From contig QPMI01000499.1 in assembly GCA_004431415.1 (NCBI GenBank), positions 1-64,000 of the forward strand: 64,000 nt of DNA, given 5' to 3'. Shown here piece by piece: positions 1-64,000 of the stretch. Under the pieces are notes generated by a model. That model was not told the DNA's origin. It saw only the letters and a list, made by a program, of their open reading frames with translations, and ran no database searches. Origin of the DNA: Cyanophora paradoxa CCMP329 (Eukaryota; Plantae; Glaucophyta). A program made the translations under genes and the position numbers. Position 1 is the stretch's first letter; each line of letters starts with the position of its first letter.

Positions 1-1197
1 CGCCCCGCGCGGGGCGTCCTGACATCTTCGCGAACGAAGAGCAGGCAAAAGGGCTACTGCAGCGGTGCAAGGCTTTTGTAGGACTGCAGATAGCCTGATT
101 CCGCATGCAGCTATAGTCTAGGGTTCTACGACAATCGTTGGTTTTGTATGAGATCAATTTCACGAGGCCGAACTCTGTACCCTTCGATCGCAAGTTAGCC
201 ACCGGTGGCTAACTTAGGGGGGGAATGAACAGGGGGGAGAAGCGCAGGGGGGAAGAATAGGAAAAAAAAGGAACTTCCGCGCGCCCGGCCATGCATGCAG
301 CGCGCGAATTCCGTCCGCTGCGCATGCGCACTGCCGCGCGCACGCCGTGCTCAGCCCCGCGGCGCCACGCCCGCCCCGCAGGCGTCTTCGCCGCGCCCGC
401 GCACGCGAGGAGTACACATCGCTTGCTTCATCGGCTCACCCGCGGCGCCGGCGGCGCGCTAGCTACACGCTTTCGCTTGTCCGAGGTACTCATCTTCGAA
501 TTCTGCAGCCGTCGCCCCATCCTCGGCACTGTAAGGCGGCGCGCAGGGACTCGAGCTCTCAACTATGGCGTCGCCCGGCGGGCCCAGCGCAAGCAGCTCT
601 GACCAGTAGGTCCGTCCCGGAACCGCCCCTCGGACCTGCCTGGGCGCGCTGTCTTCCGATCCTGCTAAAAAACGTGTTTCGGGGCGACATTTTGGCACTA
701 TGTTCACTATGCCCGCCGGCCATGGGCTCGGATCGGGCCGGGGCCTTTTTCAAGCGATCGCCGGCGCCGCGTCCGTCGTCCGACGGTTCGCGCTAGCGAT
801 CTCCCCGGAGTACTCGTACCAGGGCCTAGCGATCGCCGAAGCGATGAGAAGGCTCTCTGACCGGCGATCGCTTGCGCAGGAGCTGCTTCAAGTTCGTCGC
901 ACCAGCCAACGCCAACGCCTGCAGTGCGTGCCCGCCTCCCGTAGCGCTGTGGGCATGCTCGCATAGAGATTCTCTATTCAATGCGATCGCTACATCTCTG
1001 CCCCGCGCATAGAGCCTTCTCATTGCTCGGCGATCGCTTTGTGTTCGGCGCCATACCCAGCGGATCCGATCTCTAACAAGAGCTGCTGGCCGGCGATCGC
1101 TTCTGTGTTCTCAGTTCTAACGGTCGCCGCGGGCTTGACGTCCACAGCCTTCTCATTGGCCAAGCGATCGCTGGTTTTCGGTGTCTTATGCCCGTCT

Positions 1198-2186
1198 CCG
1201 CAGCATGCTGACCCCCGGAGAGAGGAGGCGGACCTCCCTACCCCCGGAGTGCCCTCTTCGGGGGGAAGAGAGGACGTGGACCTCCTTCCCCTCTCCCAGC
1301 CCTCTTCGGAGGGCCCCGCCCCGCCCTTCCGCCTCCCCCCGGCCCCGCCCTCCCCCGGCCCGCCCCCTCCCCAGCCCCGCCTCTCCCCCGGCCCGCCCCC
1401 CCCGGCCCCGCCCCGGGCCCGGGCGCGCCCCTCCCCCGGCCCCGCCCCGGGCCCCGGCCCGCCCCTCCCCCTGGCCCCGCCCTCCCCCCGGCCCTGCCCC
1501 GGGCCCCGGGCCCGCCCCTCCCCCGAGCACCCGCAGCATGCTGACCCCCGGAGAGAGGAGGCGGACCTCCCTACCCCCGGAGTGCCTCTTCGGGGGGAAG
1601 AGAGGACGTGGACCTCCTTCCCCTCTCCCAGCCCCTCTTCGGAGGGCCCCGCCCCCGCCCTTCCGCCTCCCCCGGCCCCGCCCCTCCCCGGCCCCGCCCC
1701 TCTCCCCAGCCCGCCTCTCCCCCCGGCCCGCCCCTCCCCCGGCCCCGCCCCGGCCCCGGGCGCGCCCCTCCCCCCGGCCCCCCCCGGCCCCGGGCCCGCC
1801 CTCCCCTGGCCCGCCCCTCCCCCGGCCCTGCCCGGCCCCGGGCCCGCCCCTCCCCGAGCACCCGCAGCATGCTGACCCCGGAGAGAGGAGGCGGACCTCC
1901 CTACCCCCCGGAGTGCCCTCTTCGGGGGGAAGAGAGGACGTGGACCTCCTTCCCCTCTCCCAGCCCCTCTTCGGAGGGCCCCGCCCCCGCCCTTCCGCCT
2001 CCCCCGGCCCCGCCCCTCCCCCGGCCCCGCCCCTCTCCCCAGCCCCGCCTCTCCCCCCGGCCCCGCCCCGGGCCCCGGGCGCGCCCCTCCCCCCGGCCCC
2101 GCCCCGGGCCCCGGGCCCGCCCCTCCCCTGGCCCCGCCCCTCCCCCGGCCCTGCCCGGGCCCCGGGCCCGCCCCTCCCCCGAGCAC
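1198..2186. repeat. Triplicated ~330-bp C-rich block (also ~4978-6005 and ~8800-9803)
   Basis: The head sequence CCGCAGCATGCTGACCCC...GGAGAGAGGAGGCGGACCTCC occurs at ~1198, ~1531 and ~1862, each followed by GGCCCCGCCCCTCCCCC-type microrepeats. Confidence 0.95.
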
Positions 2187-2246
2187 ACGAACCCCCGAGC
2201 ACACGAAGCCTGGCCCGGGGGCCTGAAGCCGGCGGGCCGGCCTCAG

Positions 2247-3444
2247 ATCTACAAGTACAGCGGCGAGCTGGACGCGGCGACCGAGCTCCTCGACCGCGCC
2301 CTCTACTGCCTCGAGGCAGCCTGGTGCGGGGCGGGGCGCGGCACGGGCGCGGCGGGGCGGAGGATGCGTTGCGCTGCAGTTCGTTCACTTGGTTTTGAGC
2401 TCCGTCCCCGGCAGGCACCCGCAGTTCAAGCCGGCGAGCGGCGCCTGCCGCCTCGACTTCGCAGTCATGGAGAACAAGTGCGCAGAGAACCCGTTGTACC
2501 CCCGAGGATAACCTGTACCCTCCTCCGGACTCACCCCGCCACCCCCCAGGGCCTGGTCTTCCGGCGCCTGCAGATGCTCATTCGCGGCGGCTGCTCCCGC
2601 ACCTCCCTCGGTACCCCCTCGACCGCTTCCCCCTACTCGGATTCGAACCGAACGTCGTACCTCCAGAGACGGCCAAGCTGCTGCTTGCGCTGGACCCCGA
2701 CAGTGACCTGATGGGGTGCTCCAGTGCATCGACTACTTCGCCCTCCGCGCCAGGTACCCCATAACCTTCCCCCCCCCCCCCAACTTCCCCCCCCCCCACC
2801 TCATTTTTCTTCAGGGAGTACAAGTTCCTTCTGGAGCTGGTGGCGGCGCCGGCGCTCCCCGGGCGCTCCGCCTCGTTCGTGCGGGAGCCGCCCCTCTCGA
2901 GGCGGGAGCCGCCCCTCTTCCTCCCCATCGCCCTCAACTCCTCGGGTACCCCCACTTAGCCTCTCCCCCCTTTTTTCCTGGCGCCGAGCCGGCTCGCAGC
3001 GTACGCGCTCATGCGCGTGGCGCGGGACGGCGGCGCCGCGCCCGTCGACGAGCTGGTGCCCTGCGCCCCTCCGAATCTCCTCTAAGACTGAAGCGCGGCA
3101 GGTCCTCCGGCGCCTCTTCTCGCACACGCTGGACCCCGCCTCGCCGGCGCCGCCCACGCCCTCTGCCGCGGCCCTCGCCGCCGCCCTCCTGCGGCAGGCG
3201 GTCCTCATGTACCCCGGCGCCGTCCGCCCCCTCCTCGAGAACTACAACGTCAAGCCCGACTCCGGGGTGCGGGGGAGGGGCGGGACTCCGACAAGGCGAG
3301 CGTCTTTCCTCTGAGCTTCTTTACTTTCCGAGTCCTGAGCGGCTCTCTCCTTTGCTTCTTCGTTCACAGGGCGCCAGGGGCTGGGCCGCCCTACACAGGC
3401 GGCCCCTCTTCGACGACGACGAGCCGGCCGCCAGCGTCGAGCTC
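2247..3444 (+). pseudogene. TCF25: TCF25/Rqc1 (ribosome quality control factor) internal fragment with introns, copy 1
   Basis: Spliced translation over GT-AG introns gives IYKYSGELDAATELLDRALYCLEAAWHPQFKPASGACRLDFAVMENK...RGGCSRTSLETAKLLLALDPDSDLMGVLQCIDYFALRAREYKFLLEL...LLRQAVLMYPGAVRPLLE, matching the TCF25 core as I recall it. N- and C-terminal exons are absent. Confidence 0.85.
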
Positions 3445-3967
3445 CCGCCCCTGACTGCCGGGATCGGACCCTGGACGAGCTCAATGCTTTGAAGCAATTG
3501 CAATTCTTGAGCTCGGTGCGTTTCTTACAGCAACTTATCTTGCGATTCTGCTCTCAATATGCTGTTAGGTGGCGCTCGAGTCGAGACGCTTGCAAAAGTA
3601 ACAACGGGCTGCGCACGACCGCCGGGTCTACATTCAAAGCGAAGTGTTGGGTCGACCGGGTCCTGGAGGTCCTGTTCTCCCCGCGCGCGCTGGGGTCGGT
3701 GGTGTGCAGTGGCCACCACCTGCGCGATCCGACAGCATGCGCACCATTTGTGGTCACGTCCACAGAGTGGTTCCGCGCGCCCCGCGCGGGGCGTCCTGAC
3801 ATCTTCGCGAACGAAGAGCAGGCAAAAGGGCTACTGCAGCGGTGCAAGGCTTTTGTAGGACTGCAGATAGCCTGATTCCGCATGCAGCTATAGTCTAGGG
3901 TTCTACGACATCGTTGGTTTTGTATGAGATCAATTTCACGAGGCCGAACTCTGTACCCTTCGATCGC

Positions 3968-3991
3968 AAGTTAGCCACCGGTGGCTAACTT
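3968..3991. repeat. Perfect 24-bp palindrome AAGTTAGCCACCGGTGGCTAACTT (also 7790-7813, 11584-11607; 192-216 has one extra C)
   Basis: Self-complementary by direct inspection; one copy per array unit. Confidence 0.95.
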
Positions 3992-4789
3992 AGGGGGGAA
4001 TGAACAGGGGGAGAAGCGCAGGGGGGAAGAATAGGAAAAAAAAGGAACTTCCGCGCGCCCGGCCATGCATGCAGCGCGCGAATTCCGTCCGCTGCGCATG
4101 CGCACTGCCGCGCGCACGCCGTGCTCAGCCCCGCGGCGCCACGCCCGCCCCGCAGGCGTCTTCGCCGCGCCCGCGCACGCGAGGAGTACACATCGCTTGC
4201 TTCATCGGCTCACCCGCGGCGCCGGCGGCGCGCTAGCTACACGCTTTCGCTTGTCCGAGGTACTCATCTTCGAATTCTGCAGCCGTCGCCCCATCCTCGG
4301 CAGCTGTAAGGCGGCGCGCAGGGACTCGAGCTCTCAACTATGGCGTCGCCCGGCGGGCCCAGCGCAAGCAGCTCTGAGCCAGTAGGTCCGTCCCGGAACC
4401 GCCCCTCGGACCTGCCTGGGCGCGCTGTCTTCCGATCCTGCTAAAAAACGTGTTTTCGGGGCGACATTTTGGCACTATGTTCACTATGCCCGCCGGCCAT
4501 GGGCTCGGATCGGGCCGGGGCCTTTTTCAAGCGATCGCCGGCGCCGCGTCCGTCGTCCGACGGTTCGCGCTAGCGATCTCCCCGGAGTACTCGGTACCAG
4601 GGCCTAGCGATCGCCGAAGCGATGAGAAGGCTCTCTGACCGGCGATCGCTTGCGCAGGAGCTGCTTCAAGTTCGTCGCACCAGCCAACGCCAACGCCTGC
4701 AGTGCGTGCCCGCCTCCCGTAGCGCTGTGGGCATGCTCGCATAGAGATTCTCTATTCAATGCGATCGCTACATCTCTGCCCCGCGCATA

Positions 4790-7700
4790 GAGCCTTCTCA
4801 TTGCTCGGCGATCGCTTTGTGTTCGGCGCCATACCCAGCGGATCCGATCTCTAACAAAGAGCTGCTGGGCCGGCGATCGCTTCTGTGTTCTCAGTTCTAA
4901 CGGTCGCCGCGGGCTTGACGTCCACAGCCTTCTCATTGGCCAAGCGATCGCTGGTTTTCGGTGTCTTATGCCCGTCTCCGCAGCATGCTGACCCCGGAGA
5001 GAGGAGGCGGACCTCCCTACCCCCCGGAGTGCCCTCTTCGGGGGGGAAGAGAGGACGTGGACCTCCTTCCCCTCTCCCAGCCCCTCTTCGGAGGGCCCCG
5101 CCCCCGCCCTTCCGCCTCCCCCCGGCCCCGCCCCTCCCCCGGCCCCGCCCCTCTCCCCAGCCCCGCCTCTCCCCCCGGCCCCGCCCCTCCCCCCGGCCCC
5201 GCCCCGGGCCCCGGGCGCGCCCCTCCCCCCGGCCCCGCCCCGGGCCCCGGGCCCGCCCCTCCCCCTGGCCCCGCCCCTCCCCCCGGCCCTGCCCCGGGCC
5301 CCGGGCCCGCCCCTCCCCCGAGCACCCGCAGCATGCTGACCCCCGGAGAGAGGAGGCGGACCTCCCTACCCCCCGGAGTGCCCTCTTCGGGGGGGAAGAG
5401 AGGACGTGGACCTCCTTCCCCTCTCCCAGCCCCTCTTCGGAGGGCCCCGCCCCCGCCCTTCCGCCTCCCCCCGGCCCCGCCCCTCCCCCCGGCCCCGCCC
5501 CTCTCCCCAGCCCCGCCTCTCCCCCCCGGCCCCGCCCCTCCCCCCGGCCCCGCCCCGGGCCCGGGCGCGCCCCTCCCCCGGCCCCGCCCCGGGCCCCGGG
5601 CCCGCCCCTCCCCCTGGCCCCGCCCCTCCCCCCGGCCCTGCCCCGGGCCCCGGGCCCGCCCCTCCCCGAGCACCCGCAGCATGCTGACCCCCGGAGAGAG
5701 GAGGCGGACCTCCCTACCCCCCGGAGTGCCCTCTTCGGGGGGAAGAGAGGACGTGGACCTCCTTCCCCTCTCCCAGCCCCTCTTCGGAGGGCCCCGCCCC
5801 CGCCCTCCCGCCTCCCCCGGCCCCGCCCCTCCCCCCGGCCCCGCCCCTCTCCCCAGCCCCGCCTCTCCCCCCCGGCCCCGCCCCGGGCCCCGGGCGCGCC
5901 CCTCCCCCCGGCCCCGCCCCGGGCCCCGGGCCCGCCCCTCCCCCTGGCCCCGCCCCTCCCCCCGGCCCTGCCCCGGGCCCCGGGCCCGCCCCTCCCCCGA
6001 GCACACGAACCCCCGAGCACACGAAGCCTGGCCCGGGGGCCTGAAGCCGGCGGGCCGGCCTCAGATCTACAAGTACAGCGGCGAGCTGGACGCGGCGACC
6101 GAGCTCCTCGACCGCGCCCTCTACTGCCTCGAGGCAGCCTGGTGCGGGGCGGGGCGCGGGCACGGGCGCGGCGGGGCGGAGGATGCGTTGCGCTGCAGTT
6201 CGTTCACTTGGTTTTGAGCTCCGTCCCCGGCAGGCACCCGCAGTTCAAGCCGGCGAGCGGCGCCTGCCGCCTCGACTTCGCAGTCATGGAGAACAAGTGC
6301 GCAGAGAACCCGTTGTACCCCCGAGGATAACCTGTACCCTCCTCCGGACTCACCCCGCCACCCCCCAGGGCCTGGTCTTCCGGCGCCTGCAGATGCTCAT
6401 TCGCGGCGGCTGCTCCCGCACCTCCCTCGGTACCCCCTCGACCGCTTCCCCCCTACTCGGATTCGAACCGAACGTCGTACCTCCAGAGACGGCCAAGCTG
6501 CTGCTTGCGCTGGACCCCGACAGTGACCTGATGGGGGTGCTCCAGTGCATCGACTACTTCGCCCTCCGCGCCAGGTACCCCATAACCTTCCCCCCCCCCC
6601 CAACTTCCCCCCCCCCCACCTCATTTTTCTTCAGGGAGTACAAGTTCCTTCTGGAGCTGGTGGCGGCGCCGGCGCTCCCCGGGCGCTCCGCCTCGTTCGT
6701 GCGGGAGCCGCCCCTCTCGAGGCGGGAGCCGCCCCTCTTCCTCCCCATCGCCCTCAACTCCTCGGGTACCCCCACTTAGCCTCTCCCCCCTTTTTTCCTG
6801 GCGCCGAGCCGGGCTCGCAGCGTACGCGCTCATGCGCGTGGCGCGGGACGGCGGCGCCGCGCCCGTCGACGAGCTGGTGCCCTGCGCCCCTCCGAATCTC
6901 CTCTAAGACTGAAGCGCGGCAGGTCCTCCGGCGCCTCTTCTCGCACACGCTGGACCCCGCCTCGCCGGCGCCGCCCACGCCCTCTGCCGCGGCCCTCGCC
7001 GCCGCCCTCCTGCGGCAGGCGGTCCTCATGTACCCCGGCGCCGTCCGCCCCCTCCTCGAGAACTACAACGTCAAGCCCGACTCCGGGGTGCGGGGGAGGG
7101 GCGGGACTCCGACAAGGCGAGCGTCTTTCCTCTGAGCTTCTTTACTTTCCGAGTCCTGAGCGGCTCTCTCCTTTGCTTCTTCGTTCACAGGGCGCCAGGG
7201 GCTGGGCCGCCCTACACAGGCGGCCCCTCTTCGACGACGACGAGCCGGCCGCCAGCGTCGAGCTCCCGCCCCTGACTGCCGGGATCGGACCCTGGACGAG
7301 CTCAATGCTTTGAAGCAATTGCAATTCTTGAGCTCGGTGCGTTTCTTACAGCAACTTATCTTGCGATTCTGCTCTCAATATGCTGTTAGGTGGCGCTCGA
7401 GTCGAGACGCTTGCAAAAGTAACAACGGGCTGCGCACGACCGCCGGGTCTACATTCAAAGCGAAGTGTTGGGTCGACCGGGTCCTGGAGGTCCTGTTCTC
7501 CCCGCGCGCGCTGGGGTCGGGTGGTGTGCAGTGGCCACCACCTGCGCGATCCGACAGCATGCGCACCATTTGTGGTCACGTCCACAGAGTGGTTCCGCGC
7601 GCCCCGCGCGGGGCGTCCTGACATCTTCGCGAACGAAGAGCAGGCAAAAGGGCTACTGCAGCGGTGCAAGGCTTTTGTAGGACTGCAGATAGCCTGATTC

Positions 7701-8455
7701 CGCATGCAGCTATAGTCTAGGGTTCTACGACATCGTTGGTTTTGTATGAGATCAATTTCACGAGGCCGAACTCTGTACCCTTCGATCGCAAGTTAGCCAC
7801 CGGTGGCTAACTTAGGGGGGAATGAACAGGGGGGAGAAGCGCAGGGGGGAAGAATAGGAAAAAAAAGGAACTTCCGCGCGCCCGGCCATGCATGCAGCGC
7901 GCGAATTCCGTCCGCTGCGCATGCGCACTGCCGCGCGCACGCCGTGCTCAGCCCCGCGGCGCCACGCCCGCCCCGCAGGCGTCTTCGCCGCGCCCGCGCA
8001 CGCGAGGAGTACACATCGCTTGCTTCATCGGCTCACCCGCGGCGCCGGCGGCGCGCTAGCTACACGCTTTCGCTTGTCCGAGGTACTCATCTTCGAATTC
8101 TGCAGCCGTCGCCCCATCCTCGGCAGCTGTAAGGCGGCGCGCAGGGACTCGAGCTCTCAACTATGGCGTCGCCCGGCGGCCCAGCGCAAGCAGCTCTGAG
8201 CCAGTAGGTCCGTCCCGGAACCGCCCCTCGGACCTGCCTGGGCGCGCTGTCTTCCGATCCTGCTAAAAAACGTGTTTTCGGGGCGACATTTTGGCACTAT
8301 GTTCACTATGCCCGCCGGCCATGGGCTCGGATCGGGCCGGGGCCTTTTTCAAGCGATCGCCGGCGCCGCGTCCGTCGTCCGACGGTTCGCGCTAGCGATC
8401 TCCCCGGAGTACTCGGTACCAGGGCCTAGCGATCGCCGAAGCGATGAGAAGGCTC
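4790..8455. mobile_element. Putative non-autonomous TIR element, copy 2
   Basis: Same termini and content as copy 1; separated from its neighbours by a 156-bp spacer. Confidence 0.5.
6065..7265 (+). pseudogene. TCF25: TCF25/Rqc1 fragment, copy 2
   Basis: Near-identical to copy 1. Confidence 0.85.
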
Positions 8456-8611
8456 TCTGACCGGCGATCGCTTGCGCAGGAGCTGCTTCAAGTTCGTCGC
8501 ACCAGCCAACGCCAACGCCTGCAGTGCGTGCCCGCCTCCCGTAGCGCTGTGGGCATGCTCGCATAGAGATTCTCTATTCAATGCGATCGCTACATCTCTG
8601 CCCCGCGCATA

Positions 8612-11600
8612 GAGCCTTCTCATTGCTCGGCGATCGCTTTGTGTTCGGCGCCATACCCAGCGGATCCGATCTCTAACAAAGAGCTGCTGGGCCGGCGATC
8701 GCTTCTGTGTTCTCAGTTCTAACGGTCGCCGCGGGCTTGACGTCCACAGCCTTCTCATTGGCCAAGCGATCGCTGGTTTTCGGTGTCTTATGCCCGTCTC
8801 CGCAGCATGCTGACCCCCGGAGAGAGGAGGCGGACCTCCCTACCCCCCGGAGTGCCCTCTTCGGGGGGGAAGAGAGGACGTGGACCTCCTTCCCCTCTCC
8901 CAGCCCCTCTTCGGAGGGCCCCGCCCCCGCCCTTCCGCCTCCCCCCGGCCCCGCCCCTCCCCCCGGCCCCGCCCCTCTCCCCAGCCCCGCCTCTCCCCCC
9001 GGCCCCGCCCCTCCCCCGGCCCCGCCCGGGCCCCGGGCGCGCCCCTCCCCCGGCCCCGCCCGGGCCCCGGGCCCGCCCCTCCCCTGGCCCCGCCCCTCCC
9101 CCGGCCCTGCCCGGGCCCCGGGCCCGCCCCTCCCCCGAGCACCCGCAGCATGCTGACCCCGGAGAGAGGAGGCGGACCTCCCTACCCCCGGAGTGCCCTC
9201 TTCGGGGGGAAGAGAGGACGTGGACCTCCTTCCCCTCTCCCAGCCCCTCTTCGGAGGGCCCCGCCCCCGCCCTTCCGCCTCCCCCGGCCCCGCCCCTCCC
9301 CCCGGCCCCGCCCCTCTCCCCAGCCCCGCCTCTCCCCCCGGCCCCGCCCCTCCCCCGGCCCCGCCCCGGGCCCGGGCGCGCCCCTCCCCCGGCCCCGCCC
9401 CGGGCCCCGGCCCGCCCCTCCCCTGGCCCCGCCCCTCCCCCGGCCCTGCCCCGGGCCCCGGGCCCGCCCCTCCCCGAGCACCCGCAGCATGCTGACCCCC
9501 GGAGAGAGGAGGCGGACCTCCCTACCCCCGGAGTGCCCTCTTCGGGGGGAAGAGAGGACGTGGACCTCCTTCCCCTCTCCCAGCCCCTCTTCGGAGGGCC
9601 CCGCCCCCGCCCTTCCGCCTCCCCCGGCCCGCCCTCCCCCGGCCCCGCCCTCTCCCCAGCCCCGCCTCTCCCCCCGGCCCCGCCCGGGCCCCGGGCGCGC
9701 CCCTCCCCCGGCCCCGCCCCGGGCCCCGGGCCCGCCCCTCCCCCTGGCCCCGCCCCTCCCCCGGCCCTGCCCGGGCCCCGGGCCCGCCCCTCCCCCGAGC
9801 ACACGAACCCCCGAGCACACGAAGCCTGGCCCGGGGGCCTGAAGCCGGCGGGCCGGCCTCAGATCTACAAGTACAGCGGCGAGCTGGACGCGGCGACCGA
9901 GCTCCTCGACCGCGCCCTCTACTGCCTCGAGGCAGCCTGGTGCGGGGCGGGGCGCGGGCACGGGCGCGGCGGGGCGGAGGATGCGTTGCGCTGCAGTTCG
10001 TTCACTTGGTTTTGAGCTCCGTCCCCGGCAGGCACCCGCAGTTCAAGCCGGCGAGCGGCGCCTGCCGCCTCGACTTCGCAGTCATGGAGAACAAGTGCGC
10101 AGAGAACCCGTTGTACCCCCGAGGATAACCTGTACCCTCCTCCGGACTCACCCCGCCACCCCCAGGGCCTGGTCTTCCGGCGCCTGCAGATGCTCATTCG
10201 CGGCGGCTGCTCCCGCACCTCCCTCGGTACCCCCTCGACCGCTTCCCCCCTACTCGGATTCGAACCGAACGTCGTACCTCCAGAGACGGCCAAGCTGCTG
10301 CTTGCGCTGGACCCCGACAGTGACCTGATGGGGGTGCTCCAGTGCATCGACTACTTCGCCCTCCGCGCCAGGTACCCATAACCTTCCCCCCCCCCCCAAC
10401 TTCCCCCCCCCCACCTCATTTTTCTTCAGGGAGTACAAGTTCCTTCTGGAGCTGGTGGCGGCGCCGGCGCTCCCGGGCGCTCCGCCTCGTTCGTGCGGGA
10501 GCCGCCCCTCTCGAGGCGGGAGCCGCCCCTCTTCCTCCCCATCGCCCTCAACTCCTCGGGTACCCCCACTTAGCCTCTCCCCCCTTTTTTCCTGGCGCCG
10601 AGCCGGGCTCGCAGCGTACGCGCTCATGCGCGTGGCGCGGGACGGCGGCGCCGCGCCCGTCGACGAGCTGGTGCCCTGCGCCCCTCCGAATCTCCTCTAA
10701 GACTGAAGCGCGGCAGGTCCTCCGGCGCCTCTTCTCGCACACGCTGGACCCCGCCTCGCCGGCGCCGCCCCCGCCCTCTGCCGCGGCCCTCGCCGCCGCC
10801 CTCCTGCGGCAGGCGGTCCTCATGTACCCCGGCGCCGTCCGCCCCCTCCTCGAGAACTACAACGTCAAGCCCGACTCCGGGGTGCGGGGGAGGGGCGGGA
10901 CTCCGACAAGGCGAGCGTCTTTCCTCTGAGCTTCTTTACTTTCCGAGTCCTGAGCGGCTCTCTCCTTTGCTTCTTCGTTCACAGGGCGCCAGGGGCTGGG
11001 CCGCCCTACACAGGCGGCCCCTCTTCGACGACGACGAGCCGGCCGCCAGCGTCGAGCTCCCGCCCCTGACTGCCGGGATCGGACCCTGGACGAGCTCAAT
11101 GCTTTGAAGCAATTGCAATTCTTGAGCTCGGTGCGTTTCTTACAGCAACTTATCTTGCGATTCTGCTCTCAATATGCTGTTAGGTGGCGCTCGAGTCGAG
11201 ACGCTTGCAAAAGTAACAACGGGCTGCGCACGACCGCCGGGTCTACATTCAAAGCGAAGTGTTGGGTCGACCGGGTCCTGGAGGTCCTGTTCTCCCCGCG
11301 CGCGCTGGGGTCGGGTGGTGTGCAGTGGCCACCACCTGCGCGATCCGACAGCATGCGCACCATTTGTGGTCACGTCCACAGAGTGGTTCCGCGCGCCCCG
11401 CGCGGGGCGTCCTGACATCTTCGCGAACGAAGAGCAGGCAAAAGGGCTACTGCAGCGGTGCAAGGCTTTTGTAGGACTGCAGATAGCCTGATTCCGCATG
11501 CAGCTATAGTCTAGGGTTCTACGACATCGTTGGTTTTGTATGAGATCAATTTCACGAGGCCGAACTCTGTACCCTTCGATCGCAAGTTAGCCACCGGTGG

Positions 11601-12247
11601 CTAACTTAGGGGGGAATGAACAGGGGGAGAAGCGCAGGGGGAAGAATAGGAAAAAAAAGGAACTTCCGCGCGCCCGGCCATGCATGCAGCGCGCGAATTC
11701 CGTCCGCTGCGCATGCGCACTGCCGCGCGCACGCCGTGCTCAGCCCCGCGGCGCCACGCCCGCCCGCAGGCGTCTTCGCCGCGCCCGCGCACGCGAGGAG
11801 TACACATCGCTTGCTTCATCGGCTCACCCGCGGCGCCGGCGGCGCGCTAGCTACACGCTTTCGCTTGTCCGAGGTACTCATCTTCGAATTCTGCAGCCGT
11901 CGCCCCATCCTCGGCAGCTGTAAGGCGGCGCGCAGGGACTCGAGCTCTCAACTATGGCGTCGCCCGGCGGGCCCAGCGCAAGCAGCTCTGAGCCAGTAGG
12001 TCCGTCCCGGAACCGCCCCTCGGACCTGCCTGGGCGCGCTGTCTTCCGATCCTGCTAAAAAACGTGTTTTCGGGGCGACATTTTGGCACTATGTTCACTA
12101 TGCCCGCCGGCCATGGGCTCGGATCGGGCCGGGGCCTTTTTCAAGCGATCGCCGGCGCCGCGTCCGTCGTCCGACGGTTCGCGCTAGCGATCTCCCCGGA
12201 GTACTCGGTACCAGGGCCTAGCGATCGCCGAAGCGATGAGAAGGCTC
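8612..12247. mobile_element. Putative non-autonomous TIR element, copy 3
   Basis: Same termini as copy 1. The array ends exactly at the right inverted-repeat arm (GGCTC, 12247). Confidence 0.55.
9863..11059 (+). pseudogene. TCF25: TCF25/Rqc1 fragment, copy 3
   Basis: Near-identical to copy 1. Confidence 0.85.
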
Positions 12248-12385
12248 GATGCCATGCGCTAGCGCTAGCTGCTGCTCCAAAGTTTTGCAAGGCGGGCCGG
12301 GGGCGGGCGAGCTAGGGGGCCGGCGCACGTCCAGCTCGGTGGGGCCGAGGGCGGCGATCGGGGCGAGCGGGGGCGGGGGCGCTGG

Positions 12386-15300
12386 CTAGAAGGCGCCCTC
12401 GTACTGCATTTCGGCGAAGATGAGCTGGTCGACGAGGAAGCAGTGGCCCATGTTCGCGTGCCCGACGAGGCGCGCCAGGCCCTCCCGCACCCGCTGGTCC
12501 TCCCGCTCGTCGGCGTCCTCCTCCTCGCCCGCCGCCCGCCGCACCCCCCGCAGGTACTCGTACGCCCTCTCGAAGAGCTGCGCCCCGAGGTGCTGCTCGG
12601 CCCGCGCCCTCAGGTTCTTCGCCTTCTCGCGCCAGACGAGCCGCGCCTGCGCCGCCACCGCGTCCGACGCCTCCGCCGGCCACTCCCGCGCCGACTGCGG
12701 CCGTGCTGGCGCGTTCGCCGCCCGCTGCAGCAGCGCCGCCGCCGCCTGCACGTCGCTCGCCCGCTCCCCTTCCTGCGGGGGGTACCGCCGTCAGCCCGGC
12801 AGGGTGGGCACGACGCGAGGGCCGCGGGCGGTACCTCCTCCCGCGGGTCGTAGGTCTCGAATTCCTCGTCGCTGTAGGTTTCAAACTCATCGTCCGAGTA
12901 GCCCGTACCCCCCGCGGCCGCGGAAGGGGGGACAGGGGCCGGGGCCGGCCGAGGGGCGGGCGAGTGGGCCGCGGCGGAAGCTGGGGCGGAGGCGGGGGGC
13001 GTGCGGCGGGCCGGGGGAGGGGGCGGGGGCCGCTCCGGGGTACCCTCGTGCCAGCGGACCTCCTCCCCCGGAATGTGGTCCCCCCCGTCGCTCTCGGAGC
13101 CGGAGCGGTGCCCCGAGGAGCGGGCGGGGGGCGCGCGGGAGGGGGCGGGGGGGGCCCCGGGCCGGGGTAGGGGCTCGTCCTCCCGGTGAAGGCGGCGGGA
13201 GGGTACGGCGCCGGCGGGGGCGTCGTCGTACCCCGGGCCCTGGTCGGCGAAGGCGGCGACAGAGGCGCGGGGCTGGGGCGAGTTGGAGCGCCCGCGCTTG
13301 TCCGAGACGGGGGCCATGGGCGAGGCCTGCCGCGGGCCCGGCGCCGGGGCCGGGGCCGCCGCCGCCGGCGTCTGCTGCCGCAGGGCCGACAGCTGCCGCG
13401 GGGTGAGCCGCTGTACCCCCGCGGCGGGAACCTCCTCGGGGGGCGGGATCCGGGCCACGGGGGTACGGCGGCCGGCGAGGGCCGCGACGGCGGGGTCTGC
13501 CGGGCCGAGGGCGGCCGGCCGTGCCCAGGCGAGTCCGAGTCCCGCACGCGCACCCTGCGGCGGTGGGGTGAGACGGGGCGCCAGCGGGGCGGAGGGTACG
13601 GGCGCGCCGCTCGAGGCGGGTGGCGGCGTCGTCGGCGGGCTCGGGGTACGCGCGCGGCTGGCGGCGGTCGGCGGGGGCGCGTGGAGGGAGGCGACCGAGC
13701 GCCGCGGGTCGGGCGCCTTGTCGGCGGGGCCCGCCCCCGCGGGGCCCAGCGGCGGGTGGACCGCTGGCTTCTGGTTCTGGGGCGAGGCAAGACTGCGCGG
13801 CGGCGGCGGGCCCAGCTGAGTGAGCGGGGGTACGAGATGGACCGGGAGCGGAGGCCAGTACCCTGCGATCATTTGGGCCCCGAAGCTCGTCATGTCCATG
13901 CACAGCTCCTGCGGGCGGTGCGAGCGTCGGTCCCGGAGGGGGCGGGGGGAGGGGGGGGGAGTCCAGGGGGGTACGGGGGCACCTGTGCGCGGGACTTGAC
14001 GAACGGGAGGGCGAGGATGGCGTTGGCGGAGGGGCGCGCCTCGGGCGAGCGCGAGAGCATCTGGGGGTACGTCAAAAGAGGCGCGCGGGGCTTCCAGGGG
14101 GTACCGCGCCTTTCGGACGAGGTCGCGGAGGGGCTGGGAGTACTGCTGGGGGATGGCCGGAGTGGAGCCCTGGGTACAGAAGCGTCAGAGACACGGCAGG
14201 GGGGCGGGGGAGAGACCAGGGAGGGGAGTACGCGGGCGCCTGCATGATCTTGTAGACGAGGCCGGAGATGTTGTTGGCGTCGAAGGCATGCCGGAGGCTG
14301 CAGAGCTCGAAGAGGACGCATCCCAGCGCCCTGCACAGCCCGGGATTGAGGCACGGCACGAGCGGGGCCGATGGGCCCGCGCGGGCCGCTCCGGCGGACC
14401 ATATGTCGGATTTGTAGCTGTAGGGCTTGGACTGGCAAAGCTCCGGGGACACTGCGCGCGGGTCGGAGGAGAAGGAGGAAGGGGTCGGGCGCTGCGGGCC
14501 GCGGCGGGCGGCGCGCACTGTAGTACGGCGTGCCGACCACCTTTGAGGGAGGGGCGGCTTCAGCGGGGGGAGGCGAAGGCAAGATCCAGGGTACGGGCGC
14601 ACCGTCATTGCCATCTCGACAGTAGAGCCCAGTACACGGGCGATGCCAAAATCCCCCACCTGCGGGGTACAGGGTTCGGAGGGGGCCCGGGGGGTATCTC
14701 GTGCTGTCCAGGGCGGGTGCGCGCGCGCTCGCCTTCACGATCCTCCCCTCCTTCGTCAGAAAGATGTTCTTCGTCTGCGCGGGGAGGGGGATGAGGCCGC
14801 GGGAGGGGGGGGTACGCGGATCCGGCGCCGCGGCGGGCCTTCAAGTCCCGGTGGAGGATCTTCTTCTCGTGGATGTACTGGAGCGAGAGCAGGATCTGTA
14901 TGAACCAGTTGAGGATCATTTCCTCGGGGAACAGCCGCCCCGCGTTCTTCTGCCGCTGGATCGCGTCGTTCAGGTCACCGCCCTCTGCGCCCGCGCGCGT
15001 GAGGCGACGGCGCGCGGGCGCGAAGGGCGGCGAGGCGGCGGGCGGCGCGCCGCAGTACTGCATAACGATACACAAGAACTGCGGTGGGCGATCGTTCAGA
15101 CCGCGGGCGCGGGCTGGCGGCGGCGGCGGCAGGCGGCGCGGGTGAGGCCTGGCGCGCACCTCGTCGCCCTCCTTGTTGCTGTAGAAGAAGGACTCGTGGT
15201 AGGCGACGATGAACGGGTTGCGCAGCGAGGCGAGCAGCCGCACTTCCTGCAGCGTCGCCTCGCGCTCCTCCGGCGGCAGGTCGTTGATCGAGATGCGCTT

Positions 15301-15576
15301 GATCACGTAGTGCTGCCGCCGCGTGAGGCGCAGCGCAGGGCAGCAGCGCCCGGCGCACCCGCCCGTCGTCCCGGTTCTTCGAAAGATACACTGATCCATA
15401 GCTTCCTTTGCCGATGCATTTCTTCACCTGCGCGGCGAGTCGCGCGGTCCCGCGATGGGCGGCCGGCCGGAAATCGGGGCCCGCACCTCGTAGCTGAAGG
15501 TCACCAGGTGCAGACACGGCGAGGCCTCGTCAGCGAGCGACAAATGAGAACAGCGGCCGCGGGCGCACCGCTGCAT
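12386..15576 (-). CDS. NIMA-related (NEK1-like) Ser/Thr kinase, multi-exon
   Basis: Spliced: [134 protein letters not shown]. A Pro-rich linker follows, then a NEK1-like C-terminal helical domain ending QYEGAF*. Confidence 0.93.
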
Positions 15577-16559
15577 CCCGCGGCGCCGAGGCCCGCTGCA
15601 AAGCGGCAGATGCGCTCAAAATGCCCTGAACGAGGCGGCACGATGGCTGCTGCGGCCCGACGTCGCCGCCTGCGCCGCTGCACTTGAATTCCCCGCCGAG
15701 AAAGGAGCTCGCAGGAGTCGAACCCGCGCGGCGCCAGTCGACGTCCCCGCGGCCCGGCGGCCGCCAGCTGCATGCGCAGCATGCATGCGAGCTCAATATT
15801 TGCCGACGTGTACAGCCTCGTAGCTACACCTCGCGATCGAGGCGCACTGTCTACAGCGCTAGGTGCGAAGCCGCTGCCCCAGCGCCATGGCCAGCCGCTG
15901 AGCCCTGGCGCCGGCCGGGCAGGCTGCCATGGCCCCATGGCCAGGCTGAGCTCAGCTGCAGATCATGATCAAGCCCGCCGGCGCGCTCACAAGTCACTTA
16001 TAATTAGCGCTCACAGTACAGCTGAGTACAAGTACAAGTCAAGCGGATCGATATCGATGTCTGAAGCCCAGCCGCCCGCGCGCCGCGCGCGGCGGCCCGC
16101 CGGGCCGGCGGCACGCGCGCCGGCGCCCGGCGCCCATGGCCAGCTCCCACTGGGAGCTACGCGCGCGGGGCCGCGGGCACCCGCCGCGGCGCGGTCGAAA
16201 GTTTTGAATGAAAAACGTATACTCGATACTTATACATATCTAGCGAGGTTGAAAAACGAGAGGGAAAGCACAAAAAAGGGGGGCGGTGGCGGCCTGCTGC
16301 CATGGCCGACCGCGGCGAGACGTGCCGCGTGACAGCAGCGGGGCGATCGGCCGAGGCGGGGGACAGGGCGGGGGACGGGAATCCGGAGGAGGAGAGAGGC
16401 CGGCGCGGGGGCGCGGGTGGCGGGCCGGCGCCGGATCGGGGGCCAAGGAGGACCGTGCCGCAGTTCGAATTTGCTCTCTGCGAGCTCCGGCGAGGCGGGC
16501 CGAGGACCCGGATGGGCGGGCGGGCCTCCGCCCGGCTCGCCCGGGGGCCGGACTCACGC

Positions 16560-19310
16560 CTAAGCAGATCTCGCCTCCTCCACCTCCACCTCCCCCTCCC
16601 CCCCCTCCTCCTCCTCCTGATCCTCGTCGCCGTCCTCGTCGACTTCGTTCTCGTCCTCCTCCTCCTCCTCCTCGTCCTCCTCATCCTCCTCCTCCTCGTC
16701 CATGTCGGTCTCCTCGTCCTCCTCGCCATCGCTGTCGGACTCCTCCCCCTCGCTGCACTCCGCGTCCTCCTCAGCACGCACGCGCACGCCGGGCAGCAGG
16801 ATCTGCACGGGGAGAGGTGGGGTGAGGAGAGGTGCCGGTTGAGAGCAGGCGCAGGAGGCATAAGGGGCCGGGAGAGCACCGGCACGGCCTCGCGGTCCGC
16901 GCTCATCATGAGGGGGCCGGCGGCGCTCCCCCGCAGCACGAGTTCCCGCAGGCCGCACGGAGAGGCCTGCAGCTGCGCGGCGCCCGAAGGGTGAGGCGGA
17001 TGGCTTCGAATTCGCTCGGATGTGCTCGGCGGACCTTTTCGTCGTTGCCGAGGGCGCGGGAGACGATGAGCTCGACGGCGGCTTGGAATGGGGACCACGT
17101 GACAATCCTCCGAAGGGACGGAACGTCTAAGGCCAGCCGCTGCGCGAGCCCCACGCGTTAGAGGGCCGTGTTCGTTCGTGCCGGGGCGCACGCGCGGGGG
17201 ACTAACCGTGAAGACGCCGCCTGGGATGTAGAGCCCCGAGGAGGGCGAGCAGCGGAGCTCCGCCTGGCGAAGGGACGTCCACCTGGGTACAGCGATTTCC
17301 GTTCGGGCCGAGCGCACGAGCGGAACACGCAAGGGACGTCGACGGCGTACCCCTTGAGGCACGTCCTCCCGAGCTTCTGGAAGGCGTGCCACGAGAGGCG
17401 GAGGTCCACAGCCTGCGTACAGATTAAAAGGGGGGGGGAAGAAGGGGGGGGGGGAAGGGGGTGGGGGAGACCTCGAGGGCTCCGAGGAGGAAGAGCTGCT
17501 CGGGTATGGCGGCGTGCCCCTGCGCATGCCGCGGGGCGTCGGTCGGTCGGCGAGGGGCGAGGAGCGGGCGACCGGCGGGGCTGCGAGGGGAGGCCGAGGG
17601 CACCTGGCGGAGCCGGAGGAATCGGAGGGAGGATGCGCGCGAGGCGAGCGGCGCCGCGCTTGCATCGGGGTGGAGCGCGAGGCTCAGCGCCTGCGGCCAA
17701 GGCGGGGGCGGGGGCGAGATCGGCGCGGCGCGGCGCATACGGAGGCAGCGGGCGGGCGGGCGGGGGTACGCACCGCCAGCTTCGGCATGCGGGAGAGGAA
17801 TTCGATCGCCTTGAACTTGCAGCCGGCGTCGAGGGCTGCGCCCATCACCGGATCAGCAACAGAAGAGGAAGCAGCGGCTCGGACGGGATCCGGAGGGCGG
17901 CGGCTCACACTCCATTGCCGTGAGGCGGGCGAGGAGCGTGGAGTCCTCCCATTCGCAGACCGGCCAGACCTTCCTGTTCGGGAGCGATCCCTCCTCTTCC
18001 TCCCCCCAGAAGCCAATCCGGAGCCGCTTCAACGCTGCCGAAACATTGGATTCTGAAGCAGAAGCAGCGAGCGAGGGGCCGGCGGCGCGCTCGAGTGCGT
18101 ACCCGTGAGCTCGGACACCTTGGCCAGCACCGGGCGGGCCGTGGCCACGGCCTCGGCCTCCGGGTCGGATGCCAGGAAAGGGGGTACGACGTCGATGAAG
18201 AGGGTCTCCAGGGAGGGGGCCAGGGCGGAGAACGCGACGGGGGCGAGGTGCTTAAGCTCCAGAGGGATGCTGCCCGGCCTCCGCGTCAAAGAGCGATCGG
18301 GAAGGGTCGAGGCGCGGGGGTACGGTGGGCGCACCCGCTGAGATCCAGCTCGCGGAGGCCCCGGGCCTGCTGGGTGACGGGGTCGACGGCCGGGACGCGC
18401 CAGGCGGGGCAGCAGACGGCGGAGAGGGAGCCGCGGAAGTCGTCACCGAACGTGTCGAACCGGAAAACGCTCTTGACGCGGAACGCGACGGAGCGGAGGT
18501 TCGGGAACTCGGCGAGGTTCGCGATGGACGAGTCGCAGCCGCCGTCCCAGAACACGTCGATGTGCGTGACGTTGGGGAAGATCTCGCGGAGGCGGCGGAG
18601 ACGCTGCGGGTACAGGTCGTAGGTCTCCACGCGCAGGCGCCGCGTCCGGAGGCGCGCTGCCGCTGAAGCTGGCCAGCTGCAGCGGTTGAGTGCGCGGTTC
18701 TGCGCGCAGTTGGCCTTGCCCAGCCGCAAGATCACCCGCTCCCACGCTGCGGCGTCGACGGCGTCGGGATCGTCGATGAGCTTCCGGAAGCGGCGGTTCA
18801 CGTTGCGGAGCCGCCGGAGATTCTGCGGGACGAAGTCCGGCTCATCGAGTTCCCCTCCGGCGAGCTCGAGCGCCGGCGAGCACGGGGGACGCAACGCCGG
18901 CCGACTGCTGTCACGGGCGGCAAAGAAGAGAATGCGCTGGACCACCGCGTCGGGAAAGACGCCGAACTCGCTGGAGTCTTCCTCTTCGGCTGCTTCGGCT
19001 GGCGCTGGCGCTTTAGCAGCAGGCGCTGCAACAGCTTGCTGATTGACACCGGCTGCTGCTGCAGCTGCCTGCGCGCCATCGGCCGCAGTTGGCTCCTCGG
19101 CAACGTCAATGTTGGCGCTGCATCCGATGGAGCGGACGCGCTTCGTGCCCGAGGGACCGTCCCCGTGCGCATCGCCATCTGCGCGGCGTTCCCAAAAGGT
19201 CAGCGCGAGGTCGCGGAAGCGCGGAGGCGCGAAGGGATTCGAATCCAGCGCGCACCGTCGTCGCCCTGGAGCTGCTCGAGCCTAGCGCGCTTGTCTGATG
19301 CGGAGCTCAT
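16560..19310 (-). CDS. F-box-like/LRR protein with acidic tail, multi-exon
   Basis: Starts MSSASDKRARLEQL. Contains an F-box-like FGVFPDAVVQRILFFAA...LRNVNRRFRKL, LRR-like segments (FPNVTHIDV, FPNLRSVAF, LRELDLSG) and a poly-E/D C-terminus. Confidence 0.65.
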
Positions 19311-19945
19311 GTCTCTCGTTGTACTACGAAGCTTAAGCTTAAGATCTGATCATGAGACCCGCGGCAAATAAGATCTTTCAAAAGTTCGCGGCAAAAGACC
19401 CGCGTCCGTACCCCCCCTCGGCCGCGCCCGGCGCTGCCGCGCGCGGGAGTGCACGCGCGCATGCACGGCTCGGCAGATTTAATGTAAAACTGATCAGAGA
19501 AAGCAAAACAGGCCAGTGTGGAGCGCGAGATGAAGCGAAGATGCGCCCCCGCCAGAATTCGAAGAGGCCTAGGGCCGGGCGGAGCCGCGCGGCGGTGCGA
19601 TGCGGGCGGCGGAGGAGCGGAAGGCGGCGCGGGAGATGACGCGGGACGGGACGGGGGAGAGGGAGGCGGGGAGGGGCACGGGAGCGAGCGGGGCGCCGGC
19701 GCCGGCGGCGGTCATGATCATGGATATCCAAATGCTTGCGCTGATGAGCCATGACCAGCAAGCCCCGGATCTGCGCGGGCGCCCGCGGCCGATCAGCGCG
19801 CCGGGCTGGCGCTCGGAGCCTCGGAGGCGCCATGCGCCAGCGAGCGAGAGCTTTAGGGGCGCACGGCACCTCCAAAATGACGCGGGGGGCGGAAGCGGCA
19901 GCGAGAACGGAGAGGAGGGCGGCGGGAGGCCTGGCCGGGCCGGGC

Positions 19946-21915
19946 CTACGGGGATTCGAGCCCCGCCTCCAGCGCGAGGCCCAGCCCCACCGGTGCCCCC
20001 GCCGGCGCCGCCCCGGCGCGCCAGCCCCGCCGGAAGGGCTTCGGCCTGCCTCCCTCCTGCGGCGGGGCCGGCCGCCGCAGCTCGGGGGAGGCGCCGCAGC
20101 CGCAGGTGAAGCCGGCGGCCGCGGCGCAGGCGGGGCAGGAGAGGAAGAGCCTGTCGCACGCCACGCTCGCGCAGTTGAAGTACCTGTATAAACAAACGTA
20201 GAACAAGTCACGACGTGAGTTACTCGAATCATATAAGCTTTAAGCAGGCTTGGTCGGGCGCGGAGGGGATAATGCAAGCTTAAGCGTTAAGCAGGACACG
20301 GCTTTAAGATTTGAGCAAGCTTTAATGCAAGCTTGAATAATAATAATAATAGTGCTTTAAGCAGGCTTGGGGACGCGGATCGGACCGGTCGGCGGGGGTG
20401 CCGCAGTGGGCGCAGGCGGCGGAGGGGAGCGGGGGCGCCCCCCCGGGGCCCCCCGGCGCGACCGGGGCCGCCACGCGGTCGTCGAACACGAACAGCTGCG
20501 AACGAAGGAAAAGAGGCTATAATTAGAAACCCGAAGCTCAAGCTCAAGCGCGGGCACGGGCGGGCAATGAGCTCATGATCAGTCGAGCTCAGGTTCTAGA
20601 TCGGGAGGTTGCGGGCGCGGGCCTAGGCCTCGCCCCTCTAAAGAGAGCCGGGAACGAGCGCACGCTTCCGCCCCAGCCGGCGGGACCCACTTGAAGGCCG
20701 TAGTTCACGATCCCGCCCTGCCGGGAAGGCCTCAGACTCAGGTGAACATGTGAGGAGAGGGGGCCGGGCGGGCGGGCAGGCGGCGGGCGGGCGGGCCTGA
20801 AGGCTGAAGAAGGGGTTCCTGATTCCCGCGTCGGCGAGAACCGAGCCCATGTACTCGCAGCTGGGGCGGGAGTCAGGAGGGGGTACGGCTAGGGAGAGAT
20901 TGGGGTACAGCGGACCGGATGCCGCCCGTGCAGCACATGAGCACCTGCCATTCCGGGCGATCGCATCAGGTTGGATTGGCGCGTGGGATGGGGGGGTAGA
21001 GGCGCGCCCGCGTCCGCTCGGATCGCACGTGGGCCTGGATGAGATCGGGCAGACCAGCGAAGTCACGGAAGGTCTGGGGGGTACGTCGGGTTCCGGTCGG
21101 GGGTGGGGGGTCGGGTCGTCGAACCTTGTAAGGTGGCAGAATAGCGGATTCCTCTCTTTTTGGAAGGAAGCGCCCCACCTGCGGGGTACAGTCAGGGAAG
21201 GGCAGGGGCTGGAAAGGGAGCGGGGGGTACGGCGGGGCCCGCCTCCCATTCGAACTGGTTCCTCACGTCCACGAAAACCGTGTCCTCGTCTCCCGACTGC
21301 AGCGCCCGCATCCACTCTGCGGGAGGGCGCATCGGCGGGCGCCGGGCCTGGGCCCGCCCGCGCGAGGCGCCGGCGCACCGTGCGGCGCGACGGGAGTCGG
21401 GCGGCGGGAGAGGTCGGCCGGCCGACCCAACGCGACCAGCTGCGGCCTCTCCTTCACTCTCAAGTCCGGGAACACCTGCTCGTGGTGCGGCGTCTCCTGC
21501 GGGGCGAAAGTCGGCGTCGGCTCGACTCGGCGATGACGAACGTGAACGAGCGTCTCGATCCGGCCAGCGGCGCTCACAAGGAACAGGGCGTCCGCGTAGC
21601 GCTCCCGCGCGAACTCGTCCAAGTAGCGCCGCACGCCCTCGATCGGCCCGCTCACTGCGCACGGGCTCGAGCTCGCACACGACGTCAACCCAACCGCGCA
21701 CCTTGCGCGTTCAGTCCTTCTGGCGAGATGTAAACCCTCCCAAGCATCTGCGCCGCCTGCAAGGGACGTCGGCAGCACGCCTGCGGGCGCCGGACCGAGC
21801 GCACCTGGAGCGCCTGGCGCTGGAGCGCGGCCTCGCGTGAGGGGTCGCATAACCTCCGCAGCGAGTAGAACGAGACGATGGAGTGGCTGGCGCCCGCGCG
21901 GGCAGCCGCCGCCAT
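19946..21915 (-). CDS. TrhO/YceA (UPF0176)-family rhodanese-domain protein
   Basis: Motifs IVSFY, LGRVYISPEGLNAQ, FPDLRVKERPQLV, FVDVRNQFEWEVGRF, LMCCTGGIRCE, SLQGGIVNY, LFVFDDRV and a C-terminal YFNCASVACDRLFLSCPAC. Confidence 0.88.
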
Positions 21916-22082
21916 CTTCGCTGTACCCTCACCCCCAGCCCTCGCGTACCCGTTCTGGAATTCAGCCAAGTCTCCCCCGTTCCCTTTGAGCCAGCGCGAA
22001 GCGAGCCCGCTGAGCTTCGCCAACTTTGCTTTCACAGTCGAGTCGAGGCAGCGAGCAGGCAGCAATATCGCAGTCGATCCAC

Positions 22083-22886
22083 ATGGCGGCCGAAGTGTTT
22101 CTCGGCGGGTCGTGCAACCCGACGACGTGGCGCAAGGACATCGCCATGCCTGCTCTCGAAAAGGCTGGCGTTACGTTCTACAACCCTCAGGTGCCCAGGC
22201 GTTACCGCCCCGGCCGCGTACGCCGGAGCTCACCGTGGTGCCTGACTGTCAGGTGGACGACTGGAAGCCCGAGCTCGTCGCCATCGAGGCCGAGGCGAAG
22301 CTAATGGCTCCGTGCCTTCTCTTCGTCATCGATTCGCAAACGCGGTCGCTAGCTTCCCTCGTCGAGGCGGCTGAGTTCATCGCGGCCGGCCGCAATGTTG
22401 TCCTCGTGTGAGTGCTCGCCAGACATGTGCTCGTTAGCTGCTCGTTGTTTTCAAGTTTTTCGAGCCGAGCCTTCGGATCTCCCGGCCGCACGCGCGCCCG
22501 ATCTCACGGCCGATTCCCGCCCCGCAGCATCATGCCCCTGCCCGAGAACGCGACCGTCGCCGGGGAGAAGGTGCAGAAGGGCGAGTGCAAGGACATCAAC
22601 CGCGCTCGGGAGTACCTCCGCGGTGCGAGGGGGCGAGTGCGCACGCGGAGCGAAATTGATCGGATCGCCCGCAGACGTGGCCAAGCGGCACGGCGCGCGC
22701 GTCTTCGAGAGCGTCCAGGCGGCCATCGACGACATCGTCCAGACGAAGCGCACGAAGGGGAGCATCCCGAAGTACCGCGGCGGCTCCGGCAACGGCGCGG
22801 CGCCCTACGTCCTCCTCTTCGGCGCCCTCGTCGCCGCCGGCTCCTTCGTGCTCCAGAAGGTCCTCGAGAAGCGGCTCTCGAGGTAG
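22083..22886 (+). CDS. Raw-like / nucleoside 2-deoxyribosyltransferase-like protein with C-terminal membrane anchor
   Basis: MAAEVFLGGSCNPTTWRKDIAMPALEKAGVTFYNPQVDDW..LLFVIDSQTRSLASLVEAAEFI..DINRAREYL across 4 exons, with a hydrophobic tail PYVLLFGALVAAGSFVL. Confidence 0.85.
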
Positions 22887-23068
22887 CCGGTACCCCGGCT
22901 AGCCAGATCTAGTCCTAGTAGTAGTAGTCTTGCGAGTCGCGGTCGGCCTGTAATGGAACGCGCGCTGGCCCGTGGCGGAATCTTTATGGATCTTTATGTG
23001 TAGTCCTGTCCCTGCATTCCCGCTACATCCTACACCCCCTACGCTGCCCTGCCCTGCCTGCACCGCTG

Positions 23069-26000
23069 CTACCTCTTCTTGCCCTTGTCGGCGGCCGCGG
23101 CGCCGGCGGCGGGGCCGGCAGTCGAGGCGGAGGGCCCGCCCGCGTGCGGCACGCTCGGGATGGGGTTCAGCTCGAAGACCTGCGGGGGGGAATACACCTC
23201 GCTCAGCTCATCCCGCAGCTTCGAGTTCGAGAACGAGAAGGAAGGGTCCTCGCCTTCATGCGGTGGGAGATGCCCTTCTCGAGGAGCCGGTCGACGGCGT
23301 TCGCCTGCCGCGAGCGGATGATGTTCGTAACGCTCGACGAGATCGCCTCCCGATCCCTCCCCGCCCGCTGCGCGCAGTTCAGGACGGACGGGAGGGCGGA
23401 TGGATGGATGGATGTGTGGATGGAAGGAGGGGAGGAGGAGCATCGCACCTGCGCCCTCGCGGCCGCGCCCGCCACACCGATCCCGCGCGCCTGCGGACGA
23501 AGGCGTCTCCGGAAGGGATTCGAAGCGGGGGGGGGGGGTACGCGTGGCGCGCCTGGGCGAGGTCTCGGGCCGAGAGCTGCGGCTCTGCGTACTCGTCCTC
23601 CTCGGAGTCCGAGGGGTCTTCCCAGGGCTCCGCCGAGTCGCCCCCGGCGCCCTCCAGCCCCCGGCTCGGCAGCCGCACGGACCGCGTGCTCTTCGACCGC
23701 GTCGTCGCCGCCGCCGCCGCCGCCTCCGCCGCGTCGGGGTGCGCCGTCGGCGCCGCCGGCGGCGGGATCAGCTGCCGGACCGTGAGCGCCGGAAGCTACG
23801 GAAGGGGGGTACGGGAGCACGTTGGGTACGGGGTTGGCCCACGTGGAAGGATCGGAAAGGGACCAGTAGGACTGGGGCCGGAACACGCCCACAAAGGCAC
23901 CTGCCCTCCGACGCTCATTTAAACGTCTGATGTTTAGGAGGAGAAGGGGTACCGTTGAGGGTCCACAGGCAGATCGAGCCGTCCACGGATCCCGTGAGGA
24001 GCATTTGGTTCTTGTCCACAAAGTCAAGGCTACCGTACCCCCCCAGGCTTAGAATTCGACGGAGAAGGGGAGGGCGAGTTCAAGGGTACCTGACGAGGGC
24101 CGACTCGTGGGCGCGCCAGTGGTAGAGCTCGACGAACTCGCGCGCGGTACCCCCCTCGGAGGCGGCGGCGGCGGCCGCCGCCGCCGCCTCGCGGGCCTCT
24201 CCGGAGAGCTTCGAGACGTCCCACACCTTTTCCCGATGATCGTCACGGGGGATACGGAAATTCTGCAGGGGGATGAAACGGCGGGGGGTACGGTACCTTG
24301 ACGTGGCCGGCGGCGTCGCCGGTGAAGAGGAACGAGTCGGACTCGTCGGCGCAGAGGGCGACGATCGCCTCGCCCTTCGGGTGGCCCCCGTGCTCCCTGC
24401 GCGAACGAAGTTTGGGGGGGGGAGAAAGGGGGAGGAGAGGCAGGGGGTACAGCGCACGCGACGATCTGGTTTGCGTCGCGGAGGTTCCAGGAGCGCAGTA
24501 CCCCGTCCGCGCCCGCAGAGACAAGCACGCCGTTCGCCCCGCGGCTCTTCAAGAAGACCATCTGGCGGGGGGTTTGAGGGGTACGTGTTTGAGAGAGGTT
24601 GCAAGCGGGGGGTACGCGCCTGCTCGACGGCGCGCTCGTCGGCAGGGATGCGCTCCAGTTCGGGGGCCGCAAGCGAGGCCTTCATGTACCCTAGCAGAGA
24701 AGGGGGGGGGGATGATCAGGACACGGGAGCGGGGTAGGGGAATGCGAGAGAAGAGGGGGTACCCGAATCAAGGTTCCAGACGAGGATTCGGCCGTCGTAG
24801 GAGGCGGTCGCGAGCATGTTCGGGGCGCAGAAGGCCACGCACAGGATGTCCTCCGCGTGCCTGCGGGGGGTACGCCAAAGTGTCTCAGACGGACCGGGGG
24901 GACGATCCGGGAGGGGGTAGGCGACGCGGTGCGGACCCCTCGAGCTCGCGCATGGTGGGGACGTCGTGCGTGTTCTCCTCGAGCCACATGAGCACCTGAC
25001 GAAGGAGCCGATCAGGTCAGGTGAGACTGAACAGACGAGATCAGATGAGATTAAGGACCTTGCGGTCCCAGCCGACGGCGACGATGAACTTGTTCTGGCC
25101 CTCGTCGATGAACCTGAAGGCACGCAGGGCAGGGGCGCCCCGCCCCGGTCGGCCTCGATCTGGCAGGGGCGGGAGGGGCGGCACTTGACGGAGGTGATCT
25201 CGTTCTTGCCCGAGTGCACGAAGTTCTTCAGGCACACGCCGCTCGAGAAGTTGTACATCTGCGAACGAAGAACACTGAGCCCGGGGGGCCACTTGATCTC
25301 AAGTATTCCACTAGAACCCAGCATTAGCAAGCTCAGCTGAGGCCCGGCCCGGCCCAGCAAGAGACTGGACCGAACGCTTCTCTGACCGCTATGCCCCAAG
25401 GTAAGCTAAGCCAAGCCAAGCCAGAGGTCCACTAGGGCGTTGGTTCAAGCAGTCCACCAGAACCCAGCGCTAGCAGGCCCGGCTCAGACCCCGCCCAGCC
25501 CAGCAAGAGTTGGGCCGAACGCTTCTCTCGAGCTAAACTTGTGCCCAACGAGCCCGGCCCAGCCCGTGTCCGCGCGGACCTTGACCTCGCCGTCGTGGAA
25601 GCCGGTGATGAGGCGCCGCCCCGCCGCGTCGAACGCCAGCGACGTGATCCGCTTCTCCTGCCGGCCGCCCCGGCGTCAAGCGGTGGGCGGCGCCCAGCTT
25701 AGGCCCGGCCAGCGGCGGGCGGGAGAGAGAGAGAGAGGGCGAGCGAGCGAGCGCATCTCTCGGCCCGGTCCGACCCGCCCCGCCCCGGATGCCCCGGACG
25801 CGCCCAGCAAGCGGCGGGCGGCGGGCGGGCGGGCGGCGGCCCAAGTGATGGCATCTCTCGCTCCTCGTCCCTCCCGGCCCGGGCCGACCCGCCCCGGATG
25901 CCCCCGGCGGACCTGCTTCTCGTCGACGGAGAAGCGGAAGACGATGTCCCCCGTGTCCAGGTCCCACACGCACACCGCCCCGCTCTCGTCCGCCGACACG

Positions 26001-28752
26001 ATCTGAAGGACAAGAGTCAAGGAGAGTGGGGCGGGGGGCGGGGAGGAGGGGGCGCGCTGGCGCGCTGGCGCGCTGGCGCGCGCGCCTGGTGGAAGGTGTG
26101 GTTGTAGAGGGCGCCGCCGAGGGCCCGCTCGTGGCTCTTCGTCCCGTGCTCGTTCTCGTCCCGCCGCTGCATCGGCAGCACGTGCAGCCGCGTCGTCGCC
26201 GTCACCAGCGACGAGTGCTTGAAGTCGTACCTAAAAATAGGAGGAGTGTTTGTATGAAAGGGGTACGAGAAAGGGGGAGGGGGGGGCGGACAGGCAGGCG
26301 GAGATGCGGTTCTCGGGCCGGTGCTTCTCCTTGTCCACGATTGTCTGAAGGCACCGGTGGTTCCGCACGTCCCACACCTGCCGCTCGCCTCAGGAGGCTG
26401 ATGGGGGAGTGGGGGGGAGGGGAGGGGGTACGCGTGCCTTGATGACCTTGTCGACGGAGAGCGAGATGAGCTGGTTGTGCCAGTCGTTCACGATGACCTG
26501 CTCCCGCCTGGACGTTAGGCCCAAGGGTACGCACAGAAGCTCCGGGGGGTACGGGGTTCTGCGGGCCTCCTGGACGCTGGCGTTGTGTCCGTGGAGCGTC
26601 GCGACGGCCTTGCTCGTGTACGGGTTCCAGAGGACGATGTGCCGCTCCAGCCCGCACGACGCGAAGAACTGCACGGGGGTACGCGTTGAGGCGCGGGAGT
26701 ACAAGCTGAGGGGGGGGGGGGGGGGGGGGGCTGAGGGACCTTGTACGTCCTGCACCAGTCGAAGGAGTAGACGCCCTGCGGGGCACGGCGGCTCGAACAC
26801 AAGATGAGGGGGGGGGGGGGCTTCAGGGGTAGGGTACGGGGCGCGCCTTGGAGTGGCCCTCGAGGGTCACCTTTAGCTGCTTCTTCTCCACGTCTCCGAC
26901 CTGGGGATACGGCGATCAGAAAGAAACAGAGGAGGGGTACAAGTTTTTAGGATGGGGATACCTTGATTGTGTTGTCCAGGGAGCTGGAGACGAGGGACGC
27001 CATCTCCGGCACGTACCGGACCTGCCGGGGGGTACGCGGTTCGGAGGGCGTCGGGGTACACGGCAGGGGGGAGGGTGGAGGAAGGAAAAGGAACGGGGCC
27101 CGCCTTTGTGACCCAATCCTTGTGCGTCTTTTGCTGCGAGCGGGGGTAAGGGAAGGTCGGACGGGGGTACGGGTACGGCTCGCCTTGAAGAGCTTGGTGC
27201 CCTCGAGGACCCCGTCGTACATGTGGTACACGTGCAGGTACCTGCCGCGCCGCCCCGGTCGTGAGCTGCGCCCCGCACGACGTACCCCACTGAGGACGGA
27301 TCCGCGTACCCCGCGTCGTCTCCGAACGCGAGCATGTCGCGCTCCTTCGCGGGCCAGTACCCCAGGCAGAGCGGCGCGTTGTCCAGGTCGCTGTGCGCCG
27401 GGCGGATAGGATCAGCGCGCAGCGGGCGGGAGGGAGGGTACAGCGCGCGTAGTTCGCACCGGATGCGGCCGACGCATTCCATCGAAGCGGCGTCGTAGAA
27501 CGAAATGGAGCGGTCTGGCGCAAGAAGTGCTTGAGCGGGGTACGACAGAGAGCGGGGGGGTACGAGGCTCGCCGATGGAGGCGACGGCGAGCTTGTTGCA
27601 GAGGGTCATATGAGCGCAGTCGGTGATCCAGGAGGGGCCCTTGGCCTGCGGGTCGTTGGGCCGCGTCGGCGGGTCGTTCCGCACGGTCTTCATGTGCGCC
27701 AGCGTCGTGGCGTTCCAGATCCGCAGCGTCCCGTCCCGGCTGCCCTCGGCTCAGCTCGGCTAAGCTAAGCACGGCTGAGCCGCGCTCGGCCGCGCCCCGC
27801 TAAGCACCTCGTCGTGATGTACTTGTCGGAGTTGGGGAGGAAGAGGACCCGGTCGATCATGTCCTGCAGGGCAGGGGCGCAAGTCAGCTTCTGTCCGGGG
27901 AGCCAAAGCCATCCTATCCTTCTTCTATCCTAAGATACCTTGTGGTAGACGCCGTCGGCGCCCCCGTCGCCCTCGTCGGTCTCCACGTACTCGTTCTGGA
28001 GAGGGGCGGGGAGGGGCGGGGCGGGGCGGGGCGGCCTGAGCGCGCGGGCGGGCGCGGGGGATCAAATCATATGCGCACGTTGACGCCCTCACGGAGGGTG
28101 GCGGTGCCCTGCGACTCGAGGAGCATGAAAGTGGAGAACTCGTCCCAGTCGACGCCGCCGTCGCTGTTCGCGTCGATCTTCATGAAGAGGTGCTGCAGCT
28201 GCTCCGGCGTCATGTTCTTCCCTATCACGCCCCCGAACGCCTCGATGAACTGCGCACGCACGCACGCGGCGGCGCGCCTCAGCGGGGCGTGCGTGCGGGG
28301 AGAGAGAGGGCGCTCGGGCCGGCGGCGGGCGGGCGGGCGGGCGGGCCTCCTCCATGTCGAGCGAGCCGCCGCCGTCCACGTCCGCGCGGTCGAAGATCTC
28401 CTTCAGCTCCATGAGCGTGCTCAGGTTGATGGCGTCCTCCGAGTCGTTGCCCGTGTCCCTGCGTGCCCCGCGCTCGTGGGTTGCCGTTGCCGTGCGGGCC
28501 CAGGCGCAGCGATAGACGGAGCAGAGGACAGCAGAGGTTCTTGTGCTTACCCGGGCTTCTTTCTCCTCGCGCCGCCGCTCGACGTGGTCGCGCGCCCTGT
28601 CGGCGCAGCCGCAGCGGCCGCCGCATCGCCCTCGGGGTTGAGAGCGGTCTGTAGACGGCAGAGGTCAGATGAGAAGCACCACCTTAGCTCGGGCGAGGGC
28701 CTGGGCGCCCTACGAGGCTGAGCGGGTTCAGTTTTGAGCGCACCAGCGGCAT
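23069..28752 (-). CDS. EF-hand + WD40 repeat protein (WDR49/WDY/EFCAB8-like)
   Basis: Two EF-hands (FDRADVDGGGSLDMEE, FMKIDANSDGGVDWDEF) followed by many WD repeats (SRDGTLRIWN, SLDNTIKVGD, SVDKVIKVWD, ADESGAVCVWD, SYDGRILVWN, GADGVLRSWN). Start codon approximate. Confidence 0.88.
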
Positions 28753-29352
28753 TCGGCTAGGGCCGGCGGAAGATTAGCTGACGCTCACTACGGGGCTGCG
28801 TGCTCAATCTGAAGCTGCTAGCTAAAGCTTTCGAATCAGCTGCAGGAAGTTGTGCTGGTCGAGGCGCTGTACCCCAGGCCACCGGACTTGCGCTGATCGA
28901 CTCCAGATCTGAGTGCCACCGCACGCGTGGCTGTGTGACAGCCCCGCGCGTGCGGGCCCCAACGCACGACCCCCCTCACGAGCTGACACCATCAAAAGAC
29001 GAACTCGACTGTTCTCAATTCGATGAAACAAGAAAACTGCCTCTGCGCAATTGAAACCTGCAGCTGAAAGAAAACTACGGAAAACCTGAGCTACCTACCC
29101 CAGCCCCCAGACTCCAAACTAAGAGTCGGCCAAAACTCAGCTGACTCTCACAAGCCCCCTGAGCGCAGGACGAGCCGAACGGGGGGGCGCACTGCCGCCT
29201 CGCAGGGCGAGGGGTGGGGCTCTAACGACATGAAAAGACGGGCAACTGCATAGAGATCCTACCGACTTGCGGCCGTATAAAAAAGGAATAGACCTCGGGC
29301 TGGCGGGCGGAAAGGAGAGGAGAGGAAGGAAAGGGTTCGAGGTAGGAGGCGG

Positions 29353-31164
29353 CTACAGCTCGTAGAACATGGCGGAGACGGAGCTGCCTTCGTGGACGCG
29401 CAGGATGGTCTCGCCCAGGAGCGGCGCCACGGAGAGGACCTTCAGCTGCTCGAAGCGCTTCTCCTCGGGCATCGGGATGGTGTTCGTCACTGCGCAGGGA
29501 AGGAGATCCAAGGTGAGAAAGGAAGGGGGAAAGGAAGGTAGAGCAGAGGAGGAGGCGAGGCGCACCGATGACCTCCTCGAAGCAGCCGGAGGAGAGGCGC
29601 TCGGTGGCGGGAGGGGAGAAGACGGCGTGCGTGGCGCAGGCGTAGACCTCCTTGGCGCCGCGGGAGCGCAGGAAGTTGGCCGCGTTGCAGATGGTGCCCG
29701 CCGTGTCGATCATGTCGTCGACGAGGACGCACGTCTTGCCCTGCACCTCCCCGATGAGGTTCACCACCTCGCACTGGTTCGGCGCCGGCCGCCGCTTGTC
29801 CACGATGGCGAGCTGGAGCCCGCCGAGCTCCTTGGCGAAGGCGCGCGCGCGGGCGACGCCGCCGATGTCGGGAGAGACGACCACAAGGTTGTTGCCGAGG
29901 TTCTTGCCGCGCAGGTAGTCGAGGAGCACGGGGCTCGCGTACACGTGGTCCAGCGGGATGTCGAAGTAGCCCTGCGTCTGGAGCGAGTGGAGGTCCATAG
30001 CCACGACGCGGTCCACGCCCGAGGCCGTCAGCAGGTTCGCCACCAGCTTCGCCGTGATCGACTCGCGCGCCTGCGACGCCTTGTCCGCCGGCAGCAGCTT
30101 GTCCGCGCTGCACGCCGCGTGCACGTGAGCCACGGCGCGGGACGGGACGGCCGGGCGGGAGGAGGGGGCGCCCGCGACGAACCGGGAATAGCCGAAGTAG
30201 GGGATGACGGCAGTGATCTTGGCAGCCGACGCGCGGCGTGCGGCGTCAATCATAATCATAAGCTCCATCACGCGATCGTTGACGGGGCAGCAGGTCGGCT
30301 GCGCGCGGGGGCGGGCCCAACGTCGGTGACGGGTCGCGTGCCCGGCCAACGTGACGCGCGGCGGCGGCGGTCAGCTCACCTGGATGATGAAGACGTCGCA
30401 ACCGCGCACGGACTCGTCAATGCGGACGTAGCACTCGCCGTCTGTCGAGCAAGGGACAAGCCAAGTAAGCACAGCGAAGAGCCGTCAAGCCTGGCGGCCG
30501 GGCCTGGGCCCACCGGCGAAGCGCTTGTGCTGACACCTTCCGAGAGACGTCCCCATGTAGTTGGCGGTCTCCTCGGCGAGGGCTGGGTTGCCCTGTGCAC
30601 GGGATCAGTGGCGAGCGCGACGAACTCGAGTTCGGGCCCCCGGGGGTTGCGGGCGGTGGATCCCTTATACGATAGAGAAAGAAGAAACACGTGGAATAGG
30701 GGTGAGCAGCTCACCGGCCCCGAAAAAATCTTAAGGCGGGCTGCATCAACGATCTGGGGGACTGGCAGAGGGGCGGGCCGGGGAGCGAGATCCTCGTCCT
30801 CGAGGAGCGTTGAACGAGCAACGGGGAAGAGAGTGCGGGAGCGGGGAAAGCGCGGGGTGAAGACGGGGTCCGTCACGCTCGGGGCGGCTTCGGCGGAGGC
30901 TGGGTGGCTAAGCGGCTGGGAGCTCTCTGAAGTCGGAGTGGGGCGCAGAGAACGATCTCGCCCAAGGAAGACGCGCTCGCTGCTGTTGAAAAACTTGCGT
31001 TGCCGGATCGTGTCCCGGGGGCGGCTGCTCTCGGCCGCGATCGCCGACGGTACGCTATGGGTAACTCCGACCTTCTCTGCTGGCGCGACCGCCGCGGCGC
31101 TGCGCGGGGACGAAACTCCGACCCGCGCACACGCCGCCGAAACAACAGCCGCCGAGAAGGCCAT
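29353..31164 (-). CDS. PRS: Ribose-phosphate pyrophosphokinase (class I), probably plastid-targeted
   Basis: [74 protein letters not shown]-terminal Ser/Ala/Arg-rich extension starting MAFSAAVV. Confidence 0.96.
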
Positions 31165-31445
31165 TTCAGGCAACCCGAGTGATTCCTGACGCTGGCACAG
31201 CCTTTGCCGCCTGTCGGCGTGAACAGACAAGCACAGCTGAAACTCTGGCACACTGTACCCCGTCAAGCAACCGCTGCGCCGAAAAGAGCGCCTCGAGGCT
31301 CGCGCCGAACCAGCAGCAGCCCAGCCTGTTGCTCTGCGATTCAGCGCGAAGAAGAAGAAGAAGCTGTTCGACGCGACCTGCAGGCTGCAGCCGCTAGTGC
31401 ACGAGCGACGAATCGAATCGAATAGGCGACGCACGAACGGGGAGT

Positions 31446-32676
31446 ATGGCGCAGTACGGGAGCTCAACGTATTGGGATGAGCGTTACATGAAGGAAGCGC
31501 AGAGTTATTTCGACTGGTGAGCAGGCGGCGCGTCGATCTAGGCGGCTCATCTAGGCGGCCACCTCTGGCCGATCGTGGCGGCGCATCTGTGCTTCCAGGT
31601 TTAGCATTAACTTCGCACTTAGCTATCCGCTTGTATTTGTCGTCGCGCCGCCCCGCTAGGCGGGGCATCGACGCATTTGAGCGGCACTGCCCGCGTCTCT
31701 GGTCGCGCGGCGCTGACACTCATGATCACGGCCGCTACTTGAAGGTATCAAAAATGGAGTGGTGTGTCTTCCATGCTGCAGGTGTACGTCAGGCCTAGCG
31801 ATTCCATCTTGATGGTAGGGTGCGTCGGCCGGTCTCGCTCCGCTGGCCTTTCCGCTGACACGCGCGCGCGCAGGTGCGGGAACTCGAAGATGAGCGAGGA
31901 CATGTACGAGGATGGCTACAAGGACATCACGAACGTCGACATCAGCCCCATCGTCATCGACGCGATGCGGCGCGCGAACGCGGAGCGTTCAATGCACTGG
32001 CACACGATGGACATCAGGCAGCTGCCGGCCGACTGGGCTGGCAAGTTTGACGTCGTGATTGACAAGGTACTGCCCCGCCCCGCCCCGCCCCGCCCCGCCC
32101 CGCGCTCGGCCCGCTGAGCGGCGCCGGCAGGGTACGATGGACGCGCTTCTGTGCGGGGAGGGCTCGACGGCGAACGTGCTCGCGATGTGCCAGAACATCT
32201 CCCGCGTCCTCAAGCCCGGCGGCGTCTTCGTTATGATCAGCTACGGCGCCCCGGACCACCGCCTCTGCTACCTCGAGAACCGCGAGGTTCGCCCGTACCC
32301 CCCGCGTCCCGCTTCGCCCCGCTTCGCCGCCCCGTTTTCCGTTCTTGATGCTCCGCCGCGCAGTTCGGGTGGGGCATCAAGGCGAGCGCCGTCCTCCCCC
32401 GCACCCCCCCCCCCCCCCCCCCATCTGTCGCTCTCTCGCTGACGGCCCTTACCCCTCCCCCCTCCCCCCCCTCTACCAGGTCCACACCATCGGTGCGCCC
32501 GCCGTTCCCCGGCTGCCTTTCCGCCCCCTCACGCCCGCCCTATAGCCAAAAATCTCCCCAAGTACACCACTATTGACGCGGATGATGAGGAGTCGAGTAA
32601 CGTGCACTATATTTATGCCTGCACGAAGTTCGGCGTCAAGCCGGCGGCCGTAGAGCCGACCGCCGCCGCGGGGTAG
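31446..32676 (+). CDS. SAM-dependent methyltransferase, EEF1AKMT4/METTL13-like
   Basis: [79 protein letters not shown]. Confidence 0.9.
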
Positions 32677-32926
32677 ATCGGAGCCGTCCGGCTGTGCGCC
32701 CTAGAACCCGCTCCCGCTCCCCTCCCGCGCCCCCACTCCCCTCGAGCCGACGCTGTACCCTCGTTTCCTGCAGAGACGAACGACGGGCCGGCCAAGCACT
32801 GGGTCTACTGCTCGAGCACCAGATACAAGAAGCAGGACCTCTGGCAGTAACTTCAGTTGCAGCAAGGCGGCAAGTCGCACGTTAAGCTTATCGATATCGA
32901 TTTCAGCATTAGTTTACAATAGCACT

Positions 32927-35489
32927 CTAACGATTCATTTTACATCGCTCCGTCTCTCCCTCGTTCGGCTTCTCTCCATCAGATGACCGGGCGACCCCAT
33001 CCGGTCTCCTCCCGCGTCGCCCTTGTACCTGTACCCCCATCCGCTTCAGTCGAAGCGAATCGAAGTGGGGCGAATCGCCCCTCTCGCACGCGCCTTTGCC
33101 GGGCTGCGCGTCGCCGGTGGCCGGGCGGGCGACGGCGCCGGCGCCAGCCCAGTGGGAGGTCCGCACGACGGCGCCGAGCGGGAGGCGGGAGCGGAGCCGC
33201 TCGGCGGCGGCGGGGGTCACCCGCGTGCACTCCCGCACGTCGACGCAGGCGAGGGGCGGACCCAAAGCGTCCACCCCCGCGTCCGTGAGGCGCACGCCCG
33301 CCGCGTTGAGGAGGCGGAGGCGCGGCAGGGCGCCCGCCGCGGCCGCCACGCCGCCGTCCGTCAGAAGGCGGCAGCTGCTCACCTCCAGCTCCTCCAGCTC
33401 CTACTCGCGTACCCCCAAGTCAGCTGCAGTCAGCCCAGGCTTGCCCTGGCCTCGATCCTCCTCTTCGAAACGGACGCACGGGGCAGCCGCGGGCGACGGC
33501 AGCGAGTCCCTCGTCGGAGAGCTCGCCCACGAAGGAAAGGACGAGCCGCCGGAGCCGCCGGCACCGCGCCACGGCCCCCGCCGCCTCGTCCGTCAGCCGC
33601 GCGCAGCTGCGTGCGCACGGAGCTCGGGGGGTACGCGATTACGCGGGGGTACGGCGTTCGCGCCTGTAGAGGTTCAGGCGCTCGAGGGAATCGGCGAGGG
33701 GCTCGATCCCCGCGGCCAGGGCGCCGTCGCTCAGCAGCCGGATGTTCGAGAGGTCCAGGTCCTGGGGGGGATGGGGAACGCGCGCGGGCGATGAGTGGGA
33801 AGAAACCGAACGGGGGTACGTCTTCACGCGCACGGTAACGGAGCGGAGGCCGGAGCCCAGGGCCTGCGCGGGGAGTGGGCGGGGCGGGGCGGGGCGGGCG
33901 GGGCGGGTCAGGGATGGGTACAGAGAACGAGAAACGAAAGAGCGGCGCACCCGGACCGACTCGTCGGTGAGGCGGCAGCAGAAGCCGATGCGAAGCGAGC
34001 GGACGTTGGGGCACTGTGGCGCCGTCGCGCGGTCTCAGTGGAAGCTAAGAGAAGAGTCCGCGGGGGCCGGGTCGGGGCGGGGCGGGGCCCGGGCGGGCCT
34101 TGTCGGCGATGCAGCGGGGACCGTTGTCGGAGACCTTCTCGCAGCGGAGGATGTCGAGCTCGGCAAGGCGGGGGCCCACCAGCATCGCCACGTGCAGCAG
34201 CGCCCTGCAAAGGGACTTCAGGGCGAGGCGGCGGGCGGACCGGGCCGGAGGGGGGCGCACCGGCTGGTGAGCTCGCGGCAGCCGGCCATGCGGACCGTGT
34301 GCAGGGACTTGCAGCGCTGCCCCAGCTGGAGGACGTCCGATCGGCTGGCAGCTGGAGGGGTGGGGGGTACGCGCTCACCGCCTGGACGCCCGTGTCCGTG
34401 AAGTTATCATTCCTGCCGGCCCGTCAACTTAACTTCGGGGGCTAGATTTCGGCGCGGGGCCCGGCATGCACCAGCCGATGTCGATCTCCTCGATGTCGGG
34501 GCAGCAGACGGCGGCCTGCCGGCGGGGGTACGAGGTGAAGGTCCGAGAGGGGGGTACGAGACGCGACTCACTGCGCCGAGGGACTGGTCGGTGAGCTTCG
34601 GGATGTTGTGCAGGGAGAGGGAGCGAAGGGCGGGGCAGGCCTTCAGGAGGGGTATCGCGCCGGCGTCCGAGACCATGCGGCAGCCGGCGAGCGAGAGGCG
34701 CCGCAGCGGCGGCGGCGCGGCCGAGAGGTCCTTCAGCAGCGCGTCCGTCACCTGCGCCGCGCGGGTTCGAATCCGGAAGGGAGGGACTTTCGGCGCGGCG
34801 GGCCTGGCACTCGTCCAGGATCAAATCCTGCAGGTCGGAGGCCGTCTGGAGGACGTAGGAGAGCGACTTGGGAGTTACGGCGCGCAGGCCCGCCAGAGAG
34901 AGCTCCTGCGAAGGGTCCGTTCAGGGGGCGGCCGCAGCGGGCAAGCGCGCGGCGGGCCGCGCCTCGAGGCACACGCAGTTGCGCAGGGCGAAAACGCCAG
35001 CATCTGCGGGGGCGATTCAGAGGGCGGACGCAACTAGTTCGTATTCAAATGTACGCGCCCGTCACTTCCGCGGCGCCGTCCAGGCGCAGCCGCTTGAGCG
35101 CGGGGCCCAGCGCACGCCCCAACGCCATCACAGCGGCGTCGCCAATCTGCGGGCAGTCCCTCAGCTCGATGTCCTCCAGCTGCTGCGCCGTCTCCACGAG
35201 GTGCTCGACGTCTGGGTTAAGGAGCTCCCGCGCGCCGGACAGGTCCACGGCGGTGAGCGTCGGGCATGCCACGAGCGCATCCAGAATGGGGCGGACCTGC
35301 GCGTACGCATCCAGAGCTATTAAGCGCCAGCGACGCGTACGCATCACAAACCTCGTATGGGAAGTCCCGCTCGAGGGCCGCGCGCTGGCCGTCGACGAGC
35401 AGCGCCTCGGCCTCTTCTCGCGTCCAGGCGCGGGCTTCAAAACGAATTACGCCGCCCGTCGCCATGTCGAAGCTGCACGAAGCCGCCAT
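32927..35489 (-). CDS. Cys-containing LRR (RNI-like, FBXL/AMN1-type) protein
   Basis: Repeats such as LEDIELRDCPQIGDAAV, LRRLSLAGCRMVSDAG, CPALRSLSLHNIPKLTDQSL and LDILRCEKVSDNG. Ends approximate. Confidence 0.82.
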
Positions 35490-35790
35490 ATGAACGACGG
35501 CGCCTTGCTGGCTGCAGTGCCGCTTCCGTTGGAGCTTGTTCGATGCTCCAAACTCAGCTAAATTAGCTGCTGCTGCTTCAATCAGCGGCGCTTGAAGCGC
35601 TTGTGAGGGGTACAGGACTTCAACGAGCTCCGACCCGAAGCCGGACCTGGCAGGCGTGGGGGGCGAGCAGAGAGATTGGGTGACGTCGTGGTCGTGGCGC
35701 CTTTAGCGTGCGATGTGCCCCGAACTATTGCGCGGTCACGTCGCGGAAGTTTCGATGCTGTGATGTCCCCTGATCTCTGATCGTGCTTCG

Positions 35791-37858
35791 ATGGAAAAGA
35801 AGGCCGCTGGCGAGAGGCAACACTGCTCCAGCGGCTGCGGCCGGCCCGCGGCCGCCGTCGACCTCCTTGAGGCAGTGGCAGCATCGCGGCGAACCCATGT
35901 CGCCCTCGCTGCGCTGGCAGCTGCAATTTTTATTCTACCCACACTGGTGCGGCTTGCGTCTCGCGAACACCGTGCGCGGCTCGGACCTAACTAACCTCCG
36001 CCTCCATGTACACAGGTCGGCGTTGATGATGGCGGGATCGTGCGGGCTGGCTTCGTGGGCTTGCTCGCGGGAGGACTCGGCGCCCTTCTGCTGCTGCGCT
36101 TCCTGCCCGTCGAGCTCCTCCTCGGGCCGCAGCAGGTCCGCGCGGGAGCTCCTTGTCCCTTGGTGTTGCGAGCCGCTGAGCGGGCGCGCGCAGGCCCAGC
36201 AACGGGCTCGCGCGGGAGCAAGCGATGCGAAATACCGGAACGAGGCGGGCAGGAGAGAGAACGGCGACCCGGCGGGCAAGCCCCCGCGCGCGAAACCTCG
36301 CGACGGGGCGGCGCGCGGCGGGGCGGAGGACGATGCCCGCGCCGCGGAAGGCGGGCGGGAGGTGAAGGGACCCGACGGGAAGCCTGTGGACGAGGACGAG
36401 GCGTGGATCCAGGCGGTTAAGCAGGTCGTCAAGTTCGCGCGCGCCGAGGCCGGCCGCGCGCGCCTCAGCGCGCCCGGCCGCTCGTACAACGCCGCGGAGC
36501 TGCGTGCGGCCGCCGCGAGGGCCGTGGTGGTCGCCGCAAGGGCGGCGGGGCGGGAGGCGCAGGGATTGCCGCCGCCCGCGCCGCCGCCGATCCCGGCGGG
36601 CGGCCTGGTCAACGTGCGCCACCTCAACATGCACGGGGACGTGGCCATCAAGGCCCGCCGCGATCGGGCGCCGCGGGACGGGGGGACCGGCTTAGCGTCC
36701 CCGCCGCTGCCGCCGCCTCCGGGCCCCGTCAACGGCGGCAGCATCGCCGGGACGGAGTCGCCTGGCCGCGCCCCGAGCGAATCGTGCGCGGCGCCAACGC
36801 TTTCGCCCTCTCTATTCGCTCCGCTGCGCGTACGTGCTGACCGGGGAGCCGTCCGGCCGGCCGGCCGCTAGGAGCGACCCGATGTCAGAGCAGCTGCGGG
36901 ATCGCCGCGACAGCGTCGCGTCGTCGGCGGCGAGCGTTGTCGCGCGGGCCCTCTCCCGCCAGTCCTCCTTCACCATGGAGCCCGCGGAGCCTGCTTCGTT
37001 CTCCCAGGTACCCGGCCAGCCATCAGATAGATAGCTGGCTCCCTTGTGCCTGACGTGCTTGCTTGCTTGCGTCTCCCCTCGCAGGCGCGGGTGCGGGCTA
37101 TCCAGCAGGACGTGCACCGCGAGATCGCGACGGCGACGGCGCGGCTCTTCGCGGCGTCCGGCGGCGCCTCGTGCCCCCGCTGCCTCTCCTTCCCCGTCAA
37201 CTACTTTGCGAAGCAGAAGGAGGAGCCGGAGGAGCGCCGCCCCGTGCGGCCCCGCTCCTCCTCCATGCCCTACACGGGGGCCCCCCAGCCACTCGCGTAC
37301 CCCCCCGAGCCCCGCGTGGAAACCGTCGACGAGGCGGACCCCGACTGCTGCGTCGAGGAGGGCGAGTGCGACGGCTGCGATGAAAGCAAGGAGGGCGGCG
37401 AGTGCGGCGGCTGCGGCGAAAGCAAAGAGGGCGGCGAGTGCGACGGCTGCGGCGAAAGCAAGGAGGGCGGAGGGTGCGGCCGCAGACAGGGGCCTGCGCC
37501 CCCCACGCCGATGCACTCCCCCGCCGTGCGGGACCCGGGTACGCGGGCGTTCTTCGGGGACGACTACCCCTCTCCCGGCGCGTCGCGCGTACCCCCGACG
37601 CCCATGCACTCCCCGGCCGTCCCGGAGGGGGGCATCCAGGCCTTCTTTGCCGGCGGCTCGTGCCCTTCCTCTCCCTCCCCCGCACCGCCGAACCCTTCCG
37701 ACGGCGCCGACGCCGCCGCCTCCCCCTCCTCCTCCTCGGGGCTGGCCGGCATAGTTTTGGACCCGGAGGGCGCCGGCGGCCGCGGGGGCCTCTTCGGACG
37801 GCTCGCGCACTCCTGCGCACACGGCCGCCCCTGCGCCGTCCCCGCCCCCGGCGCCTGA
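35791..37858 (+). CDS. Unknown protein with two N-terminal TM helices and a CxxC repeat
   Basis: Exons join through GT-AG introns: ..HVALAALAAAIFILPTL|VGVDDGGIVRAGFVGLLAGGLGALLLLRFLP..Q|AQQRAR.. The last exon has SCPRC and (EGGECxGCxESK)x3. Confidence 0.6.
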
Positions 37859-38312
37859 CCCGGGCCGCCTCTCCTTCTCTCCCCCCGTTCCCCCTCCCGG
37901 GTTTCTTTCAAGCGGGTTTTTCTCATATGCATCCACATCGGATGCCGACTTTTTCGTGTGCCTCTCTGATTGCATCGCCCAATCGATATCATCCTCGATC
38001 CAGTTTTCATGCAGTATACATGTCGCTCCTCTAGTCCTCGATATATTGGGTACTGAACTGTAGTTGCACCTGGCGCCTTCAATGTTTCAACGTAGTAGTA
38101 TACTAGTACTATAGCTAGTGTATACCCCCCGCGGAAGTGTATGTGCAAATTAAACGTACATTTACATGCGTATGTACAAGCGGACGCGCGCGTAGGCCGT
38201 CCAAGAGTGTCGACGCCGGATCCGCAGGCGCCGCGGCGGTCGACGTCGATCGCGACGTTGCGGAGCGCGCGCGCGCCGCCAGGCGCCGGCCGCGTCCGCG
38301 GGGGCCCGGGGG

Positions 38313-39856
38313 CTACCGGGACAGGGGCGCGCGGTGGACGTCCTTGTAAATGATGTACCGGGAGCGGCTCTGCGGGGCCCGGGCGCTCAGGGGTACGGAG
38401 ATAATGAGAGGAACGTTCAGGAGGGTGCTGGGGTACCTTGCCGAGGGCGGCGTACCACTGGGGAACGTACGGCCCCATCCAGATGACGTCGCCCGCCGTC
38501 ACGGGGTACCAGTCGTCTCCTAGACTGGAGGGGTACGCGTCGGCGTCGGCGACAAAGGGGGGTAGCTCAAAAGCTCGAAGCGCAGCGAAGGGGGGGTACC
38601 GATAGATGCCCTCGCCCTCGAGGAGGAGGAGGCCGTGCTCGTGGTAGTGTACCTCCTTGATCGCCAGGTACTCCCCCGGCTGCGGGGGGTACGCGTTCGG
38701 TTGGTTGGGGGGTACGCCTCCAGCGGCAGGTTCGGGGATAGAGGTACGAACGTTGAAATCCATGACGTGGACGTTGAAATCGTACGCCGGCTCGACGGGG
38801 AGCAGCTTCCGTAGGATGAAGTACTCCCCTGGGGGCAGAAAAGACTCGACGTCGGACGGGTACGGGATAGAGCGCGGATGCGATGAATGTTAATGTACCC
38901 GGGACGACCTTGCCCTCGAAGTCGCGCTCGTGGCCGACGATGACGCGCGGGTTGCCGCCGGGCAGCGGCGCGTGCGTCCGCTCGTACACGAGGACCTGTA
39001 CCCCCCCGGCCGTTCCGTTTCAGGTCGGAGAGCCCCGCAAAGGGGGTACGTGTACGCGCGCGGACCGAGGCGACGCCCTCGGCGGCGAGGTTAAAATTAG
39101 AGTCCGGGGGGAGGTAGCAGAAGGCGCCCGGGCCCTCCAGCCTCGTCTGGTTCTGCGTTCCGGCCTGAAGGAGGGGGCGCGGCGGGCGGGGCGTCAGCTT
39201 CTCGAGGTCAGGCGCTCCGTGCTCGGCGGGTCGGAGCCTCGGGGCGACCTTGAAGAGGCTACCCCCGGAGGAGAAAGAGAGGGCCAGAGAGCCGCTGAGG
39301 ACGTACACGAAGCGCTCGGCGCCGGCCGGCATCCAGTTCGTGTACCCGCCGTCCTCCAGCGTCGCCACGTACATCAGGAACTGCGCGCCCATCGCTGCGG
39401 GCGCGAAGGTCAGCCGGGGCGGAGCGGCGGCGTTTCAGCGGGCGCGGGCATGCACCGGGGGAGATGTACACCACCGCCGACGTCTTGGTCCAGCCCGGAA
39501 GCGGGGCGCCGACGCGGCTCTCGGGCGTAACGAGCGCGTAGTCCCTACTGGGGCCGTCGGCAGCACGCGGCGGGGCGGGCGGCCCGCGCCTGGCCGGCGG
39601 CGGCGCGCGCACCGGCGGACGACGCTACGGGTGTAGCCGGGCAGCGCCGTGATGGGACGCGGCACGTGCGTGATGTGGGAGGTCAGCGGGTCATAGTTCG
39701 CAGCCTGGCCGAACGCTTCGTGGCCCGGATAGGCAGTCTCTGCCCGCGGCGTTAGGCGGCCGGCCGCTGCGGCAGGAGCGCCGGAAACGCACCCGCGTTG
39801 GCCGAGGCCGAAAGAACTAGCACGGCGGACAGGAGGAGCCCGAGCAACCGCTCCAT
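38313..39856 (-). CDS. UGLYAH: (S)-ureidoglycine aminohydrolase (AllE/YlbA bicupin) with signal peptide
   Basis: Signal [123 protein letters not shown]. Confidence 0.95.
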
Positions 39857-39868
39857 CGCACTTGAGCC

Positions 39869-39884
39869 GGGTATCACTATACCC
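39869..39884. promoter_or_regulatory. Dyad GGGTAT-cact-ATACCC in the 38-bp gap between two divergent start codons
   Basis: Perfect 6-bp inverted repeat centred between CAT (39854-39856) and ATG (39895). Regulatory role is inferred. Confidence 0.35.
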
Positions 39885-39894
39885 AGTTGGCGAG

Positions 39895-40843
39895 ATGGCG
39901 GGCCCAGCAGCAGCCGGCGCGAAGCCGCCGCGCAAGCAGTCGCCCCTGACCAAGCTGTACCTCATCATATACAACCTGGGGATGGTCGGAGGCTGGGGAT
40001 ACCTGCTGTTCATCATGGCGAAGCACTTCTCGGAGAGCAAGGGCGAGATTGGCAACCTGTGGAAGAAGATCGAGATGCCCCTGAAGGTTCGCAAGGGCCT
40101 GCCACGTGCAGCGCGCTCCGCTCGGCCGCGCTACCGGCGCCAACCCGCGCGAGCAGATCTTCCAGACGGGGGCCGTTATGGAAGTGCTGCATGCGATGTT
40201 CGGCGTCGTCCGCAGCCCCGTCTTCACGACGGCGCTCCAGGTCGCGTCGCGCGTCGGCCTCGTCTGGGGCATCACCAACATCTCGACCGCGGTGCGGCGC
40301 CCCGCCCCGCGCCGCCGCCGCCGCCGCCCCCGCTCGCGTCGATCGATGCACACCTCATCTCGCGGCCGCACGGCTGACGCCCCGCGGCGCCTGGAAACAA
40401 TCAGGCCCAGACCTCGGGCTTCCTGGCGCTCATGGTCGGCTCCTGGAGCCTTGTGGAGGTCCCCCGCTACCTCTACTACGCCTGGGCAATCGTCGCGCAG
40501 GTCAGCTCGCTCGCTCGCTTGTCGCTCCTCCCGCCCGCCGCCCGCCCGCCCGCTGACCCCCCCGCAGGTCCCGTACCCGCTCCTGTGGCTTCGCTACTCG
40601 CTCTTCGCGATCCTGTACCCCACCGGCATCACCGGCGAGGTGATGTCGATCTGGGTGAGCCTGGAGACGCTCCAGAAGTTCACCAAGTTCGACCTGGTGC
40701 TCCCGAACGCGTACAACTTCTCCTTCTGCTACTACTACGCCGTGCTCTTCGCGCTCGCGACCTACATCCCCGGGTCGCCCACCATGTACAAGCACATGGC
40801 CGCCCAGCGCAAGAAGTACCTCGGCAAGCCTAAGACCGCGTAG
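39895..40843 (+). CDS. HACD: Very-long-chain 3-hydroxyacyl-CoA dehydratase (PHS1/PAS2/HACD)
   Basis: YLIIYNL, FQTGAVMEVLHAMFGVVRSP, LQVASR, WSLVEVPRYLYY, LWLRYSLFAILYPTGITGE, YIPG..MYKHMAAQRKKYL. The C-terminus has a KxKxx ER-retrieval motif. Confidence 0.96.
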
Positions 40844-41541
40844 TGCTAGCGCTAGCCGCTGAGCCGCCCCGCGTCTCGGCCCCGCCTCAGGCCTAGGCTT
40901 CTGGATTTGCAGTTCATTTCACTAGCTAGCTTTCGAATTCGGCGGTATTTGCCTCGCCGCGGGGCGCCGGGGCGCCGCTGCCCCTAACGACGTCAAGATC
41001 TACGCACACGGTATACGCTAGCTGTAGGCGGCACTACCCGTGCACATGGGCCCTGCCACTGGCTACCAGGGCTGGGGCGCGTTGACTAACGAACTTCGTT
41101 GTAACGGCGGCATCGAACGCCCTCTCGAACCTAGCACTAACAACGAATTAAAGCTGAAACAATGAGCCTCGGAGAGATACACTCTAGCCCTGTGACTCCA
41201 AGGAAAACCGTCTAGGCGGCTGTTACTGCTCTCAACGAAAGAAGAAAGAACGGAAACTAACAATTATTGATTCTACAAGTACAAGTTATTATACACCCTA
41301 GTTTTCGACCGCCAATCAAAAAACGCCACTACACACTGACCTGCATGTCGGAGCGAAACGCAAAAAGAACACTACACGAAAGCTAAGCTCAAAGAAGCGA
41401 AAGCGAAGCTGTACATGCAAAGGAGAAAGGGTGCCCGGCCCCCTTGGAGGCTGGCCACGGGTGGAATTTAGGGCGCCGCCGGCGGCTGTGCGGTCTGCGC
41501 CTTCGTCCCCCCTCGTCCACGGACCTCGCAGTCAGATCAAA

Positions 41542-44500
41542 TCACCAGATCCAGCGGGCGGCGTGCGGGCCGCGGGTGCCGAGCTCCAAGCGGAAAGTGA
41601 CGCGGCGTCCGCCGCGCAGGGCGACAATCTGCACGCGGTCCCGCCACGCGTGCGCGTACAGCTGCCGGAAGGTTCGAATTTGAATTTGAATTCGAATTCG
41701 AATTCGAATTTGAATTCGATCGCACCGCGCGGCCGAGGTCCAGGCGCCCGCGGATTTCGGTCCCGTCGAACACGATGACGCGGTCCTGCGGCCGCAGCCC
41801 GCCCTCGAACGCGGCCGAGCCCTCCAGGACCTGAAAAGGGGGGTACGCGGTTCGGCGGGGGGTACGGACGGGGGAGGGGGGTGGGGGCGCACGTTACGGA
41901 TCGGGGCGCCGGGCGCGCGCGTCTCGTCGTGGTCTGCGGGGAAGGCGTGCGCTCAAAACGGTGCCGACGGGTACGCAAAAGGCGAAAACGCGTACCCGGG
42001 TCGACGGTGACGCCGAGGAACGGGTCGGAGAGCTTCTGGCGCCGCGTGAACACGTCCACGAGGCGCACGACCTGCGGGGGTACGTCAGCGTCGACGGCGT
42101 CCTCCGGGGGTACGCGAACGCGGAGGGAGGGGTACGCGCCTCGTCGGCGGAGAGAGCGAGGGAGACCTGGGAGAGGCTGGAGGGCCAGGTCTGGTGGGAC
42201 CCGAGCCCGGAGCGGATCGCGCTCTCCCGCTGCGAACGAAACGCTTGGGGGAGGGGGTACGAGGGGATGGAAGGGGAGGGGGTACCGAGATGCCGATGTG
42301 GTTGACGCCGACGACCTCGCCCCGCGAGTTGACGAGGGGCCCGCCTGAGTGAGGAGGGGGGCGAGGGGGTTAGGAGGGCGGAGGCACGGAGAGAGGGGGG
42401 CACGGCGCAGCGCGCTAGGCGAGCGCAGAGAGGCGGGAATCGGAGCTCCCACTCTAGTCGCCCCTCGAGCCGAGTCCCGGAGCGCGAATCGAAGCGCACC
42501 GGAATAGCCGCCCCTCTAGCCGCCCGTTCCCCTCTAGCCGCCCTCTAGCCGTCCCTAGCCGCCCCTCTAGCCGCACCGGAGTAGCCGCGCAGGATCGGCG
42601 CGTCGGTCGCCAGCACGCTCGCAGAGTGGCCCAGCCACATCTGGGGAGGGAGGGAAGCAGCGTTAGACGAAGGCGGAGGGTTCGTGGGCTGCTGCTGGGT
42701 TCGAGCGCGGGCCCGGGGCTAAATATAGCGCACCGTGTACCCGGGGAGGTTCGAGAGGACCATGCCCGAGCAGACCTGTGCACGCGCGCGGCTCGGCTCA
42801 ACTCGGCTCGGCTCGACGCTCAGCGAATTCGGTGGTGGTTTTCATTCTAGATCTCAGGAGCGATCGGATTCTATTCCCCCGGGGGTCTCCTGGCGACCCC
42901 GGCATCCCCCTTGCTCAACTACTGAGTTGGGATAGCTTCTAAACGTGGGAGCAGGCCTCCGAATGCATTGCGCATTGCGCGGGCCTCAGAATGTAAATGA
43001 GAGCGGAATGTATGGATGTGAGAGCGCACCGAGTTGGTGATGTCCTCGCGGTCGGGGTGCCGCACGGCGAAGACGCGGCGCGGGTCCGCCGTCCGCGCGA
43101 ACTCACTGCGGGGAGAGGGGTGAGGGGGAGGACGGGGAGGAGGGGGAGGAGGGCGGACGTGAAGGCCGAGCCCAGGCGGTCGTCCGAGTAGGACTCCGAG
43201 GGGAGGACGCCCTGCCGGAGATTCGAATTCGATCCGGGAGGAAGCGGAGATCGATCAAGGGGGGCCGCGGGGCCGGGGGGGTACCTTGCCGAGGAGGCGT
43301 GCGACGGGTACGGCGTCGGTGGCGGGCGGCGGGCTGGTCCCGATGCGGGCCGACTCCACCCAGGCCTGGCGGCGTGGAAGATAGTTAAAGGCAGAGGCAG
43401 AGGCCTGGGCCTAGGGTCGGGGGAGTCGGCGTAGGGGGTACCGGGAGGCGGCCGCCGGGGGTACAGGCGCGCAGGACGGCGAGGTCGCGCGCCGCGTCGG
43501 TGCCGATGATGCGGCAGGGCACCCGCACGCCCTGCGGCCCGCGGTCGGCGAGGGGCGGGTCAGAGACTCAGGGCGGGTAGCAGCTGTCGAAAACGAGGGG
43601 ACCTGGGTGTGGATGACGACCGTGCCGCCGGGCCCGGCGGCGGCCGCGACCACGTGCTGGCACGTCACGTCATCAGTTTCGACGGGTAAGACGCGAGCGC
43701 GCCGCAGCTCACCTGGCACGTCACCACGATGCCCCGCGCCCGGTCGTAGACCCACCTGCGCGCGGCTCGGCTCAGCTCAGCCGCCCCAGCCGGCTGGCCG
43801 GCCTGACTGTGCCCGGCCGCCCCACAAGGCTTCGCCGAGCGCACCCGGTGCCGGTGGACGAGGCGCCCTTGGAGCGTGAGCCCTTGGGGGCCTTGGCGGC
43901 GGCCGTGACCGTCACGACGGAGCGGAGGAGGCGCTCGGCGGCGCGCCGGTCCGCGATGCCGGCGCGCAGGAGGTCGTCCACGACCCGCCGCTCCTCCGCC
44001 GTCGCCCGCGGCTGCTCGAATCGGCTCAGATCAGATCTGATATGAGGTGACGCGATCAGATCCGATCGTACCTGGGGGTTCAGGGCGTCGAGCGCGAGGA
44101 TGAGGGTCATCGCCCAGAGAACGTTCATCTCGATGGTCGCGAGGACGCTCGGGTTCGTCTCGCGCGAGAGGAGGTACCCGGCGAGGCCCGAGGCCACGGC
44201 GGCGAGGCCCGAGGCCGTGCGGTTCGAGAAGGAGGACGAGGAGCCGCCCCCGGCCTCGCCCAGGGCCGAGCGGAGCTGCCAGACCACCGCGAAGAGCGCC
44301 AGGGACTCCAGCACGAGAGCGAGGCCGTGCCCCTCCGGCAGCGCGAGCCGCGCGATCCCCGCCACCTGCTCCGCCGCCGCCGCCGCCGCCGCGAGGGAAA
44401 GGGACGCCACAAGGGGAGCGCTCAGCGGGAGAACGTTGACCGCGGCCGGCGCCGGCGCCGGCACCGGCATTCTGCGGGGCGCGCGGAAGCTTTGGTCCGA

Positions 44501-44845
44501 GGCGTGGGGAACGAAAGATGGTGGGAGAACACACCTCGCCGGTGCCGCTCCGAAGAAGGCGCGGCGCTGACGGAGAAGGAGACCTCCGCTGGCGGCGGCG
44601 CCGCAGCGAATGCGGGTCGGCGTCGCGGCGGGCCGCACGGTCCGCATGCTCCAGCCCGCGGTGGCGGAAGGAATCATTGCAGCACGGCAGCCGATCGCCG
44701 GCGCCACCGCAAAAAGGGCTCGCCGCGCCGCGCCGGTGGTGGCGCCGGCGGCCGCCGTCGCACCCATCCACGGAGCGGACGCGGGGGCGTCAGGAAGCGC
44801 TGCGTAAAAGATCAGTGATTGTCTGCCACGCGTAGCGGCGATCAT
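41542..44845 (-). CDS. DegP/HtrA-like serine protease with PDZ domain and N-terminal hydrophobic extension
   Basis: TCQHVV (His), GTDAARDLAVL (Asp), LATDAPILRGYSGGPLVNSRGEVVGVN (Ser); PDZ PFLGVTV..GSAAFEGGLRPQDRVIVFDG. Start uncertain (several ATGs between about 44677 and 44845). Confidence 0.85.
41676..41717. repeat. (GAATTY)n hexamer microsatellite filling the last intron of the protease gene
   Basis: GAATTTGAATTTGAATTCGAATTCGAATTCGAATTTGAATTC lies between a GT donor and a CAG acceptor on the minus strand. Confidence 0.9.
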
Positions 44846-45428
44846 GCGACGGCCGCCGGCGCACCAATGGCAACTCGGGACATGACGTCGACGGGCAGGT
44901 CAGCACTCGCCTCGCGTCTCTCAGTCAAGCTCGCAGCGTAAAACCTGCACGCATGCAACGATGTCAACAAAGGCAAATCGCTCGTGTGCCCCCCACTACT
45001 CGCGGGGCGCGGGCCCCGGTCAACGCGACGGGCGCGGGCGCCGGGGCGCCGGGCGCAAGGAGCAACCATTAAAACGTGCTCTATATCAATTTCTATGCCG
45101 TAACTGGCCGCGGGATGCTGGTCGGCCGCGCAGGGGAGCCCGCTGAATGGCCGTAACGCTGACCTTGTCAAGGTCTGGGGGTTGGCGTGGGGGTGGCGCA
45201 ACTGCCGCTGCAGGACCTCCTGCACTCCACTTCACTCGCGAATTCCGCGGCGGCGAGTCGCTCGACGCGTCGGCGGGCTCGCAAAGTCTCCTATCGGCGT
45301 ACCCCTCTAACGGCAGGCCAGAGTCGTGGCCTATACGTGTTTACGCGGCGCTTCAGCAGCCCCAAAGGCGCGGGCAATCAAAACGCAGGCATATATCGCA
45401 TCGAGACAGCGCTTGAGCACGGCACGCG

Positions 45429-47362
45429 ATGGCGGACGACGACGAGGTCGAGCAGACGCTGTTCCTCTGTCGCGAGGCATTTGTGTACAAAATCCCTCCG
45501 CGTGCGACCTCCGGAGGCTACCGAGCGAACGACTGGGACGTCAACAAGTGCGTGCCCCACTTTGCTGCGCGCCCGCAGGCCTCACTCGCTTTGCAGATGG
45601 GTTCGTCGACTAGCTCGCCTGGGCGCCATTCCAATGCACCCTAGCTGCGCGCTTGAGCTGTCGCTTTGCCCTCTGCTCCACCATTCGAGCTAGCTGGTCA
45701 CCGCCCGCGCTGGTCCCTTTGCTGACTTCATCACTAGATTTGGAGTGGAAGGTGTAAGATCGTGTCGAAGGGCATCACGTGCAGCATCATCCTCGAGGAC
45801 GGCGGTGGTTCGCTATCTCGCTGCCGTCCTCGCCGCCGCTCTAAGTGTTCCCGCTTGTGCAGGCCAGCTGTTCGCGACGTGCCCTATCAATGTGTCTGGC
45901 AACGGGCCGGAGTCTGTCGAGGTGCGGCATCCAAGCTGCAGCAAGCGCCTTCGCGCTGACCGTCGCGTTTGTACAGGCGGTCATTGATTCGTCTCGCTAC
46001 TTTGTGCTGCGCATTGAGGACGGGAACGGAAGGCACGCGTTCATTGGCCTTGGTTTCAAGGACCGCAGCGAATCGTGCGCTTCTCTCGCTGTCGATCCTT
46101 GTAGCTACACCACTCACGCCAGAGCGCGCAGCTACGATTTCAACGTTGCGATGTGAGAGTCGTTTCTCTTTTCGAGCTGCGCTGCCTCTGTTTTGGCTGA
46201 TTTCCGCGTTCCGCCTGCCGCGAACAGTGCCGACCACCTGAAGTGCGTCCGGCCGGCTCCCGTCGCATCCTTCCGGGCTCAGAGTGCTCGCAGATACGCG
46301 AAGCGCGTGCGGGAAGGTTCTAAAGAAGAGAAGGTGACCGGCCCGAAGATCGACTACAGGCGAGCCGGCCCGCGCTCGGCCATGCTCGCCGCGCGCCGCT
46401 GACGCCCGCCCAGTTTGAAAGAGGGACAGACGATCCGCATCGACTTGAAGGCGAAGGAAGGAAAGAAGGCGACAGTGACGACCGGCAGCTTGCTGAGCGA
46501 CGGGGCAGCCCCGGCGACGCCGCTGCTCGCCCCCCCGCCCCCTGGCAAATCCCACACCGTACCCGTCCTCAGGTAATCCAGTTCCCGCTTCTTCGGCCTT
46601 TCTCCGCTCATTTTGCGGGACGGCAGGCCACCCCCCGGCTCGGCCCCGACACGGGTGCCGTCCGCGGCGGGCGGGGCCGCGCCCAAGTCCTCCGGCGGCA
46701 GCGCCATGGACGACCTCCTCGCAGACCTCACCGCGCCCGCGCCGGCGCCCGCGGCTTCAGCCGCCGGCAGCTCGGCGGCCCTGCTTGGGATGGGCGCTTT
46801 CGGGTCGGCGCCGGCGCCGGCCGGAGGGGCGGCGGCGCTCCTGGGCGGGCTGGCGGGCCCGTCGAGCCAGCCGATGGCGGCACAATCGATGCCGGCGACG
46901 GCGCTGGCGGGCATGGGGATGCCGCAGCAGATGGGCATGCCGATGGCGGCGCAGTCGATGCCGTCGGCGGCGCTCATGGGCATGGCGGGCGCGTCGGCAC
47001 CACGGCCCGCCACGGCGGCCGCCGGCGGACCGATGATGGGCATGATGGGGTCCATGCCGATGGGCATGGGGCAGCCCATGATGCCGCAACAGCAGCAGCA
47101 GCCGGCGATGATGGGGATGATGCCGATGGGCGGCATGGGGCAGCAGCCCATGGGCGGCATGCAGCCGATGATGCCGATGGGCGGAATGATGGCGCCCCAG
47201 CAGGCGGCCCCCATGATGCCCGGGATGGGCATGGGCACGATGCCGGCCGGCATGACCGGCGCGCACCAGTCGGCCCCCGCCGGCCCCGCCCACGCCGCGA
47301 ACCCCGCCGCGGCAGCAGCCGCGAATTTCGCATCCCTATCCCTCGACGACCTCCTGAAGTAG
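45429..47362 (+). CDS. NECAP: Adaptin ear-binding coat-associated protein (NECAP), Met/Gly/Pro-rich tail
   Basis: [91 protein letters not shown]. Confidence 0.95.
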
Positions 47363-48130
47363 GCTTTCAGACTCTAGGTAGTGCTCTCCATAATAGAAAC
47401 GAGCTGTTTAATATCGAGGGACGACGTCGACTGCTGATATTCATTCATTCATGCGAAAGTTCATTCCAGAGTCCAGCCCGACGTGGGGGTCTGGGCCCTG
47501 GCTTCGAGATCGGCTGAAACACTCAGGCTAGCTAGCTATAGCAATTAATGACGGAAACTTAAAATGCATAAGGGGAAACCATTAGCACCTACGAGGCTAC
47601 CTGCAGATCTAGAGCTCGAGCCTCGGAGGTATTGACACTATAGCTAGCTATAGTGCGTACTACATATCGGAATAGAAACTCAGTGACTCGCAACAATGGA
47701 TCGCGACCGATCCTCACTCACTATGAAAGCGATAAGATGGATAAATCATCGGGCACACCGGAACCGATTCCGCGCTCGCTAGTGCTACAGGTATGTGCAG
47801 AACGAAGTAAGGGTCCGGGAGATCCCCACGAAAACTGCCTAGAGGCTGCTTGCCCATAATAATTAGGGCGCCTCTAGCTGAACTCAGGCCTAGTTATAGC
47901 TACAACTATATAGCTGACCCTACGGAATTCGCGATGCGAATAAACTATGTAAAACGGCTAACATCGCGAGAAATATTACGTGGAGGCTTAGCGCCTCGCT
48001 GGAAGGCAAAACTGCAGCGGCGGGGGCGGGCGGGGCCCGCCTGCCGCGTAGATCTAATCTACAAATACAAGTATAGGTGCGGAAATAACTCTTCCGATGT
48101 ATACGCCGGCCTCGGATCTAAATATAGGGC

Positions 48131-50587
48131 TCACATGCGGAGGCGTGTGAGGAACTGCGCGGGGACGGCGGCGGCGGCCGAGACGGCGGCGGCGGCGGCG
48201 GCGTCCTGCCCGGCGGCGGCCGCCGCCTCGTCCTCGTCCTCCGGGCCCGCGGCCGCCTCGTGGATGTGGATCTGGTGCGGTGTCGTGATTAGCGAGTGGA
48301 AGCCTTTACAAGCTTCATAGTTAGGGGGCGGGGCGGGGCGGGCGGGGGCACCTTGGGGCCGAGGGGGCTCTCCTCCGTCGCCAGGCCCCACTCCGGGTTG
48401 CTCGGCGCCCCGATCCGAATGTCCTGCGCCCAGAGTTCAGAGCGTGCTCGGAGCTTCGGAGGAACGTTCGCTCGCCTTGAGGGCCGGCATGGTGCGCGCG
48501 GTGGCGAGAAGGCGGTGGATCCACTCGGGCCGCTGCGCCATGATCCCGTCCGTGAAGAGGACGGTCTCGAGGCGCGGGCAGCCGGCGAAGGGCGCCAGGT
48601 TCCACGTCCCGCTCTCCATGACGAGGCGCCGGAGCGCGGGGAAGTGCGGGTTGGCCCCGCCCTCGTGCCTCGCCTCGTCGCCCGGCCCGCCGCACACGAT
48701 CCGCTCGAAGTTGACCTCGCAGTGGTGCAGGCTGACGCTCTCCAGGTGGGGGAAGACAGCCGGCTGGCCCCGGAGGATGCGGGCCCGCCGGCGGACAGAG
48801 GCGGCGCTCTGGAACTCGCCCAGGTGGAGCTCACGCAGCGTGCGGCGGACCGAGAGGATGTTCTCGACGCACTCGCCGCCCCCGTTCAGGTTCTTAACCT
48901 CCAGGCCCTTCGCGATCAAACGTTAGGGGAGAACAACCGGGGGGGGGGGGAAGAGGGGGGTACCTCGAGGCGCTGGAGGAAGGGGAGCGACGCGAAGGGC
49001 TCGGAGACGAGCTGCGGGCAGCACTGCGCGCGGCGTTCAGTTTAGGTCCGGGGGTGGGGGGGGTACGAGAGCGGCGCACGGTGACGCTGAGGCGCTTGAG
49101 GTTGCGGAGCTCGCGGAGGGCGCCGAGGTGCTCGTCGCGGACGTCCAGGGCGTGCAGGCGAAGGTTCTCCAGGCGAACGAAGTTGGGGCCCGCGAGGCCG
49201 CCCAGCTGGAAGAACGAGAGCGGCGCCGCCCCTGAGCCGAGGTCAGCGTGGAGGGGTAGAGAGGCGAGCGAGCGAGCGAGCGAGGGCGCGGCGTACCCGG
49301 GACGAAGTCGAGCTCGAGGGTCGAGAGGCGGGCGGGTACGTTTAGGAGGGCGTCGAGGCTCACGTCAGCCACGCGGTGGACGCGGATCGAGCGCACTGCC
49401 TTGTGGCCCGCAGAGTTCATGCTGCGGCGGACGAAAGTGAGCGCGCGGCGATCAAATCGCGAGGCGGCCGCGGGGGTCCGGGCGTCGGCGCGCGCACAGG
49501 CGGACGAGCCGATGGAGAAAGGCCGAGCACTCCTCAGCGGAGACGCGGCGCGGGTTGTCGAACGTGACGTCCTGCACCGCCTCGGGGTGTGCGTGCTCCA
49601 GCAGGCGCAGGTACACGCGCTCGTCGGCCGCCGCCGCGTCGGCGATGACACGCGGGCACATCTTCAGGGGCGAGCACGCGATCTGCTCGCAGACCCTTCA
49701 GAAAGAGAGCGATTCACGCGTACGCTCGGGGCGCACTGCGAAGGCATGGAGAAGGCGGGAAACGTCGCCCTCGGCGGCGGCGCCATCGGAGAGCGCGGCG
49801 TCGATCTCCTTGCGCAGGGCATCGGCGGCTTCCGCAGAAGCGCTGGGAAGGTCCGCGATGACAGCGGAGAGGAGCGGCGAAGGCCGCAGCTGCGGCAGCA
49901 GCACGCGGAGGATCCAGTCGAGGTCGGGCAACTCTTTCGGCTCGACCGCTTCTCTGAGGAAGTGAAGAACAAGCGCATTGACGCCGTTTGGCCTGCGCGG
50001 CGCGCGCGGGGAGCGCGCAGCCGCGGTCAGCAACGAAACGGCGTTCAACGGTCGCACTCGATTGCAAGAGGGCAACGCACAGGAGCGAGACGCGCTTGAT
50101 CAGCTCAGGATTGATGTTAGACGCGAAGAACTGGACTAAATCATCGTGCTCGAGGCGGTCGACAGCCTGCGCCGGCGGGCGATAAGATGATGAGCGCGGG
50201 AAGCAGCCAGGCAGCACAGCAAGGCTGCGGGCGGGCTCGGGGACACAGAGTAGGCGCTCTGCCATCTAAACAGAGGCGAGTTTGAGCTTGCGCGCAGACC
50301 TGGGCGTCGAAGACGACGTCCTCGAGAATCTCATCGTCGTGGAAGGTCTCATCAAAGTCCTCCTCGGAGAGGCCCACGGATTCCAAGCGATCTGTTCTTG
50401 GGCTATACTGCATGATCTCCTCCTCGTCGGGCTCGGCCAGAACCTTGTGGAGCGCGCGCGCCAGCTTCGCCGCGGCGGCGCGCCACGTCTGCTGCGCCCC
50501 GGCCACAGCGTCCACTGCATGCATATGTGACGCTGCATCTTTGGCGAGCCTTTGCGCAAGCGTCTCCGAAGTTGCCACTGTCTTCAT
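48131..50587 (-). CDS. Divergent LRR-containing protein
   Basis: LRR-like segments LSTLELDF, LENLRLHALDV, LRELRNLKRL, LRELHLGEF, FPHLESVSL, FPALRRLVM, CPRLETVLF. Start and end inferred from splice logic. Confidence 0.6.
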
Positions 50588-51173
50588 GCTAGCTGTCTGC
50601 TCTGGTTCTCTATCAATGCGGGAGCCCCGCGGCCGGCCTGAAAGCCGTGGCGGAAATGGATGCCCGCTGCTGCTTCTTCTCGCTCGCTGCTCGCTGCTCG
50701 GGTTGCGCAATGCACGTCGGATCAATTTCGCATGCACGTATAAAAGGCCGGCCGGATGCGCAGCGACTTCGTTCGCAGAAACGCGTACGGTGAATTTGAC
50801 GACTTATGGGGGGTACAGGCCGTCGAAACTTCAGCAAAACCGCGGCCACTACCACATCCCGCTTCAACCTCCAAGCGGCCTGGAATTCTGTCTGGTCGCT
50901 CAAGTAGGCTGTAGTATAGCCTCTAGAGCGCTAGATCGCCCCGCGCTGTTGCACTGCCACGTGGGAAGCGCTACGTATACCGGTCACTGCGGTCAGCGCC
51001 CCGCGCGCTCGTCCCCGGCATAATCGATCTGACGTGGAGGCGTGCAGGATGCGGTCGGTCAGCGGCGCGCGCGAAAAGGAACCAGCGAGTCGGATGCTCC
51101 GTAGCAGCTGCCGTTTCGAATTCGCGGGGCGAACGACGACAGCAGGCGGCTCCAGCGACTGCGCGGGCTTGCA

Positions 51174-51811
51174 ATGCATATAGCAGCGCCGGGAGGATGC
51201 GGCCAATCGCTCGGTGCCGGCCGCGGCCTCGCCGGCGCCCTCGCCGCGGCCGCTCCTCGGAGTCCCCACCCCGCTCGAGCGCATGGGGACTCCGGCGCGA
51301 GGAGACGCGTACGGCTGCAACATCAGGCCCTACCGTTGTCCGCGCATCCATCTGATGGAGTCTGGAGGCTGGCAGTCCTCGCTGTTCTGATTATGAGCAT
51401 GACCGGACTGGTCTCAGCGCTGACCATGGCCCCGCCCCCGTCGCCGCAACTCGAATCGTGGAGGACGATGGAGTTCGAATCGTACGAGGCCATGGCGAGC
51501 CATTCGCCGCTCTGGGAGTCGGCGCAGCACAGCAGCCCGTGGGTCCGCGGACCGGAGACGGCGCTCCCGGACGACCTCGCCGTGCCGGGGCTCGCGCGCG
51601 CGCTCGACGACGCCCTCGAGCTCGCTGCGCGGCGCGGCGCGGACGCGGAGATCGGAAACACGCACCCGATCGTGGTCCGCAGAGCTTCTCGCGGATCAAA
51701 TCTGATCGAGCTGACCCGCCCTGCCCGCGGCCCTCGGCAGTACATCTTCTCGGTGCACAAGACGGAGGAGTACGCGGAAAGAGCGCGCATGTGGTTCGTC
51801 CCGTGGCTTCC

Positions 51812-51856
<45 letters not shown>

Positions 51857-54800
51857 CGGCCCTCGCGCATTCCCAGCTCGCGGCCCCCGAAGCCGTTGAA
51901 CTGAACTAATGCGCGTCCCGCGCAGGTTGAAGACGGTGCGAGACGGGGCCTCGGGTTGATCGCGCTGGCTCGCGAGGGCTGACGCGGCTCGCTCTTCGGC
52001 CCGGCGCGGCAGCTGCGGAATTCGATCCGGTCCATGGAGCAGATCCACATGGGCGCCCCCGCGCTCGTCGTCACGACCAACGAGTCCGCAGTCTTGTCCG
52101 CTCTAGCTGAGCGGATCGAATCTGATCGAATCTTTCAGGTTCGTGTGCGAGGGCGTGAAGGACACGTCGGTCTCCTGCTTCGTGGACCGCTCCCGCGCGG
52201 AGGAGGGCGGCCGCTGGCTCGAGCAGGTCTCCCTCCCCCCTCCTTGGCCCCGCCCACCCTATCTATCTATCTAAACTCCTCCTCAGCTCAACCTGAAGCT
52301 GCTGTACCTGCTGAACGCGGCGGCGCTGGGGGCGGACGCGGTGCTGGTGGACGCCGACGTCGTCTTCGTGCGGGACCCGACGCACCTCTTCGCCCGCCGC
52401 GCCTTCGGCCTCGAGGCCCGCCCCCCCGCCCGCCCGCCCGCCCGGCCCTGGCCCGACCCGGCCCATCTATCGATGTCTAGCACGGCTCCTTCGTGCCGTT
52501 ATGACTAGCCCAGGACGAGCGCGTCCCGCCTCCCGGAAGACATAGACCCTGATATCTGCCTAGATCTAGAGGCTAGCTATCAGCACGCTTAACGGGCGCC
52601 TCGTGCTAGAAGGGCAGAAGCGAGCAGCATAGCCCCGCCGCCGGCGCCGCCGCCGCCCCTTCCGGCCTCCGGCCTGCCCCTTCGAATTCGACGGCCGCGA
52701 GCTGAGCTCGGGCCCCCCGCGCAGGTGCAGACGGAGGGGTTCCTGGGCACGAAGCGCATCCCGGGGCAGGCCTTCGAGGAGGTGCGCCTGCAGCTTAGCT
52801 TAAGGCTCGATCTCTTGTCTCTAGGGTTTCTAGCTTGCTGGCCTAGTTTCTAGCTTATTTCTAGGGTTTCCAGCTTATAGCAAGGGTATCTAGCTCTTTC
52901 TTTTCGGGGCAGGCCTTCGAGGAGGTGCGCGGCGCCCCAATCATAAGGATCGAGATCTGAAAGATCTAGATCTAGAGAGACTCAAGGACCGCGCCCCTGC
53001 CCGTCCCCCAGCTAGAGTCTGAGATAGATCTGGAGAATAGAAGATCGGTCTCCAACGCCGCTCGGTGCTCATCTGAGCCGCGCCCGGCCCGGCCCGGCCG
53101 CCGCAGGTCAACGCGGGATTCGTGTACGCCCGAAGCGACCCGGACACCGTCCGCTTCCTCGTCGAGGTGGGCGTACCCCCCTTCCTCCCTCCCTCCCTTC
53201 CTCCATTTTTTCCTCAGCCTCTCTGTTCCCGCAGGCGTACCGGGCGCGTTGGCCGGCGTGCACTGTGCAGGCGCCCGAGTCCTCCCCGCCCCGCCCCGCC
53301 CCGCCCCGCCCGCCCCGCCACGCTCCTCTGAACCCCGGCCCGGCCCGCAGTGCGCGCTGAACCGATTCATGCGCGAGCTGGTGCGTCTCTTCGCTATCCC
53401 CCCCCTCCCTCCCCCCCTGTCCTCCTGCTGAGGTTTCGCCCTGGCCCGGCAGTCGCCCCGGATCGACGAGGGGGCGCGGGTGCTGACGTTCCCGCGCCAC
53501 AACGTCGCCGTGCACCTCCTCCCCACCCTCCTCTTCCCCGCCGGTGCGCCCGCCGAGAAGCCTCGCCCCACGCCTCAGAGGGGACCTTCGCTTCAGCCCT
53601 GGCCGGGCCTTCGACCCCTCAGCCTGAGCCTAGACCTTAGTGGGTGGCCTTCTTTTCTTAGACCTTCTCTACTCTACTCTCCCTCGTCCCATCATTCTCT
53701 AACCCGCGCGAGGGTCCGCCCTGACCGGGCGCGGCGCCGCCAGGGATGGAGTTCTTTTGGGTGCGGGCCCCGCTGCGCGCCGGCCTCCGGCCCTACGTCG
53801 TCCACGCCAACTGGCGCGCCCCGCCCACCCCCCCCCCCCCCCCCCCCCCCCCCCCTCTCTTTCCCTTTCTTCGCTCTGAGCGGGCCGGGGGGTACAGGGC
53901 GGTGCGGGAGGAGAAGGTGCACGTGCTGCGCGACTTCGGCCTCTGGTTCGTCGACCCCGAGAGCTACTGGCGCGGTGCGTACCCCGGGGGGCTCGGAGGG
54001 GGGGGGGGGGCCTGCACGCTCGCCCTACCGACGCACGCCCCCGCCCGCAGGCCGCTTCCTCATGTACGAGCCACCGGGCGACACGGCCACCTTTCGGGTG
54101 CGCCGGCTTAGACAGCGCTGCCGCCCCAGAGCGTTCAGCTTAGACCGGCAGACACAGTTGCACAGTGCCTTGAGCTTAGGTCGGCAGTCAGAACGGAAGC
54201 CTAGCTTTGAGCAAACTTAGAGCTCACCGGCTTCTTTCTTCCCCGAGCTTATCGAGCGGGCAGGACGAGATCGACGCGCTCTCGCGGGCGCTCGCGCTCT
54301 CCGCCGTAGCCAGGCGGACCCTCGTCCTGCCCCGGTGCTCCCGCCCGCCCTCCAGAGAGCGTGGCTGCCGCCGCGGCTGACGGCGCCGGCGGTGGGGCCG
54401 CGGGGCGCAGGTTCCGGTGCCGGCACATGGGCCCCGAGCTGCACGCCCTCTTCGCGGTGGGCGAGGAGTGGTGCAGCGCCTACTACTTTCTCCAGGCCTG
54501 CCCGCCCCGCCCGCCGGCCGCCGGCCGTCCACCCCCGCGGCTGACGCCCCCGCCCCCTCCCCCTCAGGTGCAGCTGCTTCAGGACGCGTTCAGCATACGC
54601 GAGTCCTCTTTCTTCGGGCGCATGCCGCGCCACGTCGGCCTCACCTTCGCCCAGGCGCCCCCCCCTGGCTTCGAGCTCGGCCGAGTCCCCTAGGCCCTCG
54701 GCTGATTGCTCGCCCGCCCGCTCGCCAGGCGCACATCGGGCGGCAGAACGAGGGGAGCATCCAGCGCGTCCTCCGCGAGGCGAGGCCGCCCCAACCTCCC

Positions 54801-55133
54801 CTTTCTCGAGCCCGAGCTCGAGCCGGCCCGAGCGGCCGGCGCGTGCGCAGACGGAGGGGTACGACGTGCTGCAGCTGGGGCAGCTGCAGGGGACCTTCTA
54901 CTTCGAGAGCGCCGCGGAGCTGCAGCGCGTCGCGGGGCTCCTGCCCGCCGCCGTCACCTGCTGCCCGACCCTCACCGCCGCCCTCCGCGTCCTCAACCTC
55001 ACCGGTGGCCCTAGCCTGGCCTTTGTGTCTCGCTGGCCGCGATCGCGCTGATCGGGGCGCGCGCGCAGAGGCGTGGCCGTTCACGACGGGCTGCCACGAG
55101 CGCGCCTCGGGCCGCGGCTTCTCCTGCGCCTGA
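51174..55133 (+). CDS. Nucleotide-diphospho-sugar transferase (GT77, XEG113/RRA-like), type II membrane protein
   Basis: TM segment WRLAVLAVLIMSMTGLVSAL; KLLYLL..LGADAVLVDADVVFVRDP (DxD), VNAGFVYARS, LLPTLLFPAG, YVVHANW, KVHVLRDFGLWFVDP, ALALSAVARRTLVLPRFRC. Confidence 0.87.
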
Positions 55134-58100
55134 CCGCGACCGGTACCCGCTCGAAGCCCCTGCCCCTGCAAAGAAGCCCCTGCTGATCTCAGCATCATCT
55201 TAGTCGCATAATTAGTTAAGGAGCCCCTGCTGATCTTAGCATCATCTTAGTCGCTGAGTCATCTTAGTCTTAGTCTTAGTCATTGTCTCTCGGTAGTATC
55301 GTAGTATCGATCGGTAGTAATCGACTTACGTATCGTACGTATCGAAATCGTAGTTTCGATATCGATATCATGGAATCATTTAATCGACGGCAGTCGTGCT
55401 AGTACTATCCTAGTACTATACTATTTTTAAGTACTAGTCGTATAGACTCAGTAGTTATAGACTCAGTAGTTATATCAGTATATACATAGATAGTTGAAAG
55501 TTGGTCTTATCTGAAGTTTCAACGATCGATATCGATATCGACATATACAGCGCTCGCGCTCGGGTATTAGATATATCGATCTACGTATACTGTCACAGTG
55601 TGGCTTGCCGCGAGACTAGCTATCCGATTTGCGGGAGGCGCGGATCGGACCGGCCGGACCGGAGGCGGGAGCTCGAGCGATTCTAGATCTCTCGAGCGGT
55701 TCCGGTCCCTACCCCCCCCCCTTTCCCCCCCCCCTTGATTTTCGCGAAATTTGAATTCGGCCGCGGGCCACTTAATACAAGCTCCTCCCCTCGCCCAGGG
55801 ATACGGCGTTTTGAATAGAGCTTGCTGCGCTCTGTCGAGTGGCCTTCCAGCGATGGAAGGCCGAAGCCGCAAGCGTCAGCTCGACGCCGGCGACGTCGAC
55901 GTCGACGTCGACTGCGAGAGTGGAGACGTCGACAAGGAAAACCTTGGGGGCCAGCCCGCGGTCGCCAAACCGGCAATCCCGTCCTCCAAGCGTGCTCGAG
56001 CTTGCATCGGAGGAGGGAGCGGGCAATTGCAACCTTCTCGGAGCCTGAGCCTTCTCGGTGCGCAAATTTGGTCCTGCCCGCGGCCGGACAGCCCGGAAAT
56101 TCGAAAATCTCCGGCTCGCCGGCTCCGCGCGCTCAAGATCTTGAATTCGTGCACGTGGTCGATATCGATCGATATCTGATCATGACAGTCCGTTACAACC
56201 GCAGAAGTTTCGAATTCTACAGCCCGGTCGTCGACGTCGACGTCAGCGGCGAATGCAGCGACCCCTGCCTTCAGCATCTACGCTTCGGCAGCCGCGGTGG
56301 GGAACTCGAGCGCGCATTCCGCAAATTCGAAGCCGATTCCTGCAGACACTTCTGAGCCCGTATTTTCGCGGGAATCCTGTGAATCCTCTTCCAGCTAGCG
56401 CTGCAGCCGCAGTCGCAGCCGCCCATCCGTATTCAAATTCAGCACCCGATGGTGTACACACAGCCGCTCCAGCGATTGCGGCGCCTGTCGCATGCATGAT
56501 TATCGTGCATGCGGAGCTAGATAGTGCAGCCTTCGTGCTGCTAGATGCTAGTGCAGCCTACGTGCTGCTAGGGCCGACGTCGGCGTCAGTACGCCTCGGC
56601 CACCTCTTATTATAGCTAATACGGGTACGCCGGGCCTGTCCGGGTACACATCATTCATTAGGGATACAGTGTTACTTGCAATACTACAGAAGCGACAGCG
56701 ATCCCTCGTGATCCACTGAGCCCCGTCGAGCCACGCTCGACCGGGAGCCTCCCCGCGTGCTTCCCCACTAATCCCGCACGCGACAGGCGCCACTGCTCGG
56801 AGCTGAATCTTTAAGGGTCAGGTCGGGTCGCTCGCGATCCCGCCTTCGCGCGCGCCGCGCACGCTCGCCGTAGCATCGTAGTGTCATTTCCACACGTTTA
56901 GCTCACAGTAAGCTTCCGGTCAACCCCGGTCGCCGAAAAGTGAGGGCCTGCGTTCCGGTGACCCCGGAGACTGGCTGGCTTGAGTTCTTTAATCGGAACT
57001 CTTGCCCTGCGTGCTGAAGAGCTGGCTGCGCGCCGCGCTAGAGCCGAGTCAGCCGACCGCCCTCGTGCGCGTCGAGCCGCCGAAGTTCCCCTAGGATTCG
57101 CGTACCCCGACCTGGAGAGAAAGTAGGTGGCGGGCTCCTGCCCGCTGGGCGCCTCTCCGGCTGCCGCGAATCGCCTCGGTGGCGCCTCCATCCCTCCTTT
57201 AGCTGGTTAGCCGCGCGTCCGTTAGGAATCCGCTCCGTGGGTCGGTTCGGCGAGCCACTCCAGCGGACACCAGCGGCGGCTTTAGCAGCTGCTCTCTCGT
57301 TCAGCCCAAGCACTTCTCTGCGGTAGCGATCGGCCGCCCGCGGCTATGGGGTCGGCGACCTGCGCTGCGCCCGCGCAGATGATCGCCGGTCGTGTGAGTG
57401 CACGCCCGCGTCGCGGCCGTGGGCGTCGTGGCCGCACAGATGCTTGGATTCCTGGCGAGGCGACGTGCTTCTGAGCACTCGGGCGGCCCGGGGCCTCCCA
57501 ACCCCCGCTGCAGCGGATTCCGCGTGCGCACGCGCGCCAGCTGGAGGAGGTATCTCTCGGCCGAGGAGCACAGGTCGCCGGCTTCGGCCGGCGATGCTGT
57601 GCGCCCGCCGGTTTTCACCCGGGCTCTCACGGGCTCCGGTTTCCGGCCCTCCCTGGGGTTAGCTGGCTTTGCTCCCTTAGTGCGCATCTTCCCTATCAGA
57701 TGGAGGGCTATAGTTCAGGCTGCGCGGCTCCAACCCCATATCCTCGCTTATACCTGGGTTCTCTCCTGTAGGCTCCCACGTCTTGAGGGGGGGTTATGGT
57801 TGCTCTGTCCTGATTTGGCTCTCTAGGTAGGAGTAAGTAGCGTTGCTAGGTGTGTGTAGGTCGCTTTCCTCAGTACAATAGCTCCACCCTGTCCGGTTTC
57901 TGATGGCTAGCATTGCGCCTTAGCCTAAATTGTTACCTTTCGACATGACACAGTCAGACACCCCAGTTACATCACTAGCTGTACTGTCTCGGTGTGTGCG
58001 AATTCAGTGATGGAAGCCGAAGTTCCCCTAGAGGGCAACTTTGTGCCATCGCCGATCCCTGGCCTGCGAGCCTGGATCGTGCTCCGGTGTGTTGCGTAAG

Positions 58101-58996
58101 CAGCATATCGTCGCCTGTGCCGTCGAAATCCCGCGTTTTACGCGGCGACTCGGCCTCAAAGAGCTTCGTGCTCAAATTTGATCTGTCTTGTACTTGCCAC
58201 TGTGAAAGCCTGCCATGTCGCGGCTTCCGGTTGAGCTGCCGACGAGCGAGCGCGATCGCATGATCGCACTCAACTCGTCTGCACCCACGAGCGGCGTGGC
58301 CGTTCAGCAGATGACTGCTGCGGCGCCCACAGTTGATGCGAAGGGCTTGCCCTCCATCACTCCGCTGTCTGCGAACCCTACCATCGAAGAAGTCGATGAG
58401 TGGCGCCAGCAGATTAGCACTTTCGTCTCCACTCAGGTGCATAAGTATGCGTACGAGCCCGAGGGAGACAGCTGGACCAAAGTTGAAGCGCTTGGCGGCT
58501 TCATGGTCTCGCAGCTTTGCAAGGGCTCGCTGCGCTCTCAGCTGCAGCGCATGCGCGACCAGCTGAATGACACCAAGGCTTCTCTTGCCGCTCAGCGCGC
58601 GCGTCTCGCCGTGCTGGACGCCCTGCCTGCCGAGGCCCGGCTCCCCGAGACTGAGATTGAAATCCTCCAGCTTGAGGCCACGATCGCACGCCTCGACGCT
58701 GAGATTGCTGAAGGCCGCGATACCTTCCAGCGCGCTCCCGGCGTTGAGAAGTATATCATTTCGCGCGTGACGAAGGGCCTGCCCCACGTCGCCGAGGCCG
58801 CGATCAATTCCGCCTATACCGGCGAGGACCCGCTGACGTGGGTGAACTGGATCGCCCCGCATGTGCGCCACACGTGCCCGTTGGGCAAATCCTATTCGGA
58901 GCACCGTGGCACCTGATCACCGTGATTGGGAATGCGCTCTCGCGCCGCCAGACCGGGCTTGACCCGCAGTATGATAATTACGACGTTCGCGCGGCG

Positions 58997-61287
58997 TATT
59001 ATTGGTGTTGTTGGGCCCGCTCTGCTGTGCTGTGGCTGCCCAGCTGTGCTCCCAGCCCGTGCGCTACACGCGAGATTGCCCCGAGGGGTGGTGGGGCTGT
59101 ATTGGGAGCCGTGGTGCGGTCCCGGAGGGTACAGCGAGACTACTGACTGGGGTACATGGTACGAGTGGCTCGACTCAGTGGGAAACCAGGCTGGCAACAT
59201 CTCCCTCACTGGTAAGACCACGTCCACGTGGTCCACATCGAAACGGCAACGACTACGCCCGCGTGGTCGGGGCCGGGACGGAAGCCGCCTAGGCCTGGCA
59301 ATGAACCAAGGGCCAGAAGAGGGACAACTCTCAAAGGCCGTCCGAAAGATCGAGGGGTACGCCGAGGGAACGAGGGGTACAGGGATCTCCCTCACTGGTA
59401 AGGTGAAAGCTACCGGGGGGGATCTCCCTCACTGGTAAGGATGAAGCCACTACGGAACTGCACGAGAAAGGACAGGGATGAGAAAGAACCCGCTATCCAG
59501 GGCAGCAGCAAGGCACGAGGTCTGAAGAGGCCAAGCCACTGATGGGACCCTGGGGGCCATACAGAGAGGCACCGGCACTTGCATCCCACAGCAAGAGACC
59601 AGGCAGAAAACCACCACCCGACGGGAAAGGAAATGGGAAGACTCAAAAGAGGAATGGAGAACGGCAAAGGATGCAAGGGGGCAGGGCCCGGGGGAGATCG
59701 ACGTCGGGGTACAGCACGTCAGCGACGGGGAGGGGCGGCTCGGGCAATCACGGGGCCATCTTGAAGCCTCGATTGCGAGCGGCCGCATCTGAGCAAGACA
59801 GCAAGAGGGATCGGTCAGAGCCATCCTTCCGCAGGGGCCATCACTCAGGCGGGAGGCTAGCAGCTCGGGACCGGCGAGGCAACTCTCTTCGGGGCTCCAA
59901 CGGGCCATGGCAGGCTATGCGACTCATCGGATACATCATCCGGGATTGGAAGGGGCAACGCCGCATCGGATACATCATCCGTGGGCCATCGGGCAGCGAT
60001 AAGGGTCACGACTGAACGGCGCGGGGGCCGGACTCCCAGTCGGTTGCGACAGACTCTCAGTCGGAAGCAATATAGACTCTCAAGGCTCATAGACTCTCAA
60101 GGCGACTGGCATGGGTAGCCGAGTCGCGGGACACGCATAGATGGTTCCCTTCTAAGAGCGAGTCTCGGGGGGCGAGCTGCTAATGCGATGGAAAGAACGA
60201 GAGAGAGCGTATCTTCAGCGTGAAGATGTAGCTTGGTCGCCGCCTCCAGTCCGTATGCGCAGGTCCGGGCGATCGCGGCCAAGTGCGCGCCGGTCTGGTT
60301 GGGCGGACTCCCGGGACGCACAGCACTCGCAGACAGCGCTCGCCTTTGGCGCCCTTGCTCACGCGCGCGGAGCGCGGCGTGCTGGGTCGCTGAGGCACGC
60401 AAGCCGAGGCTCATGCCGGAATCACCCGGCCTCCGATGCGCGATGGCGCTGATCGACGTGGAAATGACACCAGCCAGGGCTCATGAGGGATGGAGGAGTT
60501 GATCAAGGGGTGGGCGCGCGGGTCTGGTTACGGCTATCACCGAAAACCATGGCTCCCCCACTCAGGCGAACCTCCCATATTGAGCGACCCATGGCCGGCA
60601 CCTCGCTAGCATCTTCGGCTAGATAGATGACCGGTCGGAAGGGCGCGTCACGTAGAACATTGATACATGTGCTGTGGTGTATCAATGCGACGTCCACTTT
60701 TGCAAAAAAAAAAAAGTGGAAATGACACCAGCTCTCGATCAGGCGGCACGGATTGCGCTGGAATCACCCAGCTGCCAAGGCTGCTGCAGGCGGCACGGGA
60801 ATCACCCGACGGTCCGACGCGGTCCAGCGCGCAAGGGCGAGGGCCGGTCGCGGGGCATCACCCGGTGCTGCTGCTGACGAGCACATCGCTGCGGTCGCGG
60901 TTGGGATCGCCGTCTTCTTCTCCTCCCTCCGCTTTTGAAGATTCGGCCTCCGTGCCGATTGTCCCTCCTTCTCGTAGTCCAGCGATCGCGCGCACTCTCC
61001 ACCATGTAGAATCCACGGACTCTCCACCGGCGCATGGACGTCCGCAGCGTCCGTCGACGGGGCCAGCGGCTGTCCCGGCGAGGGTATTATTGGTGTTGTT
61101 GGGCCCGCTCTGCTGTGCTGTGGCTGCCCAGCTGTGCTCCCAGCCCGTGCGCTACACGCGAGATTGCCCCGAGGGGTGGTGGGGCTGTATTGGGAGCCGT
61201 GGTGCGGTCCCGGAGGGTACAGCGAGACTACTGACTGGGGTACATGGTACGAGTGGCTCGACTCAGTGGGAAACCAGGCTGGCAACA
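58997..61287 (-). mobile_element. Non-autonomous LTR retrotransposon (TRIM/LARD-like), 2291 bp
   Basis: Identical 203-bp direct repeats at 58997-59199 and 61085-61287; TSD GGCG at 58993-58996 and 61288-61291. On the minus strand a PPT-like AGTGAGGGAGA abuts TGTTG, which is the basis for the strand call. No pol motifs inside. Confidence 0.9.
60475..60715 (+). mobile_element. Poly(A)-tailed retroposed insertion (SINE or 5'-truncated LINE end)
   Basis: 17-bp TSD GTGGAAATGACACCAGC at 60458-60474 and 60716-60732; A12 tail at 60704-60715; 10-bp stem CATTGATACA/TGTATCAATG just upstream of the tail. Confidence 0.88.
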
Positions 61288-62270
61288 GGCGCTCTGCGCG
61301 CGCCAGAACGAAACCACCATGACGTACATTCTGCAGGCGCTCCGCGCGGAGTACGCGCGTTATGGGGCCACGCTCACTGCCCTGCGCGTCGAGAAGATTT
61401 TCGAGGAGCAGTGCGACCGCCACGGTCGCCGGACCGTGCGCCTGCTGCAGGAGCCGTCCCAGGAGACTGAGCCCTCGGCAAAGCGCTCCAAGGGGCCGGC
61501 CGGCTTCAAGGCTCCGCCGTATGCCGGCGACGTGGATGCCACGCCAATTAAGGCTGTGAAGCCTGCAGCTGCAGCAGCGGCTCCTGCTGAGGCTGGGCGT
61601 GACCCCCCTCCTGCAGCTGATCGCGAGGCCCGGTCCCTCGTTTCTGCACATGGGTCCTCTTGGGCCGTGCAGTCTAGCTCGCCAGGCGCCCTTGCCGCTG
61701 TGATGCAGCGCATGGCTGAGCTTGGGTACCCTCAGTACCCTCCGGCTGAGTGCTGGAACTGTGCTGGCGACCCCAGTGTCCCAGCCTCCGAGCGCCTTCA
61801 CTGGGCTTTCCTCTGCCCGAAGCGCCCCCCGCACGCCCCCCGCCACCCCTGGGTGCGGAATGACCAGGCGGGTGCCCCAGCTGAAGCGTACGACGAATCG
61901 TACGACGATTCATACAACGATGAGTATGAGGATGAAGCGGCAAACGAGGTCTGCGGTCGCTGCGGCGACACCGGGCACCACCACAGTGCCTGCCCCGACC
62001 CGCCGACTCGTGCCAAGGGCAAGGCCCCTCTGGCCCTGCCGGCGCCTGCTCCCACGGACGAGTAAAACTCTCTCTGGGCCTGGCCGGCTTGGGCAGCCGC
62101 CAGAGCAAGGCCCTGAAAATTTTGCGAAGCACCGCGAAATTTTTCGCCAGCCCCCGGCCTTCTGCGAAAGCGCCGGCGTGTCGCTGTAGTATAGCGGCCA
62201 GTATACCTGCCACGAGCGGGCTGTACATTTGTACATTTGTACATAAACTCTTGACGTCGGGGACGACGTT

Positions 62271-62834
62271 TTCCGAGAAGAGGAGTGAGGTGACGAGCCG
62301 TGAGCTCGCGCCTCCCGAGGCCTGACCTGGGCCGGCCGTACCCTAGCAACGGGTACAGCGCTTTCCGAGAGGAGGAGTCCCTCCTCTCTCTCTCGCGATT
62401 AAGAGTGTGAGTGGGCCCCGGTGCGCATCTAGCAGCCGCGCAGTGCGCGAGCACGCGATGATCATGAGCCCCTTGTAAATTTGTAAATATTTGCAAATAT
62501 TGGCATCCGGTTCGCCCTCTGCGCGAAACCGAGCGTCGCGTACCCCTCCGGGAGGGTACAAGTCTTCCGAGAGGAGGAGTCCATCCTCTCTCGCGAAGCG
62601 AGCCCTGGAGCTCGCTGAAGAGGCGGCCCAACGCCCTGAGGCACGCCGGTACACACCCCACCGGGCGGCTCGGTTGCCGCCGCGGTCGTCAGTCTTCCGA
62701 GAGGAGGAGTCCCTCCCCCCCTCGAGGAGCCGATCACGAAAGGAGCAGATCGCTGCCTCAAAGAGCGCCTGTGCACGCCCCGACGAGCTGCCTGGCCGCG
62801 GCCGCAAGTGTCTGTCTTCCGAGGGGAGGAGTCC
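62271..62834 (+). repeat. Five spaced copies of TTCCGAGAGGAGGAGTCC
   Basis: Copies start at 62271 (variant), 62363, 62565, 62695 and 62817 (variant). Confidence 0.9.
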
Positions 62835-63679
62835 CACTTGCGGATCCCCTGATGAACGCCCTGACTGGCCTCCGAGCCGTCACGGCTGCACGATTGTGAA
62901 AGTGGGAGGCCGACGGCCCCACTGTGCATGCAGCTGCCTTCGGCTTTGGCCGATCGCGAGCTTCGGCGAGCTGAGCTGCCGAGCTCAAACGTGAGCTGAG
63001 GGGGCTTGGCCTGCAGCCCGCCTAACGCTGCAATAAAAGCTCCAGCGAGGCTCGCAAGTTGCGGCCCGCCCAAGAGAGCTGAAGATGGGCGAGGAGCCTC
63101 ATGGCCCCGTCTCATGCAATTGAAATTGCAAGGAGCTCCGGATTCCGCAAGGCCCGAGAGTCTGCGGCGGGAAGCTGCCTTCGCACGTGCTGAAAGTAAG
63201 AGGCCGCGGCCCAAGGCCCGTGCCCGCTGCACGCTGCTCCGTCGAGCCCCAGCGAGGCTCTCAGCCTGCGCTAGGGAGCTGATCATGACGACGAGTGCGC
63301 TGAAAGATGCGGCCCTTGGCCCCATCGCGCGCTGGAGCTGAAGCGCTCCGAGACGTGATCCGCGAGCCCCGAGCTCGGGATCCACTCTCAAAGAAAGCTC
63401 GACGCCCGAGGCGATCGCGAGACGCCTGGCCCAGCGCTTGGCCGCGCGTCGTGAGCTTGACAGGCGGCCTCTCGAGCCCCTGCAAAATTTGTGAGCCTCC
63501 GAGCTCCAAAGAAGGGCGAGCCTGAGGCCATGGTGCCCTCGAAAGCTCGAGCCCGAAGCAAAGTCCTGGCCCGCGGCGCGCTCTGCGAGACGGTCAGGCC
63601 GCTGGCACTGGCCCCGAGCCTGGCGCAGCGACGGCTCCATTGCGAGCCTGGCAATTATGAATTCATTGCAATTGAATTC

Positions 63680-63885
63680 AAGTCCTGGTAACGCCCGCCG
63701 AGTTGGCATCCAGGCGGCGCGCTGCGGCCACGAGCCGAGCGTGTGACGGGCATTATTGCCCCGCCCATCGTGAGCGAATGAAGTCCTGGGGACGCCCGTT
63801 CAGTTGGCATCCAGGCGGCGCGCTTCGACTCGACGTCGAGCGACGCGACGGGCAGACTCGCCCTCCGCCCATAGTGAGCGACGGG
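63680..63885 (+). repeat. Diverged ~100-bp tandem duplication
   Basis: AAGTCCTGG..ACGCCCG...AGTTGGCATCCAGGCGGCGCGCT at 63680 and 63781; CCGCCCATMGTGAGCGA occurs in both units. Confidence 0.8.
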
Positions 63886-64000
63886 CCGGGGCTTGACGAC
63901 CCCGATCTTGGCGCGTTCCTGACGAGAACGGCGCGACGGGGCTAAACGACCCCTGGGCCCTATATATCCTGAATCGAAGTCCCAGTGAATGGGCGGTCGG

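Follow-up and report, generated by a model that had tools for sequence, protein, structure and literature searches.

The question raised by this locus is why the tetranucleotide GTAC is crowded into some gene bodies and scarce in the stretches next to them. The window, i.e. the whole stretch of 64 kb that was analysed, is nuclear DNA of Cyanophora paradoxa with a GC content of 67.8%. The hand counts made in the first-pass annotation of this DNA were exact: 25 GTAC in 26221-27600 (1 per 55 nt), none in 25261-26220, and four in 28021-31260. A further 21 and nine copies are located in 38350-39060 and 41840-42290, respectively. The whole window contains 299 GTAC, or 1 per 214 nt, while about 1 per 338 nt is predicted from base composition; against a Markov background, the comparison proposed in that annotation, the excess is 1.49-fold (order-2 model).

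Distribution of GTAC along the genes

The counts and Poisson tests confirm that the patches are real. At the window-wide rate, 6.45 copies are expected in 26221-27600 (P=2e-8) and 3.3 in 38350-39060 (P=7e-11); depletion in the gaps is mild to clear (P=0.011 and 8e-4), and counts per 500 nt have a variance/mean ratio of 2.4. All statistics are from this single window, with a repeated 3.8-kb unit removed for the tests. Three cassette copies are 98.8% identical, with too few differences to judge conservation of the motif.

Comparison of RNA contigs with the window revealed minus-strand genes split by many 50-80-nt introns. Intron boundaries were set by the sole canonical shift yielding an identical spliced product. 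RNA confirmation was obtained for 14 introns; the remaining ~180 come from curation or prediction, with prediction accounting for most of those outside 23000-28400. A first, motif-blind parser merged genes and recovered 8 of 13 confirmed introns. A parser with content models recovered 10 of 13 held-out introns; its predicted donors are often wrong by an in-frame shift, and it favours GTAC donors where the RNA has an upstream GC donor.

The region originally described as GTAC-rich, 23500..27600, includes the 5′ part of one minus-strand gene (gene A) and most of another (gene B); 28 of its 43 GTAC are intronic. Gene A (23000..24224, extending below 23000; RNA contig of 1619 nt) was resolved with spliced RNA contigs from two studies. 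Its RNA-confirmed introns are 23180-23253, 23368-23448, 23491-23552, 23901-23952, and 24030-24089. GTACCC is the exact start of the last two, and in 23491-23552 the donor is GC and is followed by GTACCCC at +11.

Gene B (24164..28412, minus strand; RNA contig of ~2340 nt) encodes an EF-hand and WD-repeat-like protein. Pfam was searched with single exons; exon 28079-28249 gave an EF-hand match and exon 27574-27738 no match. The WD-repeat label is a putative one, taken from the sequence pattern of the translated exons. The number of motif copies per intron, from 5′ to 3′, is 000210221112110LL0011212 (L, long intron). Five RNA-confirmed, word-bearing introns lie in 24227..24936 (minus strand): 24227-24296 has GTACCGTACCCC at its start; 24397-24457 has a GTGCGC donor and GTAC at +7; 24562-24619 has a GCGCGT donor followed by GTAC at +4, plus one more copy 23 nt upstream of the acceptor; 24691-24762 starts with GTACCCC; and 24861-24936 carries GTACCCCCGCAG at its 3′ end. 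Three RNA-confirmed introns within 24996..25579 (24996-25058, 25114-25184, and 25259-25579) lack the word. The last of these is atypical, with a length of 321 nt, and spans the first 320 nt of the GTAC-free stretch 25261-26220.

The densest part of gene B, 26229..27572 (minus strand), is exonic over 624 nt and intronic over 720 nt, the latter divided among 11 introns of 50-82 nt. Nine of the 11 contain one or two GTACC, and intron 27242-27309 begins with GTACGC. The exon total was set by the RNA contig coordinates and the parse was constrained to that total, with hand correction based on the end of an RNA piece at 27573 and on the WD-repeat pattern. The sum-constrained parse failed over 25580-26085 and displaced the RNA-confirmed donor at 25579. 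Intron 27515..27572 (minus strand), the fourteenth confirmed, has an RNA-supported GC donor, GCGAGC (RNA piece 27573-27739), with GTACCCC at +9 and +29; a motif-blind parser had wrongly placed its donor on the GTAC, an in-frame alternative. Three upstream introns on the same strand (27740-27807, 27864-27938, and 27996-28078), defined by flanking RNA pieces, a 113-nt exon total and the constrained parse, lack the word and are not C-rich.

Much of the GTAC-poor stretch 28021-31260 is occupied by a PRPP synthetase gene (29353..31164, minus strand; Pfam) with long exons and few introns. Its exons match EukProt protein tig00020909_g15327.t1 with 100% identity and so identify the organism. In the minus-strand gene 38313-39856, whose introns are all predicted, the last five introns (38370..39059) contain one to three GTAC each, typically one at or close to the donor and another near the 3′ end in the form GTACCCC(N)CAG; the intervening exons contribute NNG/TAC tyrosine codons, and the first three introns (39395-39792) are free of GTAC. 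The earlier label UGlyAH for this gene found no support, as the two exons tried had no Pfam match. The nine GTAC of 41840..42290 belong to another minus-strand gene, 41542-44677.

That most sites are intronic, as noted at first reading, holds for 17 of 25 copies in 26221-27600 and, in predicted introns, for 12 of 21 in 38350-39060 and all nine in 41840-42290. Exonic copies are NNG/TAC tyrosine codons in 67 of 82 cases. The patches are thus the summed footprint of exonic tyrosine codons and an intronic sense-strand word. They arise because short, word-rich introns are dense beyond ~500-750 nt from the gene start. What was suggested as a '1-2 kb domain code' is more aptly seen as downstream gene bodies dense in short C-rich introns, with a partial contribution of exonic tyrosine codons.

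Sequence, strand and position of the intron word

The intronic word is sense-strand B-GTAC-C(3-6), i.e. [C/G/T]GTACCCC with three to six C; A was never seen before its G. The C-run on the sense strand, also noticed in the first pass, is pronounced: after GTACC, the next positions are C in 95, 80, 64, and 49% of cases. The commonest 8-mer containing GTAC in the window is GTACCCCC/GGGGGTAC. GTACCC is the most over-represented hexamer of the short (~50-80 nt), C-rich, weakly folded introns; it occurs 92 times in short introns, whereas an order-1 model based on intron composition predicts 3.7 (25-fold). Its orientation in introns is strongly biased (93 sense vs 18 antisense, binomial p=2e-13). The density per kb is 5.1 in introns on the sense strand, 1.0 in introns on the antisense strand, 0.69 in exons (7-fold lower than in introns), and ~0.66 per orientation in intergenic DNA. 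Some copies form tandem doublets 5-6 nt apart, e.g. GTACCGTACCCC and GTACCCGTACCCCC.

Among short introns, the word is present in 8 of the 12 confirmed by RNA and in 10 of the 15 that were curated. Between one and two thirds of such introns do without it (4/12 RNA-confirmed, 94/148 predicted), and it is therefore not required for splicing. Motif-bearing introns fold more weakly than others (-0.18 vs -0.32 kcal/nt); the word itself is largely unpaired, as expected of a putative binding site. A hairpin or zipper role was rejected on the same grounds, with folding z-scores of about -0.3.

Position within introns, a check proposed in the first-pass annotation, proved informative. GTACC opens four of the 13 RNA-confirmed introns, GTACCCC lies at +4, +7 or +11 in another three, and two carry the word 12-23 nt upstream of the acceptor. 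For RNA-confirmed and curated introns together, 14 of 24 word sites lie 0-14 nt from the donor, where 25% would be expected under a uniform distribution (p=6e-4), and a second cluster is located 8-16 nt before the acceptor. The proposed association with GC donors is suggestive: with curated donors included, the word occurs at +4 to +14 behind seven of 10 GC donors vs one of 12 non-GTAC GT donors (p=0.006).

The reported scarcity near 5′ ends was also borne out. Motif-bearing introns number 10 among the first four introns per gene, compared with 19.4 expected (within-gene permutation, p=1.5e-4), and the depletion holds when only introns whose splice signals are good are counted (p=0.02). The word is rare in introns within ~500 nt of the gene start; long exons and atypical long introns lack it, and so, for the most part, do a gene's first few introns. 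Intron GC skew falls along genes from -0.07 to -0.43, and codon third positions display a weaker version of the same C-over-G gradient (-0.04 to -0.22). The C-run and the polarity may therefore be partly mutational rather than selected. This 5′-to-3′ polarity of intron type and sense-strand C-richness is a lead of its own on how transcription may be linked to splicing or to mutation.

Possible origins of the word

Three properties of an intronic splicing regulatory element were found here: enrichment in introns beyond composition, orientation on the transcribed strand and position relative to splice sites. The word is probably a splice-site-proximal recognition element in pre-mRNA, a function suggested by its strand and position. 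Among the explanations offered in the first pass, the intronic splicing element is thus favoured, the word being intron-specific, sense-strand-specific and positioned with respect to splice sites confirmed by RNA. Part of the introns are cleaved at the word's own GU. In others it lies 4-14 nt past a weak donor, which is often GC in the form AG/GCNNGC, and would help a putative factor, protein or small nuclear RNA, to mark where the intron begins. Additional copies occupy the expected place of the pyrimidine tract, 8-16 nt upstream of the acceptor. If the 5′ end of U1 is canonical, an internal C/GUACCCC would pair at three positions only, and it would therefore not be an ordinary U1 site.

A neutral by-product is unlikely. 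Transcription-linked mutational asymmetry would make downstream gene bodies C-rich on the sense strand, and slippage or duplication would spread GTAC with its C-run, in agreement with the parallel fall of intron and third-position skew and with the tandem doublets. Composition, however, cannot yield a 25-fold excess of one hexamer. It also leaves unexplained why copies cluster within the first 15 nt of introns and again in their last 8-16 nt, and why A never precedes the G; the 5′ depletion persists inside the middle skew class (word in 7/38 early vs 21/43 late introns). GTACCC could instead be a second class of 5′ splice site whose internal copies are unused, alternative or decaying donors. 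Exact cleavage at GTACC in four of the 13 RNA-confirmed introns agrees with this, as do several internal copies that are in-frame alternatives, 9 and 6 nt from the donor used. GTACCC is also the second commonest predicted donor hexamer, after GTGCGC, but predicted donors drift onto GTAC and are therefore not counted as evidence for GTAC as a donor. We regard this account as quite improbable, since 20 of 24 copies in RNA-confirmed and curated introns are internal rather than at the exon-intron junction, offsets of 4, 7, 11, and 14 nt are out of frame, and a donor makes no sense 8-16 nt before an acceptor, where copies also sit.

A signal in the DNA itself is very unlikely. GTAC is palindromic and forms the core of known recognition sites, that of the chlorovirus adenine methyltransferase M.CviQI and that of SBP-domain proteins, which makes it conceivable as a target or footprint of modification (adenine methylation or CpG decay) or as a chromatin or SBP-type transcription-factor site. 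The 3′ polarity of the word also resembles that of some CG methylation, which in expressed C. paradoxa genes builds up towards the gene ends (PMC12344493). On the other hand, the word has asymmetric flanks, since 93 of 111 intronic copies carry the C-run on the RNA strand, and it avoids exons and intergenic DNA and is positioned relative to splice sites. The decay of GCGC to GTAC proposed at first was rejected: CpG observed/expected ratios are 1.0-1.15 in every intron class, and motif-bearing introns (CpG 1.05) have no excess of TpG (0.77) or CpA (0.67). The intermediates are not in excess either: GTGC occurs at 4.8 per kb in motif-bearing vs 9.2 in motif-less introns, and GCAC, at 3.4 vs 2.2 per kb, is low in both. 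Moreover, a single deamination step cannot turn one CpG into TpA. Introners, mobile intron-generating elements, are known in other GC-rich algae, and the word, found at both ends of some introns, might be their conserved end. This is hardly credible here and was rejected within the window: all-against-all comparison of 173 introns yielded only low-complexity matches of 15-24 nt and no families alike over their whole length, inverted ends are absent, and GGGTAC is rare in introns.

Comparison with known splicing signals

Intronic splicing enhancers beside weak 5′ splice sites include the G-triplets of short GC-rich vertebrate introns and U-rich TIA-1 sites. C-rich tracts bound by alphaCP/PCBP also act as intronic splicing enhancers (PMC4797308). 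The C. paradoxa word is like these elements in being sense-strand, single-stranded, located after the donor or at the place of the pyrimidine tract, and tied to weak donors in short GC-rich introns. In contrast to them, it is a fixed heptamer with an invariant GUAC core rather than a loose run, occurs in ~40-65% of introns, sometimes supplies the cleaved GU, and is depleted in first introns. We found no description of the word or of Cyanophora splice signals in the literature searched.

With U2-type GT-AG/GC-AG donors the word shares cleavage at the G of GTACC (4/13) after an exon usually ending in G. It differs in lacking the +5 G kept by other donors here (G[T/C]NNGC), in its predicted pairing with a canonical U1 at +1 to +3 only, and in the off-junction location of most copies. 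An Rfam scan of the 64-kb window for snRNAs gave no match and no U1 gene. As with introner elements of Micromonas, Aureococcus and others, many introns of a GC-rich alga contain a frequent sequence that is easily recognised; here, however, the introns share a word of 7-9 nt rather than their whole length, and families, terminal repeats and target duplications are absent.

Like the U12-type 5′ splice site (RTATCCTT), the word has GTA followed by a pyrimidine run, and, as in the U11-binding enhancer made of repeated U12-type donor-like words, repeated intronic words could enhance splicing. U11 is the sole minor snRNA detected in C. paradoxa by Larue and Roy (PMC10639083). A U12-type intron (T at +4, TCCTTAAC branch site 10-15 nt from the acceptor) was nevertheless rejected, since the word has by definition C instead of the conserved T at +4 and begins at varying distances from the junction, from 0 to at least 14 nt. 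Word-bearing introns do not require a U12-type branch site, and the word is far too frequent, the minor introns reported genome-wide numbering 77.

In C. paradoxa, the reference glaucophyte, a gene has ~9 short introns, a large share of introns start with GC, and the donors poorly fit U1. A heptamer marking about half of the introns, as the donor itself or just behind weak GC donors, would be a handle on how the spliceosome finds introns and could improve gene prediction, which the genome paper called problematic. A more specific version of the recognition-element reading is a long shot: GUACCCC might be read by a dedicated trans-acting particle, e.g. the orphan U11-like snRNA found by Larue and Roy, that marks the 5′ end of short C-rich introns and rescues weak GC donors only beyond ~500-750 nt from the gene start. 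Such a particle would define these introns in a second way, which might depend on the state of the elongating RNA polymerase; promoter-proximal introns would use another architecture, more folded and not C-rich.

Genes and RNA-confirmed introns of the analysed region

Sequencing runs holding only ~36% of the sequence words of 23000-28900 were taken as spliced RNA, and contigs were obtained from two studies. These contigs skip 52-81 nt, and the skips end in CT..AC on the plus strand, which identifies them as GT..AG introns of genes on the minus strand. A single skip ends in CT..GC and has a GC donor. All shifts yielding an identical spliced product were enumerated for 13 skips, and exactly one was canonical in each case.

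Two minus-strand genes are considered here, gene A (23000-24224, continuing below 23000) and gene B (24164-28412), the latter coding for an EF-hand and WD-repeat-like protein. At 24164-24224, gene B's RNA contig apparently runs out within the first exon region of the same-strand gene A. The contig depths differ (11.9 vs 67.7), making these tandem genes whose transcripts overlap or abut. The exon amount between mapped pieces of gene B was fixed by RNA contig coordinates, and its introns were obtained by a sum-constrained parse combined with RNA piece ends (curated introns). The GTAC-rich patch of this gene (26229-27572) contains 624 nt of exon in these coordinates, which leaves 720 nt for ~11 introns. 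In a G/A-rich stretch of one intron (26418-26423), a GG insertion and two swapped letters separate a 2012 DNA contig from the window; this is probably a variant of assembly or of length, the intron being rich in homopolymers.

Introns elsewhere were predicted using a gene parser that combined open frames and GT/GC-AG ends with content models for codons and introns, and that was trained without 23000-25600; it recovered 10 of 13 confirmed introns exactly. The complete set comprised 13 RNA-confirmed, 16 curated, and 164 predicted introns. The statistics thus describe one window with 14 RNA-supported introns and predicted boundaries elsewhere. Positions 1-12247 consist of ~3.2 copies, at 98.8% identity, of a 3.8-kb unit with a TCF25-like exon (a weak Pfam hit), and for this reason only a single copy was kept for tests. 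Each unit includes sub-repeats of 330-350 nt with 92-96% identity (about 1198-2189, 4978-6007, and 8800-9805). A pair of 211-nt direct repeats separated by 2.1 kb (58989-59199 and 61078-61287; 99% identity) agrees with the recent LTR element proposed in the first-pass annotation.

A PRPP synthetase was recognized as a long open frame on the minus strand (29222-30346). Its best database match, the EukProt protein tig00020909_g15327.t1, maps to 31164-29356 with 100% identity in exons. Tig-style gene names belong to the long-read assembly of Cyanophora paradoxa, and the window is thus nuclear DNA of this species. The assembly has a GC content of 67.6%, with 9.2 introns per gene that average 86 bp (PMC6704402).

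GTAC patches and a strand-specific intronic word

The window (67.8% G+C) contains 299 GTAC sites, 1.49-fold more than expected from an order-2 Markov background, and their number per 500 nt is over-dispersed (variance/mean ratio 2.4). Gene-body patches of GTAC had been counted by hand in the first-pass annotation, and these counts were exact: 25 in 26221-27600, none in 25261-26220, and 4 in 28021-31260. Two further patches flagged by hand hold 21 (38350-39060) and 9 (41840-42290) sites. Poisson probabilities at the window's own rate are P=2e-8 for 26221-27600 and P=7e-11 for 38350-39060. The commonest 8-mer containing GTAC is GTACCCCC/GGGGGTAC. The patches read GGGGGTAC on the plus strand and the C-run is therefore on the minus strand, that of the genes, just as the claim of a sense-strand C-run following GTAC had it.

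Bins of 500 nt with more short introns have more GTAC (r=0.43, p=3e-7); no correlation with total intron bases per bin was found. The GTAC-free stretch 25261-26220 opens with an RNA-confirmed, atypical 321-nt intron (25259-25579), and its remainder is predicted by the parse to be a second long intron plus exon sequence. The GTAC-poor stretch 28021-31260 includes 5' sequence of gene B together with the PRPP synthetase gene, whose exons are long. Exons account for 8 of the 25 sites in 26221-27600 and 9 of the 21 in 38350-39060, because a codon ending in G precedes the tyrosine codon TAC; this is the case for 67 of 82 exonic GTAC. The two long introns of gene B (25259-25579 and 25658-25942) are both G-rich and rich in GGGCTGGGC and GCTTAGC-like words. 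The first also carries two copies of a ~130-nt internal direct repeat, and these introns may hold small inserted elements.

The sense-strand hexamer GTACCC occurs in introns in 93 copies (5.1/kb), compared to 18 antisense intronic copies and 16 sense copies in exons (0.69/kb); 30 copies, both orientations together, lie in 22.6 kb between genes. Short introns hold 92 copies where an order-1 intron-composition model predicts 3.7, and GTACCC is their top hexamer, an artefactual G-run apart. It was found in 8/12 RNA-confirmed, 10/15 curated, and 54/148 predicted short introns. In aligned sites, GTAC is preceded by C in 64% and never by A; beyond GTACC, C occupies successive positions in 95, 80, 64, and 49%, giving 3-6 C in all. 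Second only to this word in short introns are the TTCGAA palindrome, ATTCGA, and TCGAAT, all over-represented 11-15-fold, and a tandem (TTCGAA)n array is present at 41673-41719.

Position relative to splice sites and along genes

Sense-strand GTACCC(C), hereafter the word, is a strand-specific sequence of introns that lies close to splice sites. In some cases it is itself the cleaved donor, and often it stands just 3' of a weak donor. Four of the 13 RNA-confirmed introns start exactly with GTACC, and three have GTACCCC at +4, +7, and +11 behind the donors GCGCGT, GTGCGC, and GCGCGC. In two introns the word stands 12 or 23 nt ahead of the acceptor; one has it in opposite sense near the 3' end, and five lack it. 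In a fourteenth intron, 27515-27572, the RNA piece ends at 27573 and the donor is therefore GC (GCGAGC), with GTACCCC at +9. The motif-blind parser had picked GTAC here, an in-frame alternative donor; given this wrong choice, predicted donors were excluded as evidence for GTAC being a donor.

Among RNA-confirmed and curated introns, 14 of 24 sites start 0-14 nt from the donor vs 25% expected (p=6e-4). A second cluster, with forms such as GCGTACCCCCGCAG, lies 8-16 nt before the acceptor, RNA-confirmed introns included. The proposed association with GC donors is suggestive only, since six of the ten GC donors are curated: the word occurs at +4 to +14 in 7/10 GC vs 1/12 non-GTAC GT donors (p=0.006), and in 3/4 vs 1/6 for RNA-supported donors alone.

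The word was also said to be scarce near 5' ends, and this holds: 10 motif-bearing introns were found among the first four introns per gene vs 19.4 expected (within-gene permutation, p=1.5e-4). Examples of motif counts, one digit per intron from 5' to 3' with L for a long intron, are 00000111012111111200; 000210221112110..; 00011322; and 00000110L0L23120. Per intron, the rate rises from 0.07-0.18 in the first 500 nt after the predicted start to 0.7-0.9 at distances above 750 nt. Splice signals are equally good in early and late predicted introns, and the depletion holds among the best-looking introns (p=0.02). Gene A is an exception in that its first introns carry the word, but this gene begins directly against the 3' end of gene B and seems to overlap it.

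Part of this polarity may be compositional, given the parallel rise of sense-strand C-richness along genes. In predicted genes of 12265-55133, GC skew changes from -0.07 to -0.43 in introns and from -0.04 to -0.22 at third codon positions. The 5' depletion remains within the middle GC-skew class, with the word in 7/38 early vs 21/43 late introns. The gradient itself may stem from a mutational asymmetry linked to transcription, or intron type may change along the gene. The sense-strand C-over-G skew shows a step at ~750 nt from the gene start.

Alternative readings and the putative reader

The first-pass annotation had offered a DNA-modification footprint with CpG decay as one source of GTAC. 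Every intron class has a CpG observed/expected ratio of 1.0-1.15, with TpG and CpA not raised, which speaks against this origin. Decay intermediates are not in excess either: GTGC is less frequent in motif-bearing introns than in the others, and GCAC is infrequent in both. The C. paradoxa methylome displays CG methylation on transposons and silent genes, and expressed genes show only some accumulation at their ends (PMC12344493). Since the flank of the palindrome is oriented with the RNA strand in 93 of 111 intronic copies, a purely DNA-level site is difficult to reconcile with the data. Introners were rejected, as a comparison among 173 introns gave only low-complexity matches of 15-24 nt. 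Hairpins were likewise rejected: folding z-scores are ~-0.3, and no more than 30% of the bases in the word are paired. Folding is also weaker in motif-bearing than in other introns (-0.18 vs -0.32 kcal/nt).

We infer that a candidate factor would read the word in pre-mRNA and help to specify where short C-rich introns begin; copies in pyrimidine-tract position would possibly help to define the 3' end too. Donors other than GTACCC retain exon-final AG and G at +5 (G[T/C]NNGC). The GTACCC donor has no +5 G, and internal C/GUACCCC could pair with canonical U1 at only three positions; judged from these sequences, the word is likely to be read by something other than ordinary U1 pairing. This putative reader would be a C-run-binding protein of the KH type or else a different small nuclear RNA. 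An Rfam scan found no snRNA genes in the 64-kb window. No published description of the word was found in the searchable literature, including the C. paradoxa genome and methylome papers; older subscription papers on Cyanophora introns were not covered.

GC donors are very frequent in 23180-28078, where 10 of the 27 short introns that are RNA-confirmed or curated have one (consensus AG/GCNNGC), and GT donors there are mostly GTGCGC or GTCCGC. Both types keep the +5 G, yet fit canonical U1 poorly.

Larue and Roy reported 77 minor introns in C. paradoxa, found U11 as the sole minor snRNA, and suggested a transformed minor-splicing machinery (PMC10639083). The word is similar to the U12-type donor RTATCCTT but lacks its defining T at +4, and a link of the word to U11 appears improbable. 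The intron 26901-26961 starts with GTATCCCC, resembling a U12-type donor (GTATCCTT), and has CCGTATCCCCAG at its end; by these features, it could belong to the small number of minor-type introns described from C. paradoxa.
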